Positions 1 to 64,000 of a DNA stretch of 64,000 nt are shown one piece after another. Where the stretch lies: positions 1,653 to 65,652 of the forward strand of contig CAYSEN010000001.1 of assembly GCA_964430335.1 (NCBI GenBank). The letters run 5' to 3'. A model generated the notes under the pieces. That model saw nothing but the letters and a program-made list of their open reading frames with translations. It had not been told where the DNA came from and made no database searches. The position numbers and the translations under genes were made by a program. Numbering within the stretch: the first letter of the stretch is position 1; each line of letters begins with the position of its first letter. This DNA is from an uncultured Candidatus Saccharibacteria bacterium. GTDB lineage: Bacteria > Patescibacteriota > Minisyncoccia > Phycocordibacterales > SIBU01.

Positions 1-59
1 ATAAAATCAAACACGCTCTCAAAATTTTAGGAAAATAAAATGACCAGTGTAAACACTGG

Positions 60-275
60 TCACGAGTCATCTTTGTCCTTCATTCCCACCAAAGTGATTC
101 CGAAGACACAAAGAAACACTAGGCCGAAACACAATTCGGTATCTGGCTGACCAAACAGCTTGTCTAATGGCGGAACCACCTTACTGAGAGCGATGAGGAA
201 AACGACCCCGATAAAAAACCAACCGAGAATATTCAAACGCTTCAGGGATTGCATAAAATTACAGACTATTTTCAA
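60..275 (-). CDS. hypothetical small membrane protein
   Basis: 71-aa ORF with two hydrophobic segments (ILGWFFIGVVFLIAL, LCFGLVFLCVFGITLV). An 8-bp stem-loop at 42-61 overlaps its stop. Start uncertain. Confidence 0.35.
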   Translation of the reverse strand: MKIVCNFMQSLKRLNILGWFFIGVVFLIALSKVVPPLDKLFGQPDTELCFGLVFLCVFGITLVGMKDKDDS

Positions 276-329
276 TACTACACATAAACGTCATTTGCTC
301 AAAGCTTTATTTAAAACTAAGATAATATC

Positions 330-1595
330 GTGGAAACAGTCATCAAATTCGCAAAAAAGTTACTGCCGAGCAAAGTAGTCTCAAAACTACTGCCTTTTTA
401 CCATTTTCTACTGGCAATAACTGGCGCAGTAATCTACCGCTTCCCTTCTAATTCTGTGAAGGTGGTTGCAGTTACTGGAACAAAAGGTAAAAGCTCTACA
501 GTTGAAATCGCAAATGCCATTCTAGAAGAAGCCGGATTTAGGACTGCAATATTGAGCACCATTCGTTTCAAAATTGGTAACGAAAGTAAGCCTAATCTTC
601 TAAAAATGACCACCCCTGGAAGATTTTTCGTCCAAAAATTTATACGCGATGCTGTAAACGCTAAATGTGATTATGTCGTTTTGGAAATGTCTTCTGAGGC
701 CGCAAAGCAATTCCGCCACAAATTCATTTCCTACGACGCTTTGATTTTTACAAACCTCTCTCCCGAGCACATTGAATCACATGGATCGTATGAGAATTAT
801 GTAAACGCCAAGCTATCAATCGGAAAGGAATTGGAAAAAAGCGGTAAACAAAACAGTGCGCTTGTAGTAAACGCTGACGAAAAAGAATCAGAAAGATTTT
901 TGAAATTAAAAATTCCTACAAAATTAAGTTACAGTCTTAACGAAAGCGCCTACAAAACCGAAAAAGGCAAAATTAGTTTTAATTTTGACGGCCAAGTGCT
1001 ATCCGCCCCACTCGAAGGTAAATTTAACATTTACAACTGTCTAGCCGGTGCCACCTACGCCAAAAGCCAAGGGATTGATACAGAGACCATAAAAAAGGCG
1101 CTAGAAAAAATAAAAATTATTAGAGGAAGAGTTGAGCACATAAACTGCGGTCAGGATTTCGATGTGGTTGTCGACTACGCCCATACCGCAGATTCCTTGG
1201 AAAAACTTTATCAAGCTTTTCCAAACCAAAGAAAAATTGCCGTGTTAGGAAATACAGGAGGAGGTAGAGACACTTGGAAAAGGCCAGTCATGGCGGAAGT
1301 TGCTGATAAATATTGCAACTACATCATTTTGACAAACGAAGACCCTTACGACGAAGACCCTCGTGAAATAATTAACCAAATGATTCCTGGGATTAAGAAT
1401 CACAAACCAGAAATAATTATGGATCGAAGAGGGGCGATTGAGGCCGCCCTTCGGGCGGCCTCCCCTTCCTCCGTTGTCTTAATCACCGGTAAAGGCACCG
1501 ACCCTTTTATCATGGGGCCAAATGGATCCAAAACCCCTTGGGATGACGCTACTGTCGTACGAGAAGAATTGAGTAAACTTCTAAAGAAAAAATAG
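330..1595 (+). CDS. murE: Mur ligase, MurE-type (UDP-MurNAc-tripeptide synthetase)
   Basis: P-loop VAVTGTKGKSST, DYAHTADSLEKLY and GGGRDTWKRP motifs typical of MurE-like Mur ligases. GTG start. Confidence 0.8.
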   Translation: METVIKFAKKLLPSKVVSKLLPFYHFLLAITGAVIYRFPSNSVKVVAVTGTKGKSSTVEIANAILEEAGFRTAILSTIRFKIGNESKPNLLKMTTPGRFFVQKFIRDAVNAKCDYVVLEMSSEAAKQFRHKFISYDALIFTNLSPEHIESHGSYENYVNAKLSIGKELEKSGKQNSALVVNADEKESERFLKLKIPTKLSYSLNESAYKTEKGKISFNFDGQVLSAPLEGKFNIYNCLAGATYAKSQGIDTETIKKALEKIKIIRGRVEHINCGQDFDVVVDYAHTADSLEKLYQAFPNQRKIAVLGNTGGGRDTWKRPVMAEVADKYCNYIILTNEDPYDEDPREIINQMIPGIKNHKPEIIMDRRGAIEAALRAASPSSVVLITGKGTDPFIMGPNGSKTPWDDATVVREELSKLLKKK

Positions 1596-1637
1596 CTTCT
1601 TCTTGCTTCTTGTTGGTCGATTAATTATTCTTTCACC

Positions 1638-2552
1638 ATGCCCGAATTACCTGAAGTTCACACAACAGCCACCATGCTAGATTCGCTCATTAAAAACGAG
1701 CGAATTGTTTCTGTTTGGACAATTTACAACAGCAAAAGTCATGTGGGCAAAGACAACATAAAAAATCCTAAATTTTTTGAAACTTTTAAAAAGGAAGTGA
1801 TAAACGGGAAATTCACAAACATTTACCGTAGGGGAAAAAATGTGTTGATGGAATTAAATAACGGAAAAACCATTTTAGTTCACATGAAAATGACAGGCCA
1901 CCTACTTTATGGCAAATATGCACTTTCAAAAAAGAATATCTGGGAAGCCAAAGAAAAAGGCCCTCTGCAGGACGCGAAAAATCAATTCATCAGATTTGTC
2001 ATCACGTTATCAAACGGCAAAAACCTTGTACTCTCTGACATGAGAAAATTCGCCAAAGTAACCGTTTATCCCACAGACAAAATACACTCCTCTGTTCACC
2101 TAAAGGATACTGGACCAGAGCCACTTGAAAAAAATTTTAATTTAAGTGTTTTTGTCGAACGACTGCAATTGAGACCAAACGGAAAAATTAAGCAGGTCTT
2201 ACTTGACCCAAAAATTCTTGCCGGCGTTGGGAATATTTATTCTGATGAAATGCTCTTTCTTTCCGGAATTCACCCCTTTAGTATTGTGAGAAAAATTCCA
2301 GAGAATAAATTTGGCGAGTTGTATAAAGCCATGAAATTGGTTCTTAAAAAAGGTATAGATTTTGGTGGTGATTCCACCTCTGACTACCGAAACCCGTTAG
2401 GAGAATTTGGAAAATTTCATCATCACCACCAAGCCTACAGAAACACAGGAAAAGCCTGCGAGATAAAAAATTGCAACGGAGTTATACAAAAGTTAAAATT
2501 TGGTGGTCGAAGCGCACATTTTTGCAACAAACATCAGATTTTATACAAGTAA
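1638..2552 (+). CDS. mutM: formamidopyrimidine-DNA glycosylase
   Basis: N-terminal MPELPEV catalytic signature and a C-terminal Cys-rich zinc-finger region (CEIKNC...FCNKH). Confidence 0.9.
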   Translation: MPELPEVHTTATMLDSLIKNERIVSVWTIYNSKSHVGKDNIKNPKFFETFKKEVINGKFTNIYRRGKNVLMELNNGKTILVHMKMTGHLLYGKYALSKKNIWEAKEKGPLQDAKNQFIRFVITLSNGKNLVLSDMRKFAKVTVYPTDKIHSSVHLKDTGPEPLEKNFNLSVFVERLQLRPNGKIKQVLLDPKILAGVGNIYSDEMLFLSGIHPFSIVRKIPENKFGELYKAMKLVLKKGIDFGGDSTSDYRNPLGEFGKFHHHHQAYRNTGKACEIKNCNGVIQKLKFGGRSAHFCNKHQILYK

Positions 2553-2569
2553 ACTGATATAATATTTTT

Positions 2570-3517
2570 ATGCATGAAGATATAAAATGGCTATTTGGAC
2601 TAATCCTAATATTTGGACTTTTCTGGTTCATTTCGATGTTCTCAAAAACACCGATAAATCAAACTCAAGGTTCGCAGGAAACACAAAACCAGTTTTACGA
2701 AACAAGTAATCAAAACACTTATGGTTCAAACCCTGGCTATGGAACAACAAAACCAACTGCAACAGAGGAAATCGGCCAAAGCATAAAAAACGCCACAGCA
2801 AAAGCAGAAGAAATAAAGGCCAAGCTAGCAGAAATCGAGAGAGCTAAAAACACTTCCCCACTAAATGGGAAACTTTCACTTTCAAATGTATCGAGAGGTT
2901 CTGGAACTTCTGCTGGAGAATTTGCAGTTGTAAGAGCAAACCCTAACAACAAAGAAAAAATACTAATTACTGGACTAAGACTCCAAAGTCCGGTTTCAGG
3001 GCAAGGTGCAAATATTCCAAAAGGGGTGGCTTTATACTTTCAAAACCAAATCAACAAAGAAGAGCCCATATATTTAGCTCCAGGCGAAACAGCCTACATC
3101 ATTACCGGTCGTTCACCTCTTGGAACATCATTTAAACTGAACAAATGTACGGGATTCTTTAATCAATACCAAAGCTTTAATCCAGGAATTCCAAGCCGAT
3201 GTCCAAATCCCAACGAGTCTGACTTACCAAACAACGGCACAATATACAACGACGCCTGCCGAAGCTATATCAATTCTGTGCCAGGTTGCAGAGTAATCAC
3301 CGACACACCAGCAAACATTTCCCCTGAGTGTAAAAGATATGTCACAGAAGAACTGACTTATTTAAAATGTGTTGATAAATACAAAAACGGCTCAGACTTT
3401 TATGACCCTGAATGGCGAGTCTACCTAGGCAGAGATGACGGACTGTGGAAAAGCACAAGAGAAATCGTACAGCTGGTAGACCAAAATGGAAAAATTATAG
3501 ATATGGTTAACTACTAA
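2570..3517 (+). CDS. hypothetical membrane-anchored/secreted protein, Cys-rich C-terminal half
   Basis: 315-aa ORF with an N-terminal hydrophobic helix (WLFGLILIFGLFWFISMF). No recognisable catalytic motif. Confidence 0.6.
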   Translation: MHEDIKWLFGLILIFGLFWFISMFSKTPINQTQGSQETQNQFYETSNQNTYGSNPGYGTTKPTATEEIGQSIKNATAKAEEIKAKLAEIERAKNTSPLNGKLSLSNVSRGSGTSAGEFAVVRANPNNKEKILITGLRLQSPVSGQGANIPKGVALYFQNQINKEEPIYLAPGETAYIITGRSPLGTSFKLNKCTGFFNQYQSFNPGIPSRCPNPNESDLPNNGTIYNDACRSYINSVPGCRVITDTPANISPECKRYVTEELTYLKCVDKYKNGSDFYDPEWRVYLGRDDGLWKSTREIVQLVDQNGKIIDMVNY

Positions 3518-3523
3518 TCAAAA

Positions 3524-3559
3524 TAAAACCGGCGCGACCAAGGGTTGCGCCGGTTTTAT
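3524..3559. terminator. bidirectional intrinsic terminator between convergent genes
   Basis: Stem ataaaaccggcgc / gcgccggttttat with an 11-nt loop; A-run and T-run on either side. Confidence 0.7.
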
Positions 3560-4035
3560 TGTAACAACCTAGAAATCCCGATACCGACCGTGATTGAAAT
3601 GTTTAGAGACTCTTTCTTCCCTTTCATCGGTATCTCAGCCACAACATCACACTTTTTTAATACAGATTGTGAAAGTCCTTCCACTTCATTACCAAATATG
3701 AAAGCAACAGGATTTTTTATTTTAACCTCTCGATAATCTACGGACTGCGAAGCTATCTCGAAGGCAACTTTGTAAACACCTTTTTTGTTTAGAAAAGAAA
3801 AAACATCAGCCATCTTTGGAAAATGCATCCAAGCAACAGTTTTCTCGGCACCCAACGACACCTTAGCAAAATCACTCCTCGCCCTACCAAAACGATCAAG
3901 AGGTGCGGGTGTAACACCAACCAAAATCACGCATGGCACACCAAGACAGTCAGCAGTTCTGAATATCGAGCCCACATTGTGCACGCTTCGCACATCAGAT
4001 AGGACTATGTAGGAATCGTAATTAACGTCATTCAT
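3556..4035 (-). CDS. SpoU/TrmH-family RNA 2'-O-methyltransferase
   Basis: VHNVGSIFRTADCLG, FIFGNEVEGLS and LNISITVGI motifs characteristic of SPOUT methyltransferases. Confidence 0.8.
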   Translation of the reverse strand: MNDVNYDSYIVLSDVRSVHNVGSIFRTADCLGVPCVILVGVTPAPLDRFGRARSDFAKVSLGAEKTVAWMHFPKMADVFSFLNKKGVYKVAFEIASQSVDYREVKIKNPVAFIFGNEVEGLSQSVLKKCDVVAEIPMKGKKESLNISITVGIGISRLLQ

Positions 4036-4112
4036 GGCCCAACCTTATCAAACCGAAATGAAATATCAAGCATGTGCATGCCTATTTAAATTACTTATGC
4101 TAAAATATTGAA

Positions 4113-4496
4113 ATGTTAAGCATTTTCCCAACATTATTTACTTACAGCCTAGTAGTACCTTTGGTTTTTAGAATTGTCATCGGATTGGTATTTCTAACTC
4201 TCGGTTATAAAAGTATCAAAAGCGGTCTGGTGTCACCTTCTCTCAGCACAAATCCTATTGTTTCTAAAATTGTTATTGCGGTAGAAATTGCAGGAGGAAT
4301 ACTGCTAATCATTGGCCTTTGGACACAAATTGTAGCCATGATTTTGTCTGCTCTTTCTTTGCTTGGAGTACTAAAGAAAAATCCTGAAGGAGCTGCTGTT
4401 GTAATTCCAAAAGAAGTACTAGCACTTTTATTACTAATTACCGCTTCTCTAATTTTTCTAGGACCTGGTTTCTACGCTTTTGATTTACCTCTATAA
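4113..4496 (+). CDS. DoxX-like small integral membrane protein
   Basis: 127 aa with four hydrophobic helices; N-terminal pattern (LVFRIVIGLVFLTLGYKSIK) resembles the DoxX family. Confidence 0.5.
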   Translation: MLSIFPTLFTYSLVVPLVFRIVIGLVFLTLGYKSIKSGLVSPSLSTNPIVSKIVIAVEIAGGILLIIGLWTQIVAMILSALSLLGVLKKNPEGAAVVIPKEVLALLLLITASLIFLGPGFYAFDLPL

Positions 4497-4545
4497 ACTT
4501 GAATTAAACTGGCTTTTGAAGTATCTTACTCATGAGTTTATTTAT

Positions 4546-4618
4546 GCGCCCATAGCTCAGTTGGTAGAGCACCTGCCTTTTAAGCAGAGGGTCGTAGGTT
4601 CGATTCCTACTGGGCGCA
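4546..4618 (+). tRNA. tRNA-Lys (anticodon UUU)
   Basis: Cloverleaf read by eye: acceptor GCGCCCA/TGGGCGC, D arm GCTC..GAGC, anticodon loop CTTTTAA, T arm GTAGG-TTCGATT-CCTAC. No encoded CCA. Confidence 0.95.
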
Positions 4619-4623
4619 CAAGA

Positions 4624-4655
4624 CGAAAAAATCCGGACTGCTCCGGATTTTTTCG
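4624..4655 (+). terminator. intrinsic terminator-like hairpin after tRNA-Lys
   Basis: cgaaaaaatccgga-ctgc-tccggattttttcg, a perfect 14-bp stem with A/T tracts. Confidence 0.7.
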
Positions 4656-4659
4656 TACC

Positions 4660-4705
4660 TGTGCGAGCCGGAGCCATGTTTCGCTACCAAGCGAAACGGG
4701 CGAGG
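4660..4705 (+). repeat. 46-nt direct repeat, copy 1 (contains hairpin GTTTCGC-TACCAA-GCGAAAC)
   Basis: Identical to 4899-4944: tgtgcgagccggagccatgtttcgctaccaagcgaaacgggcgagg. Confidence 0.95.
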
Positions 4706-4843
4706 CAAGGTCATGAAAATTTTCGAGTGGCGACGAGAAAATTATTCCTGACCACAGGCGAAATGACCAAGCAGGTCTAAATGACCTGCGTGTAGGAATC
4801 GAACGGCGGAGTATAAAATTTTCAGCAGAAAATTTTTCGAGCC

Positions 4844-4886
4844 GGTGACCAGACAAAACTTTTTGACGAAAAAGTTTTAGTCGAGG
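4844..4886 (+). repeat. conserved tRNA-trailer hairpin motif, copy A (GGTGACCAGACAA-stem/loop-TTAGTCGAGG)
   Basis: Shares both flanks with 62061-62105, while the distal stem differs by fully compensatory changes. Confidence 0.8.
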
Positions 4887-4898
4887 GAGATTTCCTAT

Positions 4899-4944
4899 TG
4901 TGCGAGCCGGAGCCATGTTTCGCTACCAAGCGAAACGGGCGAGG
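4899..4944 (+). repeat. 46-nt direct repeat, copy 2
   Basis: Identical to 4660-4705; 239-nt period. Confidence 0.95.
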
Positions 4945-5026
4945 AGGGGTCGCGAGTTTCGAGGCTGACGAGCCGAAGAAAACTTGTGACCACAAGAAAG
5001 TTCACTTAATGAACTATGTTTCTACC

Positions 5027-5428
5027 CTACTCCCTCCCAATCAAATAAACCCCGAGTAATTTTCTAAAATATTCCGTTTCGGGATTAAAACACGCTTCTT
5101 TTATATGCAATAAAGGATGTGACTCCGGTGAATACTCATAATGCGCTCGGATTTCTCCATCAATAAAAAGTCTAATGTGGTACTGAAAAATCTCTTTATC
5201 GATTTTTCTCATACTCAAAACCTCTCCGGGATCTTTCCATGCAATTTTTGCCAATTCAAAACCTTGGTCAAACAAATACGCCTCTAAATCCAATCTGTTG
5301 TAATTGGCGTTTAAATGACCTAGTAAATATTTTTGTCTGAAATCATGAAAACCCAATTTTTCAACCGTTCGTATGATCGGTGGCCAAACCTGATAGGCCA
5401 AATTCCAAAAGAATCGGATTTTTTCCAT
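5027..5428 (-). CDS. hypothetical protein
   Basis: 133-aa ORF with host-like composition, tightly packed upstream of the holA-like gene. No motif recognised. Confidence 0.5.
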   Translation of the reverse strand: MEKIRFFWNLAYQVWPPIIRTVEKLGFHDFRQKYLLGHLNANYNRLDLEAYLFDQGFELAKIAWKDPGEVLSMRKIDKEIFQYHIRLFIDGEIRAHYEYSPESHPLLHIKEACFNPETEYFRKLLGVYLIGRE

Positions 5429-5437
5429 ACAAGTATA

Positions 5438-6154
5438 TTACACGCTCAATATAAATCTCTCAAGACGACTAATAAAATCCACCTCCCCTCTGTGGGCATC
5501 GTGATAAATTGAAACCAGCTCTTGCGCAAATTTACTCAAATCATTATCACTAAAATTTTTCGCATATCTAAGCGCCTTGTTAAAAACAAAAGGGTTTAAA
5601 CCAGATTCGGTAGCGTTTTTAGTTTCTGATGAAATAATCATATTTTTAATCTGCCAAAACAAAATTCCAGAAATTTCCTCTGGTGTGGCCCCACTTCTTA
5701 TGGCTTTCTCATAAATTACCCAGAGTTTTTTCCTATTTCTTTCTCCTAAGGCATCGGCCAAAGCAAAGGTGTTAAATGGTTCAACTTTTTTTTCTTCTTT
5801 ACCCTCGAAGGACTGCACCTTATCGGCAAATTTACCGACCGCATCTAGAGTTTTTTTATCAACAACCTCGTTTATAAAAATAAATACGTTTTCTGAATTT
5901 TTTAGCAAATCCAGCTTTTCAATCACAAAATCTTTAATTTCCTTATTCTCAAAAATCCTGCTAGCAAGAACTATAAATTTTCTTTCAAAAAGCCCCTGTG
6001 AACCAAGAAATTCCTCAAACCTTCCTTCGCTCCAATTGTCCTGGTCAATCTTAAAAAGCTCGGCATCTGGTTTTCTTTTCTGCATAACCGAAACCAGTTC
6101 AAGCGCCTTCGCCCTAGCTGCGTCCATATTTTTTCCGTAAAGAAAATAAAGCAT
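5438..6154 (-). CDS. holA: DNA polymerase III delta subunit-like (short)
   Basis: N-terminal MLYFLYG... pattern and overall helical profile resemble HolA; sits next to polA. Shorter than canonical HolA. Confidence 0.5.
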   Translation of the reverse strand: MLYFLYGKNMDAARAKALELVSVMQKRKPDAELFKIDQDNWSEGRFEEFLGSQGLFERKFIVLASRIFENKEIKDFVIEKLDLLKNSENVFIFINEVVDKKTLDAVGKFADKVQSFEGKEEKKVEPFNTFALADALGERNRKKLWVIYEKAIRSGATPEEISGILFWQIKNMIISSETKNATESGLNPFVFNKALRYAKNFSDNDLSKFAQELVSIYHDAHRGEVDFISRLERFILSV

Positions 6155-6203
6155 GAATGTTTGAAGTAACTATTTGTCTTTTCTAATGTCTAATTACTAG
6201 ATA

Positions 6204-8675
6204 CTACTTACTTTTCTCCATCTCTCCCCAGTTTTCTCCAACCTTCACTTCTACCTTGCAAACCACACCCTTGGTTTTTTCTGGTGAAATCACACTCTCC
6301 ATAATTTTTTTCGCCTCTGATATAAATTCACCTTCCGCACCTTTTTTAACTTCATAAACCAATTCATCGTGCACTTGGAGCAACAAGAAAACCTTGTCAT
6401 TCAAATTGTTTTTTTCAATGTACTGGTCTGCGTGAATCATCGCGATTTTAATAATATCCGCCTCCGTGCCTTGAATCGGCGCGTTAATAGCCATTCTCTC
6501 AGCTGCCGCTCTAATGAAAGGCAACTTTGAAGAAATTCCTGGAAAATATCTTCTCCTGCCAAAAAATGTTTCAGTGTAGCCTAACTTTCTTGTCTCAGAC
6601 TTTACATCTTCCAAATACTTGGCTAGGCCGGCAAACTTTGAAAAATAATCATTGTAAAATTTTTGAGATTCTTCTCTCGTTGTCCCCTCACCCAAATTCG
6701 CCCTAAGCGCATTTACACCCATTCCGTACATGACTCCGAAGTTGATGACTTTTGCCTTTCTTCTCATGTCAGGAGTAACCTTTTCAGGAGGTACACCGAA
6801 AACCTCCGAAGCCACTGCTGTGTGCACGTCCTCGCCGTTTTTAAAAATCTCAATCAATTTCTGATCGCCCGACAAAAAAGCAGCGATGCGGAGCTCAATT
6901 TGAGAATAATCAAACGCTACAAACTGAAAACCTTTGGTAGCCACAAAAGCGTTTCTGATCGCCCGGCCCAATTCCGTCTTGTTTGGAATGTTTTGCAAGT
7001 TAGGATTTTCACATCCCATTCTTCCCGTTGTTGTTCCAGCCTGCAAAAACTGAGCGTGAAGTTTTCCGTCTTTATCCACCATTTCAGGAATCGTGTCGAT
7101 GTAGGTTCCCAAAAGCTTTGAAAGTTCTCGGTATTCCAAGATCAAAGAAATTATTGGATGGACATCTCTTAGTTTCTCCAATTCAGATTCCTTAGTAGAA
7201 AGTGCTCCACCACTAGTCTTTTTCTGATTCTTGGCCTTAAGTCCAAGTTTTTCAAACAAAATCACACCGAGTTGCTTGGGAGAGCTAACGTTAAACTCCT
7301 CGCCGGCCAAACTCCAAATTTTCTTTTCAAGTCCAGCTAATGTTTTGTGATACTCCACCGACAATTCCTTAAGACGTTCTTTGTCTATAGCAATTCCCCG
7401 CTCTTTCATTTTAGAAACAACTGGCATTAGAGGAACCTCTATGTCGTTGAAAACTGAATTTAATTTATACTCGCTGAGTCTTTTTAAAATAATCTTTTCC
7501 GCTTCTTCAAAAGTTTTAGCACCTGTAAAATTCAAAATATCATCGAGCGTAGGATTTGTGGTGTTGGAATTGACCAACCACAAAGCAATAGCCACTCTCG
7601 CTAAATCTTTTGGATCCGGCGCTGGTATCGAGCTTGCAGAAGTTGAAAATAGGTTCTGAACTGGCGCTTCATTTTTAGTCTCCACTTTGTCACCCACTTT
7701 TGCACCGTTCTCCTTAGTTGAAGTTACACTTTTTCCGGAAAGTGCCTGTGTTAATCTCTGTCCCAGATTTCTAAACTCTAAGTCTGCAAAAATCTTTACG
7801 ATTTTCCCAATTTCAATACTTTCCTTCCACTCTTTTTCTGGCAAAACAAAATCGATAGGCGCGTCTCGTCGAATAGTGGCTAGCATTTTGCTAAACTCTG
7901 CTTCTTCTTCGTTGTCCTTAAGTAATTTAATAATGCGATCAGTAAGACCTGCTTTTTTAAAAGCCTTATCATCTTTTTTTAGACTTGCGTAAATATTTTC
8001 AACAGTGCCAAAGTTTTGTATCAAAATTGAAGCAGTTTTTTCACCGATCCCTTTAATGCCGATGATGTTATCCGAAGGATCTCCTCTTAGACCTTTGTAA
8101 TCTGGTAAGAGTTTAGGCGGAAAACCGAACCTTTTAACCACAGCTTCCTCGTCATAAAGGATCGTATCTTGAATACCTTTTTTCAACGTGTAAACCTGAA
8201 CCTTTTCATCGTCGACAAGCTGGAGTGTATCCATATCTCCTGAAGCAATTATAATGTCTGTTGGATTTTCACCTTCCTTTAGTTTTGAATTTCTATCATT
8301 TATCTTGTCGACAATTGTTCCTAAAATATCGTCGGCTTCAAAACCTTCCTTGTCATACATAGGAATTGAAAACGCTTCGAACACATCTCGAGATCTTTTC
8401 ATCTGAGAAACCAACTCAGGGTCTGCTTTTGCCCTCCCTGCTTTGTAATCTTTGTAAGCCTCGTGTCTGTAGGTCGGCTTTGGTAAATCGTACGCCGCCA
8501 CAATATAATCCGGTTTTAAATCAGCGATAATTTTTATTAACATGCTAGCAACACCATAAAGAGCGCCGGTAGGTTCACCTTTTGAACTGCTAAAGTCAGG
8601 TAGAGCATGATAGGCTCGATGCAATATCGCGTGAGCATCAAGTAACACCAGCCTTTTATTGTCATTTTTGGACAT
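6204..8675 (-). CDS. polA: DNA polymerase I
   Basis: 5'-nuclease N-terminus (LLDAHAILHRAYHALP). Pol motifs A (DYSQIELRI), B (RRKAKVINFGVMYGMG) and C (QVHDELV). Confidence 0.95.
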   Translation of the reverse strand: MSKNDNKRLVLLDAHAILHRAYHALPDFSSSKGEPTGALYGVASMLIKIIADLKPDYIVAAYDLPKPTYRHEAYKDYKAGRAKADPELVSQMKRSRDVFEAFSIPMYDKEGFEADDILGTIVDKINDRNSKLKEGENPTDIIIASGDMDTLQLVDDEKVQVYTLKKGIQDTILYDEEAVVKRFGFPPKLLPDYKGLRGDPSDNIIGIKGIGEKTASILIQNFGTVENIYASLKKDDKAFKKAGLTDRIIKLLKDNEEEAEFSKMLATIRRDAPIDFVLPEKEWKESIEIGKIVKIFADLEFRNLGQRLTQALSGKSVTSTKENGAKVGDKVETKNEAPVQNLFSTSASSIPAPDPKDLARVAIALWLVNSNTTNPTLDDILNFTGAKTFEEAEKIILKRLSEYKLNSVFNDIEVPLMPVVSKMKERGIAIDKERLKELSVEYHKTLAGLEKKIWSLAGEEFNVSSPKQLGVILFEKLGLKAKNQKKTSGGALSTKESELEKLRDVHPIISLILEYRELSKLLGTYIDTIPEMVDKDGKLHAQFLQAGTTTGRMGCENPNLQNIPNKTELGRAIRNAFVATKGFQFVAFDYSQIELRIAAFLSGDQKLIEIFKNGEDVHTAVASEVFGVPPEKVTPDMRRKAKVINFGVMYGMGVNALRANLGEGTTREESQKFYNDYFSKFAGLAKYLEDVKSETRKLGYTETFFGRRRYFPGISSKLPFIRAAAERMAINAPIQGTEADIIKIAMIHADQYIEKNNLNDKVFLLLQVHDELVYEVKKGAEGEFISEAKKIMESVISPEKTKGVVCKVEVKVGENWGEMEKSK

Positions 8676-8691
8676 AAAGCTATTGTAACAA

Positions 8692-9126
8692 CTATAGAGT
8701 TATTTTTCTCGTCTGGTCGTCAACAAATTCAAAATTCATTTTTATAGTATCGTCGGGCAATACATCGGCGACTAAATCTGCCCACTCAATCAAAATTAGA
8801 TTTTTAGGATTTTTTAAAATATTATCGATTCCCAATTTTCTCAATTCATCACCACCCTTCAAACGATAAGCGTCGATGTGTATCAAAGTGTCAAAACGAG
8901 AGTATGAAATTTTGTAAAATTTCATTATGACAAAAGTCGGGCTAGTGATTTGTTCTTTCACGCCAAAGGCCTCCGCTACATATTGCACAAAAGTGGTCTT
9001 ACCAGCGCCCAAATTTCCCACAAGGCCGACAACAGTGGCGCCACTTCTTTCACTTTCTACAATGATCTCACGTAAGGCCTCAACTGCCCCCTTGGTCTCT
9101 TCTAAACTTTTACTGAAAATATCCAT
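8692..9126 (-). CDS. tsaE: tRNA t6A37 biosynthesis ATPase TsaE
   Basis: GNLGAGKTTFVQ P-loop, SPTF and HIDAYRL motifs. ATG at 9126 preferred because the longer ORF (to 9159) runs into the upstream terminator T-tract. Confidence 0.85.
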   Translation of the reverse strand: MDIFSKSLEETKGAVEALREIIVESERSGATVVGLVGNLGAGKTTFVQYVAEAFGVKEQITSPTFVIMKFYKISYSRFDTLIHIDAYRLKGGDELRKLGIDNILKNPKNLILIEWADLVADVLPDDTIKMNFEFVDDQTRKITL

Positions 9127-9167
9127 AAGCGAAATTGTAGCATATACATTTTTTCCCAAAAGAAAAA

Positions 9168-9192
9168 GGCACTTCGATAATCTCGAAGTGCC
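9168..9192 (-). terminator. intrinsic terminator of the high-GC lipoprotein gene
   Basis: ggcacttcga-taatc-tcgaagtgcc, followed on the minus strand by tttttcttttggg. Confidence 0.75.
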
Positions 9193-9213
9193 CGCGTAAA
9201 TTTTGAAGTTGGC

Positions 9214-9789
9214 TTATGGGCCAACTCGGTACCGCCTGATGGGCCCGGGACCATTGAGGTCCCGGATCTCCCGGATTCCTCCGGGAGATCCCCAGTAACG
9301 GTACCCTCCAGGGGGCGTGGGTGGTTCCCAACTGTATCCAGGAACCGTACCACCCTGTGGAAGCACGACCGGGACAGCTGGTGGTGTCATGACAACACCT
9401 TGAGGTGGCTGGGACCAAACCTGCCCTGGAGGAGGCGTGGCCCAGCTTCGCTGGGGACCAAAATTGAACTGTCCGTTCGATCCTGCTTGCGCCTGCTGTG
9501 CAGACGCAAGCCCGTTGGTGCGAGCGTACTCATGCTCACGACGCTCGTACTCCATCTTCACCATCGCCTCCTCGTGTCGGAGGCGTGCCTCCTGCAGTGA
9601 CCGGACATGCCGGTCGTATTGCTTGCCGCCATTTTCTAGCACCCTCTGTTCGGGCTCTTGCCCAAACTGATAGGGGCCCTGTCCACGAACGGCGCGGACG
9701 TGCTCGACCCGTGGGGTCGACGAACAACCGGCGAGAAGTACGGCCATTGTGGCGACGATGACCGAACCGATGAATTTAAAGGTCTTCAT
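9214..9789 (-). CDS. lipoprotein, Pro/Gly-rich C-terminal half, high-GC (foreign composition)
   Basis: Signal peptide with lipobox VLLAGC. 38/60 G+C at 9301-9360 against ~35% in neighbouring genes. Overlapping ORFs in other frames are shadow ORFs. Confidence 0.7.
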   Translation of the reverse strand: MKTFKFIGSVIVATMAVLLAGCSSTPRVEHVRAVRGQGPYQFGQEPEQRVLENGGKQYDRHVRSLQEARLRHEEAMVKMEYERREHEYARTNGLASAQQAQAGSNGQFNFGPQRSWATPPPGQVWSQPPQGVVMTPPAVPVVLPQGGTVPGYSWEPPTPPGGYRYWGSPGGIREIRDLNGPGPIRRYRVGP

Positions 9790-9973
9790 AACACAGAATT
9801 TCTGTAATGGAGCATTTTGCTCCGGGTTGAATTGCAGGCGGATTTGCCTAATATAATAATAGCATTATTTGTGCTAAATGTCAATACATAGTTGGGCTCT
9901 AATCGCCTTGTTTTCCAACATTTTTTAGCCTTTTCCATTTGTGTAAAGATATAAAAAAAGCTAAAATCTTTGC

Positions 9974-11650
9974 ATGGTAATTCAATTTGACGAGGACAAA
10001 CAAAATCAAAAACTCGACACTCTCCGAAAAAAAGAAGAAGAAGACTTCGCAAAGGACACCGCTGAAAGACTTGGACTTGAATACATAAACCTAATTCTTG
10101 TACCCATAAACACCGAGGCACTAAAATTGGTGCCCGAGCAACAAGCCAGACAGGCGAAAATTGCCCCTTTTAACATTGTCGGAAAAAAAGTTCAGGTTGC
10201 AGTCTCCTCCCCCGAATCAAGCGCTACAGCAGAGGTTTTAGAATCACTATCGAAAAGCGGTTACAGCTTGATCGTGTTTGTAACAACTCACGAAAGCCTA
10301 GAAAAAGCTTGGGGCTACTACAAAGATCTTTCATACTCAACAGAATCGACCGCAGGAGCGCTCGACGTTTCAAGTGATGAAATCGGTCAGTTTCTATCTA
10401 AGGTACACTCCATTAAAGATATTGGTACCCTCATTGAAGATATACTTGCTCAGAAAAAAAGTTACAGAATCTCTCGCTTGATTGAGATCGTCCTTGCCGG
10501 AGCAATAGCAACACACGCTTCGGATATTCACATAGAACCAGAAGAAGGTTACGCAAGGCTCCGCTACAGACTTGATGGGGTTTTAAACGATGTTCTCAAA
10601 TTTGATAAGGAGACTTTTGACTTAGCCCTATCTAGAATCAAATTGCTTTCTGGTCTAAAGCTAAATGTTAAATCTGAAGCTCAGGACGGAAGATTTAGTG
10701 TAAAAATAAACGGTGATGATATTGAAATAAGAACCTCCCTGCTCCCAGGAGCTTACAGCGAATCAGTGGTAATGAGAATTCTTAACCCTAAATCGATCAA
10801 TGTGCCGATCGAATCGCTCGGCATTAACCCAAAACTTTTGGAAATTTTGCTACATGAAATTAGTAAACCTCACGGTATGATTCTCACCACAGGTCCTACA
10901 GGTAGCGGTAAAACTACAACGCTCTACGCTTTCCTTAAAAAAATTCACACTCCAGACATAAAGATTATTACGATTGAAGATCCTATCGAGTATCACTTAC
11001 CAGGAATTGTGCAAACTCAAACAAATTCTGAGAAGGGGTACACTTTCCTAGAAGGATTACGTAGCGCGCTTCGACAAGACCCAGACGTGATCATGGTTGG
11101 TGAAATCAGAGACAGCGAAACAGCTGAAATCGCAGTGAACGCCGCCGAAACAGGACACTTAGTGTTCTCTACTCTTCACACTAATACTGCAGCTGGTACA
11201 TTCCCACGCCTCGTAGACCTCGGAGTGAATCCAAAAACCATGGCCTCAGCAATCAATGTATCGATGGCTCAAAGATTGGTAAGAACCCTGTGCAAGGATT
11301 GTAAAAAAGAAGTTGCGATTACCGGAAAAGAAAAAACTCTGATTGATAACATCGTCGCCTCCCTTCCAGATCAAAGCGAAGTTACAAACACTGAAAAAAT
11401 GTGGGTTGAAAATGGTTGTGACAAATGCAATCACACAGGTTTTAAAGGAAGAGTCGGAATATATGAGGCAATTTTAATGAATGAAGTAATAGAAACCGTA
11501 GTAAGAGAAAATCCTAGTGAAAGAGAAATTCAAAAAGCTGCTCTACCACAAAAAATTCCGACAATGAAACAGGATGGAATCATAAAAGTCCTAAACGGTA
11601 CGACTTCCTTAGGAGAATTATCAAGAATAGTCGACCTAGAAAAAGAATAA
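9974..11650 (+). CDS. pilB: type II secretion/type IV pilus assembly ATPase (GspE/PilB family)
   Basis: Walker A GPTGSGKTTTLYA, Asp box, Walker B VIMVGEIRD, His box LVFSTLHTN, tetracysteine CKDC...CDKC. Confidence 0.85.
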   Translation: MVIQFDEDKQNQKLDTLRKKEEEDFAKDTAERLGLEYINLILVPINTEALKLVPEQQARQAKIAPFNIVGKKVQVAVSSPESSATAEVLESLSKSGYSLIVFVTTHESLEKAWGYYKDLSYSTESTAGALDVSSDEIGQFLSKVHSIKDIGTLIEDILAQKKSYRISRLIEIVLAGAIATHASDIHIEPEEGYARLRYRLDGVLNDVLKFDKETFDLALSRIKLLSGLKLNVKSEAQDGRFSVKINGDDIEIRTSLLPGAYSESVVMRILNPKSINVPIESLGINPKLLEILLHEISKPHGMILTTGPTGSGKTTTLYAFLKKIHTPDIKIITIEDPIEYHLPGIVQTQTNSEKGYTFLEGLRSALRQDPDVIMVGEIRDSETAEIAVNAAETGHLVFSTLHTNTAAGTFPRLVDLGVNPKTMASAINVSMAQRLVRTLCKDCKKEVAITGKEKTLIDNIVASLPDQSEVTNTEKMWVENGCDKCNHTGFKGRVGIYEAILMNEVIETVVRENPSEREIQKAALPQKIPTMKQDGIIKVLNGTTSLGELSRIVDLEKE

Positions 11651-11666
11651 CTTGCAAAAAATTGAA

Positions 11667-11700
11667 CAATACCGGCTCGACATGTGTCGAGCCGGTATTG
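11667..11700 (+). terminator. intrinsic terminator after the pilB-like gene
   Basis: caataccggctcgaca / tgtcgagccggtattg near-perfect palindrome, followed by a T-rich tail. Confidence 0.8.
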
Positions 11701-11807
11701 CTTTTCCTATTTTTCCTGTTGAAAACGTTTTTTTCGATTGCCTTTAAAAAAAAGCGATAGTACTATAAGTGCAGTAGTTTAATTTCAGAAGAAAGTTCTT
11801 CCAAAAC

Positions 11808-11955
11808 ATAAATCTCTAAGCAATACTTTTAATATGCGTACTAAAAGTTAAATATATCCCCAAGGATAGCCCCAGCAAATTACCGAAGTAATAACCAGAA
11901 CGTCCTCAAAAAAATATTAGGAAGCCTCGGAAGGCCTAATTGCTTAGAGATTTAT
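11808..11955. repeat. 148-nt unit closed by a perfect 17-bp inverted repeat
   Basis: ataaatctctaagcaat (11808-11824) and attgcttagagatttat (11939-11955). Internal hairpins: actttta/taaaagt, attac-cgaa-gtaat, gcct-cgga-aggc. Confidence 0.7.
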
Positions 11956-12078
11956 ATTTTGGATGACAATAATTCACCAAAAAAGAATTTTGACGAATCG
12001 GCAATAAAAAATACGCATAACTGCGCAAATGAATTAGCCTTTTAAGGACTGCAGAGAGTCTATCACACAAAAGATTTT

Positions 12079-13158
12079 ATGTCAAGAAAGTCTAACACAA
12101 AACGAGCAGAAAATGACTCCGAAGAAAACAACACACCTGATGAAAAAACCATAAAAGACAAGGTTTTTTCGGACGATGAAGGTTTTTTAGATCAAACTCT
12201 AAGACCAAGTCATTGGGACGAATATATCGGTCAAAAAAATATTAAGGAGAATTTGAGGATTCTTTTGACCGCTGCCGCTGAAAGAAAACACCCGCCGGAG
12301 CATCTTTTGTTTTACGGCCCTCCAGGATTGGGAAAAACTACCCTCGCCCACCTCATTGCCAAGGAAATTGGTGCACAAATCAAGATAACTTCAGGACCTG
12401 CCATTGAAAAAGTTGGAGATTTAGCATCCGTACTTACAAATTTGTCACCAGGAGACATTCTTTTTATCGATGAAATTCACCGTCTCAACAAAGCTATCGA
12501 GGAAGTGCTATATCCAGCAATGGAATCTGGTCAGCTCGACATCATAATCGGCAAAGGTCCATCAGCCCGCACAATCCAACTTGAACTTCCTCCTTTTACT
12601 CTAATCGCCGCAACTACACGCATCGCACTTCTCTCTTCCCCGCTACGATCACGCTTTGGCGGAGGAGTTTTCAGACTCGAATTTTATTCTGATGAAGAAA
12701 TAGAGGAAATTGTAAAAAGATCTGCAAAAATTTTAGGAGTGGCGGTAGAAAAAACCGCCTCGCAAGAAATTGCCAAGAGAAGTCGTTTCACTCCAAGAAC
12801 TGCAAACTATCTTTTAAAACGAGCCCGAGATTTTGCTCAGGTGAACAAAGGTGATCTTACAAAAGAGATCGTTGATAAATCACTAGCACTGCTCGGAATC
12901 GATGAGCTTGGACTTGGGCACTCAGACAGAGCGCTTCTAAATACACTTATAGAAAAATTTAACGGTGGCCCTGTTGGACTAAACACTTTAGCAGCAGCTC
13001 TTTCTGAGGAGCAAGCAACCATAGAAGAAGTTCATGAACCCTACCTTCTCCAACTTGGCCTGATCGAACGCACACCGAGAGGACGTGTCGCATCCGAAAA
13101 AGCATATCGTCATCTCAAAATCTCCGTTCCAAAAAATCTTCAAGAAAAGCTCCTGTAA
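12079..13158 (+). CDS. ruvB: Holliday junction branch migration ATPase RuvB
   Basis: LLFYGPPGLGKTTLAHLIA, Walker B ILFIDEIHRL and other RuvB-specific motifs. ~30-aa charged N-terminal extension. Confidence 0.95.
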   Translation: MSRKSNTKRAENDSEENNTPDEKTIKDKVFSDDEGFLDQTLRPSHWDEYIGQKNIKENLRILLTAAAERKHPPEHLLFYGPPGLGKTTLAHLIAKEIGAQIKITSGPAIEKVGDLASVLTNLSPGDILFIDEIHRLNKAIEEVLYPAMESGQLDIIIGKGPSARTIQLELPPFTLIAATTRIALLSSPLRSRFGGGVFRLEFYSDEEIEEIVKRSAKILGVAVEKTASQEIAKRSRFTPRTANYLLKRARDFAQVNKGDLTKEIVDKSLALLGIDELGLGHSDRALLNTLIEKFNGGPVGLNTLAAALSEEQATIEEVHEPYLLQLGLIERTPRGRVASEKAYRHLKISVPKNLQEKLL

Positions 13159-13165
13159 AACAGCC

Positions 13166-13208
13166 AAAATAAAAGCCGCCGCGACAAGGTCGCGGCGGCT
13201 TTTATTTT
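13166..13208 (+). terminator. intrinsic terminator after ruvB
   Basis: aaaataaaagccgccgcga-caagg-tcgcggcggcttttatttt. Confidence 0.85.
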
Positions 13209-13482
13209 TGTGTGCCGAAGAGAGAGATTGCGATCCAAAAAGGTTGAACCTTTTTGGATCTAAACACACATTTCACTCTGCATTTTGTGGGCTTGTGACC
13301 AGCATCAATCTCAAAGTTAAATATTTAGAATGATGGCTGCATTAAAATGTGGAGAATTTTCATCCAGCACAAATCACTTTGTGATGGATTAACCCTAAAT
13401 CGAAACTTGAGATTCTCCCGAACTCACGCTTCTCTTAACCTTCGCGGACTTTTATAAGGAGGTCCGCACCCCGTGAAATAGA

Positions 13483-13791
13483 TCAACCGCCTTGGCTGAC
13501 CCATCGCTTGGCGGCATCAAGAGCCTCTCCAGCGTTCTCGAAACAGACAATGTCCGTTTCGTTGTGCCAGAACTTAATCTGGTCTGTGGCGTTCGCCAGC
13601 GCATCCAGCACCTCGGCGTCCGTCACTATTTTTCGAGTCGGGTGTAAACCCCGACCGAAGAAGCGTTCGAAACAACCTTCGGAACCTCGAACGCCTGAAA
13701 TCTGGAATGTTCGGTCACCAACCTTCCATTCCAGAGATTTCCGATTCCCCTCCACCCAAATGCGGAGGAGGGCTAGTTGTGTGGTGTTCAT
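13483..13791 (-). CDS. hypothetical protein (high-GC island gene e)
   Basis: 102-aa ORF with island composition, same strand as the other island genes. No motif recognised. Confidence 0.55.
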   Translation of the reverse strand: MNTTQLALLRIWVEGNRKSLEWKVGDRTFQISGVRGSEGCFERFFGRGLHPTRKIVTDAEVLDALANATDQIKFWHNETDIVCFENAGEALDAAKRWVSQGG

Positions 13792-13816
13792 AATGAACAG
13801 GGTGTGGGGTAAAGCC

Positions 13817-14197
13817 CTACACCAACGAGATCAGACAGACCTCTTTTTCCGTCATGTCACCCATACACCCGTAAGGGCAGTGGCCCTTTGGGGTGACATC
13901 GTAATCGTAGGAGATTCCAATGTTGCCGCAAATGCAGCAGCCTCCTCCTGGGACCCACCACACACCGGCGATGGGTTGAAAAACTCCCGTAGGAGTCAGA
14001 TAGGCCAGGAGTCCTTCGGATTCCTGGCCGCTATAGACAAGACGCTTTTTTGCAGCGTCTAGCACGGGGACACACTCTTCCCCCTGTGTTACTGAGCCGT
14101 CGGCCCAGTAACAGACGTAGCGAGGAATCTCGTTCCTCGCCTGAAGAGAACGAAGCAATGCTTCGATCTCTTTTTTTGATTTTGTTGAACTACTCAT
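13817..14197 (-). CDS. hypothetical Cys-rich protein (high-GC island gene d)
   Basis: 126-aa ORF with clustered cysteines (GGGCCICG, HCPYGCMG). No family recognised. Confidence 0.55.
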   Translation of the reverse strand: MSSSTKSKKEIEALLRSLQARNEIPRYVCYWADGSVTQGEECVPVLDAAKKRLVYSGQESEGLLAYLTPTGVFQPIAGVWWVPGGGCCICGNIGISYDYDVTPKGHCPYGCMGDMTEKEVCLISLV

Positions 14198-14285
14198 AGA
14201 ATTTCATTTTCGAAAAATCAAAAACAAAATTCTATGAGTAGTGCTGAATACTGTCTTTAGATTTACCAACGTTTTGATAAACCCA

Positions 14286-14335
14286 ATAAACAGGAGAAGT
14301 TGTAACCGCAACTTCTCCAAACCTAACGACAATTT
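14286..14335 (-). repeat. island hairpin element, copy 1 (terminator-like)
   Basis: 10-bp stem ggagaagttg/caacttctcc with a 6-nt loop. ~50 nt near-identical to 16058-16109. Confidence 0.85.
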
Positions 14336-14481
14336 TTTCTCGGGATAGTCGTCCTTCCCATGACACTGCATGTCAGGCCACACCATTTAGAACGGTGGCA
14401 ACTTTCCAGCATTTTTCATGCCGGACTTTTACGCACTTCTGTTACGAAGGTGGTGCGATCCTTCGGATGTCTTTCCATCAG

Positions 14482-14805
14482 TCAGAGAGTGACGCGGATA
14501 GCCACAACCTCGTCGTCCGCACTGCATTTGAATATACCAAGTACCTGTTCAAGGCCGTTTGTGCGACGTTGAAAGTCTTGGTCATCATTTGCATTGTGAC
14601 GATTGGTGGCATTTTCATGCGCAGTCTTCGGGAAAAAACAAACGCAATAAACGCTGTCGTTCCAAAAACCTGAACATGAATCCTCATCACTCTCTCCCTC
14701 CAAAATCGCTTCTGGCACATAAGTGAAATCAAATGTACCGAAGGTATTTCGAGCAATCTTTATTGCCCGAATGATCTCAGAGGGATTAAGGCTAACTTCC
14801 TTCAT
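14482..14805 (-). CDS. hypothetical protein (high-GC island gene c)
   Basis: ATG at 14805 is preceded by GGGAGGAGAG at 7-nt spacing. The ORF-track version extends to 14874. Confidence 0.55.
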   Translation of the reverse strand: MKEVSLNPSEIIRAIKIARNTFGTFDFTYVPEAILEGESDEDSCSGFWNDSVYCVCFFPKTAHENATNRHNANDDQDFQRRTNGLEQVLGIFKCSADDEVVAIRVTL

Positions 14806-14923
14806 GGAAGCTCTCCTCCCACTTTTTTCACTGAAGTGGCAAACCGTCGAATGCAGTTCCGCCAAACAGCTCACGTTTTACGATAGGCAGTGAGGGCCTT
14901 TGAGAGACTGACGGTCTCTCAAA

Positions 14924-15853
14924 CTACTTGAGGTACTTCGTGAGCACCTCAACCACCCGCTCGACTGAAAGGGTCGAGCTGACACCCTGAGGGCTTCCGC
15001 CGATGGTCGGGGAACCTCCCCAACCCGGCTCGAGGGTCGCCAACTCGGCGAGCGCGGACTTGATGTCCGCGTACTTGCTGGCCTCGAAGGCGCAGATCGT
15101 GAACTTCCGGTGGGGCTCTCCCGCCCCGAGCCGAAAGCTCGGGTTGAGCGCCACCACGACCGGCGCCAGCGCATAGCCAACCGACGTGGCGGCGCGGTGC
15201 GTCGACTCGACGACCGCAATGCACCCGCCGGCACAAACCTCGTGCCGAATCGCTCCGCTCTCAAGAGCGGCGATCATGTCGGCGCGCTCGCGCTCAACCT
15301 GAGCGCGATAGTTGCCCGGCTCCTCGCCGGTCAACAACCACTTTTCCATAGTGGCGACCCGCTCCCCGAGTGGGATCTTGAAGTCCGCAACCGCCGCCGC
15401 AATCGCGGCGAGCGGTCGGGACGATTCGGCCCCTGCCGAGCTATCGTCCCACGGGCTGCCCCGGGTCGGGAGGGGTTTCGGGCCGGTGTACCCGCCACGT
15501 GCGAACTTGTCGGCGGCGGCAACCATACTGATCCGATCCATCGCGGACTCGAGACCTTCGCCCTTCGCCCGGATGTTGAAGATCGCCATCGCCCCAACAC
15601 TGTCGAGGTCGGCTCGCACAGTGACCAATGTCGCCCTCTCGGCCGGGATCTCTACCGTCAGCGCGGCCTCGATGGCCGAGCTGTTGGCGTCTCCTTCCGA
15701 TCCGTGCTGGGGGTCGAGGTTGTACACGCACCGAGCCGCAAGGCTCGGGACGGTCACCTCGATTCCGAACACCTGCCCGGACGAGAAAACCTTCTCGTTC
15801 GCCTCAGAGGCGGCCGGAAGATTGCGGGGATCCAGAATTGCAAAATGAAACAT
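14924..15853 (-). CDS. hypothetical protein, 309 aa (high-GC island gene b)
   Basis: Longest island ORF with sensible amino-acid composition, whereas overlapping frames are Arg/Pro/Gly-rich shadow ORFs. ATG at 15853 preceded by AGGTGA. Only a loose DHH/DHHA1-like motif spacing (RADLDSVGA ... GWGGSPTIGG). Confidence 0.65.
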   Translation of the reverse strand: MFHFAILDPRNLPAASEANEKVFSSGQVFGIEVTVPSLAARCVYNLDPQHGSEGDANSSAIEAALTVEIPAERATLVTVRADLDSVGAMAIFNIRAKGEGLESAMDRISMVAAADKFARGGYTGPKPLPTRGSPWDDSSAGAESSRPLAAIAAAVADFKIPLGERVATMEKWLLTGEEPGNYRAQVERERADMIAALESGAIRHEVCAGGCIAVVESTHRAATSVGYALAPVVVALNPSFRLGAGEPHRKFTICAFEASKYADIKSALAELATLEPGWGGSPTIGGSPQGVSSTLSVERVVEVLTKYLK

Positions 15854-16057
15854 TTTGTAATTCACCTATCTTCAAACAAAAGCAAAAAAATGTGACTATT
15901 TTGGTACACACTTATTTTGTTCTCACAAAACGCGGGTTTCTAAGTCGCGAATTGTGCCTGAATCGGATTTGTCGACAAGTGAGCGGGGGTCTAGACTGTC
16001 CCCATTCACCTGTCGAAACCAATTCGTGTCTACAGACTGGCAAAATTTGTCAGCCTG

Positions 16058-16109
16058 ATAAACAGGAGAAGTTGTAACCACAACTTCTCCAAAACCCGTG
16101 CGACAATTT
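16058..16109 (-). repeat. island hairpin element, copy 2
   Basis: Same stem as copy 1, with one loop difference (taacca vs taaccg). Flanks ataaaca... and ...cgacaattt are conserved. Confidence 0.85.
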
Positions 16110-16158
16110 ATCCATTTTGTGGAATAGGAAGTCGCCCTTCCTTTGTTGTTGGTCTGGA

Positions 16159-16557
16159 CTAGCGATATGTTGCATCTTTCCAGACTGTAAAACTACGACC
16201 TTCCGCGGTCGTAGTTTCGATGATCTGGTGACCGGGAGCTTCCCCGGTCTCAGCCAGAACCTCCTCATCCAGGCATTCCATCCTGGATGAAAGAGTGGTC
16301 AGCCGGAGATTCCCGGCCACGGCGAGTTTCTCGAACTCGCCGTTCATCTCGCGCAACTGCGCGAGACAGTAAGCCAGATGTTCTGGCGCATCTTCGACGC
16401 CTGTAGCATCGACCGATATCTCCGGACCGCACAGGCAGTCCGGAGATGTCTCATTCAGAAAGAGCAACTGCCCCCTCCGAACGAACCACAATTTCATTTT
16501 CATAAAATTGTAAAAAGGATGGTACCGCCAGCCAACATGGCCAGCGAACAAATACAA
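16159..16557 (-). CDS. hypothetical protein (high-GC island gene a)
   Basis: ORF of 114-132 aa. Start ambiguous: TTG at 16557 or ATG at 16503 (MKMKLWF...). Confidence 0.5.
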   Translation of the reverse strand: MYLFAGHVGWRYHPFYNFMKMKLWFVRRGQLLFLNETSPDCLCGPEISVDATGVEDAPEHLAYCLAQLREMNGEFEKLAVAGNLRLTTLSSRMECLDEEVLAETGEAPGHQIIETTTAEGRSFTVWKDATYR

Positions 16558-17189
16558 TCCCTCTTTCCGGCACTAAGTAAATCTAACGCCGGAGAAGAGG
16601 AATAACATTGCGGTTATTGCTTTGGCAAAATTTGTTCCGCCTTACTCCTTCCTCTCTATTTAGTTTTCAAATTACTTCCCTACTCTACCTATCACTTTCC
16701 GCAACTCGCGGACTTCCTGGTGTAAGGACATTTTGAAGTACAAAGTGGGTTAGACTTTACACTTCATCGATGTCCTGACGAGCCTTCTCGTCGACAACGG
16801 GCGATGAGTTTACCTTAAAGGTATATCTCCGTCATTTGGAATGGGTTTCGAAGCCAGACCATATGTAGAGCACTCATCATTCGAAACGAGATATTCAAAA
16901 GGCTGCCTCTCTCCCCACTCTCTCTTCTTTCCATACTTAGCCGCTTTCGCGGAGGCTATGGGACCTTCCCTTTCGGGCTAGAGGTGGGGGGCAATCTTTC
17001 GGCTATCTCCTGAACGAACTTGACTTTCTGGCAATAGAATATCTTAATTAGATAGCGAGTGTCAATTATTTATGACATAAAATGGCCGGTTATTGCAAAA
17101 TCTAGTAACAACATGGATTTTATGGCTTATCCACATATTACTATTGTCATATACTTGTGACAAAAACAGCTTTATGCTAGACTAAAAGT
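16558..17189. other. ORF-free, hairpin-dense region with strong purine/pyrimidine strand asymmetry (candidate leader/ncRNA or island end)
   Basis: No ORF of 60 aa or more. Helices at 16725-16776, 16777-16792 and 16941-16952. 26/27 pyrimidines at 16906-16932. DnaA box at 17127-17135. Confidence 0.4.
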
Positions 17190-17996
17190 ATGGAAAATTC
17201 ATCATACGAAAAATTTTTAAGCGAGTTGGGCCTAACAAAAGAACAATCTTCCGTGTATGAAAGCCTTCTAAAAAACGGCCTTTTGCCGGCTAGACTTGTT
17301 TCCTTAAAAACAGGAATAAAGCGCAGCTTGGCCTATAAGATAATTGAACAGCTGATTGCCCTAGGTTTGGTTGAAAAAAGGGAAAATATTGGCAAAGTCA
17401 CTCTGTTCTTCCCTACCCATCCCGGAAAACTTCGTGAATTGGTCCAGAGACGCGAGGAGGAGCTGAAAAAGGCGGAGGCTAGCCTCGGTGGAATTATGGG
17501 CAAAATGGTTTCGGATTTTAATTTACTTTCAGGAAAGCCAAATGTTCAATTCTATGAAGGAATGGACGGTATGAAAAAAGTTCTTGAAGACTCTTTGACT
17601 GCGGAGGGTGAGATTTTGGCTTACTCAGATATTGTGGCGATACAAAAATACATACCCGAAGTAAATGCTGACTACGTTGCGAAAAGAAGAAAATTTGGTG
17701 TTAAGAAAAAAGGTTTGATATTTGATTCTCCAGAAGCTAGAAAAATACTAGAGGGTTACAATCCTGACATTACTGAAAACAAATTCATTAAATTTAAAGC
17801 TGATCCTTCAAAAACAATTATGCAGATATATGACAACAAGATTTCATATATCACTCTTAGTGAAAATCAAATGATAGGCGTTATTGTGGAGGACAAACAA
17901 ATCGCTTCACTGCACAGAAACCTATACGAGTATCTTTGGAATACTATTCCGCAAGACGGCTCATCTGCGTCGGTCGCGAAAAAGTTTGAAGATTAG
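17190..17996 (+). CDS. TrmB-family HTH transcriptional regulator
   Basis: N-terminal winged-helix pattern LGLTKEQSSVYESLLKNGLLPARLVSLKTGIKRSLAYKIIEQLIALGLVEK. Confidence 0.65.
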   Translation: MENSSYEKFLSELGLTKEQSSVYESLLKNGLLPARLVSLKTGIKRSLAYKIIEQLIALGLVEKRENIGKVTLFFPTHPGKLRELVQRREEELKKAEASLGGIMGKMVSDFNLLSGKPNVQFYEGMDGMKKVLEDSLTAEGEILAYSDIVAIQKYIPEVNADYVAKRRKFGVKKKGLIFDSPEARKILEGYNPDITENKFIKFKADPSKTIMQIYDNKISYITLSENQMIGVIVEDKQIASLHRNLYEYLWNTIPQDGSSASVAKKFED

Positions 17997-20373
17997 CTTC
18001 GTCAATTTTCTCAAATACAAGAAGCACCGTGTCGGCCTTTTTGTCCCTGATGTATCTTGTTAAAACATTTCTCTTCCCTCCCTCCTTTTGGTTTAGAGGA
18101 GAAAATGCTTCAGGAGTTAGTTCGGACAGTCTCAATTCAACACACTCAAAAGGCAAAGTTCCGGATTCTTTTTTCTGTTTAATTTCTTCGGCGGTCATTG
18201 ATTTAGAGGAGAAAAGACCGACACTTTGGTCATTTCTCACAATATCCATCGAGTATATTTCGTGGACCTGTTCTGCTCCCGTTCCTACGAAACCTCTCTC
18301 TACGTAATTCGAGGCAATTGCCTCGGTAGCAGTACAGCTGGCTTCGATTACAGAGTCTTTGGCCACAACGTCGAGTGATTTCTGCATCAAAGCCTCCCCG
18401 ATACCAGAACCACGATATCTTGGATTCATGTTGAAAGCGCCGAAGTATGTAGTATCAGACTCAGTAATGCCAAGTCGATAAAAACCTTCAATGACTCCTT
18501 CGTATCTTAGAATGTAAAATCGATTTGCAGGGTCTCTTACAACAGAGTCAAATCGCTCGATAAGCATTTTTTGGAATTTTGGGTATAGGATGTAATTAAT
18601 TTTATACAGCTCTTTCATTCGGTCGACGTCTGCCGGCGACAGCTCCCCACCACTAACTTCACTTTCGAAACTAACCCCTTTGATTTCTGAAAAATCAGGA
18701 GTCTCGCCGTTTTGAGAAAATTCTCTAAATGATGCGGCGAAGAGTGAGGCATCTGCACGAGTGAGCTCAAGTTCTTTTTCGAGTTCTTCCGCTGTAACAG
18801 TTTCAGCTCCCGCAGAATTTAATCTGGTGGCGAATCCTGAGAGCAAATCCCTTCCTCGACGCATCAAATTGTCTTGAATAGATGAAATTGTGGCCTCGTT
18901 GGCATCTTTGCCGTAGTGTTCTCGAACATAGGAACCAGCGGATTCGGCAGCGTCGACTAGCTCAGAATATTTGATAAAAATTCTTTCAGCCTGGTCCTGT
19001 GGCAATTTTTCACCAAGTTCAACAATACTGTCACCAAATTCACGGCCATATTCTAGAGAAAGGAACGTGCGAAAGCCGGTTTTTCCGTATCTGGAAACAA
19101 AATTTTGTACAGGTGGAATATGCTTCGCTTCTTTTGTTTTTATAAAATTTAGAAACTGAAATTGTTCGGACAATGACATTTCTGAAATTTTTATTCCGAA
19201 ATCTTTCTCCACTCTTTCACGTGTTGGTTTTCGTAATAGATACGCATAACTGGCCAAGTCTTCTTCATTGGCTTCACCAAACACTGCCAAATCCTCAACG
19301 CGCGCCACCCTCATTGTTGAATAAATTTCAGAATAAAGTGAACTTCTTTCTTGCATTAATGGATAGCCCATAGAAATTTGCCCACTTTTTCTCAAAATTT
19401 TATCTATATCCTCACTTAATTCAGAAATTCTACCCACAAGATCCTCTAGTTTTTTACGGTCAGATGGTTCACTTATATACAAAACATCATCTAGATGAAA
19501 TGCGTAGCGATCGCCAGTTATTAAAACCGGCAGATGGTCCTGATCAGAACCCCAGTCTCCATTTTCCATCGCAGAATATACTTCTTTGGCTCTTACATTT
19601 AACAAATAACTACCTTGTTGTTTTTCTACTGCTTCGTTGAGCAATTGTCGAAGACGAGGAGCCTCTTTTTCTGAAAAACTTGTGTCTGCAGAAATAAAAT
19701 AAAGTCGTTTTAAAAATTCGATAAAATTTGCGGTTTTGGAATAATTATCTGGATTTTTAAAATCGAGATTCCTTTCTATTGCACTGTCATAAGCACCGCC
19801 TGAAAACGCATGTAAATATTGGAGTGAGCTCATTAGGTCCTGTCTAAGAAATTTACTTGCTCCATATCTTCCTACCGCCTGAGCAGTTTCATCGATTAAA
19901 ATGTCGGGTCTAACAAAGTGATTTTGTCCAAAAATGTTTTCTATTGCACCTGCGCCGTTTGGATATTTTTCATAGAGTTTCAGATTGGCACGAAACGCCT
20001 TATCACCAATAGACTCATCGTTTGGATTTAGCCTAGTTAAATCTGTATTTATCATTAAACCTTGGGTAATTTTCACAACCATATCGAAATCTATTTTTCC
20101 ACCCTCGCTAGATCTTTCTAAGGTCTGTAAATTTCTTTCAACGAGCAAATCGACCGACTCTTGTGACAGTTGGTGCCTTTGAGGAACTTGTGGCAAAACA
20201 CTCATTAATCCCTCCAGTTCCTCATCAGTTAAATTTTGTATGGTTTCGTTTATTTTTTCCTCATCTTTGCTTTCGATAAGAGAAATCAAATTCCTAGGCA
20301 ACTCAACACCCTCTCCTGTTCTGTCAGGAATTTCTCTACCAGAAGCCTCTTCCAAAAAATTTTCATGTGCCAT
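17944..20373 (-). CDS. large cytoplasmic protein with C-terminal GNAT acetyltransferase domain
   Basis: 809 aa. Acetyl-CoA binding motif RYRGSGIGEALMQKSLD near residue 630; the N-terminal ~550 aa are unrecognised. Confidence 0.6.
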   Translation of the reverse strand: MAHENFLEEASGREIPDRTGEGVELPRNLISLIESKDEEKINETIQNLTDEELEGLMSVLPQVPQRHQLSQESVDLLVERNLQTLERSSEGGKIDFDMVVKITQGLMINTDLTRLNPNDESIGDKAFRANLKLYEKYPNGAGAIENIFGQNHFVRPDILIDETAQAVGRYGASKFLRQDLMSSLQYLHAFSGGAYDSAIERNLDFKNPDNYSKTANFIEFLKRLYFISADTSFSEKEAPRLRQLLNEAVEKQQGSYLLNVRAKEVYSAMENGDWGSDQDHLPVLITGDRYAFHLDDVLYISEPSDRKKLEDLVGRISELSEDIDKILRKSGQISMGYPLMQERSSLYSEIYSTMRVARVEDLAVFGEANEEDLASYAYLLRKPTRERVEKDFGIKISEMSLSEQFQFLNFIKTKEAKHIPPVQNFVSRYGKTGFRTFLSLEYGREFGDSIVELGEKLPQDQAERIFIKYSELVDAAESAGSYVREHYGKDANEATISSIQDNLMRRGRDLLSGFATRLNSAGAETVTAEELEKELELTRADASLFAASFREFSQNGETPDFSEIKGVSFESEVSGGELSPADVDRMKELYKINYILYPKFQKMLIERFDSVVRDPANRFYILRYEGVIEGFYRLGITESDTTYFGAFNMNPRYRGSGIGEALMQKSLDVVAKDSVIEASCTATEAIASNYVERGFVGTGAEQVHEIYSMDIVRNDQSVGLFSSKSMTAEEIKQKKESGTLPFECVELRLSELTPEAFSPLNQKEGGKRNVLTRYIRDKKADTVLLVFEKIDEANLQTFSRPTQMSRLAE

Positions 20374-20471
20374 GCAACAATTATAGAAAATGTGACGTAA
20401 AAAGCTATTGAATTTGTTTTTTTAGCTCTTTCTCCTATACTAATAACACCTTACCACTTAACCATAAACAC

Positions 20472-20999
20472 ATGTCGGGACATAACAAATGGTCACAAAT
20501 TAAAAGACAGAAGGAGAAAACTGACGGTCAGAAAAGTAAGATGTTTTCTAAATATGGCAAATTGATTGCCATTGAAGCAAAAAAGGCTAACGGTAATCGC
20601 GAAGCTGCCGGACTTAAGGCCGTGATTGAGCGTGCAAAGGCTGAAAACATGCCAAATGACAACATCGAGCGTGCCATCAAAAAAGCTACGGATAACTCTA
20701 TCCCTCTTGAATCGATTACCTACGAAGCCTACGGACCAGGAGGGTGCGCTATGGTAATTGAAGCCTTGACTGACAATCGTAATAAAGCTGCCCAAGAGAT
20801 TAAATTTATTCTTTCACAAAACGGTTTCGCTCTTGCTGGAATGGGAGCGGCTACTTGGGCTTTTGCTAAAGAAGGCATGGTTTGGAAGCCAACCACCACG
20901 GTTCCTCTTGAAGATGCTGACTTGGAAAAATTGAGTAAATTGGTTGAGGACTTGGAAAATAATGATGAGGTACAGGACGTCTTCACAAACGTAGAATAA
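20472..20999 (+). CDS. yebC: YebC/PmpR-family protein (short, 175 aa)
   Basis: MSGHNKWSQIKRQK, YEAYGPGGCAMVIEALTDNRNK and DEVQDVFTN motifs. The middle domain appears reduced. Confidence 0.85.
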   Translation: MSGHNKWSQIKRQKEKTDGQKSKMFSKYGKLIAIEAKKANGNREAAGLKAVIERAKAENMPNDNIERAIKKATDNSIPLESITYEAYGPGGCAMVIEALTDNRNKAAQEIKFILSQNGFALAGMGAATWAFAKEGMVWKPTTTVPLEDADLEKLSKLVEDLENNDEVQDVFTNVE

Positions 21000-21001
21000 A
21001 A

Positions 21002-21478
21002 ATGAAAATCCTCGCTGTAGACCCGGGGTATGAAAAAATCGGCATAGCCATACTCGAGAAAAATTCTGGCAAAGAAGAGTTGGTTTTTTCTGAGTGTTTT
21101 AAAACCTCCCGAAAAATTTCTCCCCAAGAAAGACTTCTCTCCCTTGGACAAGAGGTTATGAGGGTTATTGAGGAATATCATCCATCAGCTCTTTCGATTG
21201 AAAAACTTTTTTTTGAAGTAAATCAAAAAACTGCCATGCTGGTCTCAGAAGCAAGGGGTGTAATTATCTACGAAGCCGTGAAGGCGGGCTTAAAAATTGA
21301 GGAATTTACACCACTTCAAGTTAAAGTGGCGGTAACTAGCTACGGTAAGAGTTCGAAGAACCAAGTGAAATATATGGTTGATAGGTTGATCAAAATAAAA
21401 AAATCTATAAAAGAGGATGACGAATATGATGCTATTGCACTTGGTTTAACTTATTTTGCTTGTGTAGGCAAAAACTAA
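21002..21478 (+). CDS. ruvC: crossover junction endodeoxyribonuclease RuvC
   Basis: MKILAVDPGYEKIGIAILE catalytic Asp motif and C-terminal DEYDAIALG. Follows yebC as in many bacteria. Confidence 0.85.
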   Translation: MKILAVDPGYEKIGIAILEKNSGKEELVFSECFKTSRKISPQERLLSLGQEVMRVIEEYHPSALSIEKLFFEVNQKTAMLVSEARGVIIYEAVKAGLKIEEFTPLQVKVAVTSYGKSSKNQVKYMVDRLIKIKKSIKEDDEYDAIALGLTYFACVGKN

Positions 21479-21479
21479 C

Positions 21480-22082
21480 ATGGAAAACATTTTGTACTTA
21501 AAATTTGCATCTTCGGTCTTGGCAAGCATCATCACGTTTTTTGGTTTTTACCCTTACATAAAAGATATATTTGCCGGGAACACAAAACCTCATTTGTACA
21601 CATGGCTTATCTGGTCACTAACCCAAATTACGAATGCGATTATTGTTGCAAGAGGAGGAGCGGGTTATCTAGCCTCTATATCATTCGTTACTGGGTCATC
21701 GCTTGTTTCATTAGTATTTATACTCAGTATCAAATATGGAACTAAAAATATTACCAAGACTGACACTAGCTTACTGATATTAGAATTGGTCGCAATTTTA
21801 TTTTTATGGAAATTCAATGACCCACTGACCTCACTCTTATTAATTTCCTTCATTGATCTGGCTGGTTACATTCCAACTATAAGAAAGTCGTTTGAGGAAC
21901 CATGGAGTGAATCTTTAATATTTTGGATCTTAATGAATGTTGGAAATATTTTTACATTAATAGCTCTCAACAAATACAACATTTTAACCACTTTTTACTT
22001 AATTATTCTCTTTGTAGGCAATAGTGCAGTTTTTTCGGTATGTATACTTAGAAGGAGAATTATTGATAAGATAAGCAAATAA
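21480..22082 (+). CDS. hypothetical polytopic membrane protein
   Basis: 200 aa with about six hydrophobic helices. Confidence 0.55.
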   Translation: MENILYLKFASSVLASIITFFGFYPYIKDIFAGNTKPHLYTWLIWSLTQITNAIIVARGGAGYLASISFVTGSSLVSLVFILSIKYGTKNITKTDTSLLILELVAILFLWKFNDPLTSLLLISFIDLAGYIPTIRKSFEEPWSESLIFWILMNVGNIFTLIALNKYNILTTFYLIILFVGNSAVFSVCILRRRIIDKISK

Positions 22083-22289
22083 GTTGTCCACAGAAAGCAG
22101 GTATTTGCAAAAAAAATGGCTATTTGATAAAACTATGACACTAGGGTGTTTCCTTTAAAAAGAACAAGGAAAATACTCATTAACAATTAACTTTTTGTTC
22201 ATGGACGACGAGAACGAGACATTAGATCCAGATCTTATGGATGAAGCATCTCCAGATCTAGGAGATGGTGAGGAAGAAGACATGATATA

Positions 22290-22321
22290 AAAATAAACCC
22301 CCTTTAAAGGGGGTTTATTTT
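22290..22321. terminator. bidirectional intrinsic terminator
   Basis: aaaataaaccccctt-ta-aagggggtttatttt, next to the tyrS stop. Confidence 0.8.
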
Positions 22322-22325
22322 TATA

Positions 22326-23531
22326 TCATTTGATTGTTACTTTTAGGAATCGATGTTTCCCGACCTTAAACACAGCGGAAGATTCAACTTTGAAGTTAAA
22401 ATCCAAAATCTTTACGACTTTTCCATCCGATTCTAGAAAACCGACCGCGTTTTCCCCAACAAGCCTTCTCCATTCTGACTTTGAAGATATTAGGCTGGTT
22501 TTGAGCAGACACTCGGACAAAAGGCTTCCCTTCTCTGATTCAATTTCTGGTATCTCGTCTGGAATTTCACCTTTGCTAAAAGTTTTAAGAAAATTTTCTT
22601 TCGCAACTTTAGCTTTTTTGTCTCCGTAGTAAACAGCCACTACCTTTTCTGCAAGTCTCAATTTCAAATCTCTAGGATTAACTCCGGATTCTAAACTTTT
22701 TTTAATATCGGCTATTTCGGAAAGTGGCACGGTTGTACACAATTCAAAAACCGGCAAAATAAAGTCATCAGACCAACTCATTACTTTGCCAAAAATTTCA
22801 TCTGGTTTTTCGTTTAAAGAAACCATGTTCCCCTCTGTTTTACCCATTTTTTTGCCAGTAGAGTCGACAAGCAACTTCATTGAAATAACCACCTTTTCTT
22901 TGTCGTTTAGCTTTTTAAGCAAATCCCTACCCATCAACATATTAAAGGTTTGGTCATTTCCTCCTATCTCTCCATCTACATTCATCGCAACCGAATCGTA
23001 ACCTTGTAAGACAGGGTAAAGGAATTCACTTAAATACAGATCTTTTCCTTCACTAATTCTTTTCTGGAACATGTCTCGCTTAATGGTCTGAGCATAGGTT
23101 ACATTTGAAAGAAGTTTGGCAATGTCCACCATCGATAATTTATTTATCCACTTTGAATTATATTTTAATTCGGCAGGATTATTGCCTGAAAAATTCAAAA
23201 TCTTTGAAACCTGCTTTTTGTAGAACTTGGCGTTGGCTACAACTTGTTCGCGAGTAAGAGGGACTCTCATCGACATTTTATCAGGATCGCCAATCATGGC
23301 TGTAAAATCTCCGATCAGTAAAATAATTTTATGTCCTAATTTCTGGAATTGAGCCAATTTTAGCATCGGAATTACATGACCAAGATGAAGGGTTGGTCCT
23401 GTAGGGTCGGCTCCTAAATATATAGTTAATTTCTCACTTTTTGAGAGTTTTTCTTGCAAATATTCCCTGCTCGGGTATATTCGCTCAACTCCTCGGGTTA
23501 ACAGTTCGTTAATTATTTCTTGATTTTCCAT
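22326..23531 (-). CDS. tyrS: tyrosyl-tRNA synthetase
   Basis: HLGH (class I HIGH) and KMGKT (KMSKS) motifs, plus a C-terminal S4-like region. Confidence 0.9.
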   Translation of the reverse strand: MENQEIINELLTRGVERIYPSREYLQEKLSKSEKLTIYLGADPTGPTLHLGHVIPMLKLAQFQKLGHKIILLIGDFTAMIGDPDKMSMRVPLTREQVVANAKFYKKQVSKILNFSGNNPAELKYNSKWINKLSMVDIAKLLSNVTYAQTIKRDMFQKRISEGKDLYLSEFLYPVLQGYDSVAMNVDGEIGGNDQTFNMLMGRDLLKKLNDKEKVVISMKLLVDSTGKKMGKTEGNMVSLNEKPDEIFGKVMSWSDDFILPVFELCTTVPLSEIADIKKSLESGVNPRDLKLRLAEKVVAVYYGDKKAKVAKENFLKTFSKGEIPDEIPEIESEKGSLLSECLLKTSLISSKSEWRRLVGENAVGFLESDGKVVKILDFNFKVESSAVFKVGKHRFLKVTIK

Positions 23532-23594
23532 GAACAACATTTTAGCATAAACACCTTCTTAAAATCTTGTAAGGACGTGGTATTATATTATCCA

Positions 23595-26123
23595 ATGAAA
23601 CACAAAGAAACTGTGTCTAAGTATCGAATTTTAAAGGAATTATTCTTGGGTCTAATTATTTTAGGAACTATTGGCGTGGGTGGCGTACTACTTTGGGTTT
23701 CGACATTCACCATGCCTGACCTGTCCTCCTTTAGCGACAGAAAAGTTAGCGAATCAACAAAAATTTATGACCGAACAGGCAAAGTTCTACTTTACGACTT
23801 AAACCAGGGTACAAAAAGAACTAATGTCGCCGATAGCGAAATTTCAATAAATGTTAAAAATGCGACCGTCGCTATAGAGGACAGCGATTTTTACGAACAT
23901 CACGGTATTAAAATCACTTCCATTTTCAGAGCAATTATTGCCAATATTTTCTCTAGAGGTTACAGCCAAGGAGGTTCTACTATAACCCAACAAGTAGTAA
24001 AAAACTCGCTTCTTACAACTGAGAAAAAAATCTCAAGAAAACTGAAAGAGTGGGTTTTGGCCTTAAAACTAGAAAGAGTTCTCAACAAAACTGAAATCCT
24101 AGACATCTACTTAAACGAAGCTCCATACGGAGGGACTATTTACGGAATAGAAGAAGCTAGCCAAACATATTTTGGGAAAAAAGCTTTGGATTTAAGCCTG
24201 GCAGAATCTGCTTATCTCTCTGCCCTACCAAACGCTCCGAGCTACTATTCACCTTACGGCAACAATAAACAAAGACTAGAAGATAGAAAAAATTTGGTCC
24301 TATCAAAAATGCTTGAGAAAAAATTTATTACTCAAGAAGAATATGATAAAGCTAAGGCTGAAAAAGTAGCCTGGAGACCTCAAGAAAATACTGGAATCAA
24401 GGCGCCACATTTTGTGATGTATATTAGGCAGTATCTAGAAGAAAAGTATGGAAAATCGATGATAGAACAAGGTGGTTTGAAGGTGACAACCACATTAGAT
24501 TACGGCCTACAGGCAAAAGCTGAGGAATTGGCAAACAAATACGCACTCGAGAACGAAAAAAATTACAATGCCGAAAATGCTTCTATCGTGGCATTGGACC
24601 CGAAAACAGGACAGATTTTGGTAATGGTTGGTTCCAGAAATTATTTTGATAAAAACATTGATGGAAATTTCAACGTAGCGCTGGCCCACAGACAACCAGG
24701 TTCTTCATTTAAACCGATCGTCTACGCCGAAGCCTTCATAAAAGGTTATACACCGGACACGGCTGTTTTTGACTTACAGACCGAGTTCTCCTCCGAATGT
24801 AACCCAGACGGAACACCTATTGTGAAAGGTGATGAGAAGAAGTGTTACATGCCTGAAAATTATGATCATGTTTACAGAGGTCCTATAAGTTTCCGAAATG
24901 CACTAGCACAATCGATAAACGTACCGGCTATTAAAGCTCTTTACTTAGCGGGTTTAAAAGATTCGCTTAGATTGGCAAAAGATATGGGCATTAAAAGCCT
25001 TACCAACACTAATCAATACGGATTAACTCTCGTTTTGGGAGGCGGAGAAGTTTCCCTACTTGATATGAGTAGCGCTTACGGGACATTTGCAGCTAACGGT
25101 GTAAGAAATCCATACCAAGGAATATTAAAAGTGGAAGATAAAAATGGAACAGTTCTTGAACAATTCGAACCTCATCCAATCGAAGTGATGCCGGAGCAAG
25201 TCGCTTTAATGATTTCAGATGTTTTGAGCGACAACAAAGCTCGTACACCAGCTTTCGGTGAACATTCAGCTCTCTATATCGAGGATCGACCTGTGGCTGT
25301 CAAAACCGGTACCACCAACGACTACCGTGACGCGTGGATTATGGGATATACACCAAACCTTGTAGTAGGTGCTTGGGCCGGAAACAACGACAACAGCCCT
25401 ATGGAAAAAAAGGTGGCAGGCTTTATAATCGCTCCGCTTTGGAATGCGTTTATAAAAGAAGCTTTGAAACAATACCCAGTTGAGAATTTTAAAAAACCAG
25501 ACCCAATAGATAAATCAACTCTCAAACCAGCATTGGCCGGCTTTTGGCAAGGTGGTAAAGCTTACTTTGTAAATAAATTATCTGGAGAGAAAGCAACAGA
25601 CGCCACCCCTCCTGAACTTAGAGAAGAAAGAGTTATAAAACAAATCCACTCAATTCTTTTCTGGGTAGATAAAGACAACCCAGCAGGACCGGCACCAGTA
25701 AACCCTGACCAGGATCCTCAATTTAAACTTTGGGAATACCCTATCAGAAAGTGGGTTACGGCAAATAATGTTATTGAAGAAGGTGAAAATGTTATTCCTG
25801 TAAGCACCGACTCCATGCACGGGCCAGAGTCAATTCCAACAATTACCATTTCAAACCCAATTTCTGGAACTCTATATCCTAAAAATCAAAATATTGTTAT
25901 TACAGTAAATACAAGCGGAAGATTCCCAATCTCAAAGGTGGATTATTTCATCAATGGTGCTTTTGTGGGTTCAGCTACTAGAGCTCCATGGAGTTTTAGC
26001 TTCCTTCCTAGGGAGTTGGATACCTTAAGAACTGAAAATGAGCTAAAGGCGATCGTCTACGACACGGCCTTTAACCGAAGCGAAACAAAAATCACCTTTA
26101 ACATTGCTTCCTCTAGCATTTAG
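23595..26123 (+). CDS. bifunctional penicillin-binding protein 1A (GT51 transglycosylase + transpeptidase)
   Basis: EDSDFYEHHGI and GGSTITQQ (GT51); SSFKP, SxN and KTGT (transpeptidase). ATG at 23595 chosen because the longer ORF overlaps the tyrS start. Confidence 0.9.
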   Translation: MKHKETVSKYRILKELFLGLIILGTIGVGGVLLWVSTFTMPDLSSFSDRKVSESTKIYDRTGKVLLYDLNQGTKRTNVADSEISINVKNATVAIEDSDFYEHHGIKITSIFRAIIANIFSRGYSQGGSTITQQVVKNSLLTTEKKISRKLKEWVLALKLERVLNKTEILDIYLNEAPYGGTIYGIEEASQTYFGKKALDLSLAESAYLSALPNAPSYYSPYGNNKQRLEDRKNLVLSKMLEKKFITQEEYDKAKAEKVAWRPQENTGIKAPHFVMYIRQYLEEKYGKSMIEQGGLKVTTTLDYGLQAKAEELANKYALENEKNYNAENASIVALDPKTGQILVMVGSRNYFDKNIDGNFNVALAHRQPGSSFKPIVYAEAFIKGYTPDTAVFDLQTEFSSECNPDGTPIVKGDEKKCYMPENYDHVYRGPISFRNALAQSINVPAIKALYLAGLKDSLRLAKDMGIKSLTNTNQYGLTLVLGGGEVSLLDMSSAYGTFAANGVRNPYQGILKVEDKNGTVLEQFEPHPIEVMPEQVALMISDVLSDNKARTPAFGEHSALYIEDRPVAVKTGTTNDYRDAWIMGYTPNLVVGAWAGNNDNSPMEKKVAGFIIAPLWNAFIKEALKQYPVENFKKPDPIDKSTLKPALAGFWQGGKAYFVNKLSGEKATDATPPELREERVIKQIHSILFWVDKDNPAGPAPVNPDQDPQFKLWEYPIRKWVTANNVIEEGENVIPVSTDSMHGPESIPTITISNPISGTLYPKNQNIVITVNTSGRFPISKVDYFINGAFVGSATRAPWSFSFLPRELDTLRTENELKAIVYDTAFNRSETKITFNIASSSI

Positions 26124-26131
26124 TATTTTGT

Positions 26132-26389
26132 CTACCTTAATCCTGAGATCTTAGTAGGTCCTAGATTATTTGATAGTTCTTTTAAAAAGAACTGTCTTTT
26201 AATGAACAATTCGCTTTTTAGTGCTGGAGAAGCTTTTACATACAAAACCCCTTCCCTTATTACAATATCCGCCAACTCTAATTTTAGATTCAAATGCTTT
26301 TCGACAAGTTCGGAAAAAATTTTTTTGACGGCAATATCTCCGAGTCCAAGCGATTTAAACTTTTCTAAGAAGAATGAGATTTTTTCCAT
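26132..26389 (-). CDS. small DUF721/DciA-like protein downstream of dnaN
   Basis: 85-aa ORF in the conserved position after dnaN. Assignment rests on context and size only. Confidence 0.4.
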   Translation of the reverse strand: MEKISFFLEKFKSLGLGDIAVKKIFSELVEKHLNLKLELADIVIREGVLYVKASPALKSELFIKRQFFLKELSNNLGPTKISGLR

Positions 26390-26402
26390 ATTTAAAACCT
26401 CT

Positions 26403-27503
26403 TTATTTGTTCATTGGCATCACGAGGTAGGTAAACATCTTATCGGACACTCCTCTAATCACCACGGGCCTATTAGGGCCTGAGAACGACAAGCTAATAC
26501 TGTCTGTGTCTATTGATTGCAAACAATCATTTATATATCGGAAATTAAAATTCACTTCGTTGGACTCCCCTGTCATGGCCGAATCAATTAAGGTCGTGTT
26601 TTCACCTAAGGTTGTGTTTTTTGTGGTTAGTTGGAATTTCTTCTCAGAAGGTGCGATATTTAAATTGATTTGGTTAAAGGCGTCTGAAAAGATAGTACTG
26701 ATTTTTAAGGCTCTTATTAAATCTTCTTTTAAGACAACAACTTCGGTTTTAAACTCTTTAGGGATAATCTGTTGGTAATCAGGAAAAGCTCCTTCAATCA
26801 ATCTTGAGGTTAAGTAGGTACCTCCAAAAACAAAAGCGATTTGATGTTTGTTAAAACGAACTTCTATTGATTGAGGATTTTTCTCTAAAATCCTCATGAT
26901 TTCTGCAATATTTTTAAAAGGGATTAGAATCTTCTCGAATTCCTTACCAATTTTAAATTTTATTTTCTTTTCTGCTAGTCTAAATGAATCGGTCGCAGCA
27001 AAGACTACGTTATTATCATCTGAATAAACACAAACACTCGATAACTCTGGCTTGATACTTGAATTAGAAGAACTGTAAGACACAGACTTTAACCCCTTCA
27101 CAAAATCATGAGATTCAATTTCGAAAGACTGTTCGTTTGAGATCTCAGGGATAGTTGGAAAATCTTCTGAAGAAAAACACTTTATATTACTTTTACTTTT
27201 GTTGGAGGTGACAGTAAGAGTCAGCTCGTTACTCTCGAGTTTTATGTTTTTTTCATTAGAGATACTAGAAACAATAGAACTCAAAACATTTGCTGGAACA
27301 GCCAAAACACCCTCTTCATCAACCTTTGCCGGTATCGAGCTTTGGAAACCTAGGTCTAGGTTAGTGGACCTGATTTGTAGTAAACCTTTTTTAGCTTCAA
27401 TAAGTACACAAGAAAGCACTGGTAAGTTTAAATTCTTTCCAGCTATTTTCTCTGCTTGGTTTAGAACTTCCTGCAATTTGTTCTGTACACATTCTACTTT
27501 CAT
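26403..27503 (-). CDS. dnaN: DNA polymerase III beta sliding clamp
   Basis: 366 aa with a three-domain clamp profile, C-terminal YLVMPM, immediately downstream of dnaA. Confidence 0.9.
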   Translation of the reverse strand: MKVECVQNKLQEVLNQAEKIAGKNLNLPVLSCVLIEAKKGLLQIRSTNLDLGFQSSIPAKVDEEGVLAVPANVLSSIVSSISNEKNIKLESNELTLTVTSNKSKSNIKCFSSEDFPTIPEISNEQSFEIESHDFVKGLKSVSYSSSNSSIKPELSSVCVYSDDNNVVFAATDSFRLAEKKIKFKIGKEFEKILIPFKNIAEIMRILEKNPQSIEVRFNKHQIAFVFGGTYLTSRLIEGAFPDYQQIIPKEFKTEVVVLKEDLIRALKISTIFSDAFNQINLNIAPSEKKFQLTTKNTTLGENTTLIDSAMTGESNEVNFNFRYINDCLQSIDTDSISLSFSGPNRPVVIRGVSDKMFTYLVMPMNK

Positions 27504-27710
27504 ATTCTATATATAAGATTATTACTACTACTAAGGGTGTGGATAATGTGTGTTTCTAATAATAATGTTGCTAATTAAGGTTTAAATGGAATTTTTAAAA
27601 ATGATAAGTTGTGGAAATCTTAGGAAGAATTGTGGGTGAAAAAATCAGAATCCATAAATCGTGTTTTTATTCCCCATACTGTTCTCCACTTTTACACAGG
27701 TTATCCACTT
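27504..27710. promoter_or_regulatory. putative oriC core (dnaA-dnaN spacer)
   Basis: Perfect DnaA box tgtggataa at 27538-27546. Near-boxes: tgtggaaat 27610-27618 and ttatccact 27701-27709. AT-rich stretch at 27501-27531. Confidence 0.6.
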
Positions 27711-29057
27711 TTAAAGCATTGTTCTAATCTGGTCTAATTCCTGGCTAAGACTCGTGTCCATTTTCAACTCCTCTTTAATCTTTTCACATGAATGAATCAC
27801 TGTTGTATGGTCTCTGCCTCCTAATTTCTGACCAATCAAAGGATAAGATATTCTGAAATCCTCTCTTAAGATGTACATTACAAGCTGTCTTGGTTTTACT
27901 ACTTCTTTTCTTCGGGTTTTTTCATAAATATCCGCTTCTTCTATGTTAAAGAAGCTTGCCACAGCCTTTGTTACTTCTTTAACCGAAATCGCTTTTTTAG
28001 GTTTCGCACTGTTTTTTATCAGATTTCTGACTTCAGCAATACCCAACTCTCTACCTTTGAGTTGAGATTGGCAGATTAGTACGTTTAGCATACCTTCAAG
28101 TTCTCGAATGTTTCCCTCAAGAGAGTTGGCTAGGTGATCTAAAACATCTTCTGAAACAGACACAGAAGACATCTGAGCTTTGGTTTTAAGAATAGCCAAC
28201 CTTGATTCCCTATCAGGTGTAGGAATGTCTACTATCATACCCGCAGAAAATCTGGATTTTAATCGGTCTTCTAGATTTTGAATGTAATTTGGATGCTTAT
28301 CAGATGAGAATACAATCTGCTTGTTACTTTCGTGCATAGTATTGAACAAATGGAACAACTCTTCCTGGGTTTTTTCTTTGTTTGAGAAGAATTGAATATC
28401 GTCCATGATTAAGATGTCATACTTTCTGTATTTATCCTTAAAAACATTGATTTTATTGGCTTGTACGGCGTTGATGTAATCTATGGCGAACTTCTCTGAG
28501 GTCACGTAAAATATTTTTTTACTAGGGTTTTGTGCCCTAGCGTAATTGCCTATAGCTTGTATCAAGTGAGTTTTACCGTGCCCTGTGTTTCCGTAAATAA
28601 ATAATGGGTTGTACACACTTCCTGGTTTTCTTGCCACAGCCTGAGCGGCGGCATGAGCCAATTCATTAAAAGGTCCAACAACAAAAGACTCAAACGTGTA
28701 TTTTGGATTTAAGTTGTTCTCTTTATCAACATACACATCCTGTAGGGGTAACTCAGCGGTAGGACTTGGTTGTTGACTTCTCGCATTCTCCGCTTCCCTT
28801 CTCTTGCCGTCATCCTTAGTGATTATGTATTCGAGCGCCCTTGTGTGCTCGTCGAGGTTTCTTAAGGACTTTAAGATTGTTTTGTGGTATTTGTTGAATA
28901 GCCAATCCTTAGCGAAGGCGTTTGGTACTGATATGAATACCACACCATCGTCTCTTTTGATTATCCTTGTATCCTTAAACCATGTGTTAAAGTTGGCTTT
29001 TGATACCGTCAGTTCGATTTCTCCTAGTACATTATTCCAGAGTTGCTCATTTTCCAT
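27711..29057 (-). CDS. dnaA: chromosomal replication initiator DnaA
   Basis: GNTGHGKTHL Walker A, IMDDIQF Walker B, and the C-terminal DNA-binding signature GGRDHTTVIHSCEKI. Confidence 0.95.
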   Translation of the reverse strand: MENEQLWNNVLGEIELTVSKANFNTWFKDTRIIKRDDGVVFISVPNAFAKDWLFNKYHKTILKSLRNLDEHTRALEYIITKDDGKRREAENARSQQPSPTAELPLQDVYVDKENNLNPKYTFESFVVGPFNELAHAAAQAVARKPGSVYNPLFIYGNTGHGKTHLIQAIGNYARAQNPSKKIFYVTSEKFAIDYINAVQANKINVFKDKYRKYDILIMDDIQFFSNKEKTQEELFHLFNTMHESNKQIVFSSDKHPNYIQNLEDRLKSRFSAGMIVDIPTPDRESRLAILKTKAQMSSVSVSEDVLDHLANSLEGNIRELEGMLNVLICQSQLKGRELGIAEVRNLIKNSAKPKKAISVKEVTKAVASFFNIEEADIYEKTRRKEVVKPRQLVMYILREDFRISYPLIGQKLGGRDHTTVIHSCEKIKEELKMDTSLSQELDQIRTML

Positions 29058-29207
29058 AGTTTGAATGATTATTTAAGTCGTCTCATTATATACTTATTTA
29101 TAAAGGCATGAACTTGTGGAAAATCGTGAGATATGTTTATAATGTGTGAACAGTTTGGGGATAACGATACTCAACAATATAAATTTCAAGTATTTACTTA
29201 ATCTAAT

Positions 29208-29342
29208 ATGTCTTTTACATACAAACCAAAAAGAAAAAAGAGAGCTCGAACCCACGGTTTTCTTGTTAGACAAGCAAAACACGGAGGTAAGAGAGTGATA
29301 AAGAGCCGAAGAAGAAAGGGTCGCAAGAAGCTTACCGTCTAG
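29208..29342 (+). CDS. rpmH: 50S ribosomal protein L34
   Basis: 44-aa ORF below the track cutoff: MSFTYKPKRKKRARTHGFLVRQAKHGGKRVIKSRRRKGRKKLTV. Conserved position before rnpA. Confidence 0.9.
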   Translation: MSFTYKPKRKKRARTHGFLVRQAKHGGKRVIKSRRRKGRKKLTV

Positions 29343-29370
29343 TCTTCATCTCAATAGGTCATTTAATTTA

Positions 29371-29721
29371 ATGATCCCCTCAAAAAGAAAGGTTGGAAAA
29401 CACCTATTTAAAGCCGTTTTATCCAAAAACCGGTCATTTCATTCTGATCATTTTAATTTAAAAATAAGCAATATTGGTAAAAATAAGGCTAAGTTTTCGG
29501 TTGTAGTGTCTAAAAAGGTTGAAAAAACCGCAGTTAACAGGAACCTAACCAAAAGAAGGGTTTATGGTGTATGCAGACCGTTGATAAAAGACGTTGTTTC
29601 TGGAACTGTTGGTGTGTTTTTCGTGAAGAAAAGCGTTGTAGGTATACCTTTCAATGATTTGGAGCTAGAAGTCAAAAATCTGATTAGTAAAACTGGTATC
29701 ATCTCAAAAATTACGCTATAG
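29371..29721 (+). CDS. rnpA: RNase P protein component
   Basis: Basic 116-aa protein with an RNR-like motif (AVNRNLTKRRVY). rpmH-rnpA-yidC synteny. Confidence 0.75.
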   Translation: MIPSKRKVGKHLFKAVLSKNRSFHSDHFNLKISNIGKNKAKFSVVVSKKVEKTAVNRNLTKRRVYGVCRPLIKDVVSGTVGVFFVKKSVVGIPFNDLELEVKNLISKTGIISKITL

Positions 29722-29730
29722 TGTTGGCTA

Positions 29731-30456
29731 ATGATAAGCCATATATTTAACCTAGTGTTTTACCAGCCGTTGTATAACGGCCTCATTCTTTTGATGGATC
29801 TTATTCCTTGGGCTGACGCGGGGGTCTGTGTTGTTATTTTTACAATACTGGTTAAGCTCGCCCTATTCCCTATTTCCCAGAAGGCCACAATCACTCAGCT
29901 TAAATTAAAGGCTCTAGAACGCGACTTAGCTGAGCTCAAGGAAAAGCATAAGGATGACAAAGAGGCTTACACTAGAGCCACTCTAGCTTTTTATAAAGAA
30001 AAGGATGTTAATCCATTCTCGACTTTTTTCCTCACCTTAATTCAAATACCTATAATTTTAAGTCTTTACTACATTTTTTACAGCGGAGGATTACCTGTGG
30101 TTGATAAAGCAATCCTATATTCTTTTGTTAAGGTTCCTGAGGTTGTCATGCACTTTTTAGGGTTTATAGATATTACACATGGTAGTATTTATCTAGCAGT
30201 TTTGGTTGCCGTCAGTCAGTATTTCCAAATTAAATTTTCAATGCCAGATCAAAAACCTCACACCCCTGGCACTTCAATGAAAGATGATTTTGCAAAGGTT
30301 CTAAATTTACAAATGAGATATTTCTTACCAGCTTTTGTAGGAGTCATTGCCTACAATATTTCTGGCGCCGTCTCTCTTTATTGGATCACTAGCAATCTTT
30401 TTGCCATAGGTCAGGAAATTTATGTAAGAAAGTCCTTTTTAAAAAGAACAACATAA
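29731..30456 (+). CDS. yidC: YidC/Oxa1-family membrane insertase (short form)
   Basis: Multi-TM 241 aa with the amphipathic region ISQKATITQLKLKALERDLAELKEK. Synteny with rnpA and jag. Confidence 0.8.
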   Translation: MISHIFNLVFYQPLYNGLILLMDLIPWADAGVCVVIFTILVKLALFPISQKATITQLKLKALERDLAELKEKHKDDKEAYTRATLAFYKEKDVNPFSTFFLTLIQIPIILSLYYIFYSGGLPVVDKAILYSFVKVPEVVMHFLGFIDITHGSIYLAVLVAVSQYFQIKFSMPDQKPHTPGTSMKDDFAKVLNLQMRYFLPAFVGVIAYNISGAVSLYWITSNLFAIGQEIYVRKSFLKRTT

Positions 30457-30465
30457 ATAAAATCT

Positions 30466-30954
30466 ATGCCTTTAGATAACACGGTTGAAATCATAAAGAA
30501 TATTCTAGGTTTAATGGGTTTAAGGTTTGATTCGGTGGAGAAGGTTGAAGATTCGAAATCGAATTATTTTAAGTATTTAATAAAAACAGAAGAATCGGGA
30601 GTATTGATAGGTCCAAACGGAGCGAATCTAGATGCTTTAAATTACTTAGTACGAAAAATTGTTAGTAAGCAAAATGGCGACGAAACCTCAGCTAAGTTCT
30701 CTATTGATGTGAATGGATATCACGATAAAGCCCTTGAGTCCTTGAAGACTAAGGCAAAAATAATGAGCGACAGAGCCAAATCTTTTAAAATTGATGTAGA
30801 ACTAGACCCTATGTCGTCTTACGAGAGAATGATCGTTCACTCACACCTCGAAGGTGTTCCAGAAATTAAAACCGAATCAATCGGTGAAGGTTCTAGTAGA
30901 AGAGTGGTAATAAAATATATCGGAGCTGTCTCGAATCCAGAGAAATTTATTTAA
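30466..30954 (+). CDS. jag: Jag/KhpB-like RNA-binding protein (KH + R3H)
   Basis: R3H region SSYERMIVHSHLEG...RRVVIK. Position after yidC. Confidence 0.75.
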   Translation: MPLDNTVEIIKNILGLMGLRFDSVEKVEDSKSNYFKYLIKTEESGVLIGPNGANLDALNYLVRKIVSKQNGDETSAKFSIDVNGYHDKALESLKTKAKIMSDRAKSFKIDVELDPMSSYERMIVHSHLEGVPEIKTESIGEGSSRRVVIKYIGAVSNPEKFI

Positions 30955-32192
30955 TTTGATCCGAGTCTAAGGCTCCAGATATGATAATCAATTTTGTTGG
31001 TTATCATTAGGTAATCTTCTTTAGGGCTAAGCATGAGGTTCATTCCGTCTATATCTTTCTTAGCGTAGTCTTTCAATCTCAATAGTAATTCCCCTGATCC
31101 GGTATCCGTATTTATTTTCCATATTTCATCTGAAAACAAAACTTGTCCTTTATACCAAGAGTCCGGGTACAAACCTTGCGGAATATATGATGGAACACTG
31201 CAATAGATAATTTCTTGGTTATTCTTTGACCAGACACATTTTTCTGGGAATGTAGAAACTGGCGTGTCGGTTACCTTCCCTGTTTTGAAGGAATAGATCT
31301 TAAAATTTATTCCACCTGATGTGCTTTCCGAATAAACTGCGCGCTCGCCTTTCAAATCAGTTTTAGTGGTCAGTCCATTTATGTTAGATATCGCCTTTGT
31401 TAATTGGCCGTTTTTAGCATTTAGCATAAACATTACCCCACCGGCGCCTGCAGATGGTTTCGATGTTATTGTGATAATGTTTGAGCTAGGCCAATCAACT
31501 AGCCACTCCGTAAGTGGTGAATCAAAAATTTGTGTCCTTTTAGCGTTATCAAAATCTGCCACAATTCCGTTACTGCCAACCGAACTCTGGAGTAAATAAA
31601 AGATTTTATCTTTGTCTGGGTTGATTGTGATTGATTTGATATTTTCCGCCATAAAATTACCACCCAAAGCACCGTCTGGATGATCAGAGTTTTTGTCCTG
31701 TATGTAGGCGTTGTATGACTTTATGTTATCGCTATCATCCTCCGCGTATCTTATTATTATTTTCTTCCCTGTTTTGTCCCAAATCGCTTCTTCGATTTTT
31801 GGAATGGTCGTGTTGGTCACTCGATCCTCGGCGTCATTTTGGGGACTAACATTGTATACATTACCTGTCCCTTTTTCTATAAAGCTAACAATAATATTTG
31901 ACGAACTCGCCGTGATTGTCGCTCCTGCAATCGGTCTGGTTGAGAGTTCTTTTAAAACAGGGATAAACGCGTTTCCTGTCGGTGTTTCGCTCTGGCTGGG
32001 TGTGCTAGTACCGATGTTTGTTTCTGGGCTGGGATTCTCACCTCCTGGGAAGGGGTTTTCGATTTTAGGGTTTTGGTTTTGGTTTGAATCTACCTTATTG
32101 TTATTTTTTGTATAAAAATAGAAAACAAGCAGGCCTCCTGAAACCAGAAGCAAAACCAAAATAATTATGATGATAGCGGTTTTTTTAGACAT
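30951..32192 (-). CDS. membrane-anchored hypothetical protein, beta-propeller-like body (last gene of T4SS-like operon)
   Basis: N-terminal TM helix, a low-complexity linker, then repetitive beta-rich sequence. Stop overlaps the jag stop by 4 nt. Confidence 0.55.
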   Translation of the reverse strand: MSKKTAIIIIILVLLLVSGGLLVFYFYTKNNNKVDSNQNQNPKIENPFPGGENPSPETNIGTSTPSQSETPTGNAFIPVLKELSTRPIAGATITASSSNIIVSFIEKGTGNVYNVSPQNDAEDRVTNTTIPKIEEAIWDKTGKKIIIRYAEDDSDNIKSYNAYIQDKNSDHPDGALGGNFMAENIKSITINPDKDKIFYLLQSSVGSNGIVADFDNAKRTQIFDSPLTEWLVDWPSSNIITITSKPSAGAGGVMFMLNAKNGQLTKAISNINGLTTKTDLKGERAVYSESTSGGINFKIYSFKTGKVTDTPVSTFPEKCVWSKNNQEIIYCSVPSYIPQGLYPDSWYKGQVLFSDEIWKINTDTGSGELLLRLKDYAKKDIDGMNLMLSPKEDYLMITNKIDYHIWSLRLGSN

Positions 32193-33287
32193 TTAATTAT
32201 TTGGCCAATTTCTGCAACTAAGTAGAATATGACTCTTGCCAGATGTCTGACCTGTTTGATCCGCACAAGCCTTTTTAATAATTTCGATTGTTTCATCGGC
32301 TTTTTTTCTTATTGCCTTTGCTAGCTCTGGGTCACTATACTGATTATTTGCCCTACTTATTGCGGCGACAGCTTCATTGTCTACCGTTCTCATCATCTCG
32401 TTGGCAATCTTAGAGTTCCCTTTGTTTATATCGTTGAAGGCTATGAACGGAGCGGTAATATTTAAATTTTGAAATTTATCTAACTCCAATTTTTTAGCAG
32501 CGGGCTCGTCATTGAACCTAAGCATGTCTTTTATTTCGTTGTTAAAACTACCAATCATTAATTTTTGATAGCCTGACGCATTTTGAGCACTATCAGCAGA
32601 CAGGTCATTTACCGTCTGATTAACAGCAAGTCTCCTATTCATTTCTATTGCTTTTTGTGATTCCATTTGCAACGCGTCTTTTTCCAGTTTATCAGCTGCG
32701 TCCCTCATGGCCACATAAGATTCTGGACTGGTTGCCTGATCCATTTGAGACCGGATCTGATTAGCCGTGGCCTTCTTTTCATCGGCGGTTTTTGTTACGT
32801 CAGCAACTTCTTGTCGCAATTTAGTATAAAGATTATCGAGGGTTTGAAGATCTGTCGGAGCCAGAATTTCTTTACCAGCCTTTGCCTGCTTCCAGAATAG
32901 AAAATTCATACTCACGAGCGTTGGGTCAATGGTATACAAAATAATGTAGGAAGTAAGAGCAAGTATAAGCCCTCCAATAGCTCGCTCTATTCTCGCCTTC
33001 CCTTCCTCTTTTCCTGTAATAGCGTCGGTCGATAGGTATTCAAAACCGCCAAGAACTATCATTAAGAATGCCAAAATACCTGCTAAAGCAATCCCGACTT
33101 TAAATGAACCAATTAAATAAACAGAAAGGTTGGTAGCACATGGTGGAGTGGCACAGTTGGGCGTCGTGCCTGGGATAGGCGCAAGTGGTACATAGTCAGC
33201 TGCCGAGAGTGTTAAAACTGGTAAAAGAAAAAAACTTAGGATTAGCAGAGTTTTAAATAGGCTGTTTTTTATTTTTTTTAATCGCAT
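32193..33287 (-). CDS. TrbC/VirB2-like T4SS pilin candidate with long C-terminal extension
   Basis: Signal peptide, then two hydrophobic helices (GIALAGILAFLMIVLGGF; AIGGLILALTSYIILYTI) in a pilin-like arrangement, then a ~230-aa helical tail. Confidence 0.5.
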   Translation of the reverse strand: MRLKKIKNSLFKTLLILSFFLLPVLTLSAADYVPLAPIPGTTPNCATPPCATNLSVYLIGSFKVGIALAGILAFLMIVLGGFEYLSTDAITGKEEGKARIERAIGGLILALTSYIILYTIDPTLVSMNFLFWKQAKAGKEILAPTDLQTLDNLYTKLRQEVADVTKTADEKKATANQIRSQMDQATSPESYVAMRDAADKLEKDALQMESQKAIEMNRRLAVNQTVNDLSADSAQNASGYQKLMIGSFNNEIKDMLRFNDEPAAKKLELDKFQNLNITAPFIAFNDINKGNSKIANEMMRTVDNEAVAAISRANNQYSDPELAKAIRKKADETIEIIKKACADQTGQTSGKSHILLSCRNWPNN

Positions 33288-33292
33288 TTTAT

Positions 33293-34306
33293 TTAAAATT
33301 GAACCTCACTTGTTTTTCCAAAACTCAAAGAGATGTCATTTGCTGCCATTTGGAACATCTTATCTGGGTTTGAAATTTGAAGGCTTACAAAGGATACACC
33401 TTTTGTGTCTTTGTCTTGCCTAAAAATTAAAGTGCTTTTGTTACCAGAATTTACAATGTTGCCATTTTGTCTCCATTCATATTTCAAATTATTACCTTCC
33501 CTCTCTTTTGCGCCAATAAAATATGGAATACCGACAATGCTTATTTCAGATTGACTAAGTACTGTATTGCTACTTAAGGCTCTGTTGTACTGTATTCCAT
33601 ATATAGGACTGTTTTCATAAAACAAGAGTTGAGGCAGTTGAGGTGCTAGGGAAATTGTTTTTGAAGCGTTGTATTTTTTATCTAACGTGGACACATCTAC
33701 TGATATTTTAACTGTGTTTGGCAACGTTCCGCCAGTGTAAATCATGTAATTTTTACCTAAACCTGAGGCTTGGGAAACTGCATCTCCGTCTATTGACCAC
33801 GTGTATACTAGATTTTTAGAAGATTCCTGAACGCCTCCGATAACAATGTTTGGCACTGCGACAATCTTAACACTCCCCTGCATTGGATAGATGGCCTTAC
33901 CTTTATAGAAAGGAGGTGTATAGGATTGTGCCTCCCAAATCAAATCCACATTTGCCGGGTTAATGTTTAGAGTTTGTTGGTATGATTGCCCATTCTTGTC
34001 TTTTATTAAAACAAGAATGTTTGTACTGCTACCAATGGGGCCAGTTTTAAACATTAATGTTTTGTCACCAGTGGCCTCCTTTTCTAGTTGACCGTTAATG
34101 AACCAAGATATTTCAGTTCGGTTTAAATCAATTGCATAGCTCTCCAAATTAACTTTAACGAATTGGTTTGGTCCGGGATAAGTAGGATCAGTGGTTATCA
34201 GTATGTTGTTTGAACTTCCAGAACCGCCTAATACTTGAAGGTCGGCAAATGATACTAAAGGTAATAAAAATAAAGCTATGAGAAATGTGATTGAAACAGG
34301 TTTCAT
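33293..34306 (-). CDS. secreted hypothetical protein
   Basis: Signal peptide MKPVSITFLIALFLLPLVSFA; beta-rich. In-operon. Confidence 0.55.
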   Translation of the reverse strand: MKPVSITFLIALFLLPLVSFADLQVLGGSGSSNNILITTDPTYPGPNQFVKVNLESYAIDLNRTEISWFINGQLEKEATGDKTLMFKTGPIGSSTNILVLIKDKNGQSYQQTLNINPANVDLIWEAQSYTPPFYKGKAIYPMQGSVKIVAVPNIVIGGVQESSKNLVYTWSIDGDAVSQASGLGKNYMIYTGGTLPNTVKISVDVSTLDKKYNASKTISLAPQLPQLLFYENSPIYGIQYNRALSSNTVLSQSEISIVGIPYFIGAKEREGNNLKYEWRQNGNIVNSGNKSTLIFRQDKDTKGVSFVSLQISNPDKMFQMAANDISLSFGKTSEVQF

Positions 34307-34333
34307 GTACTAATATTTTATCACAGAAAAAAA

Positions 34334-35236
34334 TTATTCAGTTAAGCTGTTTTCCTCATCTTCTTTAGCCTTTTTTCTTTGACCGTAAGAGAGAGATAAA
34401 TCTAGCAAATTACTTCTAAACTTTAAGGCGTCTTTGCTTTTTTGCCTCTCCTCGTTGTTTGCGCTCCCCCTTAGGTCTAGGCTGTTAGGATCTGAAGCGT
34501 CATCTTCCGCCCCTTGGTCAGAATTATTGTTACTATAACTTCTGCTTTCACGACTGGTCTGCCTTCTCGAGGTTTTTTGTTTCGGTGTGCTGTTTCTGTT
34601 GTTTTGATTTTCCTCCCCGATTGCTCCTTCATTGTTGTCTCCCAATTCACCACCATCTGAGTCTCCGTTTTCTTGATCATCATCCCCCTCCTCATCTTCG
34701 TCATCTAATTCCGGAGGAACGGATTCGTTTTCTGCCACCTCACCCGCTAGAGAGGCTCCTTCGGCACCAGCACCTACTTCTGCCCCTACCCCAGAGGCCA
34801 CAGCTCCTTCAGCTGCCAAAGAAGCACCTCCTGTTTCAGGAGCCAAAGCCACAGCTCCGGCAGCCACCGCGACTTTTGCAATTTTTGCTAATTTCTTTTC
34901 AGCTTCTACGGAAGCGTACATTACAATCCCGTCTAAAAACCAAAATGGCATCGCGTCTACGTCAGGAATCTCTTCTAGTAAAAACCCTAAACTGACAGTT
35001 AGTATTTTAGGTGCGTCAAAATTTACTCCTCTTAAATATAGATATGTCGGCCAAGCAAGTCCTGTAGCGAAGCTAATAAAACGATTCAAGAGTGTCCCTA
35101 CAGTTGCTATGAAAGGAATTCCAATCCAATCCAACACAAATTGGGCAATATCAATAATGCCGAGAATGGATATAACCATTCCCCACTCTAGTTTGCTGAT
35201 GTTTGGGCCACTTTTTTTAGCTTTTTTCTCGGCCAT
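34334..35236 (-). CDS. membrane protein with Ala/Gly-rich then highly acidic disordered tail
   Basis: Three to four TM helices in the first 120 aa. The tail contains DDEDEEGDDDQENGDSDGGE. Confidence 0.55.
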   Translation of the reverse strand: MAEKKAKKSGPNISKLEWGMVISILGIIDIAQFVLDWIGIPFIATVGTLLNRFISFATGLAWPTYLYLRGVNFDAPKILTVSLGFLLEEIPDVDAMPFWFLDGIVMYASVEAEKKLAKIAKVAVAAGAVALAPETGGASLAAEGAVASGVGAEVGAGAEGASLAGEVAENESVPPELDDEDEEGDDDQENGDSDGGELGDNNEGAIGEENQNNRNSTPKQKTSRRQTSRESRSYSNNNSDQGAEDDASDPNSLDLRGSANNEERQKSKDALKFRSNLLDLSLSYGQRKKAKEDEENSLTE

Positions 35237-35248
35237 TTGCTAAGGGTT

Positions 35249-37066
35249 TTACTTCTGGTCGCTGCTTTCCAAATCTTGTTTTGCCTGCTTGATCGCAAGT
35301 AGTTGTGACGGGTCTGAGGTGATGATCTGGTCTTCAGTGTACGAAGCGATCACTTTTATAGCGACGTGCTTTAGTCCCACGAAGAAAATTCCCTCACCTA
35401 CGTCCGATTCGAGTAGCAGATATTTTTCTTCATCAGTAAGACTAAAAGTTTTTTGAATTTTATCAATAGACGAGGGTGATTGTTTTAGCAACATTTGAAT
35501 AGAAGAGTTCGTGATGATAGGTAGTCCGTATGGAGATTTTAGGAAGTCGTCCACGTCTTGAGTAATGGTTGAAAGACCAAGGTAATATTTTCTTCCTCTT
35601 TTTGCCAGTCCAAGTAGGAATGAAGCCGTATCTTCTGATTTCATCATCCACCAAGCCTCGTCGATAACCAAAAGTCTTTTCTTAAGGTTTTTACGAATGG
35701 CGTTCCAGATGTAGTGCATGACTATATACATCGCCACCGGCTTTAGTTCATCTTCCATGTCTCTAAGAGAAAATACGATAAATTTACTATCAATATCGAT
35801 GTTTGAAGGTCGGTTAATAAAACCAGCCCAAGTTCCTCTTGTGTATTTACTTAGTCTTTGGACCAAAGAGTCCGCTCCTTCCATTCCAGCCAATACCAAT
35901 TCAAAATCAGACAGAAGTGGTGGCTCTACATTTCTAAAATCTGAATCAGGTGAAATGTCTTTGAGTGCGTACGTTTCGCTGATTGCGCGGTCTATAAGAG
36001 CGTCTTCCTCTGGTGTTAGGCCCCCTAACATGATTCTGAAAAGGCCAACAAGGTTAATTATGTTAGAGCGTAAAACATCTGCTGGTGACTCGTCTTCTCT
36101 TGGAATAGGCAAATCAAATGGGTTTATATGATGACTTGAGTTTAGTGAAATCGTAAAGTACTTCCCTCCCGTAGCCTCTGCCATATATTCGTATTCTCTT
36201 TCAGGATCAATCACGATAACTTCTGTATCAAACATCAAAGTTCTTAAAATTTCCAATTTGGTATTGTAACTTTTACCAGAACCAGATTTCGCAAAAGTAA
36301 TTGAGTTGTAGTTTTCCAAACTAAATCGATCAAAAAGCACAAGCGAAGAATTATGTCTGTTGATTCCGTACAAAATACCTTTGTCAGAAGTTAGGTCGAA
36401 AGAAGTGAATGGAAAAAGCGAAGAAAGAGGTTCAGAATTTAACTTCGAATGAATCATGAGTTCATCCTTAGCCATTGGCATAACACTTCGGAAACCTTGT
36501 TCTTGTTGGAAGAGTGCAGGCTTAATGTAAATCAATTTCGATTCCAAAAGTGATTTTATCTCCGACTCAATTTTGTCGAGCTCTGCATCAGAGTCTGCGT
36601 AAATAGACATGTACAGACCAACATCAAATAATTTTTCCTGAGCTTGCATCAAATTGTCACGCAACCTCTCAAGGTCTTGATATGCAGTATCTAGCATCGG
36701 GTCTCTGACCAGCCCTTTTTTCTCCCTAGTGCTGATTTGGCTTTGAACCTCGGCCACTTTTTTCTGAAATTGTCTCAAGACAGTGGCTGTGTCTATCGGG
36801 TGAATCATTATGGAAATATCAAAAACCTTGTCTAGGTTTATGATAGGAGAAAACCACCCAGCTGAAAGAAATCTAGGATATGAAATTACGAAAAAAGTTC
36901 TTACGATTTTATCACCCAAGTTTAGCGCTCTCGGACTAACCTTTAGAGCTGATGGTGCTATAACATCCTTAAGCTCTAATACACCTGCCTCGTAAATTTC
37001 TTGTGGAAGAATCGAGGCGATGTCTGGAGTCTTATCTTTGCTTTTTAGAAAATCAAATAATCCCAT
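35249..37066 (-). CDS. virB4: VirB4/TrbE-family T4SS ATPase (ATPase domain)
   Basis: Walker A FAKSGSGKSY, VIDPEREY, Walker B LLVIDEAWWMM. The ATG at 37066 lies 4 nt after the upstream gene's stop. Confidence 0.85.
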   Translation of the reverse strand: MGLFDFLKSKDKTPDIASILPQEIYEAGVLELKDVIAPSALKVSPRALNLGDKIVRTFFVISYPRFLSAGWFSPIINLDKVFDISIMIHPIDTATVLRQFQKKVAEVQSQISTREKKGLVRDPMLDTAYQDLERLRDNLMQAQEKLFDVGLYMSIYADSDAELDKIESEIKSLLESKLIYIKPALFQQEQGFRSVMPMAKDELMIHSKLNSEPLSSLFPFTSFDLTSDKGILYGINRHNSSLVLFDRFSLENYNSITFAKSGSGKSYNTKLEILRTLMFDTEVIVIDPEREYEYMAEATGGKYFTISLNSSHHINPFDLPIPREDESPADVLRSNIINLVGLFRIMLGGLTPEEDALIDRAISETYALKDISPDSDFRNVEPPLLSDFELVLAGMEGADSLVQRLSKYTRGTWAGFINRPSNIDIDSKFIVFSLRDMEDELKPVAMYIVMHYIWNAIRKNLKKRLLVIDEAWWMMKSEDTASFLLGLAKRGRKYYLGLSTITQDVDDFLKSPYGLPIITNSSIQMLLKQSPSSIDKIQKTFSLTDEEKYLLLESDVGEGIFFVGLKHVAIKVIASYTEDQIITSDPSQLLAIKQAKQDLESSDQK

Positions 37067-37070
37067 ATTT

Positions 37071-37721
37071 TTATTTAACTTGAATTGGCTTTTCGGTGTC
37101 ACCCGGATTAAATATTTTGTAGAAAAGTTCCACCACCTCTTCTGTTCCGAGCAAAACTGCTCTAATACCACATCTCATAAGTCCTTGTTCTACAACGGAA
37201 ATTCTCTGTAGCAGTTGGCTTCGGCTCTCCTCAAATGCATCTTGTTTTCTCTGCGATTTTTCAACCGCTTCTTTTCTGGTCAAGAATTTTCCTGCTAATT
37301 CTATCACTCCCCCTTTGGCTTGGAGAGGTGCTGGAGCGTAGGGTATGACAACAAAAAAGGTCTTAGTCATAATGCTCGTGCTTTCTGTAAAATTTTTGAT
37401 GAATTCTATGTACTCTCTTGTTTGAGTTTTCATCAGATCAGTCGTCTGGTTTTTGTAGGTCTCTTCTAGGAGTGCAATATATGGTCTGATATCCAATTTT
37501 CTCGATTCGATAAATAGTTGCACGGAAAAATCTAGAGAATTTAGAAAGTTCTGGAATTGCAATATGATAGCGTTTTGGTTGTCCTCAGACTTTAGTGCAA
37601 AGTTTAAAGACGAAGTCATGACTATTCCACGAAACGAGCCGTCTCTAAGCACGACAATACCGTCCCGAACCTCTTTGATCGGTACGAATTCTTGAGTCGC
37701 CTTAGAACTTTCTGTCGCCAT
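37071..37721 (-). CDS. VirB4 N-terminal-domain-like protein (split from ATPase domain)
   Basis: FVPIKEVRDGIVVLRDGSFRGIVMTSSLNFALKSEDNQNAII resembles the N-terminal region of VirB4/TrbE proteins. 216 aa + 605 aa matches full-length VirB4 size. Confidence 0.6.
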   Translation of the reverse strand: MATESSKATQEFVPIKEVRDGIVVLRDGSFRGIVMTSSLNFALKSEDNQNAIILQFQNFLNSLDFSVQLFIESRKLDIRPYIALLEETYKNQTTDLMKTQTREYIEFIKNFTESTSIMTKTFFVVIPYAPAPLQAKGGVIELAGKFLTRKEAVEKSQRKQDAFEESRSQLLQRISVVEQGLMRCGIRAVLLGTEEVVELFYKIFNPGDTEKPIQVK

Positions 37722-37771
37722 GCCTTGTATTATAACTTAGATTGCGATTGTTATTAACGATTTTTCTGTGC

Positions 37772-38200
37772 CTATCTATTTTCCATAGTCTCTTTTACTC
37801 CTGGATTCTGAGTGTCATTTATATCAAGGCTCCATGTGAGATCCTTGAGTTTGCTATCAGATAACTTTGGAACATATAGAGGTGACTGTGACTCCACTTC
37901 TTCTTTGTGCTGAGGTTTCTTCTCAGTTTTCTTCCAAATATAGAGCTTGTCAGTGAAAAAATATTTAAATGCTGCTTCAACCACAAAGACGAAAGGACGA
38001 TTGTTAACCTTGTATAGCGCTAAAGCAAGGGAAAATGCTATTACTGGAGCCATTAAAAATATGGCGATATAAAAGTTTAGGTAATGGTATATTATAAATG
38101 AAAGACCTGCCCCACCAGCAAGATAGACAAATTGTTTGACCGTAAAAGGGCCGAAAATTTTGTCTTCAATTTCTATGAATTGTGGAACTTGGAATCTCAT
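37772..38200 (-). CDS. PrgI-family / VirB3-like small T4SS membrane protein
   Basis: MRFQVPQFIEIEDKIFGPFTVKQF followed by two TM helices. Position directly upstream of virB4. Confidence 0.65.
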   Translation of the reverse strand: MRFQVPQFIEIEDKIFGPFTVKQFVYLAGGAGLSFIIYHYLNFYIAIFLMAPVIAFSLALALYKVNNRPFVFVVEAAFKYFFTDKLYIWKKTEKKPQHKEEVESQSPLYVPKLSDSKLKDLTWSLDINDTQNPGVKETMENR

Positions 38201-38208
38201 TTGTTTTT

Positions 38209-40038
38209 TTAAGCTATAGGTTCTCTGTAAGGGTCAGAACTATATTTTGCCTCAGTCTTCTTTGATTGAACAGGAGCTCCTAGTTTCTGTTCAATGATAT
38301 TTTTTGCAGGCATTGTTGGTATTGGTCTTTGACCTATCACTATTTTTGGAATTTCTCTAGGTGTTTCTTTGATTGGGTTTTGTGATGGAGTGCTGGAAAT
38401 ATTAGGCGTAGAGGCTTTAGGTGCTGGTGCGATTACTATTTTCGGCATTGGTTCTGGAGCCTTTGGTTTTGGTGGCGCAGGAGGTTGCGGTAATCTGTCC
38501 TCTACTGGTTTAGGTGGTGCCACAGGAGGCCTTGGTGGTGTCGGAATCTGAGAAACTGGTTTCGGAGGCATTGGGGGAACAGGAGGGGTCGCACTACTTA
38601 CAGGCTTTTGAGGGGGCACAAACTTCGGTGGCTGTGGAGGAACAGGTTTTGCTGGTTCTGCGGGTCTGATATTTTGAGAAATTTTAACTTTTTCTGGCTC
38701 AGGCTTAAACCAATCCTGCGCTGTGAATTTTTCGGTATCTAGAGAAGTAGATGAATTTGGATTTTCGATATCTTTTAAAATTGCTTCTCTGTTAGGCAGG
38801 ACTTCCTCGCTCTTTTTTATAGGTTCTGCTTCGTTTGGTTGTATTGGTGAGAGTCTCGTTTTTAGGGTGTTGCTTGTGTATGAAGAAGGCACTTCCCCGT
38901 TTACTTGTTTTAACGCCTCACGTATTTTAAGGAAAACTTCGTTATTAATTTCTTGGGCAAGAGATTTGGTTTTTTCTTCATTAATTCCGAGTCTTCTTGA
39001 TAGTCTTGGTAAGAATTGAGATGTGGGCGTCATTCCTAGAATAACCATGCCTGTCTCTTCCCCGAGTTCCCCGAGCTTGTCTACATGTAGAGCATATTTT
39101 CTACCGATGTCCAAAACTTTTTTTGCGGAATCAACAGATCTCAATGCGTTTTTTAATGTGTAAGGAAGTTTGTCGAATCTGGCCTGTAGCTCCTTTTCGC
39201 TCAACTTGCTCGAGAGCATTTTCAGGAATGATCCGAGAGGATTTTCGGACATTCTTTCACTATTCATTTCAACAATAGGAGGTCGGCTAAAATTACTTTG
39301 CGCACCGCTAGAAATCTCTGAGCTATTTGCCGTTGAGGTTGGTGTGTAGACTTTTGTGGTGGAGAATTCTGATAGTGGCTGTGGAGGAACAGGGGCTAAT
39401 TTGGATGGCTGGAAATTCTCGAAACCAAAATCCTTTGTGTTACTAATGTATGAGGGTTTGATTTCAGCTTGTTCTTTTGGTTTCTCCGGAATAATTTTTT
39501 TAATTGGTACAGATCTTTCCTGGCTCTGAGCGACTGATTCAGCGGAATCAGGTTCTGATTGCGAATCGATTTTGTCTTGCTCATTAAATTCGATTCCGGA
39601 ATCGTTTATCGGCATTCTTGGGGCGCTAATTTCGGCTTCTTGTGTTTCAGTATTTTCCTGTACAGGATTTCCCTCTTCTTGTGCTTGTGTTTCGGCCGGA
39701 GTTTCGTTGATTGTTAAAGGAGAAATGCCGAGAGCTGGCAGTATTTTGGTAAAAATTTTTTCGTTGATCTCGCTTACAATGGTCGCAACTTTTTCTCTAT
39801 TATCCTCGTCTAATTTTTCTAGTAACTTTTCCTCAAATTCAGTAACCGGTATTTCCTTTTTTGCGATCTTTTCTATTACCTCGCAAGTCTCGCCTATTTC
39901 GGCGTAGGTTATTTCTATTTGATTTAAAATTTCCTCGATCCGTTCAATAAGGGCCGTATCTGGGAAAACAGAATTAAACTCCGGGTTTAACCTTTTAATT
40001 GTTTGAAGTAAATTGTTTTCTTGTGAAATGAATTTCAT
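38209..40038 (-). CDS. proline-rich hypothetical protein
   Basis: 609 aa with the long Pro-rich tract PPVPPMPPKPVSQIPTPPRPPVAPPKPV...PPAPPKPKAPEP. No TM seen. Confidence 0.55.
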   Translation of the reverse strand: MKFISQENNLLQTIKRLNPEFNSVFPDTALIERIEEILNQIEITYAEIGETCEVIEKIAKKEIPVTEFEEKLLEKLDEDNREKVATIVSEINEKIFTKILPALGISPLTINETPAETQAQEEGNPVQENTETQEAEISAPRMPINDSGIEFNEQDKIDSQSEPDSAESVAQSQERSVPIKKIIPEKPKEQAEIKPSYISNTKDFGFENFQPSKLAPVPPQPLSEFSTTKVYTPTSTANSSEISSGAQSNFSRPPIVEMNSERMSENPLGSFLKMLSSKLSEKELQARFDKLPYTLKNALRSVDSAKKVLDIGRKYALHVDKLGELGEETGMVILGMTPTSQFLPRLSRRLGINEEKTKSLAQEINNEVFLKIREALKQVNGEVPSSYTSNTLKTRLSPIQPNEAEPIKKSEEVLPNREAILKDIENPNSSTSLDTEKFTAQDWFKPEPEKVKISQNIRPAEPAKPVPPQPPKFVPPQKPVSSATPPVPPMPPKPVSQIPTPPRPPVAPPKPVEDRLPQPPAPPKPKAPEPMPKIVIAPAPKASTPNISSTPSQNPIKETPREIPKIVIGQRPIPTMPAKNIIEQKLGAPVQSKKTEAKYSSDPYREPIA

Positions 40039-40050
40039 AAATCAATTTTT

Positions 40051-43000
40051 CTAAGCCTTTCGCCATTGATCGCTAGCAAAAGTAATTTGCTTACTCGGTG
40101 ATTCAGCCTGATTTTCCAGTTCACTGTACACACTTCTGAGTTCAGGGCTCAAAGTTTCGATCGGTCTGGTTATTGTTTTACTTCTAGGATCTAGGAATAA
40201 ATATTTTAACAATCTTCTGTTTTCATCGGTAACTAATCCATAACCATCTTTCTCTGCTTTGTATGATTTCAATAAACTTTCGAATAGAGATGTAATATCT
40301 TCGCTGTCCTTGTCCTTAAATTGTTGGAAAATACCTTCATCGATCATTGAGTGCACTATCTCGCTATTTCTTGTTCGGCTTCTAGCGCCAGCTAATTCGT
40401 TCGCAGCTCTTCCTGACTTCCAGTTTAAGGCAATACTTCTTCTTAATGTGTCTCCAAGAGTGCCTTTTGAGTAAGTTTCCATGAAAGCTGTGTTCATTGT
40501 CTTGCTTATTTCATCTGGTGTTGCACCAGGCGTTGATGTAAGTAGTGCTTGTTTAGCATCTTCTGCAGCTTTTTTGGCTGCATCAAATGCCGCTTTTCTG
40601 GTCACACTCTCTTCCATTGCTTTCTTTTTTACTTCCTCGATTTCTTCCTTGGTTGCGGTAGGTTTTGAAGCCTTTAGGGCAGCCACAGCCTTTTCAGCAT
40701 CTCTTTCCCCATCACTTTTTATGTAGTTAGGGTCATTTGTTACTACGATCTTATCCATGTCAGAATCTTTATCGTAACTTAATCGGTCTCTTAGGTTAAA
40801 GGCGAAGTTTTCATTTGTTCGTATTTCCTTGTTTGTTAACCCCCATCTCATTGTGTGAACTAGCTCTTTTATGTCAAACATGTTTGGAGCTACAAATGAC
40901 GCCAGTTCGTATTCAGGTAGAGTCATCTTGTTTCTAGCCCAAGCTTTAAGATTACCTGGAAGGGTAGGCTTTGATTCAGGGTTTTCAATCTTCTCACCTG
41001 TGTTAAGTACTGCATACCTCACTCCGTTGATTGTTTGAATTGCACTTTCATCTACATCGCCGTTCTCTGGGTTTACCTGAACTTTACCGTCCAAAATGGC
41101 TTTTCGTACCGCTGCCTTCTTAGCGTCGTAATCATCAACCTGTTTTTGATAAACTGCGAATTGTTGAATTTCGTCTTTCCATCTTGAACCAATCATTTCT
41201 TGTTTTTCTTCCATTGTCCAGTGATCATTGGCAAGCACAGCCTTTAGTTGTTTCAGGGTGGCGTACCTTGAGAATTCTTCAATAGTGTGTTCATCCAGAT
41301 CGGCAAAATCCTCCGGTGCAATCCTTGTTACCGCTGAAGACAGTGCAGACTCGGCTTTCTTAGTGGCATCGTCGGCCAACTTGATTCTAGCCTGATCTTT
41401 ACTTGCTCTAGCAGCTTCCATTTCTTCCCTAGCTTTATCCAGCTGAGTTAGTCCGGATTTAGCAAAATCAATTTGCCCAAGTGCAAATCTTCGATTTTTT
41501 AGTTTCTCACTATCTTCATAATATTCTTCAACTGACTCTTCCCCACCAAATTTTGCATGGGCTCCAAAAAGGGATCCACCGGTAGTCTTTTTTCTTATAA
41601 AACTTCCCAATTCAGTAGCACCAAAACCTGTACGTTTGAATTTTTTATCCAATTCGTTGATATCGATATTTTTTTGTACCTTTTCCGCTCCGCTCTTAAA
41701 TTTGTCACCAAAATTTTTAAGTCCTTCTCTACCCGTCCATTTTCCAAGTGTACTAGCGGCTCCACCGACAACATTTCCAACTGCGGATACATATGTGCCT
41801 CTAACTACAGTTCTACCAACAAACGCTCTGGCCTCCTTCCCTACCTCATCTGCAAACTCAACTCCAGTCGCCTCAAGTTTGTGAGCCACCATGATTGAGC
41901 CTAGCATCAATCCAATTAGAAGAATGAAGTTAAATACAAATGCTAGTCCTGCCGTTGTGCCGTTGTCTGCACCTCCAGTACCAAAGATTAGTTTAGCGGC
42001 TGAAACGGCGGTAGAGGCCGCTGAGTACGCAGTGTCTTGTCGGTTTACGGTCATAACACCAAACTTAAATGCATCAGTTTGAATGGTTAAAACTACCACA
42101 TAGCAAAGCGCCATATATATCGGTGCGAATATAGATTGGCTGATGAGTTTTTCCTTCCATTCCTCCGCGTAGTGTTCGGTAGAAGGAAGCACAAATGATA
42201 GAAAACCTAGAGGCGAAAGAATCATTACCATCATAAGTACTACCACTCTTATTATGAAAAGTATGGCTGCTACTATGAAAACGTACGCGGCGGTAATCAT
42301 CAAAATAATGCCGAATATTCCAATTAAAATAATTTTGCCAAAGTTTATTACTCCTCCCGCGATTTGGCTGTTAAGATCAGACTGAATGCCTGCCTGTTGC
42401 AATGCTTGGCCCCCTGCGGTTTGCGGTTCGTAGACTGTTTGTATCTTGAGACCTTCCATGAACGCTCCTGAAAAACTTGAGGTCGGAGTAGCGTAATTAC
42501 TTACAAAGGACTGTATTTCATCCCCGTTTGGTTTAGGATTTGGTGTCACAATCAGGTTATAGAAATGGAGAGCGACAATGTTTGACCCGTCAATAACAGC
42601 CTTTGTAATGAAAAGGCTGAAGTTCATGAGTAATGCCACGATAACGAGATTTACGATAATTTCCTTTGTCTTCCCTGTCGCTAGACCGAGAATGGTTCCT
42701 ATAGCTGTCCAAAGCAAAATGAAAATAAATAAAATATTGGCCAAATCTCTGAAGATTCTCCAACCAATGTCTACTATTGGCACATGCTTCATAAGGTCGG
42801 CCATGTTTAAGGTGTAGTAGATCGACATGTCTAAGATCTTTCCGGCTAGCCACAAAAACCATGAGAAAATCCACATGATTATGTAGACAATACTTGCTGC
42901 GCAAGCGTCCAGGTTTAAGGAAGGAATACCAAAATTGCCACTAAGACATCCGATGGTGGTTGGAGGATTTTTACCGTTTGCACCTTGGTTGTCGGCACTG

Positions 43001-43188
43001 GCCGCTTTTTGACCCGTGGATTGAGGTGTTGTCTGCGCCCCGTTAGGACTCGGTGCCGCAGCTCCTGTAACTACCGAGTTAGGGTTAAGTTCTTGAACCT
43101 GAGCGAAAGCCGTCTCAACACCCAGCGGGTTTAAAAAACCACTTAACAGAGTTGCTAGTATGAATGTTGATAATAAAATTTTTTTCAT
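40051..43188 (-). CDS. VirB6/TrbL-like polytopic membrane protein with ~550-aa charged C-terminal domain
   Basis: Signal peptide, at least six hydrophobic helices between residues ~95 and 450, then a Lys/Glu/Ala-rich tail. Confidence 0.55.
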   Translation of the reverse strand: MKKILLSTFILATLLSGFLNPLGVETAFAQVQELNPNSVVTGAAAPSPNGAQTTPQSTGQKAASADNQGANGKNPPTTIGCLSGNFGIPSLNLDACAASIVYIIMWIFSWFLWLAGKILDMSIYYTLNMADLMKHVPIVDIGWRIFRDLANILFIFILLWTAIGTILGLATGKTKEIIVNLVIVALLMNFSLFITKAVIDGSNIVALHFYNLIVTPNPKPNGDEIQSFVSNYATPTSSFSGAFMEGLKIQTVYEPQTAGGQALQQAGIQSDLNSQIAGGVINFGKIILIGIFGIILMITAAYVFIVAAILFIIRVVVLMMVMILSPLGFLSFVLPSTEHYAEEWKEKLISQSIFAPIYMALCYVVVLTIQTDAFKFGVMTVNRQDTAYSAASTAVSAAKLIFGTGGADNGTTAGLAFVFNFILLIGLMLGSIMVAHKLEATGVEFADEVGKEARAFVGRTVVRGTYVSAVGNVVGGAASTLGKWTGREGLKNFGDKFKSGAEKVQKNIDINELDKKFKRTGFGATELGSFIRKKTTGGSLFGAHAKFGGEESVEEYYEDSEKLKNRRFALGQIDFAKSGLTQLDKAREEMEAARASKDQARIKLADDATKKAESALSSAVTRIAPEDFADLDEHTIEEFSRYATLKQLKAVLANDHWTMEEKQEMIGSRWKDEIQQFAVYQKQVDDYDAKKAAVRKAILDGKVQVNPENGDVDESAIQTINGVRYAVLNTGEKIENPESKPTLPGNLKAWARNKMTLPEYELASFVAPNMFDIKELVHTMRWGLTNKEIRTNENFAFNLRDRLSYDKDSDMDKIVVTNDPNYIKSDGERDAEKAVAALKASKPTATKEEIEEVKKKAMEESVTRKAAFDAAKKAAEDAKQALLTSTPGATPDEISKTMNTAFMETYSKGTLGDTLRRSIALNWKSGRAANELAGARSRTRNSEIVHSMIDEGIFQQFKDKDSEDITSLFESLLKSYKAEKDGYGLVTDENRRLLKYLFLDPRSKTITRPIETLSPELRSVYSELENQAESPSKQITFASDQWRKA

Positions 43189-43194
43189 GATTCC

Positions 43195-45564
43195 CTATTG
43201 AACGTTGATTGTGCTTGTTTGTGTCGCAATCACACTCTCCTTTGATGTATTTGTGGCCGGTTTATACACTTCTGTAATCAATTGATACTTATATCCTAAC
43301 ACCGCACTGCTTTTAATGTGTCCGATCTGATCGATTTGTAACGAATTAGCCGAGGTTAGTGTTAGGGATTTGTTGTAAGTAAATGTTGTTTGTGACATAT
43401 CATCTGCAAAAAATACGAATTCTGTTTTTTTGTTTTCTGGTTTTGTGGTTTCGTTTATCTGGAAGGAATCAAATAGCGTTGAAAGTGAAAATGATGTTCC
43501 GTCCTGGCTTTTTAGGCTAATTCTTACTCTTAATCCCGGAATGTCTTGGTTGTTATCAAGTACCAAGGCGTTGCTAAATGAATCACCAGGGTTTTTGTTG
43601 ATGTTGTTGATCTGTGCCATTGCAAACGAAGTGTCTAATGGGGATGAGCTGTCTACCGGTCCACCACCTGTTGTGTTTGATGAGGTGTTAGTAGAAGGTT
43701 TGTAAAGCTCTACTTTGTAAATGGCAATTTCGTTTGGATTGGAAACCACGATAGCGTTCGCTGTTATCGGCTGATTTAGTGTGATAGTAAAGTCGTCTAC
43801 AGATCCAGAAAATGTGAAGTTGGAGTTAGCACCGCTGTTACTTGATGGGTAGTGGAAAACCACGTAACTCATAATGTCATTTTTCGAAACAGGAATACCT
43901 GTTTTGTCTGCTGGCATATTTGCTAGGTAGACTTCGTTACCAGTACCGTGACCAGGATATGATCGGACCTTAATAATTTGAACTTTATCAGATTGATTTA
44001 GAGCTGCAGACCACCAGTGTGGAGCAGGTCCACCGCTGGTCCAAGAAAAACTGTAACCCCCTACTGCGTTCTGAGGTCCGTAGGTTCTGCCATCGCCATC
44101 GATTCCTACATAAGACTGATTTAGCTTTGCGCTGTTTAGGTTAATACTTCTGTCCGGAGGTGCTTGTGTTGCTGGTTTTGTGACGACTGGTGCAGTCACT
44201 GAATTGTTGCCGTCAATAAATTCGTTTGTACCGTTTGCAATAGATGTGGTTTTGTCGATGTTCTTACAATAAAGTACGACGTTGTTGTAATTGGCTACAG
44301 TCCACTTTGTGGTGGTGTTGTCTGCGCCAATTTTTACTGTAGGCGTGTATGATGCCGTTTTGCTAACTACTCCGTTGATCTTTACCAATACTGGTGAAGT
44401 AAGGGTCGGTTGAGTGTTGGTCGGTGTATCAACTCCGTAAATGTTTTTATTAAATTCATTACAGAACTGAAGTCCTGTAGGTCCATTGGCACCTGTTGGT
44501 CCAATACCGTTTACATACAGACCGTCTGGAAGATTTTTTGCTTGGTTGTTTTCAGAAATGATTTGATCACTACTACTCTTAAGGGCCTTGTCTACTGCCG
44601 ACTGTCCTCCGTTGTCATATGATGGAGTACTTGCTCCAGCTAAGCCCCCTACTCCTCCTAAGACCTGATTTATTAGTTGTCCAACAAGCGCTCCCAATAT
44701 TGCATCAAGATCTTTTGCTAGGCCAACTCGGTGAACTTGCTCGCCAAGAGTGTTTGATAGTTGGTCTTCGATGAGTGACCCTGGCGTCGTGATCTTCCCT
44801 GTTTTTGGATCTACAGAAGAAAGAAATCCTTTACCGAAATCTAATTGTTTTGTAAGTCTAAACTGAACACCCGCAATTCTTGCGTCAACTGTGTTTACGG
44901 CTTGAAGATATGAGCCGTAAATATTATTTTGCGGAGTGACTGTTAGATTAAGCCAGTTATCCCATCCATTCTTGCCGAACACTCCTGTGGTGAAAGCTCT
45001 TTGTACGTTTTTTTGGATATCACTTAGTCTACACCCCACATACTGATAATAGTCAGGTCTCGAGTATTGAATTCCAAGGGAAATTCTTAATTGAAAATCA
45101 AAAGGACTACATACAATCGAACCGATTGGACCTAGGCCTTCAATGAAAGTTCCCGCAGCCTGATCGGCGGCGTCAGCCAAAAAACCTTGTAGGTTAGTTA
45201 CGTATAGAGGGCTTCCGCTAAAGCCGTTGTTGATCCAGTTTACGGTTTGGGCGGTGAAATTGTCGAGCAGAGATCTGGCCATGATCGTCACAAGTGGCTC
45301 GACAATACATCTCTGTATTGTAAAACCTGTAGTCTGACCTGCTGTTTCGCTGTTTGCGCTATGGTTTGCTGAGTCGTAAGTAGGCACAGCCTGTATTTGA
45401 TTGGCCACTCCTTGGGCTAACTGCTTACCTTTCGTTGCCAAAATTCCCGCCAGACAAGATGAATCGGCGTGCGCCCCATTTGGAAGAGCTGTTAGAAAAG
45501 GTCCTACTATCAAAAGTAATGTTGCGAGTATTCCGAAAGTTTTTTGTTTCAAATTATTTCTCAT
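43195..45564 (-). CDS. large secreted hypothetical protein
   Basis: 789 aa with a signal peptide (ILATLLLIVGPFLTALPNGAHA); Thr/Asn/Ser-rich, beta-rich C-terminal half. Confidence 0.55.
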   Translation of the reverse strand: MRNNLKQKTFGILATLLLIVGPFLTALPNGAHADSSCLAGILATKGKQLAQGVANQIQAVPTYDSANHSANSETAGQTTGFTIQRCIVEPLVTIMARSLLDNFTAQTVNWINNGFSGSPLYVTNLQGFLADAADQAAGTFIEGLGPIGSIVCSPFDFQLRISLGIQYSRPDYYQYVGCRLSDIQKNVQRAFTTGVFGKNGWDNWLNLTVTPQNNIYGSYLQAVNTVDARIAGVQFRLTKQLDFGKGFLSSVDPKTGKITTPGSLIEDQLSNTLGEQVHRVGLAKDLDAILGALVGQLINQVLGGVGGLAGASTPSYDNGGQSAVDKALKSSSDQIISENNQAKNLPDGLYVNGIGPTGANGPTGLQFCNEFNKNIYGVDTPTNTQPTLTSPVLVKINGVVSKTASYTPTVKIGADNTTTKWTVANYNNVVLYCKNIDKTTSIANGTNEFIDGNNSVTAPVVTKPATQAPPDRSINLNSAKLNQSYVGIDGDGRTYGPQNAVGGYSFSWTSGGPAPHWWSAALNQSDKVQIIKVRSYPGHGTGNEVYLANMPADKTGIPVSKNDIMSYVVFHYPSSNSGANSNFTFSGSVDDFTITLNQPITANAIVVSNPNEIAIYKVELYKPSTNTSSNTTGGGPVDSSSPLDTSFAMAQINNINKNPGDSFSNALVLDNNQDIPGLRVRISLKSQDGTSFSLSTLFDSFQINETTKPENKKTEFVFFADDMSQTTFTYNKSLTLTSANSLQIDQIGHIKSSAVLGYKYQLITEVYKPATNTSKESVIATQTSTINVQ

Positions 45565-45609
45565 GAAAAACTCCGTTACCCAAAAATAATTTGGATAACT
45601 TTGTGTAAA

Positions 45610-46584
45610 TTATAACTTATCAAAGAATTGGTAGCCATCCTCTCCTTTGCCGAAAACAACGTCTTTGCTAATAAAATAAGTTTTGAAGGCGGTTACTGAG
45701 TCCGGAAAATTTTTAGCACTGTCTGCGTAGCTAGCCACTCCTGGCAAAGCCTTTATCGGGTCAGTCAAAATGTATTTTAAACCGTTGATACTCCAGGCCA
45801 TGGCTTCTGTGCTATTTAGCAAAGCCAAGTGAAAAGGAACAGCACTTTTTGGCACCTTCATTGCTAATAGAGAGACCCCGATTTTTTTATAGGCGGCGAT
45901 GTTGTCGTTTAATTTTTCAAGCTCAGCAGGTTTTTTACTCTCTTCTGCCCTGTTTACTATTTCTATCTCGTATTCTAGTTTTTTAGTTGGCGGTTTTTTT
46001 AGTAGAGATGCAATAGAATTGCCATAATTTTTTATAATCTCATTTGATTCCTCTGTAATTAAATTTAAGTCTGATTCTGAGTAAGTCTTTAATTTTTGAG
46101 TATCTATTTCATTTTTGATTGCTTTGTTTAGGAATTCCTGAAAATCAGCCTCAGTTGGAGGGTTTTCAGAATTTCCCGAAGCGATTACTTTCACAAAAAG
46201 CTCTCTTGAAAATTTATCGGTGTCGGTTAGATCTTGCTCGGTTTGTGAATTGATTTTACTGCCTACGGTCTCTTGGTCCAATTTGTCATTTGGCCCTGCA
46301 ACTGTTGGGTTTCTACCACTTTTTATCTCCGCTCCATCCATAACTCCGTCACCGTCAGAATCCGGATTGTGTGAGTCGGTTTTCCATAGTTGCTCTTCCC
46401 AATCTTTAAGTCCGTCGCTGTCATTATCAATTGCCAGGAAGGTGTTGTTTGGGGTCACCTTAGGAGTTCCTGCTACATAGGATGTTTTTTGTGTAAGTTT
46501 TGTGGTTAGAAAAATTAACCCAAAGATTACTATTGCTATAGAAATTAATATTAGTTTTTGTCTCTTTGGATTCATGTTAAGCAA
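45610..46584 (-). CDS. membrane-anchored protein with thrombospondin type 3-like Ca-binding repeats (first gene of operon)
   Basis: N-terminal TM helix. DNDSDGLKDWEE and NPDSDGDGVMDGAE Asp-rich repeats. Confidence 0.55.
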   Translation of the reverse strand: MLNMNPKRQKLILISIAIVIFGLIFLTTKLTQKTSYVAGTPKVTPNNTFLAIDNDSDGLKDWEEQLWKTDSHNPDSDGDGVMDGAEIKSGRNPTVAGPNDKLDQETVGSKINSQTEQDLTDTDKFSRELFVKVIASGNSENPPTEADFQEFLNKAIKNEIDTQKLKTYSESDLNLITEESNEIIKNYGNSIASLLKKPPTKKLEYEIEIVNRAEESKKPAELEKLNDNIAAYKKIGVSLLAMKVPKSAVPFHLALLNSTEAMAWSINGLKYILTDPIKALPGVASYADSAKNFPDSVTAFKTYFISKDVVFGKGEDGYQFFDKL

Positions 46585-46702
46585 AACTGCGCGGTAAAAT
46601 ATTCCGCACCACTATAAAAGAATTATATCAGAAAAATTACTATTTTTTTCCACAGATTTTTTTAAAATTTGCGACCTTTTTCTTTGTAGTATAATTATTC
46701 CA

Positions 46703-47692
46703 ATGAAATATTTTAGATTGATTATTCTATTGGCGATTTTGTTGCCCAACCTTACTTTTGCCATATCAATTACTAAGACTTTGAGAGTCGGCAGTAGTGG
46801 ACCAGAGGTTTTGGAGTTACAAAGAATTTTAAATAAAGATAAGCAAACAGAAGTTGCCAGTTTCGGCCCCGGTTCATTAGGCAACGAAACCAGTTTTTTT
46901 GGAATTGCGACTAAACAAGCGGTTATAAAGTTTCAGGAAAAATATAAAGACGAGGTTTTGATCCCTGCAGGTCTTTTACGTGGTACTGGAGTGGTCGGAG
47001 CTTTAACAAGAAATAAATTAGCTTCCCTCGATTTTGTCAGTAATGCCCTGCCTTTACCAAAAATTAACGAAAAAACCCCTAAAAACAACAATATTTTGGC
47101 TACCAGTTCTACTCCATCAGACGTTTCTGTGGATTTTAGCAATGTGCAGTTCGATCAGAATAGTTTCCTGTCCGCAATAGAAAAAGTTGGCACAGCGAAA
47201 GGTCTCTCAAAGGAGAAATTGGCCAATCTCAAGACTGAAGTCGAGAAAAATATAAATACCAACCATTCTGAGAAACTCTTTTTATCGAGAGTCCAAAAAA
47301 GCGGGGTTAAGATTCATGTTTCATCAAACGCAACATCAAATAAAAAACCGAATGGCCTCATGACATTTTTTGAAGGTGTTATGGACTTTTTTAAGCCAGA
47401 AAAAGCCTATGCTTTTGGTACGCCTTTTGGTGGCAGAGTGCTTTTCACTTTCCTTTGTACTTGCTCAGGAAATTGGTTGGTCACACTTATGCCGACTGGG
47501 CCAACCTATGCAACACTGCTCACTTATTACGAAGGTACTCAGGCTTACATGGGCTACAATTTACCATTCACGCTAAATGTCTTAGGTGAATACACACAAG
47601 GTTCAGTTTGCGAGTTTTACGTGGGTACTGCTTGTGGCGAAATCCCTTCCGAAGGAATGATTGGCCCAATTACAGGCAGTTCCCCACTATAA
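46703..47692 (+). CDS. secreted protein with peptidoglycan-binding (PG_binding_1-like) domain
   Basis: Signal peptide. GSSGPEVLELQRILN ... FGIATKQAVIKFQEKY pattern. Cys-containing C-terminal domain of unknown function. Confidence 0.6.
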   Translation: MKYFRLIILLAILLPNLTFAISITKTLRVGSSGPEVLELQRILNKDKQTEVASFGPGSLGNETSFFGIATKQAVIKFQEKYKDEVLIPAGLLRGTGVVGALTRNKLASLDFVSNALPLPKINEKTPKNNNILATSSTPSDVSVDFSNVQFDQNSFLSAIEKVGTAKGLSKEKLANLKTEVEKNINTNHSEKLFLSRVQKSGVKIHVSSNATSNKKPNGLMTFFEGVMDFFKPEKAYAFGTPFGGRVLFTFLCTCSGNWLVTLMPTGPTYATLLTYYEGTQAYMGYNLPFTLNVLGEYTQGSVCEFYVGTACGEIPSEGMIGPITGSSPL

Positions 47693-47698
47693 TTTGTA

Positions 47699-48466
47699 TT
47701 AAATTATCTTAGAAAGAGTAAGCCAGTCTTTTAAACTAAGTTCTTCTGGTCTGGATTTTTCTGATAAACTCATGTTTTTTAGAATTTCCGGATCAATTTT
47801 TAAAGTTCCAGTTAGCATTTTTCTCTTTTGACCAAAGGCTTTTTTGGTAATTTTCCAAAAATTTTCCTCGTGGGCGGCTGATTCAAAGTTTGCTCTAGAA
47901 ATATTCTCGATGGCAAGAATGGCCGAGTCCACTTTTGGCGGAGGATTAAAGTTTCCTTTAGTCACTGTGGCAACATACCTTGGAGTCCCGTAAGCTTTCA
48001 CTCCCAAGGACATAAGACTTTCCTTGTTGTCTTTCGCAACAATTCTTTGTGCCACTTCTTTTTGTATCATGAACACAATTTTTGAAGGCTGGTTTTCGCC
48101 AGCAAGGAATTTCCTAAGTAGCAAACCGGTAATGTAGTAAGGTATGTTGGCAATTATTTTGTATTCATTTGACCTTAAGTCATATTTTTCTGGACTGAAT
48201 TCCAAAATATCCCCTTCTATTAGGTTTAGCTGACCACTTTTTATCTCGTCTTGAAATTTAACACTCAAAGGCTCGATTAGCCTTCTGTCTTTTTCAATCG
48301 CGATTACTTTAGCTCCGGATTTTAATAGTTCGCTAGTCAGTACTCCCATGCCAGGGCCGGCTTCAACAATGATGTCGCTCGGTTTAATGTCTCCCGAATC
48401 GACAATATCTCCAAGAGCTTTTTTGGAGTTTAAAAAGTTTTGACCAAGTGATTTTTTCTGAAACAT
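47699..48466 (-). CDS. rsmA: 16S rRNA (adenine1518/1519-N6)-dimethyltransferase
   Basis: KKSLGQNFL, VEAGPGMGVLT and NIPYYIT motifs. Confidence 0.9.
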   Translation of the reverse strand: MFQKKSLGQNFLNSKKALGDIVDSGDIKPSDIIVEAGPGMGVLTSELLKSGAKVIAIEKDRRLIEPLSVKFQDEIKSGQLNLIEGDILEFSPEKYDLRSNEYKIIANIPYYITGLLLRKFLAGENQPSKIVFMIQKEVAQRIVAKDNKESLMSLGVKAYGTPRYVATVTKGNFNPPPKVDSAILAIENISRANFESAAHEENFWKITKKAFGQKRKMLTGTLKIDPEILKNMSLSEKSRPEELSLKDWLTLSKII

Positions 48467-48467
48467 A

Positions 48468-50447
48468 TTAGTCTAAATATATAATTTTCCCTCCACCTGA
48501 AAACGTCTCTTCTTTTTCAGAAAGTTCCTCGTCTATGTCCATTAAGAACTCAGAAGGCATGTTTACTTGCTTTGAGCCGAAGATGGTCCTAACACTTGCA
48601 TAGGAAAGGTATAACTTTTTCTTGGCTCTGGTCAAGGCCACATAAAACAGTCTTCTCTCTTCCTCTGCTTGCCTTTCGTCGAATTTCCCCTTATCCATCT
48701 TTTTGTGAGGGAAAAGATCTTCTTCTAATCCAGTAATAAAAACATATTCAAATTCGAGTCCTTTAGCCGCGTGGACTGTCATTAGCTTTACTGCCTCTCG
48801 ATTTTTCATTAGTTCATCTTGATCTGAGGCCAGCGCCGCTTCTTCTAGTAATTTCAGTATCCCCTCCTCACTGTTTTCATAGACATCGAATTTAGTTGCA
48901 AAAGTCACCAATTCCTTAATGTTTTCAAGTCTTTCTTCTTCATCGCTACCACCCATTTGTAACTCGTGCTCAATGCCACTTAATTTTATAATTTGTTTTA
49001 TTGTTTGAGATGGTTTTTCGATGTTTGAAATAATTTTTATTTCCTCAAGTATTTTTTTAAAGTCTGAAACCTTTTTTCGGGTGGCCGAGGGCAGTGTGTC
49101 TTCCTGTCCAGCTAAAACTTTTAGAACTGTCACTTTACCCAAACCTCTTGCTGGTACATTTATAATTCGCTTTAAGTCCGAGAGACTCTCAGGGTTTAGA
49201 GAGGCTTTTAAGTACGCAATAATATCCTTGATTTCTTTTCTTTCGAAAAATCTGGTTCCTAAAACTTGGTAAGGAACAACTTGATTTAACATCGCCTCTT
49301 CAATAGCTCTTCCTTGGAAATTAGCTCTGTATAAAACGGCAATTTCTGAAGGCGAAACCCCTTTGTCCTCGATAAGTTGTCTTGATCTTATGGCTACAAA
49401 TTTAGCTTCATCGTTCTCGTCGTAGGCAGAAAGAACTCCAATTTTCTCCCCTTCACCGTTTTTGGTGAACAGGTTTTTTTCTCTCCTGACTTTGTTTTTA
49501 GCTATGACACGATTGGCGGCTGTTAAAATTGTTTGAGTCGAACGATAGTTTTCTTCAAGAAGTACCATTTTGGCTTCTGGATAATCTTTTTCAAATCCAA
49601 GAATATTTTTTATATCAGCTCCTCGCCAGCTATAAATAGTCTGGTCAATGTCACCCACTACACAGATATTTCGATTTTTCTCAGCTAAATATTTTGCAAT
49701 CAAATACTGTACCTTATTGGTGTCTTGATACTCATCAATGTGAATATACTTCCATTTGTTTTGATAGTGACCACGAACTTCCTCATCATTTTTAAGAAGG
49801 TTAGCGGTTTTTAAAAGCAAATCATCGAAATCGAGCGCCTTCTCTTTTGAGAGAGCTTCCTCGTAGTGTTTCCAGATAGATAATATGACACTCTGAACAT
49901 ATTCGCCGTCAGTTTTTTCTGCGAATCTATCCACTGTAACTCCCGAACCCTTTTCCCTACTAATTAAATTTTGAATTGAGCTTGGATCAAAATTCTTTTT
50001 ATCTATCCCTGCTTTATCCATGGAGTCCTTGATAATTTTTAGAGTGTCGGATTTATCTAAAATAGAAAAATGCATCGGAATACCGAGCTTTTTAGCGTTT
50101 TCTCTAATTATTTGAACGCCTAAAGAGTGGAAAGTGCACACGGTCGGTATGTTTCTAGATCTGAATTCGTATTCGCTCGAAAAACTAAACTCTGCTATTG
50201 GTAGATTTAAACCCTTATCTTCGTTTAACAGCTTGATTACCCTTTCACGCATCTCCTTCGCTGCTTTGTTGGTAAAGGTGACAGCAAGAATGCTCTTAGG
50301 GTCGGCTCCCTGTTTGATCAGGTGAAGGATTCGATGGGTTATTGTTTTAGTTTTACCTGCACCGGCACCTGCAATGATTAACATTGGTCCATCTGTATGA
50401 AGGACGGCCTCCTTTTGTTGTGAGTTTAATCCGGTTAGGTGTTCCAT
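48468..50447 (-). CDS. pcrA: UvrD/PcrA-family ATP-dependent DNA helicase
   Basis: AGAGAGKTKTITHRI (motif I), HIDEYQDTN (II), TVHAAKGLEF and the YVALTRAKKKL motif. Confidence 0.9.
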   Translation of the reverse strand: MEHLTGLNSQQKEAVLHTDGPMLIIAGAGAGKTKTITHRILHLIKQGADPKSILAVTFTNKAAKEMRERVIKLLNEDKGLNLPIAEFSFSSEYEFRSRNIPTVCTFHSLGVQIIRENAKKLGIPMHFSILDKSDTLKIIKDSMDKAGIDKKNFDPSSIQNLISREKGSGVTVDRFAEKTDGEYVQSVILSIWKHYEEALSKEKALDFDDLLLKTANLLKNDEEVRGHYQNKWKYIHIDEYQDTNKVQYLIAKYLAEKNRNICVVGDIDQTIYSWRGADIKNILGFEKDYPEAKMVLLEENYRSTQTILTAANRVIAKNKVRREKNLFTKNGEGEKIGVLSAYDENDEAKFVAIRSRQLIEDKGVSPSEIAVLYRANFQGRAIEEAMLNQVVPYQVLGTRFFERKEIKDIIAYLKASLNPESLSDLKRIINVPARGLGKVTVLKVLAGQEDTLPSATRKKVSDFKKILEEIKIISNIEKPSQTIKQIIKLSGIEHELQMGGSDEEERLENIKELVTFATKFDVYENSEEGILKLLEEAALASDQDELMKNREAVKLMTVHAAKGLEFEYVFITGLEEDLFPHKKMDKGKFDERQAEEERRLFYVALTRAKKKLYLSYASVRTIFGSKQVNMPSEFLMDIDEELSEKEETFSGGGKIIYLD

Positions 50448-50790
50448 GAAGCACTACTATATCATGGAGATTAAATTTGGAGTGTGAATTGCCACAAAAA
50501 AGTAAAAAATTTTGACCAAATTCTCATCCACAGGCTATCCACATTAACATTTTTATGTTGTTGACTTTTGGGTACCACAAGCTACACTTATTGGACCGCT
50601 CAGTTTTGATGATATTACCAATATATGGCTTGGTTGAGCCATTTCCAGAGAGGAAGGATGAAATAACTAAGAATATAGGCTTATTTTAGGAAACCCTCAC
50701 AAACCTTTTGAGTCATTTACCAAAATTTGGCTCAATAAGGCCATAAATTCGGCATTTAAAGGCCTTCTGTACTCAAGGCTGGTTTTTGCT

Positions 50791-51756
50791 TTGCTTGCCA
50801 TGGCTTCTCCTATAACAGCCCAGGCAAGCATTTTTTCTTTTGTTTCTGACATTTTTACAGATCACCAGTCTCAAAATACGGCTTCAGTAGTCACCTCTCA
50901 AAACATTGCCGTCCTTCAGGCTGATCTAAATCCGAACGCTAATCTTGCCAAAGGGGGCGGTGATATTATTGTTGTGAATGACACTGCTCTACTACCTGAA
51001 ACTGGACCTTCTGGAAGTATGGCTGATATTGAGGAAGGTCATTCAGATCAAATCAGTATCTACGTTGTCCGCCAAGGAGACACTCTTTCGCAAATAGCCA
51101 AAATGTTCGGTGTTACTGTAAACACTGTCATGTGGGCCAATGACGTTAGTGAAAAAACCTTAAAGCCGGGAGATCAGTTGGTCATTCTACCTATTTCTGG
51201 TGTTCGCTATACCATAAAAACTGGGGACACTCTTAAGAGTATTGCTACAAAGTACAAAGCCGATGCAAATGAAATTGTTCAGTACAATGATTTAAAGTCA
51301 GAGTCACCTCTTGCAATAGGTACAACGATTATCATTCCTGATGGAGAAATCGTAATGCCTAAAACTAGTCAGCCAACATCAAAACTTCACGGTGCAGGTG
51401 GTCCAAATTATGTTGGTTATTACGCCAAGCCACTGTTGACCTACACAAAGAGTCAGGGACTTCACGGTTACAACGCTGTGGACCTTGCTGCTCCTATCGG
51501 CACTCCTATCATGGCTTCAGCTGAAGGTGATGTAATCATTAGCAAGAATTATGGTTGGAATGGTGGCTACGGTGAATATGTTGTTATCTCACATCCAAAC
51601 GGAACACAAACTCTTTATGCACACATGAGCAGTAACCTTGCTTACCAAGGTATGCATGTTTACAAAGGACAGGTAATCGGCTTTGTTGGATCGACCGGAA
51701 AATCTACTGGTAGCCACCTTCACTTCGAAGTTAGAGGAGCAAAAAATCCATTTTAA
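50791..51756 (+). CDS. LysM-repeat M23 metallopeptidase (cell-wall hydrolase)
   Basis: Three LysM-like repeats (YVVRQGDTLSQIAKMFGV etc.). M23 motifs HGYNAVD and GSTGKSTGSHLHFEVR. True start probably upstream of the listed TTG. Confidence 0.85.
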   Translation: MLAMASPITAQASIFSFVSDIFTDHQSQNTASVVTSQNIAVLQADLNPNANLAKGGGDIIVVNDTALLPETGPSGSMADIEEGHSDQISIYVVRQGDTLSQIAKMFGVTVNTVMWANDVSEKTLKPGDQLVILPISGVRYTIKTGDTLKSIATKYKADANEIVQYNDLKSESPLAIGTTIIIPDGEIVMPKTSQPTSKLHGAGGPNYVGYYAKPLLTYTKSQGLHGYNAVDLAAPIGTPIMASAEGDVIISKNYGWNGGYGEYVVISHPNGTQTLYAHMSSNLAYQGMHVYKGQVIGFVGSTGKSTGSHLHFEVRGAKNPF

Positions 51757-51783
51757 AAAAACACCTCTAGGTGTTTTTTTTGT

Positions 51784-53337
51784 TTAATAGTTATTAAGTT
51801 GTTTTGGTCTGTACTGCATTGCTTCAAGTACGTGCTTTTCCTCGATCTCTTCTTTAGAGTCTAAATCTGCGATCGTGCGAGCCAGTTTTATCACTCGGTG
51901 GTATGCGCGACCAGATAAACCTAGTTTTTCAGAAGACATATTTAGGATTTTAGTAACGCTTTCACTTAGGTTAATAATATTTGAAATGTCTCTAGCGGTC
52001 ATTTCACTATTTGTATTTATCGGCCGTCCGTGCTTTTTGAATCGGCTCTCTTGAATTTTTCTGGCGTTTTCAACTCTTTTAGCAATATCTTTTGTACTCT
52101 CTGCCCTCTCCTTTTTAGAAAGTGTTTGGTGTGAGATACGTGGCACCTCAACCCAGAGGTCGATACGGTCAATTATTGGACCGGAGATTTTATCTTTGTA
52201 TCTTTTGAGTGTAATTGGTGTGCAGATACATTCTTTTTCCTGTGAACCATAGTTTCCACACGGGCAGGGATTCATGGCCGCAATCAAAATAAAATTTGCT
52301 GGAAATTGTACCGTTCCCTTCGCTCTAGATACACTTATGACTCGTTCTTCAAGGGGTTCTCTTAAGGCATCAATTGCACGACGCTCAAATTCCGCAAACT
52401 CATCAAGAAATAGCACGCCGTGATGAGCTAGTGTTACTTCTCCCGGTTTAGGATTTACACCTCCTCCGACTAGTGAAACATAAGAGGCAGTATGGTGAGG
52501 AGATCTTAGTGGAGGTTCTGACATCATGTAGCCTTTCAAAATGCCCGCAACGGAATGAATGGCTGTAGTATCCAAAATTTTTTCAAAAGTGAGTGGTGGA
52601 ATGATATTTTTAAATGCCTTAGCCAACATGGTTTTGCCGGTTCCTGGAGGTCCAAACATGGCGATGTTGTGTCCACCTGATGCGGCAATTTCTAAGCCTC
52701 TTTTTGCTGTATCCTGACCTTTGATATCTGCGAAGTCTACATCAAAGTTTTTAGATTCTGTTTCAATCTCTGTTTTTGGCTGTGGAACAATGGTTTTACC
52801 TACTTTGTCAGGAGTGGCACTTGTGGCCAAGTGTTCGATAATCTGACTGAGGTCTTTTACGCCGTAGACCTTGATCCCTCCAATTAAGGCCGCTTCTTTC
52901 GCATTTTCCTCAGGTACATATATTTCCAAAAAACCACTATCCTTAGCTTTTCTAGATAGTGGAAGAACCCCGTTTATTTTTCTTAGTTTACCGTCTAGAG
53001 AAAGTTCACCCAAAAAAACTTTGTCTTCAGCTTCAAATTTTATTTCCTCTGATGCCTTTAGATACGCGATTGCTATAGCTAGATCAAAAACAGCCCCTTC
53101 TTTTTTCAGTTCTGCAGGAGCTAGGGATATGGTGATTTTTTGGTTTTTCTGTTTTGGAGATTTAAATCCAGAATTTTTAATTGCAGCCGACACTCTGTCT
53201 CTGGATTCCTCTACCCCTTTGTCTGGTAGACCAACAATCGAAAAAGAGTGGAGTCCTTTAGAAAGATCGACTTCAACAGTAATTATTTGTGAGTTTAAAA
53301 TATTTGTCTGAGCACTGTATACTTTGGCAAAAGACAT
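51784..53337 (-). CDS. comM: Mg-chelatase-like AAA+ protein YifB/ComM
   Basis: Lon-like N-terminal domain, GPPGTGKTMLA, VLFLDEFAEF, CPCG zinc motif. Confidence 0.9.
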   Translation of the reverse strand: MSFAKVYSAQTNILNSQIITVEVDLSKGLHSFSIVGLPDKGVEESRDRVSAAIKNSGFKSPKQKNQKITISLAPAELKKEGAVFDLAIAIAYLKASEEIKFEAEDKVFLGELSLDGKLRKINGVLPLSRKAKDSGFLEIYVPEENAKEAALIGGIKVYGVKDLSQIIEHLATSATPDKVGKTIVPQPKTEIETESKNFDVDFADIKGQDTAKRGLEIAASGGHNIAMFGPPGTGKTMLAKAFKNIIPPLTFEKILDTTAIHSVAGILKGYMMSEPPLRSPHHTASYVSLVGGGVNPKPGEVTLAHHGVLFLDEFAEFERRAIDALREPLEERVISVSRAKGTVQFPANFILIAAMNPCPCGNYGSQEKECICTPITLKRYKDKISGPIIDRIDLWVEVPRISHQTLSKKERAESTKDIAKRVENARKIQESRFKKHGRPINTNSEMTARDISNIINLSESVTKILNMSSEKLGLSGRAYHRVIKLARTIADLDSKEEIEEKHVLEAMQYRPKQLNNY

Positions 53338-53355
53338 TTTATTTTAATAAAGTCT

Positions 53356-53718
53356 TTATTTCATATGAGCCACACAGGTGCTGGCTGCTGGGTTAGCTTC
53401 CAATCTCTCTTTTTCAATTGGATGATGGTCTGCTTCGCATAGTCCATAAGTCCCCTTTTCAATTTTCTCTAAAGCTTTTTTGATTTCGTTAAATCTAATT
53501 TCCAACTGCTTTAAAATCGCGGTATTTTCCTCATAAGATTCTATGCTATCAGCCACGTCATTTGAGTCAGACGCTAAGGTGTCCATTTGGTCTGGTTTTG
53601 CTTCCCAATCAGATGGGTTCGATGGATTGATTCGGCCAATAGACTCTAATTCTTTTTCAACGACTTTCAGTTCAGATTCTAATAGTGTTTTGAAATGTTT
53701 TGTATTTTCCATAAACAA
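53356..53718 (-). CDS. DksA/TraR-family zinc-finger protein (degenerate finger)
   Basis: Coiled-coil N-terminal part and C-terminal GLCEADHHPIEKERLEANPAASTCVAH. Confidence 0.55.
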   Translation of the reverse strand: MFMENTKHFKTLLESELKVVEKELESIGRINPSNPSDWEAKPDQMDTLASDSNDVADSIESYEENTAILKQLEIRFNEIKKALEKIEKGTYGLCEADHHPIEKERLEANPAASTCVAHMK

Positions 53719-53735
53719 ATCATAACACCAGATGT

Positions 53736-54617
53736 TTATTGCACAAGTTTTTTGGTGAGCAATCTGGTTATCACCTGATCTAGTGTTTCAGGGTTGGTTG
53801 CGATAATAATAGTATTTTTGTCTAAGAATGAATAAATGAGGTTTATTTTTCTATTTGAATCTCTCAGGGCTCTTGTGTCTCTGTTTTTATATACAACGTC
53901 CTCAAAATCCTTATATTTTTTAATAAGATTTTCGCTGGTTGTGGCCACAACTTCTGCTTCAGGAGCAAAAAATATGCCACCTAGATTATTTTTTATATCT
54001 TTTTCCCAAGAAAGCATCCCGGAAAAAGCTCCTTGGTAATAGTTGGTTTTAAGTATTAAAAATACTTCATTTTTACTCAGCACGTGAACTCCTAGTGTGA
54101 ATTTGTCGTCTAGTGTCCTTAGAAAACTATCAGGTGCGTCTGTTTCTAATAAACTGAAGAACTGACTGGTGGTGATTTTGGTATTTTTTTCATCAATAAG
54201 TTTAAATTCAACCATCGAGCCATTTTTTTCCTTTTGTGATTTTATTTCTGTTGAGATGGCCTCGATAAGTCTGTATCGATTCATCCCAGAAATATTTATT
54301 GTTTTTTCGTTCTCAGTTGAGATCAGACCTTGTTCACTTATCGGGGTCACTGCCTTTTGAGGAAGAATGACGTTTCTGTATTGATAAATATAATAAAGTG
54401 CTCCAGAACCTATTAGGATAAACAAAATACTAATGGTTAAAATTAGTTTTGTGTGATTATGTTCCGGAGGGTCATCTGCAATCATCTGGGCATTTTTTCT
54501 GTCATTCTCAGCGATGGCAATTTTTGAGAGAGTTCCGTCACCTGATTTAATCAACCCTTCCACGTCACCTTTGAAAGTGCGAATCGGGCTTACTTGTTCG
54601 TCTGGTTTTTCATCCAT
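53736..54617 (-). CDS. hypothetical single-pass membrane protein
   Basis: ATG at 54617 (MDEKPDEQ) chosen because the longer ORF runs into the pnp terminator. One TM helix (LILTISILFILIGSGALYYIY). Confidence 0.55.
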   Translation of the reverse strand: MDEKPDEQVSPIRTFKGDVEGLIKSGDGTLSKIAIAENDRKNAQMIADDPPEHNHTKLILTISILFILIGSGALYYIYQYRNVILPQKAVTPISEQGLISTENEKTINISGMNRYRLIEAISTEIKSQKEKNGSMVEFKLIDEKNTKITTSQFFSLLETDAPDSFLRTLDDKFTLGVHVLSKNEVFLILKTNYYQGAFSGMLSWEKDIKNNLGGIFFAPEAEVVATTSENLIKKYKDFEDVVYKNRDTRALRDSNRKINLIYSFLDKNTIIIATNPETLDQVITRLLTKKLVQ

Positions 54618-54663
54618 GCTTATATTTTCGCAGACACTTCGATTGTAAGCAAGAAATAAAAAC

Positions 54664-54691
54664 AAAAAACACCCTTGTCGGGGTGTTTTTT
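54664..54691 (-). terminator. intrinsic terminator after pnp
   Basis: aaaaaacaccc-ttgtcg-gggtgtttttt. Confidence 0.8.
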
Positions 54692-54695
54692 GTTT

Positions 54696-56816
54696 TTATT
54701 TTTGTGCCGGTTTCTTAATAAAGTTTGGATCGGCGTCCTTGATTGATAATTTTATTCTATCTCTTTCGTCGATTTCTTTTACGATTACTGGGACAACATC
54801 TCCCTCTTTTAAGTATGATGCCACCTGATCAATTCTAAACGGTGCTATCTCTGATATGTGAACTAAACCTTCTGTAGAGCCACCAATTTTTACGAACGCT
54901 CCGAACTCAGCGATTTTTACGACCACACCTTGGAATCTCTCACCTCTTTTGTACTCGTGTGTCATGTCTTCGATAATCTTTTTGGCCTTTTCGGCTGTGC
55001 CGTTTTTACCTGTAATGTAAACTGTTCCATCATCTTCTATATCGATACCGTCAACTCCGGTTTTTTCCTTTATGTCGTTAATAGTTTTTCCGCCAGTACC
55101 AATCACAAGTCCGATTTGATCCACTTTTATCTTTACAAGAAGAATCTTCGGAGCGTTTGGTGAAATATCTGCTCTAGGGAGATTAATTTCGGCTAACATG
55201 ACACCTAGGATTTTTAATCTGGCCTGTTTAGCCTTTTCAAAAGCCTCCTCCAAAACATGAAGTGGAATTCCATCTACTTTTACATCCATTTGCACTGCTG
55301 TTACACCTTTTGTTGTTCCCGCTACTTTAAAATCCATATCTCCGTGATGGTCCTCTGGTCCTTGAATATCAGTGAGAACCTTATACTCTTTAGAATTTTT
55401 CATCATTAGACCTGAGGCGATTCCTGCAACAGGAGCAGATATTGGCACTCCAGCATCCATCAGCGCTAGGGTTGAACCACAAACACTACCCATCGAAGTT
55501 GAACCATTTGAAGCAAATGCTTCAGAAACAATTCTAATGGTGTATGGGAAACTGTCTTTGTGAGGTAAGACCGGTACAAGAGCTTTTTCAGCAAGTGCGC
55601 CGTGGCCAATCATTCTTCTGTTAGTCGAACCAATTCGACCTGTTTCGCCAGAAGAAAATGGTGGAAAGTTATAATGATGCATGTATCTCTTTTTTGTCTG
55701 TGACTCCATTCCTTCAATCACCTGAGATTCACCAGGACCTCCTAGTGTAAGAGCGGATAAAATATGAGTACCTCCTCTGTAGAAGATTCCTGAACCGTGC
55801 AAAATAGGAGAAACTCCCCCAGCTTTAGCAAAAAGCGGTCGTAGTTCGTCCATTTTTCTATTATCAGGTCTCTTGTCATTTTTGATGGCCTCTTCGTGAA
55901 TAAGGTCATTTACTCTTTCTTCAAAATATCCATCTGCTACTCCTGACTTTTGCTCAGGTAATTTCTCCTTGAAAAGATTCATCCATTCTGATTTAAGTTC
56001 GTATATTTTAGCGTTACCAGGTTCACCACACATGACAAAATCTGCCATCTTGCCTTCGATGTTTTGAGCAAATAGGTCAACAATCTCTTTTGAAACCTCA
56101 GGTTTAGGAATTATTTTCTTGGTCTTGCCTATTTCTTTCACTACCATTTTCTGAAATTCTTGAAGTTTCTCGATTTCTTCAACCGCTTTTTTAAGTGCGG
56201 ACATTAGAATTGGCTCTGCGATTTCCTTACCCCCAACTTCAATCATGTTGATATTCCCATCTTTTCCACAAGCGACTATGTCAGCATCGTAATTTTCCGC
56301 CTCTCGTGTTTTGTAATTAGGGTTAATCACAAAGTTATTGGTTTCCTTCTCAATTCCAATTCTTACTGAAGAAACCGGTCCATTCCAAGGGATGTCTGAA
56401 GTGCTAAGAGCAAGCGATGCTCCCAAGACCCCTAAAACATCTGGATCGTCCTCATCGATTGATAGTACGGTTATGACTACTTGAACCTCATGACGAATGT
56501 ATTGGTCAAAAAGTGGTCTGATTGTTCGGTCGACAATTCTTCCGGAAAGGATAGCTTCGTCGGTTGGTCTTCCCTCTCTTCTCACAAAACGACTACCTAA
56601 AATTTTACCTCCAGCATAAAATCGTTCCTCGTAATCAACAGTAAGAGGAAACCAGTCGCCCCCTTCTTTTGCGTTTTTTGACATTACTGCTGTGGCTAAA
56701 AGTACAGTATTACCATATCGGATTATCACCGAACCATTGGCTTGTTCAGCCAAATCACTAAACTCTGCAGTAAGAGTCTTCCCTCCCAACTCTATCGAGA
56801 ATTCTTTTTTCTTCAT
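54696..56816 (-). CDS. pnp: polynucleotide phosphorylase
   Basis: Two RNase PH-like domains, a KH region (GGKTINDIKEKTG) and an S1 region (GVVVKIAEFGAFVKI). ATG at 56816 (MKKKEFS). Confidence 0.95.
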   Translation of the reverse strand: MKKKEFSIELGGKTLTAEFSDLAEQANGSVIIRYGNTVLLATAVMSKNAKEGGDWFPLTVDYEERFYAGGKILGSRFVRREGRPTDEAILSGRIVDRTIRPLFDQYIRHEVQVVITVLSIDEDDPDVLGVLGASLALSTSDIPWNGPVSSVRIGIEKETNNFVINPNYKTREAENYDADIVACGKDGNINMIEVGGKEIAEPILMSALKKAVEEIEKLQEFQKMVVKEIGKTKKIIPKPEVSKEIVDLFAQNIEGKMADFVMCGEPGNAKIYELKSEWMNLFKEKLPEQKSGVADGYFEERVNDLIHEEAIKNDKRPDNRKMDELRPLFAKAGGVSPILHGSGIFYRGGTHILSALTLGGPGESQVIEGMESQTKKRYMHHYNFPPFSSGETGRIGSTNRRMIGHGALAEKALVPVLPHKDSFPYTIRIVSEAFASNGSTSMGSVCGSTLALMDAGVPISAPVAGIASGLMMKNSKEYKVLTDIQGPEDHHGDMDFKVAGTTKGVTAVQMDVKVDGIPLHVLEEAFEKAKQARLKILGVMLAEINLPRADISPNAPKILLVKIKVDQIGLVIGTGGKTINDIKEKTGVDGIDIEDDGTVYITGKNGTAEKAKKIIEDMTHEYKRGERFQGVVVKIAEFGAFVKIGGSTEGLVHISEIAPFRIDQVASYLKEGDVVPVIVKEIDERDRIKLSIKDADPNFIKKPAQK

Positions 56817-57087
56817 AACATTTTGAGACCTTCGAATCTGCCCCGTAGTGAATTCAATGGAACTCACTATATGGTAGAATTTTCAACTCTTGGCACTTTC
56901 CTCGATTTTCAAGGGAAATATCAAAAATTGAATTCTACTTTGGGGTTTTAGGTTTCGTCCAAACGTTGTTTGGGCAAAAACTACCTATTCGAAGACCTCG
57001 GCTAACTTTTAATGTTTAGAGTTTAGCAGAAATGTGAACATTTTAATATTTGACACTTATCTGTCTTTCTTGCTTAGAGAAACAAAA

Positions 57088-57123
57088 GAAAATGCCCGGC
57101 GCGTTTCGCGCCGGGCATTTTCT
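57088..57123 (-). terminator. intrinsic terminator after NYN-domain gene
   Basis: aaaatgcccggcgcg-tttc-gcgccgggcatttt, with a T-run on the minus strand. Confidence 0.85.
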
Positions 57124-57696
57124 TTATTCTTCCGAAGGCTTTCTACCGCCCTCCTCAAATTTTTCAACTCTTTCTGGTCTCCTACTTGTGGTACCCATCA
57201 AGTATTTTCTCGGATTTTCATCTAAATCAATAAATTCATCAGCAGCTTCTTTCAATCTTCCAGAGGCGGATTTTCCAAAGGTCACCACTTCTACTTGGCA
57301 ACCTTCGTGAACTTGTAAATATTCTACGAGTGGTACAAAGTCACCGTCTCCTGTTACGAGAATCACAGCATCTAATTTAGGAGCTAATTTAATTGCATCA
57401 ACTGCCATCCCTACATCCCAATCGGCTTTCTTGGCTCCACCAGCAAAAATCTGCAAATCTTTTGTTTTTGCTTCGATTCCCATTTTAGCTAAGGCCTCAA
57501 AAAAGCCCTTTTCATCTCCAGATTCGGTGGTGATGACATAGGCCATGGCACGGATGAGTGCCCTACCTGCCAAAGCGTCTTTAACTACTTGTCCAAAGTT
57601 TACACGGGCGTTATAGAGATTTCTCGCTGTGTGATATAGATTTTGCGTATCAATAAAAATACCAACCCTCTGTTCCTTGTGTTTAATTACAGTCAT
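57124..57696 (-). CDS. NYN/LabA-like (DUF88) domain protein
   Basis: VGIFIDTQNLY and ILVTGDGDFVPLV motifs typical of LabA-like NYN nucleases. Confidence 0.7.
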   Translation of the reverse strand: MTVIKHKEQRVGIFIDTQNLYHTARNLYNARVNFGQVVKDALAGRALIRAMAYVITTESGDEKGFFEALAKMGIEAKTKDLQIFAGGAKKADWDVGMAVDAIKLAPKLDAVILVTGDGDFVPLVEYLQVHEGCQVEVVTFGKSASGRLKEAADEFIDLDENPRKYLMGTTSRRPERVEKFEEGGRKPSEE

Positions 57697-57789
57697 AAAA
57701 ATAGACTTCGCTCTTAATTGAGCTTACTTATTAAAAATTACTTAGTTAACTATAGACCAGTATAGCATGAGGTTGCTATACAAATTTAT

Positions 57790-58059
57790 TTAAATTTTCT
57801 TGAGTTCGAGTTTTTTTACCACAGCGTTGTATCGCTTGATATTTTTCTTCTCAAGATACTTCATATGAGATTGTCTATCGGCAACCATAGCCAAAAGTCC
57901 TCTCCTTGAATGTTTATCCTTTGCGTTTTTCTTTAAATGTGAAGCTAGAGCCTCGATTTTCTTGGTAAGTAAAGCAATCTGGACTTCAGAAGAACCAGTA
58001 TCTTTATCGTGAATCGCCACCTCTTTTATAGTTTTTTGTTTCTTGGTCTTGGTTAACAT
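57790..58059 (-). CDS. rpsO: 30S ribosomal protein S15
   Basis: DTGSSEVQIALLTKKI ... KDKHSRRGLL ... RYNAVVKKL signature. ATG at 58059. Confidence 0.9.
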   Translation of the reverse strand: MLTKTKKQKTIKEVAIHDKDTGSSEVQIALLTKKIEALASHLKKNAKDKHSRRGLLAMVADRQSHMKYLEKKNIKRYNAVVKKLELKKI

Positions 58060-58133
58060 GTGCGAAATGATAGCACAAAACAAAATTTTACGCAAGTCTT
58101 TATTTATGTTCCCTTTTATAGGTTATAATTATT

Positions 58134-59072
58134 GTGCGACACGTTATGAAAAACGAAATTGAGAGCCTAAAAAGGCAATTTTTGGAATATATCGAGATAG
58201 AAAAGGGCCGGGCTATAAGAACCGTAGAGAATTATGACCATTATTTGACGGTTTTTATCAGACAGACCAAGGTCAGCGGTCCTAAAGATATAACCGACGA
58301 CAACGTCAGGGATTTTCGTATTTGGTTGAATAGACAATCAAACGGCAATAACCGCGCCACTGGGGACACTATGAAAAAGAAGACCCAGAACTATTATCTA
58401 ATAGCTCTGAGGAGTTTTTTAAAGTTTTTGGCCAAAAGAGGTGTCACTGCCCTGCCGGCGGATCATATCGAACTAGCAAAGGTTGGAGAAAGGCAAATAG
58501 ATGTAATATCTAAGGATGAATTAAAAAGATTGTTTGATGCTCCAAACAAGGAAAAGAATCTAGAAAGAAAGTTTCGCGATAAAGCAATCTTGGAAATGTT
58601 GTTTTCCACTGGTTTGCGTGTTTCTGAGCTTTGCTCATTAACTAATGATCTTGATTTACGTTTAGATGAATTTTCTGTTAGAGGAAAAGGAGGCAAGGTC
58701 AGGGTTGTTTTTTTGTCCGATGAAGCTAGGCACTCAGTAAAGGAGTATCTGCACCTACGTAAAGACATGTCCAATGCGCTTTTTGTTAAATTAAGTGATG
58801 AAACAGCTAAAAATGGTGATGTTACAGGTTTAACTCGGCGATCTGTAGAAAGAATTGTAAAAAGATACGCAACTATTGCTGGAATCTCAAAAAAAGTCAC
58901 CCCTCACGTCATTCGTCATGTGTTTGCTACGGATTTGCTTTCAAATGGTGCTGATATAAGGTCTGTGCAGGCCATGTTGGGCCACGCAAATATAGGCACA
59001 ACTCAGATTTACACTCATGTTACCGACAAACACCTGCGAGACGTGCACAAAAAATTTCACAATAAAAGCTAA
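58134..59072 (+). CDS. tyrosine site-specific recombinase XerC/XerD family
   Basis: Catalytic region HVIRHVFATDLL and LGHANIGTTQIYTHV. Alternative ATG start at 58146. Confidence 0.85.
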   Translation: MRHVMKNEIESLKRQFLEYIEIEKGRAIRTVENYDHYLTVFIRQTKVSGPKDITDDNVRDFRIWLNRQSNGNNRATGDTMKKKTQNYYLIALRSFLKFLAKRGVTALPADHIELAKVGERQIDVISKDELKRLFDAPNKEKNLERKFRDKAILEMLFSTGLRVSELCSLTNDLDLRLDEFSVRGKGGKVRVVFLSDEARHSVKEYLHLRKDMSNALFVKLSDETAKNGDVTGLTRRSVERIVKRYATIAGISKKVTPHVIRHVFATDLLSNGADIRSVQAMLGHANIGTTQIYTHVTDKHLRDVHKKFHNKS

Positions 59073-59109
59073 AAAATGCCTTCGAAACTTCGTTTCGAAG
59101 GCATTTTTT
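59071..59109 (+). terminator. intrinsic terminator after recombinase gene
   Basis: aaaaaatgccttcgaaac-ttcg-tttcgaaggcatttttt. Confidence 0.85.
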
Positions 59110-59124
59110 GTTACTATCATGTGT

Positions 59125-64000: not shown

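Follow-up and report, generated by a model that had tools for sequence, protein, structure and literature searches.

A three-copy array of a three-way-junction RNA behind a tRNA-Lys gene belongs to a family that trails tRNA genes in Patescibacteria

What kind of sequence follows the tRNA-Lys gene in the analysed DNA (the window, i.e., the whole stretch of 64,000 nt) is a question that arises from a direct repeat of 46 nt, TGTGCGAGCCGGAGCCATGTTTCGCTACCAAGCGAAACGGGCGAGG, of which there are two exact copies in the 64 kb, at 4660–4705 and 4899–4944. The repeat had been reported in the first-pass annotation and is real, as the number of matches expected in shuffled sequences is 0.00, even with three mismatches allowed; the similarity reaches 53 nt at 94% identity, and the copies are spaced by 239 nt. 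The array region has a GC content of 0.48–0.51 compared to about 0.34–0.39 in the flanks, and relative to shuffled sequence it folds with -142.2 kcal/mol on the + strand (z = -7.9) and with -120.1 kcal/mol on the - strand (z = -4.6). The CGAGCCGG box, searched for as CGAGCCGGAG with at most one mismatch, occurs five times in the window, where 1.25 occurrences are expected, and four of the five lie in the array region. The antisense ORF at 4557–4916 (119 aa) overlaps the tRNA in antisense and is spurious, as had been suggested. With a covariance model derived from relatives, three units are detected here (E = 1e-22, 9e-18, and 4e-11), so the earlier view that this is not ordinary spacer DNA was right: three copies of a three-way-junction RNA of ~100 nt lie here in an array.

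The first-pass annotation had read the region as tandem copies of a small structured element, with the 46-nt sequence as the module, CGAG-boxed hairpins, and further hairpins filling the spacer. The tandem copies of a structured element were borne out. The 46-mer, in contrast, is only a part of the true unit of ~98–105 nt, and the “spacer hairpins” are the second arm of a three-way junction, which is itself preceded by a hairpin that pairs with the tRNA 3' end. Of the individual hairpins, GTTTCGC/GCGAAAC, CAGGTC/GACCTG (4771–4788), and AAAATTTTC/GAAAATTTT (4815–4836) are present, as is AAAACTTTTT/AAAAAGTTTT at 4855–4878. The proposed cttgtg/cacaag hairpin near 4985 does not exist, since its loop would be only 2 nt; in the third unit, these bases make up the 3' strands of helices P2 and P0. 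Likewise, the two CGAG...CGAGG frames, which had been taken to be alike, are structurally non-equivalent, as the frame in the 46-mer flanks arm P1, whereas the one at 4838–4888 flanks arm P2 of a different subtype. Each unit is a three-way junction of ~98 nt with a closing helix P0, the arms P1 and P2, and highly conserved junction bases (Table 1). The MFE fold of unit 1 alone gives the three-way junction again. The second, divergent unit is of type B, a type that was compared in six relatives by alignment by eye, and contains a 13-nt perfect complement to the tRNA T-arm (inverted repeat I4). The hairpin in front of it is the counterpart of a second hairpin that precedes type B units elsewhere (L108, L136, L151, L164).

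Table 1. Positions of the features at the tRNA-Lys and tRNA-Arg loci of the window, with scores of the models R1 and R2.
Feature	Position	Strand	Evidence or remark
tRNA-Lys(UUU), host gene	4546..4618	+	ARAGORN; Rfam tRNA 75.6 bits
tRNA-Lys C70–A73	4615–4618	+	belong to linker hairpin
Linker hairpin	4615..4665	+	inverted repeat I2, 15/15 bp; longer pairing in folds
Linker 5' arm	4615–4637		tRNA end CGCA, trailer CAAG, A-tract
Linker loop	4638–4641		CTGC
Linker 3' arm	4642–4665		U-tract, then ...CCTGTGCG
Unit 1, type A	4659..4757	+	R1 111.1 bits, E = 7e-26; R2 101.6 bits
Unit 1, P0	4659–4663 with 4753–4757		
Unit 1, J0/1	4664–4666		CGA
Unit 1, P1a	4667–4669 with 4704–4706		
Unit 1, P1b/c hairpin	4673–4701		
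Unit 1, internal loop	4670–4672 opposite 4702–4703		GGA opposite GA
Unit 1, J1/2	4707–4709		AAG
Unit 1, P2	4710–4752		
Inter-unit hairpin	4768..4792	+	CAAGCAGGTC-TAAAT-GACCTGCGTG; inverted repeat I21
Unit 2, divergent type B	4793..4897	+	R2 53.6 bits, E = 4e-11
Unit 2, P0 5' strand	4793–4800		TAGGAATC; reverse complement of tRNA-Lys T-arm
Unit 2, P0 3' strand	4889–4897		GATTTCCTA; T-arm-like copy
Unit 2, P1a			flipped, CGGC/GCCG
Unit 2, P2 loop	4865–4868		GACG
Unit 3, type A	4898..4995	+	R1 93.3 bits; R2 81.1 bits; 5' 46 nt = unit 1
Unit 3, P0	4898–4902 with 4991–4995		
Unit 3, P2 loop	4968–4971		GACG; P2 different from unit 1
Small 3' hairpin past last unit	5000..5014	+	GTTCA-CTTAA-TGAAC; sequence and fold; may be a weak terminator
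tRNA-Arg(UCG)	61905–61976		
Second family locus, behind tRNA-Arg(UCG)	61995..62117	+	R1 36.7 bits; R2 53.5 bits, E = 5e-11
Unit of tRNA-Arg locus, type B	62007–62117	+	U-tract hairpin absent between tRNA and unit
19-nt exact direct repeat trailing tRNA-Gly	62246–62264 and 62368–62386		

The three-way junction is supported by covariation. In an independent MAFFT alignment of seven units, RNAalifold yielded the same junction with compensatory changes in 19 of 33 pairs. Among 100 metagenomic units 94.9% of the cells are paired, compared to 68.9% in shuffled and 32–50% in slid controls, and 33 of 35 pairs show double (compensatory) changes. P0 itself covaries, with G-C in 93 and C-G in 39 of 153 units, whereby the P0 statistics, like those for the tRNA end below, were taken from covariance-model alignments. 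Of 97 units, 86 keep a G·U pair; at a second pair, G·U occurs 22 times. The conserved G·U pair fixes the strand of the RNA as that of tRNA sense, in agreement with the better fold of the + strand. The junction linkers measure 3, 3, and 0 nt (CGA / RGG / none). About 20 unpaired bases are very highly conserved, among them a bulged A (99 of 100 units) and the loops GACG in P2 and A-N-Y-A in P1, and the junction is maintained over units of 34–71% GC; this apparent conservation is inflated, because several of the conserved positions were prescribed by the metagenome search pattern and because the model served to fit the large alignments. Pairing of the linker loop CUGC with the P1 loop AGCA as a kissing interaction was discarded, as no loop covariation was seen by eye (L001, L005, L071, and the window), and the GGA/GA internal loop is not a K-turn, as the bulged strand lacks a 3-nt bulge followed by GA.

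The family extends well beyond the tRNA-Lys locus. A census in related genomes, which are Paceibacteria/“Taylorbacteria”-like, and in metagenomes recovered 153 non-redundant units, almost all of them behind tRNAs. Ninety-two of these lie behind a same-strand tRNA at a distance of up to 60 nt (mode 37 nt), where ~0.5% would be expected by chance (calculated from 286 tRNAs in 1.70 Mb), and a further 41 are later array copies at 61–600 nt. Thus, a same-strand tRNA precedes 133 of 153 units and likewise all four copies of the window, and these tRNAs are of many different species. Apparent “tRNA-Stop(UUA)” suppressors called by ARAGORN beside units (L028, L033, L151) are tRNA-Lys(UUU) in a shifted register, since the anticodon loop reads CUUUUAA. 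In the 64-kb window every significant match of the R2 model follows a tRNA, and at the tRNA-Arg locus 61995–62013 is a 19-nt perfect antisense of the last 19 nt of the tRNA (verified as exact reverse complement). We define family members by the P0/P1/P2 junction with its CGA and RGG linkers, the GGA/GA internal loop, a same-strand location immediately 3' of a tRNA, and complementarity of the 5' strand to the tRNA end. The three units in 4659–4995 and the one at 62007–62117 match the models and qualify as members. In many Patescibacteria, the module is located directly behind tRNA genes, whose 3' trailer it would form.

Neither Rfam 15 nor the searched literature contains a match to the element. 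The Rfam scan of 4000–5600 by E-value yielded the tRNA and an antisense artefact of it and nothing else, 10 further unit-carrying loci gave significant scores for tRNAs only, and the searched literature, including that on tRNA introns of Patescibacteria, does not describe the element. A match to RT-11 RNA (RF03106), with 20.1 bits where the gathering score is 143.5 (E = 0.15), is at chance level, and the neighbouring ORFs contain no reverse-transcriptase domain. Units start with GUGCG after a terminator-like hairpin, yet a group II (IIC) intron fragment is not indicated, as neither Intron_gpII nor group-II-D1D4 matches at E up to 10; the GUGCG start is due to complementarity to the tRNA end and reads GUCCG where the tRNA ends in CGGAC. 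A tRNA or tRNA-like structure was dismissed, as ARAGORN and the Rfam tRNA model match real tRNAs only; in our own reading, the topology of the unit resembles a D-armless tRNA, with P2 stacked on P0 without a linker like a T-arm on an acceptor stem. CRISPR or TIGR guide arrays do not fit, as the units are ~100 nt long and their variable parts are self-complementary stems rather than spacers; the flanking ORFs contain no cas or tas domains, and TIGR units are 36 nt with box C/D (PMC12045711). A type III toxin–antitoxin RNA (ToxI-like) was rejected as well, as most arrays (98 of 123) hold a single unit; there is no downstream ORF on the + strand behind the array, where the next gene converges. 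The sole pattern match in a viral contig (L081) is a chance match in apparent coding sequence and was not recovered by the covariance model, which speaks against a phage origin.

Copy number differs between near-identical strains. A strain of ~99% identity carries one unit instead of three, the difference is exactly 239 nt, and its one-unit allele retains only unit 3, so the variation that the first-pass annotation had in mind does occur. The two alleles differ exactly at the 46-nt repeat, as a collapse or duplication in the assembly would also produce. However, the additional 239 nt are unique and family-typical sequence and thus not an assembly duplication: they comprise a genuine type B unit along with a distinct P2, the unit order A-B-A is seen again in L151 and L164, and independent Logan contigs break within the 46-mer, as expected for two real contexts. 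It could also be that the units are decayed att scars or pseudo-tRNA debris, as direct repeats of tRNA 3' ends do occur, 19 nt long behind the tRNA-Gly and as acceptor-end copies at the 3' ends of some units. In the array region itself, only CACA(A/G)G of the tRNA 3' end is repeated. Covariation in 33 of 35 pairs and a junction that is conserved across more than 150 loci would not be expected of scars, the Rfam tRNA model gives no match to the units, and there is no integrase nearby. We therefore regard scars, debris, or an artefact as extremely improbable.

The gain and loss of copies might instead be that of a selfish, non-autonomous repeat or mobile element, which targets the tRNA 3' flank and has no role for the host. 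The anti-tRNA segment would then be a targeting guide, and the fold would be needed by the mobilising machinery or by an RNA intermediate. This would suit the patchy presence among orthologous tRNA-Lys loci, as L073, L078, and L079 of related genomes have neither hairpin nor module, the copy number of one to four per array, the strain polymorphism, the three identical 137-bp tandem copies in L109, the unit ends that derive from the local tRNA, and the few units that lie away from intact tRNAs, beside tRNA 3' remnants or in L003 at 159–359. Moreover, the nearest-neighbour unit lies behind a tRNA for the same amino acid in 43 of 92 cases, compared to about 30% by chance, and this weak tracking of tRNA identity implies exchange between tRNA genes. 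On the other hand, units at different tRNAs of the same genome are only 36–61% identical, which argues against a recent burst, and no transposase, integrase, or reverse transcriptase adjoins the array. A blastn search against phage and plasmid records gave no match. In L001 the unit keeps its 3' end CACAAG although the local trailer is CUCGU, so P0 is not a target-site duplication; together with the absence of terminal inverted repeats and the same-strand position of 133 of 153 units behind tRNAs, this also rules against a MITE/REP-type repeat. REP/BIME, BOX, ERIC, and Correia repeats are intergenic and scattered in both orientations. They too are short structured modules, sometimes in tandem and variable in copy number between strains, but the present family keeps to the tRNA 3' end with a single orientation and spacing, and its junction is conserved irrespective of GC content. 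Overall, we consider a purely selfish repeat to be fairly unlikely.

The link to the tRNA end lies in the hairpin between tRNA and unit, which joins tRNA bases 70–73 and the trailer to the 5' strand of the unit, whereby the same strand forms P0. In 92 loci this linker hairpin has a median of 21 bp, often with an internal loop or bulge, its length is 35–40 nt in 76 loci, and its loop is CUGC in 57, CUUC in 7, and CUAC in 4 of them. Because loop, stem, and length are shared across loci, the hairpin belongs to the conserved element, which is thus a ~37-nt hairpin followed by the ~98-nt junction (P0, P1, P2), whose junction and loop bases are nearly invariant. In 76 of 92 first units, the P0 5' strand together with CG forms an exact complement to a 6-mer at the end of the local tRNA, compared to 28% with shuffled partners, and the variable trailer covaries with the unit 5' strand as well. 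In predicted folds, the extended hairpin forms and P0 does not as long as the tRNA is attached, whereas after a cut at A73 P0 forms. In type A units only 4–6 bp at the base of the hairpin would switch in this way; in type B units the antisense spans up to 19 nt of the tRNA, and P0 is built from the local T-arm. At the tRNA-Lys locus the hairpin looks like a bidirectional terminator with its base prolonged into the tRNA; in the window scan 4623–4656 is not listed as a + strand terminator, and the CUGC loop is absent from the other terminators of the window. A run of at least 5 U, which pairs with the A-tract, is found in 59 of 92 linkers, and the stem goes 6–10 bp past the U-tract into the tRNA. 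Such linkers resemble efficient intrinsic terminators, so most transcripts could stop before the module. Several linkers lack a U-tract, and 15 units are sandwiched between two same-strand tRNAs with the next tRNA 1–45 nt away, where the linker must be read through; both observations support co-transcription.

Since the module pairs with the 3' end of its own tRNA, it probably acts in tRNA maturation. Our best guess is a conserved cis-acting trailer module for tRNA 3'-end maturation or termination, a predicted function to which we assign a probability of roughly 0.4. The family, its structure and strand, its linkage to tRNAs, the pairing with the tRNA end, and the change in copy number are observed, and we infer from them that the unit is co-transcribed, that the precursor is cleaved, that the RNA switches its conformation, and that it has a biological role. 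The element would be transcribed together with the tRNA on the sense strand and would act in cis on the precursor, where the hairpin of fixed length would place the junction module beside the tRNA 3' end and might serve as partial terminator and as a processing stem for an RNase III-like endonuclease, while RNase Z and RNase P would cut at the flanking tRNAs. Four bases (UGUG or UGUC) have two potential partners, the tRNA end and, in P0, the 3' end of the module, and as the same bases would serve both pairings, removal of the tRNA would free P0 to close and leave a compact RNA. Copies would be gained and lost through unequal recombination between units, with the 46-mer as the trace of a recent event. 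In bacterial rRNA operons, RNase III stems flank rRNAs and enclose one RNA. The linker is likewise a long, near-perfect stem from the flanks of a stable RNA, but it links one RNA at its end with the start of the RNA that follows, carries a conserved CUGC loop and, in most loci, terminator-like A- and U-tracts, and in some loci has 9–12 bp (L142, L085, L070, L159), which is too short for a classical RNase III site. The t-elements of plant mitochondria and the mascRNA of MALAT1 are structured landmarks for RNase P and RNase Z. Similarly, T-arm and acceptor sequences of the adjacent tRNA recur in type B units; in contrast, the 5' strand of the unit is antisense to the tRNA 3' end, and the 5' acceptor strand is not copied. 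The one-unit allele shows that extra copies are dispensable, and together with the tRNA-Lys orthologues without a unit this means that the module cannot be essential for the maturation of every tRNA.

Conservation of ~20 unpaired bases exceeds what a passive processing stem would need and points to a ligand, a protein, or catalysis. One possibility is a trans-acting sRNA or RNP scaffold, for which the tRNA operon would merely provide a strong promoter and the release by RNase P and RNase Z, and whose three-way junction would bind a protein or another RNA elsewhere in the cell. GACG, A-N-Y-A, the bulged A, and the junction suggest a specific partner, there are several paralogous copies per genome, and some units lie only 1–14 nt from the next tRNA, so that RNase P would set their 3' end. 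The sRNAs from spacers and trailers of tRNA operons, such as 3'ETS-leuZ of E. coli, are short, poorly structured, lineage-restricted sponge RNAs. Like the unit, they are encoded behind or between tRNAs, co-transcribed, and freed by tRNA-processing nucleases (as predicted here), but they have no conserved three-way junction, tRNA-end pairing, or tandem arrays. A role in trans leaves the match and covariation between the 5' strand and the tRNA end, trailer included, and the origin of the type B P0 from the local T-arm unexplained, and the paralogues of one genome are very divergent outside the junction, which makes it distinctly unlikely.

A putative small self-cleaving ribozyme would cut the precursor at the tRNA 3' end and separate tandem copies, as a natural counterpart of the HDV ribozyme that is placed behind an RNA to set its 3' end. 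Hammerhead, twister, hatchet, pistol, and HDV-like ribozymes share with the unit the size of ~100 nt, a junction of near-invariant unpaired bases, and many copies per genome, also in tandem; besides, the hairpin geometry sets the junction directly beside the discriminator base, and in L001 units abut without a spacer (CACAAG|GUGCG). However, the models of known ribozymes gave no match up to E = 10, except for a weak hammerhead type II hit at 4928–4981, which is below noise with 17.6 bits where the gathering score is 37 (E = 2.2). A hammerhead is characterised by a CUGANGA plus GAAA core, three helices, and a UH cleavage site, whereas in unit 3 (CUGACGAG...GAAAC) helices II and III would each be only about 2 bp long, CUGACGAG is the P2 loop region, and the linkers are 3, 3, and 0 nt compared to about 7, 4, and 1 nt. 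The presumed cut after A73 would be situated within a perfect helix and thus poorly placed for in-line attack. We rate self-cleavage as improbable. The unit might also be a riboswitch-like checkpoint on tRNA maturation, in which a bound ligand or protein would stabilise P0 and free the tRNA 3' half, so that folding and processing of the tRNA could proceed, and the tRNA end would stay sequestered when the signal is missing. There are three mutually exclusive segments, i.e., the tRNA end, the anti-tRNA strand, and the tRNA-end mimic, with a conserved aptamer-like domain between the latter two, and the antisense of type B units would be long enough to compete with the cloverleaf. This is countered by the common type A, in which only the base of a 21-bp hairpin would switch, and by the same core behind many tRNA species, so that any signal must be general. 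No ligand suggests itself, and we know of no precedent for a riboswitch downstream of its own target. Such a checkpoint appears very improbable. Taken jointly, it is unlikely that the module represents a new class of putative catalytic or switching RNA for tRNA biogenesis in ultra-small CPR bacteria, be it by self-cleavage at or near the tRNA 3' end or by signal-responsive release of the tRNA 3' half.

Patescibacteria account for a large part of bacterial diversity. Their genomes are minimal, they can hardly be studied by experiment, and little has been described of how their tRNAs mature. According to Rfam 15 and the searched literature, no RNA of this kind has been described so far. A conserved, covarying module that occurs on many tRNA genes and is paired to the 3' end of each tRNA implies selection on an event at the precursor stage, and the hypothesis can be tested with synthetic RNA alone. 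If the module were only a selfish repeat, it would be one of an unusual kind, guided to tRNA ends, and if it were catalytic or ligand-responsive, it would constitute a compact new RNA tool. The covariance model could annotate hundreds of “empty” intergenic regions in CPR genomes. Should a catalytic or switching function prove true, tRNA 3' maturation in this lineage would be partly RNA-encoded in cis, gene by gene.

The window contains exactly two copies of the 46-mer TGTGCGAGCCGGAGCCATGTTTCGCTACCAAGCGAAACGGGCGAGG, as the first-pass annotation had reported; the expectation from shuffled sequences is 0.00 copies. The two copies are spaced by 239 nt, and their similarity reaches 53 nt at 94% identity. 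The repeat region lies between tRNA-Lys(UUU) and a converging 133-aa ORF, preceded on the minus strand by holA-like and polA genes, and has a higher GC content than its flanks. The region folds far more stably than shuffled sequence, with -142.2 kcal/mol (z = -7.9) for the plus strand, whereas the fold of the minus strand is weaker (-120.1 kcal/mol, z = -4.6). A covariance model generated from metagenomic units and run unfiltered across all 64 kb revealed exactly four units, the next match having an E-value of ~0.9. The 46-mer turned out to be the 5' half common to units 1 and 3, comprising the 5' strand of the closing helix P0, the linker J0/1 and the whole arm P1, whereas the P2 arms of the two units are unlike each other. 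Thus, the earlier reading of structured modules was right in spirit, but the module itself had been wrongly defined, whereby the supposed spacer hairpins are in fact P2 arms and unit 2. The hairpins listed there are present except for cttgtg/cacaag, whose loop would be 2 nt.

Features of the tRNA-Lys array and of further loci in the window
Feature	Position	Model match	E-value	Remark
tRNA-Lys(UUU)	4546-4618			5' border of repeat region
Linker hairpin	4615-4665
Unit 1	4659-4757	4658-4762	1e-22	type A
46-mer, first copy	4660-4705
Small hairpin	4768-4792			between units 1 and 2
Unit 2	4793-4897	4796-4896	4e-11	type B
Unit 3	4898-4995	4897-5000	9e-18	type A
46-mer, second copy	4899-4944
Small 3' hairpin	5000-5014
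133-aa ORF	5027-5428			stop codon is far border of repeat region
Palindromic hairpins	11665-11702, 13166-13208			terminator-like
tRNA-Arg(UCG) locus	61905-62117
tRNA-Arg antisense	61995-62013
tRNA-Arg unit		62007-62117	5e-11	type B
tRNA-Gly(GCC) locus	62246-62386			third trailer kind
19-nt direct repeats	62246-62264, 62368-62386			tRNA-Gly 3' end and its copy

Relatives were collected by fetching 80 loci via PolA, for which the highest identity was 76%; all come from Patescibacteria under the titles Parcubacteria, Taylorbacteria or Paceibacterota. By blastn and motif scan, homologues of window positions 4623-4756 were found right behind tRNA-Lys in four of these loci (L001, L005, L071 and L055); L007 has a homologue too, but this locus ends before any tRNA. 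The conserved unit of ~98 nt has the organization GUGCGAGCCGGAG-[hairpin]-CGAGGCnGGGUC-[hairpin]-UGACCACAAG. RNAalifold predicted two arms on a MAFFT alignment of seven units, with compensatory changes in 19 of 33 pairs, and the three-way junction was resolved once more sequences were added. P0 (UGUG/CACA, covarying to UGUC/GACA) is followed by the CGA linker J0/1 and by P1, which consists of P1a (GCC/GGC, with the variants GAC/GUC, ACC/GGU and GGC/GCC), an internal loop with 5'-RNA facing 5'-GA, and the hairpin P1b/c. The RGG linker J1/2 leads to P2, which stacks on P0 with zero linker and has a bulged A, a conserved G·U pair and usually a GACG loop.

Among 100 metagenomic units, standard pairs fill 94.9% of cells, compared to 68.9% for shuffled sequences and 32-50% with slid partners, and both-sided changes occur in 33 of 35 pairs; a P0 pair is G-C in 93 and C-G in 39 of 153 units. 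Several of the conserved positions were preset in the metagenome pattern, and the large alignments were obtained by fitting to the model; the independent seven-unit alignment and the slid controls nevertheless speak against a fold produced by either. Attachment-site scars would leave the covariation unaccounted for, and we consider an origin of the element as artefact or scars very improbable. G·U is found at one P2 pair in 86 of 97 distinct sequences, and 22 times at a second pair; because these pairs would become A·C mismatches on the opposite strand, the functional strand is the tRNA-sense one. The degree to which unpaired bases are conserved suggests that they serve a specific partner or chemistry. 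We regard a self-cleaving ribozyme as distinctly unlikely, and a maturation switch controlled by a ligand or protein seems less probable still.

A metagenome collection was scanned with one degenerate pattern, yielding at least 120 loci. Subsequent model searches gave 100 and 46 units, and the duplicate-free set comprises at least 153. Among 153 listed units, 92 lie at most 60 nt downstream of a same-strand tRNA (mode 37 nt), 41 are later array members at 61-600 nt, and for 20 no tRNA was called in a 600-nt range, six of them being at contig ends. The chance of a same-strand tRNA end within 60 nt upstream is ~0.5%, as estimated from 286 tRNAs in 1.70 Mb. Inspection of six further tRNA-less units placed several behind tRNA 3' remnants and one behind a tRNA missed by ARAGORN. 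The host tRNAs are chiefly Lys (CUU, UUU), Ile, Val, Arg and Leu. Among the few exceptions to tRNA linkage, L003 has a tandem pair of minimal units (159-359; period 122 nt, P1 shrunk to GCC-UGACGA-GGC) behind a terminator-like hairpin, with no nearby tRNA. ARAGORN called "tRNA-Stop(tta)" in L028 (6386-6459), L033 (10311-10384) and L151; since the anticodon loop is CUUUUAA, these are tRNA-Lys(UUU) one base out of register, and suppressor tRNAs are ruled out.

Fifteen listed units are located between two same-strand tRNAs, whereby the downstream tRNA is 1-45 nt off, a gap too small for a promoter. This indirectly supports, as the best available evidence, that the units would be transcribed as part of tRNA precursors. 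Under a different reading the unit would be a trans-acting small RNA that uses tRNA operons merely for its expression, which appears unlikely.

The first unit of an array is joined to its tRNA by the linker hairpin. In essentially every first unit the 5' arm consists of the last acceptor bases, the discriminator and the trailer (e.g., CGCA|CAAG...), and the 3' arm terminates in the P0 5' strand and J0/1 of the unit (...CUUGUGCG). A tRNA end CGGACA is matched by a unit start UGUCCG, and the variable trailer covaries as well. A 6-mer of the unit is the exact complement of the local tRNA end in 76 of the 92 first units, compared to 28% with shuffled partners. The hairpins have a median of 21 bp and, in 76 of 92 cases, a linker length of 35-40 nt; the loop is CUGC in 57, CUUC in 7 and CUAC in 4. 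In 59 of 92, a run of at least five U is paired to an A-tract, resembling a bidirectional terminator, and L142, L085, L070 and L159 are among the short hairpins without such a run. The CUGC loop was not found in the other terminators of the window; its two palindromic hairpins, perfect over 15-20 bp with A-/U-tracts on both sides, are unlike the tRNA linker hairpins in this respect. The tRNA-Lys genes of L073, L078 and L079, which are without a unit, are also without the hairpin. A conserved unpaired AC, seen by eye in many loci 5-6 nt before GUGCG in the 3' arm (e.g., window 4657-4658, L001, L005, L147 and L131), suggests a specific recognition feature of the hairpin. L001 additionally has a candidate leader-side counterpart: a 66-nt insert (10455-10520) upstream of the orthologous tRNA-Lys, which opens with a duplicated tRNA 5' end (GCGCCCATAGCT) and could form a long hairpin (GCCCATAGC...GCTATGGGC).

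The four 5' bases of P0 therefore have alternative partners, the tRNA end or the 3' end of the unit. P0 is a real helix, since L001 has the trailer CUCGU but keeps CACAAG at the unit 3' end, which also rules out target-site duplication as the origin of P0. In MFE predictions the extended hairpin is present and P0 absent with the tRNA attached, whereas P0 closes after a cut at A73. We infer, with a probability of about 0.4, that the unit acts as a cis-acting trailer module. Module and tRNA would share one transcript, in which the fixed-length hairpin would set the junction module beside the tRNA 3' end and might double as partial terminator and processing stem. Removal of the tRNA would allow P0 to close and leave a compact RNA, and unequal recombination would let the copy number drift.

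The same locus is present on eight JGI contigs from other samples (33000453xx; L202-L206, L212, L215 and L216), whose flanks differ from the window by ~1% (30/2709 and 31/3402 mismatches), as in a sister strain. Their intergenic region equals that of the window less exactly the 239 nt between the two 46-mers (4706-4944), and the remaining 291 nt show zero mismatches despite the flank divergence. This allele has one unit, made of the 46-mer and the P2 of unit 3. The copy-number variation for which the first-pass annotation had proposed a comparison of related strains is observed, with three units in the window and one in the sister strain, whose short allele may be an assembly collapse. The converse, an assembly duplication in the window, is rejected because the extra 239 nt are unique and family-typical. 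Logan contigs end 112-120 nt from the ORF, within the 46-mer, as would be the case for a repeat that stands in two contexts in these samples. Behind tRNA-Ile of L109 (2990-3460, minus strand), a 137-bp block of upper linker hairpin and unit is repeated in three 100% identical tandem copies with a fourth begun, indicating very recent amplification. By model matches, the listed units form 98 single-unit loci, 21 arrays of two, three of three and one of four. Units at different tRNAs of one genome are just 36-61% identical, and the nearest relative stands behind a tRNA of the same amino acid in 43 of 92 cases, compared to ~30% expected. Taken together, these sequence comparisons suggest that the family is old and multi-paralogue, with exchange now and then, rather than the product of a recent burst. 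A tRNA-targeted selfish repeat is rather unlikely.

Unit 2 and the tRNA-Arg unit, aligned by eye and by model run, belong to the divergent type B. Its P0 is made from the local tRNA T-arm (5' strand the reverse complement, 3' strand a T-arm-like copy), P1a is inverted (CGGC/GCCG; CAGC/GCUG in L003) and the P2 base is unlike that of type A, whose linker GCGA aligns to UCGAA, the T-loop complement, in type B. At tRNA-Arg(UCG), an antisense perfect to all 19 terminal tRNA bases continues directly into the type B unit with no U-tract hairpin or terminator between them, and could rival cloverleaf folding. Types A and B alternate in L151 and L164, the order being reversed in L122 (B then A), and some B units close with a copy of the tRNA 3' end followed by a new linker hairpin. 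The tRNA-Gly(GCC) trailer, which gave no match to the family models, consists of the acceptor-end reverse complement GGGTA, a hairpin, the T-arm reverse complement GGGAGAATCGAA and a small three-helix core, and ends in GATTCTCCCTACCCGCACA, an exact direct repeat of the tRNA 3' end. Similar starts (...UCGAA-GCC...) occur behind Gly, Ser, Cys and Trp tRNAs of other loci.

Rfam 15 at permissive thresholds detected tRNAs alone in the window region and in ten other loci; weak matches to hammerhead-II and RT-11 were noise. RF04354 (Plastid-ycf2 5'UTR) repeatedly scores 23-47 bits, under its gathering score, on antisense strands of bacterial tRNAs, including window 4546-4619 (minus strand) and tRNAs of other loci; the model appears to hold an antisense tRNA, which is a database quirk rather than biology of this locus. 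Membership in CRISPR/TIGR arrays, ToxI-type repeats, MITE/REP elements, group IIC intron fragments and tRNA-like structures was rejected. Phage and plasmid records gave no blastn match, and the sole pattern match in a viral contig was a chance match. The element is not described in the literature searched, which comprised sources accessible without subscription. The units represent a widespread, well-supported and apparently undescribed RNA family that is linked to the 3' ends of CPR tRNA genes.

Follow-up and report, generated by a model that had tools for sequence, protein, structure and literature searches.

A non-coding element with a three-way-junction core, bracketed by copies of the neighbouring tRNA 3′ end, in the tRNA flanks of Paceibacteria

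A hairpin motif that occurs twice in the window (the whole stretch of 64,000 nucleotides analysed here) is only one helix, P3, of a larger three-way-junction core, and the most distinctive feature of this core is that it is bracketed by an antisense and a sense copy of the 3′ portion of the neighbouring tRNA. The elements built in this way share one layout, fold preferentially on the tRNA strand, stand behind tRNAs of many isotypes and are found in several copies per genome; orthologous sites are empty or filled, and the filled ones carry different cores. We think it somewhat more probable than the contrary that the motif, P3 together with its junction, marks small non-coding elements of one multi-copy family that have settled in the tRNA 3′ flanks of Paceibacteria and are mobile and selfish. 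Paceibacteria are ultra-small bacteria of the candidate phyla radiation (CPR) with tiny genomes.

The motif and the elements in the window

The pattern GGTGACCAGACAA-N(15-40)-TTAGTCGAGG matches the window exactly twice, at 4844-4886 (+) and at 62062-62106 (+), and none of 100 dinucleotide-preserving shuffles of the window contained a match. The initial annotation had described such a pair, with identical flanks and with distal stems that are unrelated yet paired, and this description is borne out; its coordinates hold for copy 1 and were off by one base for copy 2, given there as 62061-62105. The loops read GACG in copy 1 and GGCG in copy 2. The distal stems, AACTTTTT/AAAAAGTT (8 bp) and TCTACAAAC/GTTTGTAGA (9 bp), have no sequence kinship and pair perfectly, with hairpin z-scores of −2.3 and −4.8. 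According to ARAGORN, copy 1 lies 225 nt 3′ of tRNA-Lys(UUU) and copy 2 lies 85 nt 3′ of tRNA-Arg(UCG), each co-oriented with its tRNA as first reported. Directly 5′ of both motifs is a box, CGAGCCGG or CGAGGCGG; this CGAG(C/G)CGG box had been noticed before, and its nature is now apparent, namely the 3′ strand of a second helix, P2.

The core measures ~106 nt and the whole element, which is non-coding, ~110-190 nt. Folded at minimum free energy, each window copy forms a three-way junction, which pairing of the arms closes as helix P1; the z-scores are −2.7 and −5.9. When copies are lined up, the unit reads tRNA, spacer or hairpin X, antisense acceptor 3′ strand, GAG-hpA-CGT, antisense T-stem 3′ strand and T-loop (e.g. 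GTAGGAATCGAAC), P2, GGTGA junction, P3 and B′. The consensus of P2 is N1N2N3-C-GGAR, a hairpin (hp1) with an AGNN loop, and YGAG-N3′N2′N1′; B′ repeats the T-loop and the 3′ strand of the T-stem in sense orientation and runs on for a variable distance through the acceptor strand, the discriminator and sometimes CCA. The unpaired nucleotides GGTGA, a bulged A and GA are invariant in the core, and the palindromic, near-universal T-loop sequence TTCGAA borders every core on both sides. The T-loop itself is replaced by the junction in the element, and pairing of the anti-acceptor frequently reaches beyond the discriminator. Many copies have a terminator-like hairpin between tRNA and element, so transcription of the element may be weak.

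In the first trailer, tRNA-Lys(UUU) (4546-4619, +; ARAGORN, and Rfam tRNA at 75.6 bits) is directly followed by a terminator-like hairpin X (4626-4653, +) made of an A-tract, a GC stem and a T-tract, a layout that relatives share. Next comes a divergent "type-6" relative of the core (4654-4761, +; 33.8 bits and E=1e-5 with the covariance model R1 described below), which reads GCCGGAGCC-hairpin-GGCGAGG and then a second hairpin with the end TGACCACAGG; its module is also found behind tRNA-Arg in L112, L102 and L097. The hairpin hpA (CAGGTC-TAAAT-GACCTG; 4772-4788, +), recognised by sequence, stands 5′ of the antisense T-arm copy, in the position of the GAG-hpA-CGT module of other copies. That antisense copy, antiT (GTAGGAATCGAAC; 4792-4804, +), is reverse-complementary, without a mismatch, to the tRNA-Lys T-loop and T-stem 3′ strand (GTTCGATTCCTAC) and folds as the 5′ strand of P1. 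Helix P2 (4804-4843, +; CGG-C-GGAG, hp1 with loop AGCA, CGAG-CCG), defined by RNAalifold and pair counts, includes the CGAGCCGG box. The motif (4844-4886, +), defined by fold and covariation, supplies the junction GGTGA and P3, which runs CC-A-GAC-AA, the 8-bp distal stem, loop GACG and TT-A-GTC-GA-GG. By sequence and fold, B′ (4887-4905, +) is the 3′ strand of P1, a degenerate sense copy of the tRNA-Lys 3′ portion (GAGATTTCCTATTGTGCGA vs GATTCCTACTGGGCGCA). A second copy of the 46-nt type-6 P2 module at 4899-4944 (+), a direct repeat of 4660-4705 (94% in the repeat search; R1 match at 4907-4944), opens a third, partial element. The trailer holds three elements in series: type-6 (4654-4761), type-1 and partial type-6 (4899-5000).

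The host gene of copy 2, tRNA-Arg(UCG) (61905-61977, +; ARAGORN and Rfam tRNA), is followed by antiB (TGCTCCCGGAGGGATTCGA; 61995-62013, +; inverted repeat I5), a 19-nt perfect reverse complement of tRNA-Arg from T-loop to acceptor 3′ strand. Its bases at G·U positions are complementary to the 3′ strand, which shows that it is no copy of the tRNA-Arg 5′ strand. P2 (62014-62061, +) consists of CGC-C-GGAG, the hairpin CCAGACTC-AGCA-GAGTTTGG with one G·U pair, and CGAG-GCG; the motif (62062-62106, +; z=−4.8) adds the junction and P3, with its 9-bp distal stem and loop GGCG. P1 is closed, as judged by sequence and fold, by B′ (TCGAATCCCT; 62107-62116, +), a short sense copy (10 nt) of the tRNA-Arg T-loop and T-stem 3′ strand identical to 61958-61967. 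From 61995 to 62117, the complete element has a folding energy of −59 kcal/mol (z=−5.9).

A "type-2" element lies behind tRNA-Gly(GCC) at 62264-62386 (+; z=−5.4). It comprises a partial anti-acceptor, hpA (62278-62296), antiT (62299-62311) and the core CCCGATTGAG-hairpin-CAATTGGGG-TACTGA-hairpin, after which the tRNA-Gly 3′ end is perfectly repeated over 18 nt (62369-62386 = 62247-62264). The same core type stands behind tRNA-Arg in L059, L100, L123, L066, L070 and L067. Over 62192-62417 the order is tRNA-Gly(GCC), the type-2 element of ~105 nt, the 18-nt repeat and only then a terminator (62393-62417), and both 3′ copies could complete the tRNA.

Base pairing of the element is under selection

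RNAalifold predicts 28 pairs from 43 copies, 20 of them with compensatory changes. In P2 the base triplets covary (six Watson-Crick combinations plus G-U), and GGAG/CGAG alternates with GGAA/TGAG. A covariance model (R1), a check that the initial annotation had suggested, was built from this alignment and recovered 13 further copies in loci fetched without use of the motif. These have variant flanks (GGTGCCC.., GGC/GCC for GAC/GTC, CA/TG for AA/TT), so the helix through the "invariant" flanks covaries too. The extension of the helix by GAC/GTC past the bulged A and by AA/TT, as initially proposed, is accordingly seen in divergent homologues, whose flank pairs include GGC/GCC, CA/TG and G-U intermediates. 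Among 27 model-aligned copies, 13 of them found without exact flanks, 96.5% of cells are paired, a value somewhat inflated because the alignment was fitted to the model, and 26/28 pairs change on both sides; none of 500 shuffles reached the observed value, and slid controls gave 33-45%. With covariation across at least 70 copies, the early suggestion of a selected RNA or single-stranded DNA structure stands. Covariation was also sought for a loop-loop pairing of hp1 with the TACT mini-hairpin, and none was found.

Which strand folds? The fold of the + strand, that of the tRNA, is the more stable in 45/45 copies and contains 63 G·U pairs, vs 21 on the − strand. Thus, the folded strand is the tRNA strand; the G·U asymmetry is equally compatible with RNA and with single-stranded DNA. 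Orthologous copies behind tRNA-Asp (L025, L033, L042, L049) and tRNA-Ser (L005, L032) have kept all their hairpins across species by compensatory changes, a hint that they may serve the host and are not purely selfish.

The structure matches no Rfam family. At the gathering thresholds of Rfam 15, only tRNAs pass in the window and 18 relatives; at gathering and permissive thresholds, only tRNAs were found in the window, the trailers and 28 related loci, and no match was found in L003 or in nine orphan loci. The models covered tRNA, tmRNA, group I and II introns, self-cleaving ribozymes, HEARO, IS605-orfB and RT-associated RNAs. The best sub-threshold match was RT-11, with 20 bits vs the 143.5 needed, and Hammerhead_II was also far below threshold. 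By eye, likenesses to the hairpin ribozyme, the hammerhead, the sarcin-ricin loop, the T-box and the k-turn/C-D box are superficial. A full-text literature search found no description of the element. The motif could thus not be assigned to a known family, as the initial annotation had said, and is no annotated mobile-element end, the identity it had named as fatal to its own reading.

tRNA-derived arms, hosts and turnover

When one genome per species was scanned for the exact flanks, in a slightly trimmed form of the pattern, 57 loci were found; the motif is not confined to its two window copies. All but one locus come from Patescibacteria-type metagenome-assembled genomes (MAGs), labelled Paceibacteria, Nomura-, Taylor- or Moranbacteria or else mislabelled bins, with at most four exact-flank copies per MAG. 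The match in L037 is GC-rich, forms no hairpin and is of the kind expected by chance, and a search of viral contigs for the motif gave no match. A co-oriented tRNA lies upstream of 39/59 copies, mostly 78-133 nt off, and 13 isotypes are represented; most copies without an upstream tRNA lie at contig ends, and tRNA and element are co-oriented in every tRNA-adjacent case. Elements follow 76/247 tRNAs in the fetched loci, about a third in a sample biased towards carriers. The tRNAs that carry them differ between species, and near-identical cores stand behind different isotypes (L008, L027, L019). A tRNA-linked multi-copy element, present or absent between species, is in keeping with the REP-like or recombinase-site idea voiced initially. 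Upstream of the element, L002 has a structured-looking stretch of ~260 nt (4770-5030), and L003 (7400-7560, −) and L035 (1050-1150, −) have a conserved sequence ending ..AGTGGCCCGCCA; none of these was recognised as a tRNA or Rfam family.

Matches of at least 9 nt to the tRNA 3′ end are found downstream of 52/73 tRNAs in antisense and of 46/73 in sense. The sense repeat measures 9-20 nt (in the window, 18 nt for tRNA-Gly and 10 nt for tRNA-Arg), begins within the T-loop and has a far end that varies between the T-stem and a point 49 nt downstream. That the 5′ arm is complementary to the 3′ strand of the tRNA, and no copy of its 5′ strand, is evident at G·U positions and rules out a degenerate duplicate tRNA gene. 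The antisense T-loop tracks the T-loop of the host gene (AATCGAA/TTCGATT, ACTCGAA/TTCGAGT, ACTTGAA/TTCAAGT). Inverted repeats that extend into the tRNA end by 4 nt or more are present in 27/76 element-bearing tRNAs (36%) vs 8/171 others (5%) and in 0 shuffles; long palindromic terminators native to these tRNA genes generally are ruled out by this difference. GTGCG recalls the 5′ end of group II introns (GUGCG) only superficially, since it tracks the last bases of the tRNA and is an antisense copy.

Where B, the 3′ portion of the gene, and B′ differ, it is B that completes the tRNA (7/7 pairs) and that the anti-acceptor matches, and B′ shows truncation or decay; a B′ in this state beside an intact tRNA is frequent. 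CCA follows the discriminator in 15/54 B′ vs 5/54 adjacent genes (discordant pairs, 11 vs 1), against a baseline of 20% among element-free tRNAs, an excess that simple local copying does not predict. That B′ copies the mature tRNA is unsupported as a general rule, because the repeat passes the tRNA end in L010, L025, L038, L066, L070, L123 and L129. Among the non-redundant tRNA genes of all fetched loci, 157/247 have CA directly after the discriminator and 43/247 (~17%) encode the full CCA, which is rarer in element-bearing genes (8/76) than in others (35/171). The arms do not match the local gene in L003 and L035, and unit 2 of L039 has the complement of a canonical, not the local, T-loop. 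Truncated or orphan copies are L008 (5′-truncated), L051 and L053; the orphan in L053 has perfectly paired arms, with an 11-bp pairing of anti-acceptor and acceptor, and no tRNA nearby.

Turnover is visible at one orthologous site. With the CCA-adding enzyme adjoining tRNA-Arg as anchor, we recovered 80 metagenome loci, which keep the order CCA-enzyme, tRNA-Arg(UCG), tRNA-Gly(GCC), tRNA-Pro. The Arg-to-Gly spacers fall into two classes, 40-90 nt without an element and 140-360 nt with elements, and ~24/54 distinct orthologous tRNA-Arg spacers are empty. The filled ones follow the same arm logic with different cores, of types 1, 2, 4, 5 or 6. Type 1 is the motif-bearing core, and type 2 reads CCCNATTGAG-hairpin-CNAATNGGGG-TACTGA-hairpin; in the window, type 6 is also present at 4654-4761 and from 4899, and type 2 at 62264-62386. 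Mixed tandem arrays occur in L025, L039, L002 and L061, and none of the cores of types 1, 2, 4, 5 and 6 is in Rfam. Since one and the same site may lack an element or hold one of at least five core types, the elements turn over. An ORF of ~220 aa adjoins the tRNA genes in ~25/80 relatives, upstream or downstream of tRNA-Arg (L137 2211-2810; L127; L059; L058; L130; L109; L095; L033 4152-4694), and is absent from the window. Its product has an N-terminal HTH, the only part that Pfam sees, and a conserved "LFIAG..YWGEG" that may be LAGLIDADG-like; it looks like a free-standing homing-type gene.

Possible origins and likeness to known systems

How might the element spread? It would be selfish, riding on read-through transcription that starts at the tRNA promoter. 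Pairing of the two arms (P1) would close the junction, neutralise the antisense segment and let the upstream tRNA fold, and would give the RNA an end resembling the tRNA acceptor/T helix. The palindromic T-loop sequence (TTCGAA) could be the place where recombination or a switch of template leads to gain, loss and exchange, and local copying, by fold-back or by gene conversion between adjacent direct and inverted repeats, may keep the arms matched to the neighbouring tRNA. As we identified no mobilising enzyme or donor intermediate, the mode of movement is one that we infer entirely, and so is the active form, RNA or single-stranded DNA.

The element units contain no ORFs, and the trailers sit between housekeeping genes. 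Comparison of 32 window ORFs with Pfam or NCBIfam revealed no transposase, RT, Cas or integron-integrase signature; the remaining ~20, including PolA, MurE-like, Fpg and RuvB, were judged by reading their translations only. Neither tnpB nor iscB was found next to any of the three window trailers. A YraN gene lies at 62774-63175, and dnaN (26403-27503), dnaA (27711-29057) and yidC (29731-30456) are clustered; the chromosomal replication origin is probably in the window, near 29.1-29.4 kb. Elsewhere, a GC-rich island at 13400-16600 (up to 62% GC vs ~39% elsewhere) has minus-strand ORFs without a Pfam match, among them that of a 313-aa protein at 14924-15865, and a bracketing 36-nt, hairpin-containing direct repeat (14286-14321 / 16058-16093), and is probably foreign DNA. 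A long minus-strand block at 30951-46584 holds large ORFs without a Pfam match, of up to 1045 aa (38209-45564), and is adjoined by a TraG/VirB4-like ATPase (35249-37171); a type IV pilus/secretion ATPase lies at 9974-11650.

Could DNA recombination account for the same layout? In one such explanation, which we regard as unlikely, the element is a single-stranded DNA site akin to integron attC or the CTX-phage attP hairpin: antisense arm, core and sense arm would together form a hairpin with a stem like the double-stranded 3′ end of the tRNA gene, a Xer-/IntI-like tyrosine recombinase or a HUH enzyme would recombine it with the T-loop region, and tandem units would be gene-less cassettes. Hairpin-by-duplex single-strand exchange predicts exactly the observed order tRNA(A-B), X, antiB, core, B′; arrays of antiB-core-B′ units resemble cassette arrays; covarying stems accompany sequence drift, as they do in attC; and the core borders ATTCGAAC and GTTCGAAT fit RYYYAAC / GTTRRRY at 6/7 positions by eye. 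A Xer-type recombinase gene, the only one for a tyrosine recombinase in the window, does lie 3 kb away (58134-59072), but it scores as housekeeping XerC/D and, with 129 bits, falls below the integron-integrase cut-off of 265. Moreover, attC has conserved R″/R′ (RYYYAAC/GTTRRRY) and L boxes at its ends and a variable centre, the reverse of the element, and a T-loop crossover between isotypes would give chimeric tRNAs, yet near-identical cores stand behind different isotypes. If the origin adjoins dnaA/dnaN (26.4-29.1 kb), the two copies, a sample of two only, lie on opposite replichores and both follow the tRNA orientation, which argues weakly against a lagging-strand single-stranded DNA mechanism. 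Scars of integrase-driven islands or prophages, integrated in tRNA genes and later deleted to leave attL/attR remnants, would explain direct repeats of the tRNA 3′ end around foreign DNA, the hallmark of such integrations. We nevertheless reject this explanation as barely credible, contradicted as it is by the layout, the covariation and the viral-contig null: the targets span 13 isotypes, an antisense copy of the tRNA end is present, the internal hairpins are conserved and covary, unit size and layout are the same everywhere, and neither viral-contig matches nor integrase remnants were found.

Other explanations place the activity in an RNA. A host-beneficial tRNA-linked RNA, pairing in cis or trans with the 3′ half of the neighbouring tRNA or mimicking it, might be a processing or quality-control signal of read-through precursors, a decoy for an enzyme or toxin that binds tRNA 3′ ends, or a minihelix-like RNA that RNase P, RNase Z and the CCA-adding enzyme bring to maturity. 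The upkeep of hairpins and junction nucleotides by compensatory change in orthologues across species speaks for it, as do the alternation of conserved modules with target-matched segments, as in guide RNAs, the CCA enrichment of B′, the unfailing tRNA co-orientation and the 11-bp pairing kept by the orphan in L053. However, only a subset of tRNA genes (76/247 in the fetched loci) carries elements, a subset that differs between species; ~24/54 orthologous tRNA-Arg spacers are empty, core types replace one another at the same site, B′ is often decayed beside an intact tRNA and terminators often precede the element, and a benefit to the host is in our judgement rather improbable. In an intron-like element or ribozyme in the T-loop, the tRNA body could pair with either 3′ copy, and the stretch from the first copy to the end of the core would be an insertion at position 59/60, cut out by self-catalysis or by an enzyme, with B′ as the 3′ exon. 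This would fit the fixed T-loop point at which the sense repeat begins, the commoner CCA in B′ than in the upstream copy, the invariant unpaired nucleotides (GGTGA, bulged A, GA), as in catalytic RNAs, and the abundance of tRNA introns in Patescibacteria (PMC13011429), a report that concerns group I introns of the anticodon loop. It is very unlikely, given that an intact tRNA precedes every tRNA-adjacent copy, that B′ of both type-1 window copies cannot complete a tRNA, that a terminator often lies inside the would-be intron and that no Rfam ribozyme or intron model matches. The element might, lastly, be a new kind of tRNA-programmed mobile RNA, with anti-acceptor and anti-T-arm, set between conserved hairpins, and B′ as guides or self-templates, a decidedly speculative idea. 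The RNA would either guide a trans-acting enzyme to tRNA genes or undergo, through a core that is a catalytic or processing RNA of a new sort, a T-loop "alternative 3′-exon" rearrangement; the surplus of CCA in B′ would in that case be the trace of an earlier stage as matured RNA.

If the elements are selfish, as we slightly favour, they are compact mobile elements that borrow their ends from an essential gene, and much of the structured, GC-rich intergenic DNA that lacks annotation in CPR genomes would be explained by them. A function would instead point to an unknown layer of tRNA 3′-end biology in organisms that still await cultivation. Either way, annotators can use the covariance model to recognise a widespread feature absent from Rfam, and empty and filled orthologous sites make the mechanism directly testable in metagenomes.

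Of the systems already described, the attC sites of integrons and the attP hairpin of CTX phage are likewise imperfect palindromes that preserve structure over sequence, fold strand-specifically and form tandem arrays, and the layout equals the product expected from their hairpin-by-duplex exchange. In contrast to attC, the element is conserved at its centre and variable at its ends, which copy a tRNA gene; it has neither IntI nor cargo genes, and its hosts are CPR bacteria. From tRNA-targeting integrative elements it differs in its size of 110-190 nt, the lack of an integrase, the single core family behind 13 isotypes and the extra antisense copy of the tRNA end, whereas both show a direct repeat of the tRNA 3′ end starting in the T-loop, leave the tRNA intact and include units that supply a terminator. 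The end hairpins of IS200/IS605 and the omega-RNAs of TnpB and IscB also set a multi-hairpin scaffold beside flank-derived, target-matching sequence (here B′ after and antiB before) and are strand-specific, but the element matches neither IS605-orfB nor HEARO in Rfam, has no TnpA, TnpB or IscB nearby, and both its flanks match the same target, in opposite senses. With tRNA-like structures (viral TLS, mascRNA, the tmRNA domain) it shares an acceptor and T-stem helix, sometimes ending in discriminator and CCA; unlike them, it has a junction in place of the T-loop, no D or anticodon domain, a 5′ strand that is a perfect complement with G·U identity pairs lost, and no match to the Rfam tRNA or tmRNA models. 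A typical minihelix would combine a 12-bp stack of acceptor and T stem with an intact T-loop and a single-stranded NCCA end. REP/BIME, Correia, RUP, ERIC and Rickettsia palindromic elements differ in having fixed inverted repeats rather than arms copied from the adjacent tRNA; the element also shows no fixed-length target-site duplication, keeps strictly to tRNA 3′ flanks and has a three-way-junction core with covarying hairpins. Among the 32 window ORFs compared with Pfam or NCBIfam, no cognate transposase such as RAYT or that of an IS parent was found. Like them, it is intergenic and hairpin-forming, probably transcribed with its neighbouring genes, and, as expected of MITE/REP-like elements, short, non-coding, multi-copy and polymorphic between genomes, as the palindromic families are present or absent between strains.

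Follow-up and report, generated by a model that had tools for sequence, protein, structure and literature searches.

Within the window, by which we mean the whole 64,000-nt stretch of DNA analysed, a single open reading frame on the minus strand lies between tsaE and a divergently oriented pilB-like gene, in an arrangement that we refer to as the tsaE-pilB slot. This frame has a GC content of 60.9%, whereas the window averages 40.1% (sd 4.75% in 576-bp windows), and just 1.1% of the 576-bp stretches in the window reach at least 60%. The features of the locus are as follows:

8692..9159, minus strand: tsaE, the downstream flank of the slot, with its start probably at ATG 9126; identified by PF02367 on the orthologues in contigs L001, L002 and L090
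9157..9193, minus strand: predicted intrinsic terminator, an 11-bp stem GGGCACTTCGA/TCGAAGTGCCT (9193-9167; inverted repeat I4) followed by the T-run TTTTTCTTTT
9214..9789, minus strand: whole coding sequence of the predicted lipoprotein, 191 aa plus stop, GC-rich and hairpin-dense
9217..9498, minus strand: predicted disordered, hypervariable tail rich in Pro, Gly, Gln and Trp, residues 98-191 (pLDDT 41-54)
9514..9624, minus strand: predicted single long charged helix, residues 56-92 (AlphaFold2, pLDDT 92-95)
9625..9723, minus strand: conserved extended membrane-proximal segment, residues 23-55, from family alignments; predicted to be non-helical (pLDDT 60-83)
9724..9789, minus strand: predicted signal peptide and lipobox, residues 1-22, MKTFKFIGSVIVATMAVLLAG followed by C, from the translated frame
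9790..9855, minus strand: AT-rich 5' leader, about 60 nt long, that contains a small hairpin, GGAGCAAAATGCTCC, at 9809-9823, from the sequence
9856..9884, minus strand: predicted promoter, by sequence match, with -35 TTGACA (9884-9879), a 17-nt spacer and a TG-extended -10 TATTAT (9861-9856)
9974..11650, plus strand: pilB-like T2SSE/MshEN ATPase gene, the divergent flank of the slot; recognised by PF05157 and PF00437 in L001, where the gene is identical

An initial annotation had described an isolated high-GC gene at this position, and the composition of the locus bears this out: G+C is 38 of 60 at 9301-9360, and the flanking tsaE and pilB-like genes have a GC of 0.39 and 0.41, respectively. 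Third-position GC (GC3) is 0.61 in the lipoprotein gene, compared with 0.355 ± 0.023 across 35 long window genes (range 0.317-0.396) and 0.35 in the pilB-like gene, which places it 11 sd above host genes. In 60-nt windows, GC climbs from 0.43 to 0.58-0.65 near 9191 and is down to 0.37 near 9761; the excess is confined to the coding sequence, and the promoter, the leader (GC 0.36-0.45) and the terminator are compositionally host-like. Arginine codons illustrate the difference well, with AGA used in 0 of 18 cases against 57% in the host and CGG making up 33% against 2%. Host codons would give the gene a GC of 0.50 in place of the observed 0.61; about half of the excess is due to amino acid composition (Pro, Gly, Arg and Ala) and about half to G/C-ending and CGN codons. 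The codon bias is non-host and similar to that of the genes in a nearby larger GC island, a comparison that the initial annotation had proposed. The gene contains no G4 motif, and its coding-strand GC skew is just 0.02.

The transcription signals point to independent expression. The putative promoter matches the sigma70 consensus at 11 of 12 positions, with a TG upstream of the -10 hexamer, and the -35 hexamer and the motif TGCTAnTAT are invariant or nearly so across six orthologues with protein identity down to 38%. The leader hairpin GGAGCAAAATGCTCC is kept in the window, L002 and L003, and no clear Shine-Dalgarno sequence was found in the leader. The terminator had been recognised in the initial annotation, and we obtained a folding energy of -21 kcal/mol and a z-score of -3.8 for it. 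As predicted from its sequence, 9214-9789 (minus strand) is a genuine, separately transcribed protein gene.

The product was likewise correctly anticipated as a 191-aa lipoprotein with a VLLAGC lipobox (followed by SS), a charged helical middle and a Pro/Gly/Trp-rich tail. The stretch MKTFKFIGSVIVATMAVLLAG followed by C22 has the basic n-region, hydrophobic h-region and [LVI][ASTVI][GAS]C box of bacterial lipoprotein signals, with Cys22 as the predicted lipid-anchor residue; G21 and C22 are kept in 90% or more of 32 family members, and 30 of 34 have a lipobox. No other lipobox frame occurs in the window, and neither Lgt nor LspA was found among the 28 window frames scanned with Pfam. Family alignments of residues 23-55 reveal the motif Y-x-[FY]-G-Q-E-P-x-[QK]-R...G-G-[KR]-Q-Y, and further along Q66, H72, A89 and G93 show little or no variation. 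The AlphaFold2 model (pTM 0.30) places a signal-peptide helix at residues 3-20, a confident helix at 56-92 and a disordered tail at 98-191. This tail contains 19 Pro, 16 Gly and 4 Trp, with W-x-x-P-P-x-G-like motifs, and ends in RRYRVGP; the C-terminal residue is Arg in 25 of 34 family members and Lys in none.

Conservation differs sharply between these parts. Close orthologues share 69-79% identity in the core, which has a dN/dS of about 0.2, whereas the tails of orthologues are unalignable and carry lineage-specific peptide repeats such as PGYTEGRNNY (P0002), GPGPQTYPA (P0003) and VVGxxxR (P0009). Replication slippage was considered as a source of this diversity and rejected, as Tandem Repeats Finder detected no tandemly repeated DNA where the window, L002, L003 and L090 genes encode the tail; its sole hit was a 10-bp unit in 2.1 copies in the signal-peptide region of L090. 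A diversity-generating retroelement or silent-cassette target was also rejected, given that no part of the gene recurs within the 64 kb. The tail-coding part does hold a perfect 12-bp palindrome at 9264-9291, and inverted repeats I1, I5, I6 and I8 and one arm of I2 fall in this region.

Homologs of this protein are rare. A search of 1.84 billion proteins recovered 31 family representatives, and a profile search of a 5.8-billion-protein database added 2 further members, with results swamped by low-complexity words. Pfam, NCBIfam, PHROG and PDB returned nothing beyond sub-threshold signal-peptide matches; no phage or plasmid homologs were found in IMG/VR, INPHARED or PLSDB, and a scan of GTDB genomes with the family core found no relative. 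The family is therefore small (about 33 clusters) and, judging from these searches, previously undescribed. The window and the slot-bearing relatives belong to the Paceibacteria/Parcubacteria, and the Patescibacteria markers T4SS_pilin and DUF5671 occur in several family contexts. None of the contexts recovered from the 1.84 billion representatives indicates a donor outside Patescibacteria, and the family has so far been seen only in contexts that appear to be of Patescibacteria type. Two members, P0019 and P0033, are located outside the slot, and P0019 adjoins T4SS-pilin genes.

The gene sits beside tsaE and/or pilB on 11 independent contigs (the window, L001, L002, L003, L009, L090, L091, L094, L095, L098 and L099), on which PilB identity to the window ranges from 100% down to 58%, with 50% over a 102-residue fragment in L091. 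The synteny of the slot agrees with 80 Patescibacteria metagenome-assembled genomes. L001, an independent JGI contig, matches the window at 100% identity across both junctions, and the same gene order recurs in other assemblies, so that misassembly, which the initial annotation had asked to be checked, is excluded. A check of sister genomes had been proposed as well, and its outcome was mixed: the gene is present in the slot of 10 other contigs, whereas none of the 80 GTDB species representatives retrieved carries the family there, among them one whose PilB is 76% identical. Gain or loss must therefore have taken place there. A local HMM of the core, run against all frames of 80 loci, gave three weak matches (E 0.001-0.04), all in the slot, which we left uncounted because signal-peptide similarity probably accounts for them.

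The high GC of the gene is shared by its orthologues irrespective of genome composition. In eight low-GC relatives (L002, L003, L090, L091, L009, L094, L095 and L098) the gene has a GC of 0.53-0.63 against 0.38-0.48 in the flanks, and in L099, whose genome has a GC of 0.56, the gene has no GC excess. Across 13 loci, gene GC (mean 0.588) is nearly independent of flank GC (slope 0.14, r 0.21), and GC3 lies between 0.53 and 0.71 across loci and between 0.53 and 0.63 in the eight low-GC lineages. A GC of about 0.59 ± 0.04 is thus a trait intrinsic to the gene, constant while hosts span 0.38-0.56. Synonymous differences in the flanks are saturated among slot-bearing genomes (pS 0.69-0.82), and the divergence of the lipoprotein runs roughly parallel to that of the flanks (rho 0.54, not significant), with window and L002 the closest pair in both. 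These comparisons of predicted genes show the lipoprotein gene to be an old resident of a conserved slot. The initial annotation had read the contrast as repeated acquisition from a similar donor, and had itself named equally GC-rich orthologues at this locus in low-GC relatives as the finding that would speak against transfer. As such orthologues exist, the gene is not a recent foreign import; since its GC is constant and its residence in the slot is old, the contrast reflects a composition retained in genomes that are, or have become, AT-rich. The initial reading still draws some support from the non-host codon usage similar to that of the larger island, from an unusual hairpin density common to both regions, and from the gain or loss at the slot.

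Unrelated lipoprotein families in the same slot behave similarly. In 37 low-GC relatives, all 18 slot lipoprotein frames, which come from unrelated families, show GC3 elevated by more than 0.1 (median +0.21), compared with 7% of 343 non-slot frames (p = 6e-11); lipoprotein candidates outside the slot in low-GC loci numbered three, all doubtful. Between the window and L001, pilB, the intergenic DNA and the 68 codons of polA that L001 contains are all identical, while the lipoprotein gene differs by 26 substitutions and two in-frame 3-bp indels and tsaE differs at 9 sites. All 26 substitutions fall within 9228-9589, and 23 of them, together with both indels, lie in the tail-coding part.

The gene is also set apart by its secondary structure. 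The folding z-score of the coding sequence is -6.2 to -6.9 relative to dinucleotide-shuffled sequences and -4.2 relative to sequences with synonymous codons shuffled, compared with -1.2 to +2.0 for flanking genes; z is negative in all 13 family members tested (-1.7 to -5.1), and the family differs from 21 control segments (p = 1.5e-4). Perfect hairpins number 7 in the window gene where 1.0 is expected, and 29 in the family where 8.4 are expected, compared with 14 observed and 13.4 expected in controls. The gene is still hairpin-dense in L099, whose genome is GC-rich and where the flanks have a z of about 0. Short Watson-Crick hairpins are thus unusually dense in the coding sequence of every tested family member, and the neighbouring larger GC island, which ends in a twister ribozyme, has the same hairpin density and GC pattern. 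RNAalifold found no positionally conserved hairpin across orthologues (-2 kcal/mol) and Rfam gave no match even at E <= 1, and we accordingly rejected a conserved RNA element within the coding sequence. Sense and antisense strands fold to a similar degree (z -4.5 and -4.0, p = 0.11, not significant), so that an origin at the DNA level or by mutation (template switching) is as likely as selection on the mRNA. Hairpin arms do not appear to drive GC3 directly, as GC at third positions is 0.64 in perfect arms and 0.62 elsewhere (p = 0.69).

Several known systems share features with this gene. Like Lpp/OprI (NF040598), the product is predicted to be a small lipoprotein with a lipobox and one dominant long helix, encoded by a monocistronic gene with a strong promoter, a strong terminator and a highly folded mRNA, and most family members have a basic extreme C-terminus. 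Identity with the alanine-zipper lipoproteins was nevertheless rejected, as the matches were well below cutoff (NF040598, 13.9 bits against 43; PRK15396, 12.5 against 108) and covered only residues 7-33, that is, the signal peptide. The family protein lacks the alanine-zipper heptad pattern and has a predicted disordered tail of about 95 residues that is absent from Lpp; the C-terminal Lys of Lpp is cross-linked to peptidoglycan, whereas the protein here ends in RVGP and the family mostly in Arg, and the host here is presumably a single-membrane cell. The Vlp/Vsa lipoproteins of Mycoplasma likewise belong to small, AT-rich, host-dependent bacteria and combine a conserved signal peptide and N-terminus with a low-complexity, lineage-specific C-terminal region of peptide repeats. 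In contrast, the gene described here is GC-rich and not AT-rich, is single-copy in the window, and has neither DNA tandem repeats nor an evident homopolymer tract for phase variation. Similar in composition is the vlsE/vls locus of Borrelia, a surface-lipoprotein locus far above genome GC (here 0.61 against 0.40), where a GC of ~49% is held within an AT-rich genome of ~28.6%, which has been ascribed to selection (PMC11499132). The vls locus differs in having a strong GC skew (~0.52), G-runs and silent gene-conversion cassettes; with a skew of 0.02, no G4 motif and no similar sequence elsewhere in the 64 kb, we rejected a vls-like mechanism here. The gene also resembles a recently acquired genomic islet in its atypical GC and codon usage, single-gene extent and patchy distribution, but both its locus and its composition are shared by lineages in which the flanks have reached synonymous saturation, and it has neither mobility features nor an outside donor.

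The explanation that we favour for the whole, with moderate confidence, is that of an old slot gene for an envelope lipoprotein that is GC-rich by retention and selection. The mature protein would be lipid-anchored at Cys22, with a membrane-proximal module formed by the YxFGQEP motif and one 37-residue charged helix, which may allow oligomerisation; the modelled disordered tail of about 95 residues, rich in Pro, Gly and aromatic residues and wholly lineage-specific, would extend into or through the cell envelope. The product would then be an abundant envelope or surface lipoprotein, acting as a tether, shield or adhesin, whose exposed tail would be under diversifying pressure. Selection on the coding nucleic acid and on protein composition would hold GC high; by analogy with E. 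coli lpp, one example would be an mRNA that is stable and strongly folded and encodes an abundant lipoprotein, and lpp mRNA is indeed exceptionally stable, its half-life being 11.5 min where the average is 1.3 min (PMC10260701).

One may postulate alternative scenarios, however. A single ancient transfer from a very GC-rich donor into the ancestor of the slot lineages, followed by vertical descent and incomplete parallel drift towards host composition, would account for the non-host codon usage (the 11-sd excess in GC3, the abundance of CGG and the lack of AGA), its similarity to that of the nearby island genes, and the patchy distribution evident from the 80 GTDB representatives. With flank synonymous sites saturated, though, neutral third positions of the gene should already match the host, yet the excess persists in eight low-GC lineages; moreover, it ends exactly at the bounds of the coding sequence beside a conserved AT-rich promoter, the gene is compositionally native in L099, and the family contexts offer no donor outside Patescibacteria. 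We consider this scenario unlikely. We place in the same range the possibility that the slot is a hotspot that repeatedly takes up, by insertion or by recombinational conversion, GC-rich, hairpin-dense lipoprotein cassettes from a mobile Patescibacteria pool (phage, a conjugative element or GC-rich relatives), re-supplying the foreign composition. Consistent with such a process are the GC3 excess of all unrelated slot lipoprotein frames, the concentration of window-L001 differences in the lipoprotein gene and tsaE, the neighbouring island with the same GC and hairpin pattern, which is probably mobile, and the two members outside the slot, one of them beside pilin genes. Between the window and L002 or L003, moreover, dS is about 1.1 in the lipoprotein core and above 3 in the flanks, a difference that could reflect later exchange of the gene between lineages. 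Against this, no repeats, attachment sites, integrase or tRNA were found at the slot, no family member was found in the viral and plasmid databases, the promoter is conserved together with the gene, and lipoprotein divergence roughly follows that of the flanks, albeit not significantly.

A local rise in GC by GC-biased gene conversion at a recombination hotspot appears very improbable. Recombination tracts are indeed suggested by the way in which differences between two otherwise identical contigs cluster in the lipoprotein gene and tsaE, but tsaE also has such a tract and retains a host-like GC, the excess of 20-25 points is sharply bounded by the coding sequence, and the hairpin excess would be left unexplained. 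Effects of biased gene conversion reported in bacteria amount to a few percent. Lastly, although a GC-rich, strongly folding region in an AT-rich genome is the classic signature used in searches for structured RNA, a reading of the region as non-coding RNA or as an assembly artefact is effectively refuted: the lipobox and core motif are conserved, the core evolves under the low dN/dS given above, the indels are in-frame, neither an Rfam match nor a conserved RNA structure was found, and the arrangement is repeated in more than 10 independent assemblies.

Beyond retention and selection at this one gene, AT-rich Paceibacteria might possess a distinct class of GC-rich, hairpin-dense genes whose composition is held via nucleic acid secondary structure, through either selection or a mutational mechanism; we offer this only tentatively and regard it as rather doubtful. 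Such a class may include the lipoprotein genes of the tsaE-pilB slot and the twister-ended neighbouring island, and candidate mechanisms may be mRNA stabilisation or processing, or hairpin-templated diversification of surface-protein tails. If this were true, a GC island in these genomes would be a functional signature and not evidence of transfer.

GC islands in small, AT-rich symbiont genomes are routinely taken as horizontal transfer. Here an island of textbook appearance proves to be a long-standing syntenic resident with a GC that does not depend on that of its host, which calls for caution in transfer calls for Patescibacteria. The analysis adds an undescribed family of predicted lipoproteins with a conserved, putatively strong promoter, and a conserved slot beside a pilus ATPase gene that collects variable lipoprotein genes. 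The hairpin density common to the gene and the ribozyme-bearing island provides a testable handle on how such genes are maintained. A putative host-interaction role, as suggested in the initial annotation, is plausible, and the slot lipoproteins are good candidates for the envelope or host-contact proteins of uncultured episymbionts.

The lipoprotein ORF has a GC content of 60.9% against a window mean of 40.1%, a level (at least 60%) reached by only 1.1% of 576-bp windows of this DNA, and a recount of positions 9301-9360 returned exactly the 38 G+C in 60 reported in the initial annotation. GC content steps up and down at the ends of the CDS, and its codon-position values (GC1/2/3 of 0.70/0.52/0.61) can be compared with a host GC3 of 0.355 ± 0.023 (maximum 0.396) in 35 long genes of the window. 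Encoding the protein with the codon frequencies of the host would give a GC content of 0.50; amino-acid composition thus explains the step from 0.39 to 0.50, and the remainder is codon choice. None of the 18 Arg codons is AGA (57% in the host) and 33% are CGG (2% in the host), with GAG preferred over GAA and CAG over CAA. Because it has its own promoter and its own terminator, the latter proposed earlier and confirmed here, the gene is a self-contained transcription unit:

9884..9856, minus strand: near-consensus promoter, TTGACA-17-TATTAT with TG upstream
9214..9789, minus strand: lipoprotein CDS, an ORF of 191 aa
9193..9167: terminator, 11-bp stem with a T-run (z -3.8)

The surrounding gene order, polA <- tsaE <- gap -> pilB -> ruvB, is widely kept, and GTDB relatives of PilB come exclusively from Patescibacteria MAGs (labeled Paceibacteria, Parcubacteria, Taylorbacteria, Zambryskibacteria and similar; top match in GTDB genomes 76% identity). 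A member of the lipoprotein family lies exactly in the tsaE-pilB gap in 11 contigs from independent assemblies: the window, L001 (a JGI contig matching it, with 96-97% lipoprotein identity), L002, L003, L009, L090, L091, L094, L095, L098 and L099, the last a 50-kb NCBI contig with complete synteny (ruvC-yebC-ruvB-pilB, then lipoprotein-tsaE-polA-holA). Across these contigs PilB identity to the window falls from 100% to 58% (50% over a 102-residue fragment in L091) and that of the lipoprotein core from 97% to about 35-45%; six orthologues show little or no variation in the -35 hexamer and the extended -10. Three family proteins (P0019, P0023 and P0033) are encoded at other loci, P0019 next to genes for T4SS_pilin and DUF5671, two markers typical of Patescibacteria.

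The initial annotation had read the gene as a single-gene compositional island, repeatedly acquired from a donor similar to that of the nearby GC island. This reading was not upheld, as equally GC-rich orthologues occupy the same slot in low-GC relatives, an outcome that the annotation itself had named as speaking against transfer. In eight low-GC genomes the gene has a GC content of 0.53-0.63 against flanks of 0.38-0.48; in L099, where the flanks are themselves GC-rich (0.56, GC3 0.69-0.74), the gene shows no contrast (0.605, GC3 0.71). Over 13 loci gene GC was 0.588 ± 0.041 and hardly depended on the GC of the flanks (slope 0.14, r 0.21). The composition of the gene is therefore conserved, without recent import.

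A second trait of the CDS is its density of hairpins. The folding z-score was -6.2 in the built-in test of the folding tool, -6.9 against dinucleotide shuffles and -4.2 against synonymous-codon permutations, which preserve both protein and codon usage; flanking genes ranged from -1.2 to +2.0, and 600-nt pilB segments of GC-rich relatives (n = 16) averaged -0.8. All 13 family genes tested had negative values (-1.7 to -5.1; p = 1.5e-4 against 21 controls), including that of L099, although its flanks are at about 0. Counting perfect hairpins (arm ≥7, loop 3-20) without an energy model gave 7 in the window gene against 1.0 expected and 29 in the family against 8.4, compared with 14 against 13.4 in controls. 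The antisense strand folds nearly as well as the sense strand (z -4.0 and -4.5, respectively, p = 0.11), and the signal therefore consists of Watson-Crick inverted repeats. No positionally conserved hairpin was found among orthologues, GC3 is not higher inside perfect hairpin arms than outside, and no Rfam family matched the gene, either above the gathering threshold or with E ≤ 1. Hairpin density is a robust trait of the whole family.

No difference separates the window from L001 in pilB (1,677 bp), the terminator, the polA fragment or the intergenic DNA. Their differences comprise 26 sites and two 3-bp indels in the lipoprotein gene (9228-9589) and nine sites in tsaE (8820-9019); most are synonymous (lipoprotein dN 0.016, dS 0.15; tsaE dS 0.09), and several clusters fall in hairpin arms, as in the first of the two overlapping hairpins below:

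9264-9291: perfect palindrome in the tail-coding region, arms of 12 bp and loop of 4 nt, GGATCTCCCGGA TTCC TCCGGGAGATCC
9245-9265: second hairpin, 8 bp, overlapping the palindrome

At 9264-9291, four changes within seven bases extend a stem of 7 bp in L001 to 12 bp in the window, at the cost of a single substitution, Val to Ile. Template-switch mutation, recombination tracts or the two together would fit this clustering, and the two patches indicate either such tracts or a local hotspot of strain diversity that reaches into tsaE.

The initial annotation also likened the gene to the neighboring GC island, and this was borne out for hairpin density: all four island ORFs tested had z-scores between -4.7 and -10.3 relative to shuffles of synonymous codons, with 2-10 perfect hairpins against 0.5-2.5 expected. 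Thirteen consecutive 300-nt windows spanning 12901-16800 had z-scores of -3.5 to -14 (window-wide median -0.3), and the segment 14101-14400 is AT-rich (GC 0.41) yet reaches -14. None of the five island ORFs matched Pfam, and one of them, 16159-16557 (z -10 to -15, start codon TTG), may be a structured RNA rather than a gene. A further candidate lies in the interval that separates the stop codon of ruvB from the first island ORF, where the minus-strand genes of the island have their 3' end:

13270-13348, minus strand: candidate type-P1 twister ribozyme (RF03160), 50.5 bits against a gathering score of 67.2, E 1.5e-10 to 3.4e-9, matched over its full length with conserved core nucleotides aligned

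A 49.5%-identical homologue of island ORF 13483-13791 lies 3' of ruvB in a Nomurabacteria MAG (L051, 10002-10304), followed at the end of that locus (11603-11668) by the N-terminus of the 313-aa island protein; a distant relative may thus carry the island at the corresponding position. Elsewhere in the window, a PrgI-family protein (PF12666; 37772-38200, minus strand) adjoins ORFs of 609-1045 aa at about 35-45 kb, probably a Patescibacteria type IV secretion or conjugation-like cluster. A tyrosine recombinase (Phage_integrase with a SAM-like N-terminal domain; 58134-59072, plus strand) about 3 kb from three tRNA genes (Arg, Gly, Pro; 61905-63394) could be XerC/D or a mobile-element integrase.

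Other explanations for the composition were weighed against this evidence. When the window is compared with L002, L003, L090 and L009, tsaE, pilB and polA are saturated or almost saturated with synonymous differences (pS 0.69-0.82), and neutral third positions should therefore match host composition; those of the lipoprotein gene do not, and we regard a single ancient transfer followed by slow drift to host composition as unlikely. Biased gene conversion appears considerably less probable still. That there is no gene at all, or an artefact, is barely credible beside the independent assemblies.

A mobile cassette pool or integration hotspot would concern the slot itself. A family member was present in 0 of 80 GTDB loci with the tsaE-pilB region; the gap there spans 29-4,838 bp and often houses, on the same strand as tsaE, small ORFs for unrelated lipoproteins or secreted proteins. 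Among 37 loci with background GC3 below 0.42, a GC3 excess above 0.1 (median +0.21) was seen in all 18 lipobox-bearing slot ORFs, compared with only 7% of 343 non-slot ORFs (Mann-Whitney p = 6e-11 for the slot comparison); the slot gene of L043 has a GC3 of 0.77 against 0.29, and those of L071 and L019 stand at 0.60 against 0.39 and 0.58 against 0.38. Slot genes of GC-rich genomes show little excess, and the majority of unrelated slot genes are also hairpin-dense (z down to -10). The excess may be a property of the locus or one of small lipoproteins in general, few of which lie outside the slot in the compared DNA. Neither tRNA genes nor repeats were found at the slot, and phage, plasmid and IMG/VR collections held no relative of the lipoprotein; we consider the cassette or hotspot explanation improbable.

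The protein belongs to a narrow, previously undescribed family. Its N-terminus reads MKTFKFIGSVIVATMAVLLAG followed by C, and matches to Pfam, NCBIfam, PHROGs and PDB profiles were confined to the signal peptide. HMMER, run exhaustively against 1.84 billion cluster representatives, returned only 31 relatives, and a profile search two further members. All share a lipobox, a conserved stretch some 75 residues long (Y-x-[FY]-G-Q-E-P-x-[KQ]-R, then G-x-Q-Y-x-x-H-x-R-x-[LM]-Q-x-x-R-L-x-H-E-x-x-M-x-x-[MI]-E-Y ... A-x-x-x-G) and a Pro/Gly/Tyr/Gln-rich tail, unalignable across lineages, with lineage-specific peptide repeats. The AlphaFold2 model, built from a 32-sequence alignment, has a signal helix, a non-helical stretch (21-55), a single confident helix (56-92, pLDDT 92-95) and a disordered tail, which contains 19 Pro, 16 Gly, 9 Gln and 4 Trp and includes motifs resembling W-x-x-P-P-x-G. 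The C-terminal residue is Arg in 25 of 34 members, often as GRR, HRR or RRR, against an Arg share of only 6% in the tails overall; the window protein departs from this pattern (...RRYRVGP). Such an ending in otherwise hypervariable tails suggests a functional C-terminus. A sortase- or exosortase-type sorting signal was ruled out because no hydrophobic segment precedes the Arg.

We lean, with moderate confidence, toward a lipoprotein gene of long standing with a strong promoter, in which the GC-rich, hairpin-dense CDS is a conserved trait. The product would be anchored at Cys22, with a conserved membrane-proximal motif and helix followed by a fast-evolving disordered tail. By analogy with Lpp and with Mycoplasma variable lipoproteins, which likewise combine a conserved head with a variable tail, we infer that it may be an abundant envelope or surface component. 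In early lpp sequencing papers the lpp mRNA is reportedly extensively structured. Lpp is a small helical lipoprotein with an unusually stable mRNA (PMC10260701), and Borrelia vls illustrates that the GC content of a lipoprotein locus can be kept by selection some 20 points higher than that of the genome (PMC11499132). The hallmarks of the vls mechanism are missing from the window gene, however; a mechanism of that type was ruled out by the lack of GC skew and of a G4 motif, and searches of the window revealed neither a second copy of the gene nor a template repeat or tandem repeats. A lipoprotein with a disordered tail is a familiar type of protein; a syntenic, compositionally constant and hairpin-dense gene that resembles a transfer island is unusual.

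What the first reader, a model, noticed from the sequence alone, without database searches (positions are those of the whole stretch)
13270..17189. Compositionally foreign high-GC island with five ORFan genes between ruvB and a TrmB-like regulator
Direct counts give 43/60 G+C at 15001-15060 versus 21/60 at 12121-12180 (ruvB). The block carries five same-strand (minus) ORFs of 102, 126, 107, 309 and 114-132 aa, and I cannot assign a family motif to any of them. All frames are open around 14.9-15.9 kb, which is the usual shadow-ORF pattern of high-GC DNA. The 14805 start has a GGAGGAG Shine-Dalgarno, and the genes are partitioned by a duplicated hairpin element. I see no integrase, transposase, tRNA or convincing direct repeat at the borders. 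One protein is Cys-rich (GGGCCICG, HCPYGCMG). The 309-aa protein shows only a loose DHH/DHHA1-like motif spacing (RADLDSVGA ... GWGGSPTIGG), which is speculative. In a ~35% GC reduced genome this is one of two things: a recently acquired uncharacterised module from a high-GC donor (host bacterium or phage), or an assembly chimera. It is the best candidate in the window for an undescribed system.
Basis: partly seen in the sequence, partly recalled or inferred. Interest (0 to 1): 0.8.

Follow-up and report, generated by a model that had tools for sequence, protein, structure and literature searches.

The report
Ribozyme-punctuated GC-rich gene island
The high-GC block is real DNA of a reduced (Patescibacteria-type) genome: a variable gene array beside a TrmB regulator, built around a conserved phosphodiesterase-like gene whose relatives sit in type III CRISPR loci, with the genes separated by conserved folded RNAs and a self-cleaving twister ribozyme.

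Summary
In detail: GC reaches 0.62-0.70 at 14.9-15.8 kb against 0.39 for the rest of the window, with five minus-strand ORFs and a duplicated hairpin.

- **Not a chimera.** Both junctions recur in independent assemblies.
- **Not five ORFans.** The 309-aa gene (D) has over 800 close homologs. A, C and E have a few. Only B is nearly unique.
- **CRISPR link outside Patescibacteria.** There, most of the examined loci carry type III CRISPR, Cas10 or CARF genes near D.
- **TrmB link inside Patescibacteria.** There, D is an orphan, with a TrmB regulator nearby in 30 of 54 loci.
- **GC excess is widespread.** D is 0.10-0.26 richer in GC than its host in about 34 of 58 loci.
- **The intergenic DNA is not filler.** It holds conserved, covarying RNA modules and a twister-P1 ribozyme (13270-13348). 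Related loci carry type III hammerheads beside D and the other genes.

My best reading is a horizontally exchanged, ribozyme-processed cassette array whose core enzyme degrades a nucleotide messenger. The functions are inferred, not shown.

The parts
17190..17996 (+). TrmB-family HTH regulator, divergent from the array. It is context and the conserved partner of the locus.
   Evidence: Pfam PF01978 on the identical gene in L002 and L003. A TrmB homolog lies near D in 30 of 54 loci. Its GC3 is 0.38, like the host.
17038..17065 (-). Promoter-like site (TTGACA, 16 nt, GATATT) that could start the array transcript.
   Evidence: Consensus scan, 10 of 12 matches. A pattern match only.
16701..16960 (-). 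NC1: a conserved structured RNA of about 250 nt between TrmB and the first gene.
   Evidence: No ORF is conserved here and indels are not in multiples of three. Full-length copies occur in L012, L083, L069, L065, L080 and L048, each next to a TrmB gene. RNAalifold predicts 34 pairs, 14 with compensatory changes. No Rfam match at E<=1.
16590..16712 (-). NC2: conserved leader segment before gene E.
   Evidence: 85% identical over 79 nt to L062 4330-4408, and also present in L012.
16159..16503 (-). Gene E, 114 aa (132 aa from TTG at 16557), acidic, function unknown.
   Evidence: ORF. A 40% homolog lies next to a D homolog in L065. No family match. pI 4.7.
16027..16145 (-). [not shown]
   Evidence: Second copy of the Z module. 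Loop-to-downstream pairing CGAC/GUCG covaries with CAAC/GUUG and CGAU/AUCG in other copies. Terminator-like by the pattern scan.
15861..16050 (-). NC4: conserved leader directly upstream of D.
   Evidence: Matches L012 5784-5984 and L008 upstream of D. Matches L074 5821-5882 at 90% over 63 nt, although the D proteins of those two genomes are only 42% identical.
14924..15853 (-). Gene D, 309 aa: DHH/DHHA1-fold phosphoesterase-like protein, the conserved core of the locus.
14792..14911 (-). X: conserved structured 5' leader ending in the GGAGGAG Shine-Dalgarno (14813-14819) of gene C.
   Evidence: 13 further loci (18 hits in all, some of them duplicate assemblies). Stems covary: CUCAC/GUGAG with CUUAU/AUAAG, and CCAC/GUGG with CCGU/ACGG.
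14482..14805 (-). Gene C, 107 aa, acidic: the variable ORF of an X-ORF-Y-Z cassette.
   Evidence: A 50% homolog lies directly after D in L008. In 12 such cassettes the ORFs fall into at least 9 unrelated families.
14192..14485 (-). [not shown]
   Evidence: Profile hits at E 1e-31 to 1e-76 in about 15 loci. 85.5% of cells paired, 19 pairs with changes on both sides, 0 of 500 shuffles reach this, and slid controls give 37-45%. The first pseudoknot occurs as CGCAC/GUGCG, CACUC/GAGUG, AGUGC/GCACU and GGAGC/GCUCC.
13817..14197 (-). Gene B, 126 aa, Cys-rich (8 Cys), nearly an ORFan.
   Evidence: Only 3 clusters in 5.8 billion proteins, plus one 53% homolog in L077. A 25-nt inverted repeat (14189-14242) spans its start codon.
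13483..13791 (-). Gene A, 102 aa, function unknown.
   Evidence: Homologs of about 50% identity lie downstream of D homologs in L012 and L080.
13270..13348 (-). Twister-P1 self-cleaving ribozyme candidate. From my memory of the twister literature the cut should fall near 13344/13343; no tool output gives it.
   Evidence: Rfam RF03160, 50.5 bits, E 1e-10, full model, below the gathering score of 67.2. As I read the printed alignment, consensus UCCC...GGG is replaced by UCAC...GUG (a change on both sides; pairing inferred, not annotated). The same variant core follows the A homolog in L080 with a different stem and an 88-nt insert.
13166..13208 (.). Perfect 20-bp GC-rich hairpin with U and A tracts: a bidirectional terminator shared with convergent ruvB. 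It marks the end of the array.
   Evidence: (I3).

Best explanation
**What it is.** The block is a genuine accessory locus of a Patescibacteria (Paceibacteria/Nomurabacteria-like) genome. It sits at a recurrent chromosomal position, divergent from a TrmB-family regulator.

**The core gene D.**
- Shown: D has a DHH/DHHA1 fold.
- Shown: it belongs to an unannotated family that, outside Patescibacteria, is an ancillary gene of type III CRISPR-Cas loci. There it lies next to Cas10 and CARF effectors (Card1/Can2-like, Cas_APE2256, NE0113).
- Inferred: D is a metal-dependent phosphodiesterase that destroys a nucleotide second messenger. Candidates are the cyclic-oligoadenylate or SAM-AMP class, or its linear and nanoRNA products. 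Here it has been captured as an orphan.

**The small genes.** They are lineage-variable cassettes. Conserved RNA modules frame them: the X leader with the ribosome-binding site, and the Y-Z pseudoknotted 3' module that begins at the stop codon.

**Ribozymes.** Self-cleaving ribozymes stand at gene boundaries. This window has one twister. Relatives have type III hammerheads, which in L023 flank D itself. They presumably cut the long RNA into single-gene mRNAs, as proposed for ribozyme-flanked genes in prophages.

**The GC excess.** It belongs to the module and not to the host. Module contents are exchanged horizontally among Patescibacteria, and D ultimately comes from GC-rich bacteria.
For: **Real and conserved.**
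- Four assemblies carry the block.
- TrmB lies near D in 30 of 54 loci, and the 809-aa GNAT gene in 14.

**D fold.**
- pLDDT 96.
- Foldseek PDB top 14 hits are all DHH/DHHA1: PAP phosphatase 8a8k, PggH 7d62, RecJ2, DhhP, NrnA and the DHHA1-type C-terminal domain of alanyl-tRNA synthetase.
- Near-invariant acidic and His residues: E32, D47, H50, D82, D84, D115, D157, and a GWGGS...GSP loop.

**CRISPR link, 8 clear loci plus 1 weak.**
- L056: Card1, then D.
- L058: D, then NE0113.
- L057: weak Cas10 palm match.
- L090: D, CARF, RT-Cas1, Cas2, RAMP, Cas10.
- L091, L092, L094: Cmr modules.
- L095: Cmr module, then D and NE0113.
- L096: Cas2, then D.

**Precedent.**
- The DHH enzyme NrN is genetically and physically tied to the SAM-AMP-activated effector CorA in type III loci (gene adjacent or fused), and immunity was lost when its DHH motif was mutated (PMC10600005). 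That it degrades SAM-AMP is my recollection of that paper, not seen in the passages read.
- A DHH-DHHA1 nuclease degrades cA4 (PMC8284326).

**RNA modules.** Covariation counts are, and copy numbers. ORFs between X and Y are unrelated to one another.

**Ribozymes.**
- Twister.
- Hammerhead cores on the D strand in 11 distinct loci, including pairs flanking D in L023 and a lipoprotein gene in L075.
- Literature: hammerheads flank individual genes of changing identity in prophages (PMC3088659).

**Exchange and GC.**
- D identity is 60-78% whatever the TrmB (25-68%) or GNAT (26-50%) identity.
- GC excess occurs in about 34 of 58 loci.
- CRISPR-linked relatives live in 0.59-0.67 GC hosts.
Against: - No cas10, CARF or CRISPR array was found in the window or in 836 kb of Patescibacteria loci. 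That test was tblastn only, which is insensitive. D therefore has no visible signalling partner here.
- D lacks the canonical DHH tripeptide and the usual motif order, and it fails the Pfam DHH and DHHA1 models. Catalysis is unproven.
- This window holds only one recognised ribozyme, and it scores below Rfam's gathering threshold.
- No integrase, tRNA or border repeat explains mobility.
- Four-fold sites between D orthologs are near saturation (observed 0.34-0.56 against 0.26-0.36 expected). Persistent GC3 of 0.6-0.9 therefore needs repeated transfer or some maintaining force (selection or biased gene conversion). I could not tell these apart.
- A single transcript is assumed, not shown.
Confidence: 0.55

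Rival explanations
1. Counter-defence island. The array is an anti-defence locus like phage anti-CRISPR or ardA operons. It would belong either to an integrated mobile element or to the episymbiont itself. D would act like AcrIII-1, draining type III CRISPR or CBASS-type messengers. The small variable acidic proteins would be further inhibitors, and TrmB would play the Aca-like repressor.
For: - The D family has the same distribution as Crn2/AcrIII-1: CRISPR loci plus viral contigs (5 loci).
- L093 carries a STIV_B116-like protein next to a D homolog (PF08960; from my own knowledge this is the AcrIII-1/Crn2 fold family).
- The small proteins have no known families, patchy distribution and often low pI: C 4.6, E 4.7, B 5.1.
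- In Agrobacterium, ribozyme-flanked genes include the anti-restriction gene ardA (PMC3088659).
- An HTH regulator is adjacent.
Against: - No phage structural, integrase or replication genes lie nearby.
- The locus sits at a fixed site between housekeeping genes.
- Cassette pI values are mixed, 4.2 to 9.8.
- No inhibitor activity is known for any of these proteins.
- It is unclear why a bacterium's chromosome would need such a locus.
Confidence: 0.2
2. Housekeeping nanoRNase or pAp phosphatase. D would be the lineage's functional NrnA, cleaning up short RNAs, for instance ribozyme or RNase products. Its high GC would reflect amino-acid composition and expression-linked codon choice. The neighbours would be incidental.
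For: - The nearest structures are NrnA, PAP phosphatase, pGpG phosphodiesterase and TM1595.
- Conservation is very high, 60-78% across classes.
- GC1 and GC2 are also raised, 0.65 and 0.52.
Against: - No other gene in 64 kb approaches a GC3 of 0.80.
- D's phylogeny is uncoupled from its neighbours.
- One Patescibacteria subclade has host-like GC3 of 0.2-0.35, so the protein does not require GC-rich codons.
- Relatives sit inside CRISPR loci and not with RNA-turnover genes.
- Only 66 loci were found among 185,579 species representatives. The pattern search undercounts, however.
Confidence: 0.15
3. A single recent transfer from a high-GC donor that has not yet ameliorated.
For: - There is a strong GC3 contrast.
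- CRISPR-linked relatives live in GC-rich bacteria.
- Strain-level variation is higher in A and B than in C, D and E.
Against: - The same anomaly occurs at the same TrmB-linked position in dozens of divergent genomes.
- The D alleles involved differ by 25-60% in protein sequence and are nearly saturated at four-fold sites.
- The nearest non-Patescibacteria homologs found (proteobacterial and actinobacterial genome representatives) are 41% identical to D; L096 scored 49% in the representative search.
Confidence: 0.05
4. Assembly chimera, or an integron-like (CALIN) cassette array whose hairpins are attC recombination sites.
For: - There are same-strand small ORFs of unrelated families separated by hairpin-containing repeats.
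- There is an abrupt change in composition.
Against: - Chimera: four independent assemblies and conserved synteny speak against it.
- Integron: neither the five products nor the two flanking genes match an integrase family.
- The hairpins are 26 nt and lie inside 290-nt motifs with pseudoknots and many G-U pairs. That argues for folding as RNA and not as single-stranded DNA.
- The motifs begin exactly at stop codons and end in ribosome-binding sites.
Confidence: 0.03

Closest known systems
NrN, the DHH-family phosphodiesterase of CorA-type type III CRISPR systems (Bacteroides fragilis; PMC10600005)
   Different: D fails the Pfam DHH and DHHA1 models and has no DHH tripeptide. Its CRISPR-linked relatives sit with CARF nucleases (Card1-like, Cas_APE2256, NE0113), not with CorA. 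In this window there is no CRISPR system at all.
Ring nucleases with dual host and virus distribution (Crn2/AcrIII-1), and the membrane DHH-DHHA1 nuclease that degrades cA4 (PMC8284326)
   Same: The family is found both in type III CRISPR loci and on viral contigs. The partners are cA4-type effectors.
   Different: The fold is unrelated to Crn2 (DUF1874). D is soluble, not membrane-anchored. No biochemical data exist. The 2025 ring-nuclease survey (PMC12409355) does not contain the term DHH.
NrnA, PAP phosphatase, PggH and TM1595 (nanoRNA, pAp and pGpG phosphoesterases)
   Different: Sequence identity is 10-16%. The motif set is rearranged: N-x-D-P-Q-H precedes the DxD motif, and GWGGS replaces GGGH. 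The genomic context differs.
Ribozyme-flanked gene arrays of prophages (hammerhead and twister; Perreault 2011, PMC3088659; Weinberg 2015 as cited in PMC4604425)
   Same: Self-cleaving ribozymes stand between same-strand genes whose identity changes from genome to genome. Twister and hammerhead occur in the same kind of locus.
   Different: Here the array lies in Patescibacteria chromosomes next to TrmB, with no phage or integrase genes. It is centred on a DHH-like enzyme. It also carries extra conserved non-ribozyme RNA modules (X, Y-Z, NC1, NC4) with no Rfam match.
Integron gene cassettes
   Same: Promoterless small ORFs of unrelated families lie in one orientation, each bounded by a conserved structured element.
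   Different: There is no integrase. The boundary elements are long RNA-type motifs tied to start and stop codons, not attC sites.

Membership tests
DHH/DHHA1 phosphoesterase superfamily | Two-domain DHH plus DHHA1 fold | tested here: met
   [not shown]
DHH/DHHA1 phosphoesterase superfamily | Sequence match to Pfam PF01368 (DHH) or PF02272 (DHHA1) | tested here: not met
   No hit for D. Of 77 family members, one gives a weak DHH hit at E 0.048. A profile search against PDB sequences finds no DHH protein.
DHH/DHHA1 phosphoesterase superfamily | Canonical motifs I-IV (DxD, D, DHH, D) in that order, and GGGH in DHHA1 | tested here: inconclusive
   D82-L-D84-S-V-G matches motif I. D115 and D157 are conserved. 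There is no DHH tripeptide. A conserved N45-x-D47-P-Q-H50 lies before motif I, and G277-W-G-G-S replaces GGGH. No residue-level structural superposition was available.
DHH/DHHA1 phosphoesterase superfamily | Metal-dependent phosphoester hydrolysis | not testable with these tools
   Needs enzyme assays.
Type III CRISPR ancillary phosphodiesterase (NrN-like or ring-nuclease-like) | Encoded next to cas10 (cmr/csm) and messenger-activated effectors | tested here: not met
   Met for non-Patescibacteria relatives: L056, L058, L090-L092 and L094-L096. Not met in this window: there are no cas or CARF hits and no CRISPR-like repeats (insensitive test).
Type III CRISPR ancillary phosphodiesterase (NrN-like or ring-nuclease-like) | Hydrolyses cyclic oligoadenylate or SAM-AMP | not testable with these tools
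   Biochemistry is required.
Twister ribozyme (Rfam RF03160, type P1) | Covariance-model score at or above the gathering threshold | tested here: not met
   50.5 bits against 67.2, although E = 1e-10 and the match covers the full model.
Twister ribozyme (Rfam RF03160, type P1) | Conserved core nucleotides, P1/P2/P4 stems and tertiary pairings | tested here: met
   UUUAAUGCAGCC ... GGUCACAAGCCC ... AAAUGCAGAGUG aligns to the consensus. As I read the printed alignment, the consensus CCC...GGG is replaced by CAC...GUG on both sides; the model output does not annotate this tertiary pairing. The same core follows the A homolog in L080, with a different P4 stem.
Twister ribozyme (Rfam RF03160, type P1) | Self-cleavage giving 2',3'-cyclic phosphate and 5'-OH ends | not testable with these tools
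   Needs in vitro transcription.
Ribozyme-flanked gene array (as in prophages) | Several self-cleaving ribozymes flanking individual same-strand genes of variable identity | tested here: inconclusive
   Met in related loci: L023 has two hammerheads around D, L075 has two around a 93-aa lipoprotein gene, and L037, L041, L043 and L082 have two to four each. This window has one twister and no hammerhead core.
Integron or CALIN cassette array | IntI integrase and attC sites | tested here: not met
   Neither the five products nor the two flanking genes match an integrase family. The repeats are RNA-type motifs with pseudoknots and G-U pairs.
Classical genomic island or prophage | Integrase, tRNA target or flanking direct repeats | tested here: not met
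   The nearest tRNA is at 4546. There are no border repeats. The flanks are ruvB and TrmB. Compositional deviation and variable content are present.

The most novel reading that the evidence does not exclude
Patescibacteria carry a previously undescribed kind of locus: an RNA-framed cassette system.
- Unrelated small genes are slotted between fixed structured RNA modules: the X leader, the Y-Z pseudoknotted trailer, and NC1 and NC4.
- Self-cleaving ribozymes release each gene from the long transcript.
- The array is built around an orphaned type III-CRISPR-type messenger phosphodiesterase.

On this reading, the array is a counter-defence or host-interaction arsenal of these episymbionts. Some of its unclassified RNA modules, which sit where hammerheads sit in sister loci, would be new ribozyme or riboswitch classes. 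The family-wide GC excess would be actively maintained.
Probability: 0.2. Interest if true: 0.9.

Novelty: new variant of a known kind. Interest (0 to 1): 0.74.

Why it matters
**A candidate new CRISPR accessory family.** The locus points to a large DHH/DHHA1-like family: at least 714 clusters at 50% identity, with no Pfam or NCBIfam model. This family is an unrecognised accessory of type III CRISPR loci and a candidate new messenger-degrading enzyme. The prediction can be tested directly with cA3, cA4, cA6 and SAM-AMP.

**New RNA candidates from a poorly charted lineage.** The locus yields several covarying RNA motifs with no Rfam match. They lie in exactly the kind of ribozyme-rich neighbourhood that previously yielded the twister-sister, pistol and hatchet ribozymes. 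They are therefore good candidates for new ribozyme or riboswitch classes.

**Ribozyme-flanked cassettes outside prophages.** Ribozyme-flanked gene cassettes were known only from prophages. Here they exist in the chromosomes of ultra-small episymbiotic bacteria, tied to one regulator.

**A clean case for studying composition.** The gene stays 10-26 GC points above its host across dozens of lineages. That makes it a good case for separating repeated transfer, selection on synonymous sites and biased gene conversion.

Tried and rejected
**Family searches.**
- Pfam, PHROGs, PADLOC and NCBIfam gave nothing usable for any of the five proteins.
- Pfam gave nothing for ten larger neighbours of D in Patescibacteria loci.
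- A profile search against PDB sequences returned only chance hits to NrdH.

- The AFDB50 fold library was unavailable.
- The diverse alignment A1 was too variable for the locus search, so I used a tighter one.

**RNA searches.**
- Rfam at gathering threshold found only distant tRNAs.
- In E-value mode it found the twister but no known family for X, Y-Z, NC1, NC2 or NC4.
- The Y core pattern is absent from viral contigs.

**CRISPR components in the window.** tblastn of Cas10, RAMP, CARF and Card1 proteins against the window and 78 Patescibacteria loci found nothing, and the window has no CRISPR-like repeat arrays.

**Ideas considered and dropped.**
- Peptide in Y: the 20-aa ORF that starts at the ATG inside Y is frame-shifted in L061, so the RNA and not a peptide is conserved.
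- Hairpins as plain terminators or attC sites: they are embedded in longer covarying motifs.
- NC1 as a small protein gene: no conserved ORF, and indels are not in multiples of three.
- X as a degenerate hammerhead: its covarying hairpin does not fit the hammerhead core.
- Cassette proteins as uniformly acidic: they are not.

**Literature.** Searches found no paper on ribozymes or these motifs in the candidate phyla radiation.

Full report
**1. The observation**

The window averages 0.40 GC. The block from 13.3 to 17.2 kb rises to 0.45-0.70, with a plateau of 0.62-0.70 at 14.9-15.8 kb.

Five minus-strand ORFs are present:
- A: 13483-13791
- B: 13817-14197
- C: 14482-14805
- D: 14924-15853
- E: 16159-16503

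GC3 is 0.80 in D and 0.57-0.62 in A, B and E. C is 0.43. Every other sizeable gene in the 64 kb is 0.23-0.41, with one exception at 9214-9789. The 26-nt hairpin occurs twice and nowhere else in the window. The GGAGGAG before C and the Cys-rich strings in B are there. No tRNA, border repeat or integrase-like product was found.

**2. Not an artefact**

The identical D protein lies on four contigs from four samples. L001 runs from E through A, ruvB, the pilB-like ATPase and polA. L002 and L003 run from the 809-aa acetyltransferase and TrmB into the block. L003 runs from TrmB through gene A into the spacer before ruvB; L001 carries the ruvB side. These copies differ a little (A 97-98%, B 93-94%, spacers about 97%), so they are separate strains and not one misassembly.

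**3. D is not an ORFan**

D has 813 database hits, and the best 120 are 57-75% identical over the full length. They come mostly from Patescibacteria bins. An exhaustive search finds 714 clusters at 50% identity. None carries a Pfam domain. Pfam, NCBIfam, PHROGs and PADLOC are all silent.

An AlphaFold model built on 77 diverse members is confident, with pLDDT 96. Its nearest solved structures are all DHH/DHHA1 enzymes:
- Foldseek: PAP phosphatase, PggH, RecJ2, DhhP and NrnA.
- Viral DHH proteins are also the top hits in BFVD.

The family keeps a DxD-S-x-G motif (D82, D84) and further invariant acidic and His residues (E32, D47, H50, D115, D157). It also keeps a glycine-rich GWGGS...GSP loop. 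It lacks the DHH tripeptide and the usual motif order. Family membership by sequence is not met, and catalysis is inferred.

**4. What the family does elsewhere**

In non-Patescibacteria genomes, D homologs sit inside type III CRISPR-Cas loci:
- L056 and L092: a Card1-type endonuclease, then D.
- L058 and L095: D, then an NE0113 CARF protein.
- L090: D, a Cas_APE2256 CARF protein, RT-Cas1, Cas2, RAMP, Cas10.
- L091, L092 and L094: Cmr modules.
- L096: Cas2, then D.
- L093: D lies in a defence island beside a STIV_B116-like protein (PF08960; from my own knowledge the AcrIII-1/Crn2 family).

Five viral contigs also carry family members. There is precedent for DHH enzymes in this signalling. NrN is encoded beside or fused to the SAM-AMP-activated effector CorA and its DHH motif is needed for immunity (PMC10600005); that it degrades SAM-AMP is my recollection of that paper. 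A DHH-DHHA1 nuclease degrades cA4 (PMC8284326). A 2025 survey of ring nucleases does not mention DHH proteins.

I therefore read D as a messenger or nanoRNA phosphodiesterase of CRISPR-ancillary origin. In the window and in 836 kb of Patescibacteria loci I found no cas or CARF gene (tblastn only), and the window holds no CRISPR-like repeat array. Here it is an orphan.

**5. The conserved neighbourhood in Patescibacteria**

Among the 54 of 66 genome-representative loci in which D was recovered as an ORF, a TrmB-family regulator lies near D in 30, and the 809-aa GNAT protein lies beyond it in 14. The genes between and after them change from genome to genome and have no known families.

A, C, E and B each reappear next to a D or TrmB homolog in some other genome: A in L012 and L080, C in L008, E in L065, B in L077. 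B's family is tiny, with 3 clusters. Content is therefore mosaic, drawn from a shared pool.

**6. The composition anomaly belongs to the module**

D is at least 0.10 richer in GC than the rest of its locus in about 34 of 58 loci. The extreme is GC3 of 0.92 in a 0.45 genome. One subclade has host-like GC3 of 0.2-0.35. L080 shows a 6.5-kb GC-rich island with D, an A homolog and other shared genes.

D identity between genomes (60-78%) is unrelated to TrmB identity (25-68%) or GNAT identity (26-50%), with r = 0.2. For example, L048 is close by its neighbours but has a 41% D, while L023 is distant but has a 78% D. This argues for exchange of D alleles.

Four-fold sites between alleles are close to saturation, so the alleles are old. 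CRISPR-linked relatives live in 0.59-0.67 GC hosts. Origin in GC-rich bacteria followed by circulation among Patescibacteria fits these facts. I cannot exclude selection or biased gene conversion as the force that keeps GC3 high.

**7. The spacers are conserved RNAs**

Spacer DNA matches distant loci at 75-90% identity, even where the D proteins are only 33-42% identical. I distinguish five modules.
- **NC1 (16701-16960).** About 250 nt. It is found beside TrmB in seven genomes. RNAalifold predicts 34 pairs, 14 with compensatory changes, and no conserved ORF is present.
- **X (14792-14911).** A leader ending in the ribosome-binding site, with covarying stems. It occurs in 13 further loci.
- **Y-Z (14192-14485).** It begins at C's stop codon. 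It has two pseudoknots, the first seen in four compensatory versions, and contains the 'duplicated hairpin'. On 11 sequences, 85.5% of cells pair and 19 pairs change on both sides. No shuffle of 500 reaches this, and slid controls pair at 37-45%.
- **Second Z copy (16027-16145)** and **NC4 (15861-16050).** Together they form D's leader.

In 12 X-ORF-Y-Z units, the enclosed ORFs belong to at least nine unrelated families. None of these RNAs matches Rfam at E<=1.

**8. Ribozymes**

Rfam in E-value mode finds a full-length twister-P1 match at 13270-13348 on the gene strand: 50.5 bits, E 1e-10, gathering score 67.2. As I read the printed alignment, consensus CCC...GGG is replaced by CAC...GUG; the tertiary pairing itself is not annotated in the output. 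The same variant core follows the A homolog in L080, with a different stem and an 88-nt insert.

Related loci carry canonical type III hammerheads on the D strand, in 11 distinct loci. Two flank D in L023. Two flank a 93-aa lipoprotein gene in L075. L037, L041, L043 and L082 have two to four each. The Rfam E-values of the hits I scanned run from 1e-6 to 6e-3, all below the gathering score.

In L062 and L075 the hammerhead stands right after the Z hairpin. The window has instead a simpler hairpin (W) framed by the same CUGU...ACAG stem. That W is a hammerhead relic is my inference.

The literature describes hammerheads flanking single genes of changing identity in prophages, including ardA. It describes twister and hammerhead as associated with phage genes and with each other (PMC3088659; PMC4604425).

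**9. Synthesis**

The most economical model is a TrmB-linked, horizontally exchanged array. It is transcribed as one RNA, punctuated by structured modules and self-cleaving ribozymes, and built around an orphaned CRISPR-type DHH-fold phosphodiesterase.

| Status | Claim |
|---|---|
| Shown | Reality and contiguity of the block |
| Shown | The D family, its fold and its contexts |
| Shown | Conservation and covariation of the RNAs |
| Shown | Ribozyme matches |
| Shown | The cross-genome GC excess |
| Inferred | Enzyme activity and substrate of D |
| Inferred | A single transcript and its processing |
| Inferred | Regulation by TrmB |
| Inferred | The reason for the high GC |
| Unknown | The roles of A, B, C and E |

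**10. Verdict**

The finding is real and more interesting than a simple foreign island, but its functions remain unproven. It is best filed as a new variant of two known things: ribozyme-flanked gene arrays, and CRISPR-ancillary DHH phosphodiesterases. It also yields several new RNA motif candidates.

Noticed in passing
window 9214-9789 (-): A second compositional outlier: a 191-aa ORF with GC1/2/3 of 0.70/0.52/0.61 and only weak lipoprotein-signal hits. It lies between tsaE and the pilB-like ATPase. It has no Pfam family (listed as a 193-aa gene in L001).
   Followed up: partly
window 14189-14242: A 25-nt inverted repeat (88% complementary, 4-nt loop) spans the start codon of gene B at 14197. 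It could hide the start site in RNA.
   Followed up: no
window 14204-14386 (-): A 60-aa ORF, called as a gene in one public assembly (L004), lies wholly inside the conserved Y-Z RNA. It is probably not protein-coding.
   Followed up: partly
L075 2074-2128 and 2551-2605 (-): Two type III hammerheads bracket a 93-aa predicted lipoprotein gene (signal peptide ending in LAGC). The excised RNA would carry 5'-OH and 2',3'-cyclic-phosphate ends.
   Followed up: partly
L023 about 4550 and about 5752 (+): Two nearly identical hammerheads flank the D homolog itself (4760-5676). That homolog is 78% identical to the window's D.
   Followed up: partly
window 16010-16058 and L012, L077, L080, L083: Motif W (CUGUU-UAU-hairpin-UAG-ACAG) sits after the Z hairpin, exactly where L062 and L075 have a hammerhead. 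Its stems covary. It looks like a hammerhead without the catalytic core and stem II.
   Followed up: partly
L012 about 9075-9180: A GGUCACAAGCCC twister-like core lies downstream of the A homolog. The flanking segments appear to be in a different order, possibly a permuted twister type. Rfam does not score it.
   Followed up: no
L029 and L059 (same genome, SO_2017_GW1_117): One Patescibacteria genome carries two D paralogs. One groups with the main Patescibacteria clade. The other groups with the CRISPR-linked proteobacterial clade in the rough tree.
   Followed up: no
L090 10994-12964 and L096 1-490: The type III CRISPR loci that hold D homologs use RT-Cas1 fusion proteins, which acquire spacers from RNA.
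   Followed up: no
L087 and L088 (IMG/VR contigs of 181 and 257 kb): Jumbo-phage-sized viral contigs encode distant D-family members (26% identity, GC3 0.13). The family therefore also exists in AT-rich phages.
   Followed up: no
window 17944-17996: The 3' ends of the convergent TrmB gene and the 809-aa GNAT gene overlap by 53 nt. The same pairing recurs in 14 loci.
   Followed up: no
L080 (reverse orientation) 6671-8356 and 8617-9417; L008 9784-11496; L012 2899-3705: Two larger proteins of unknown family recur in these islands. One is 561-570 aa (starts MKV...RGLKVV). The other is 266-268 aa (starts MIVKI.RGIG.PGKLWTGDVP). Neither has a Pfam hit.
   Followed up: partly
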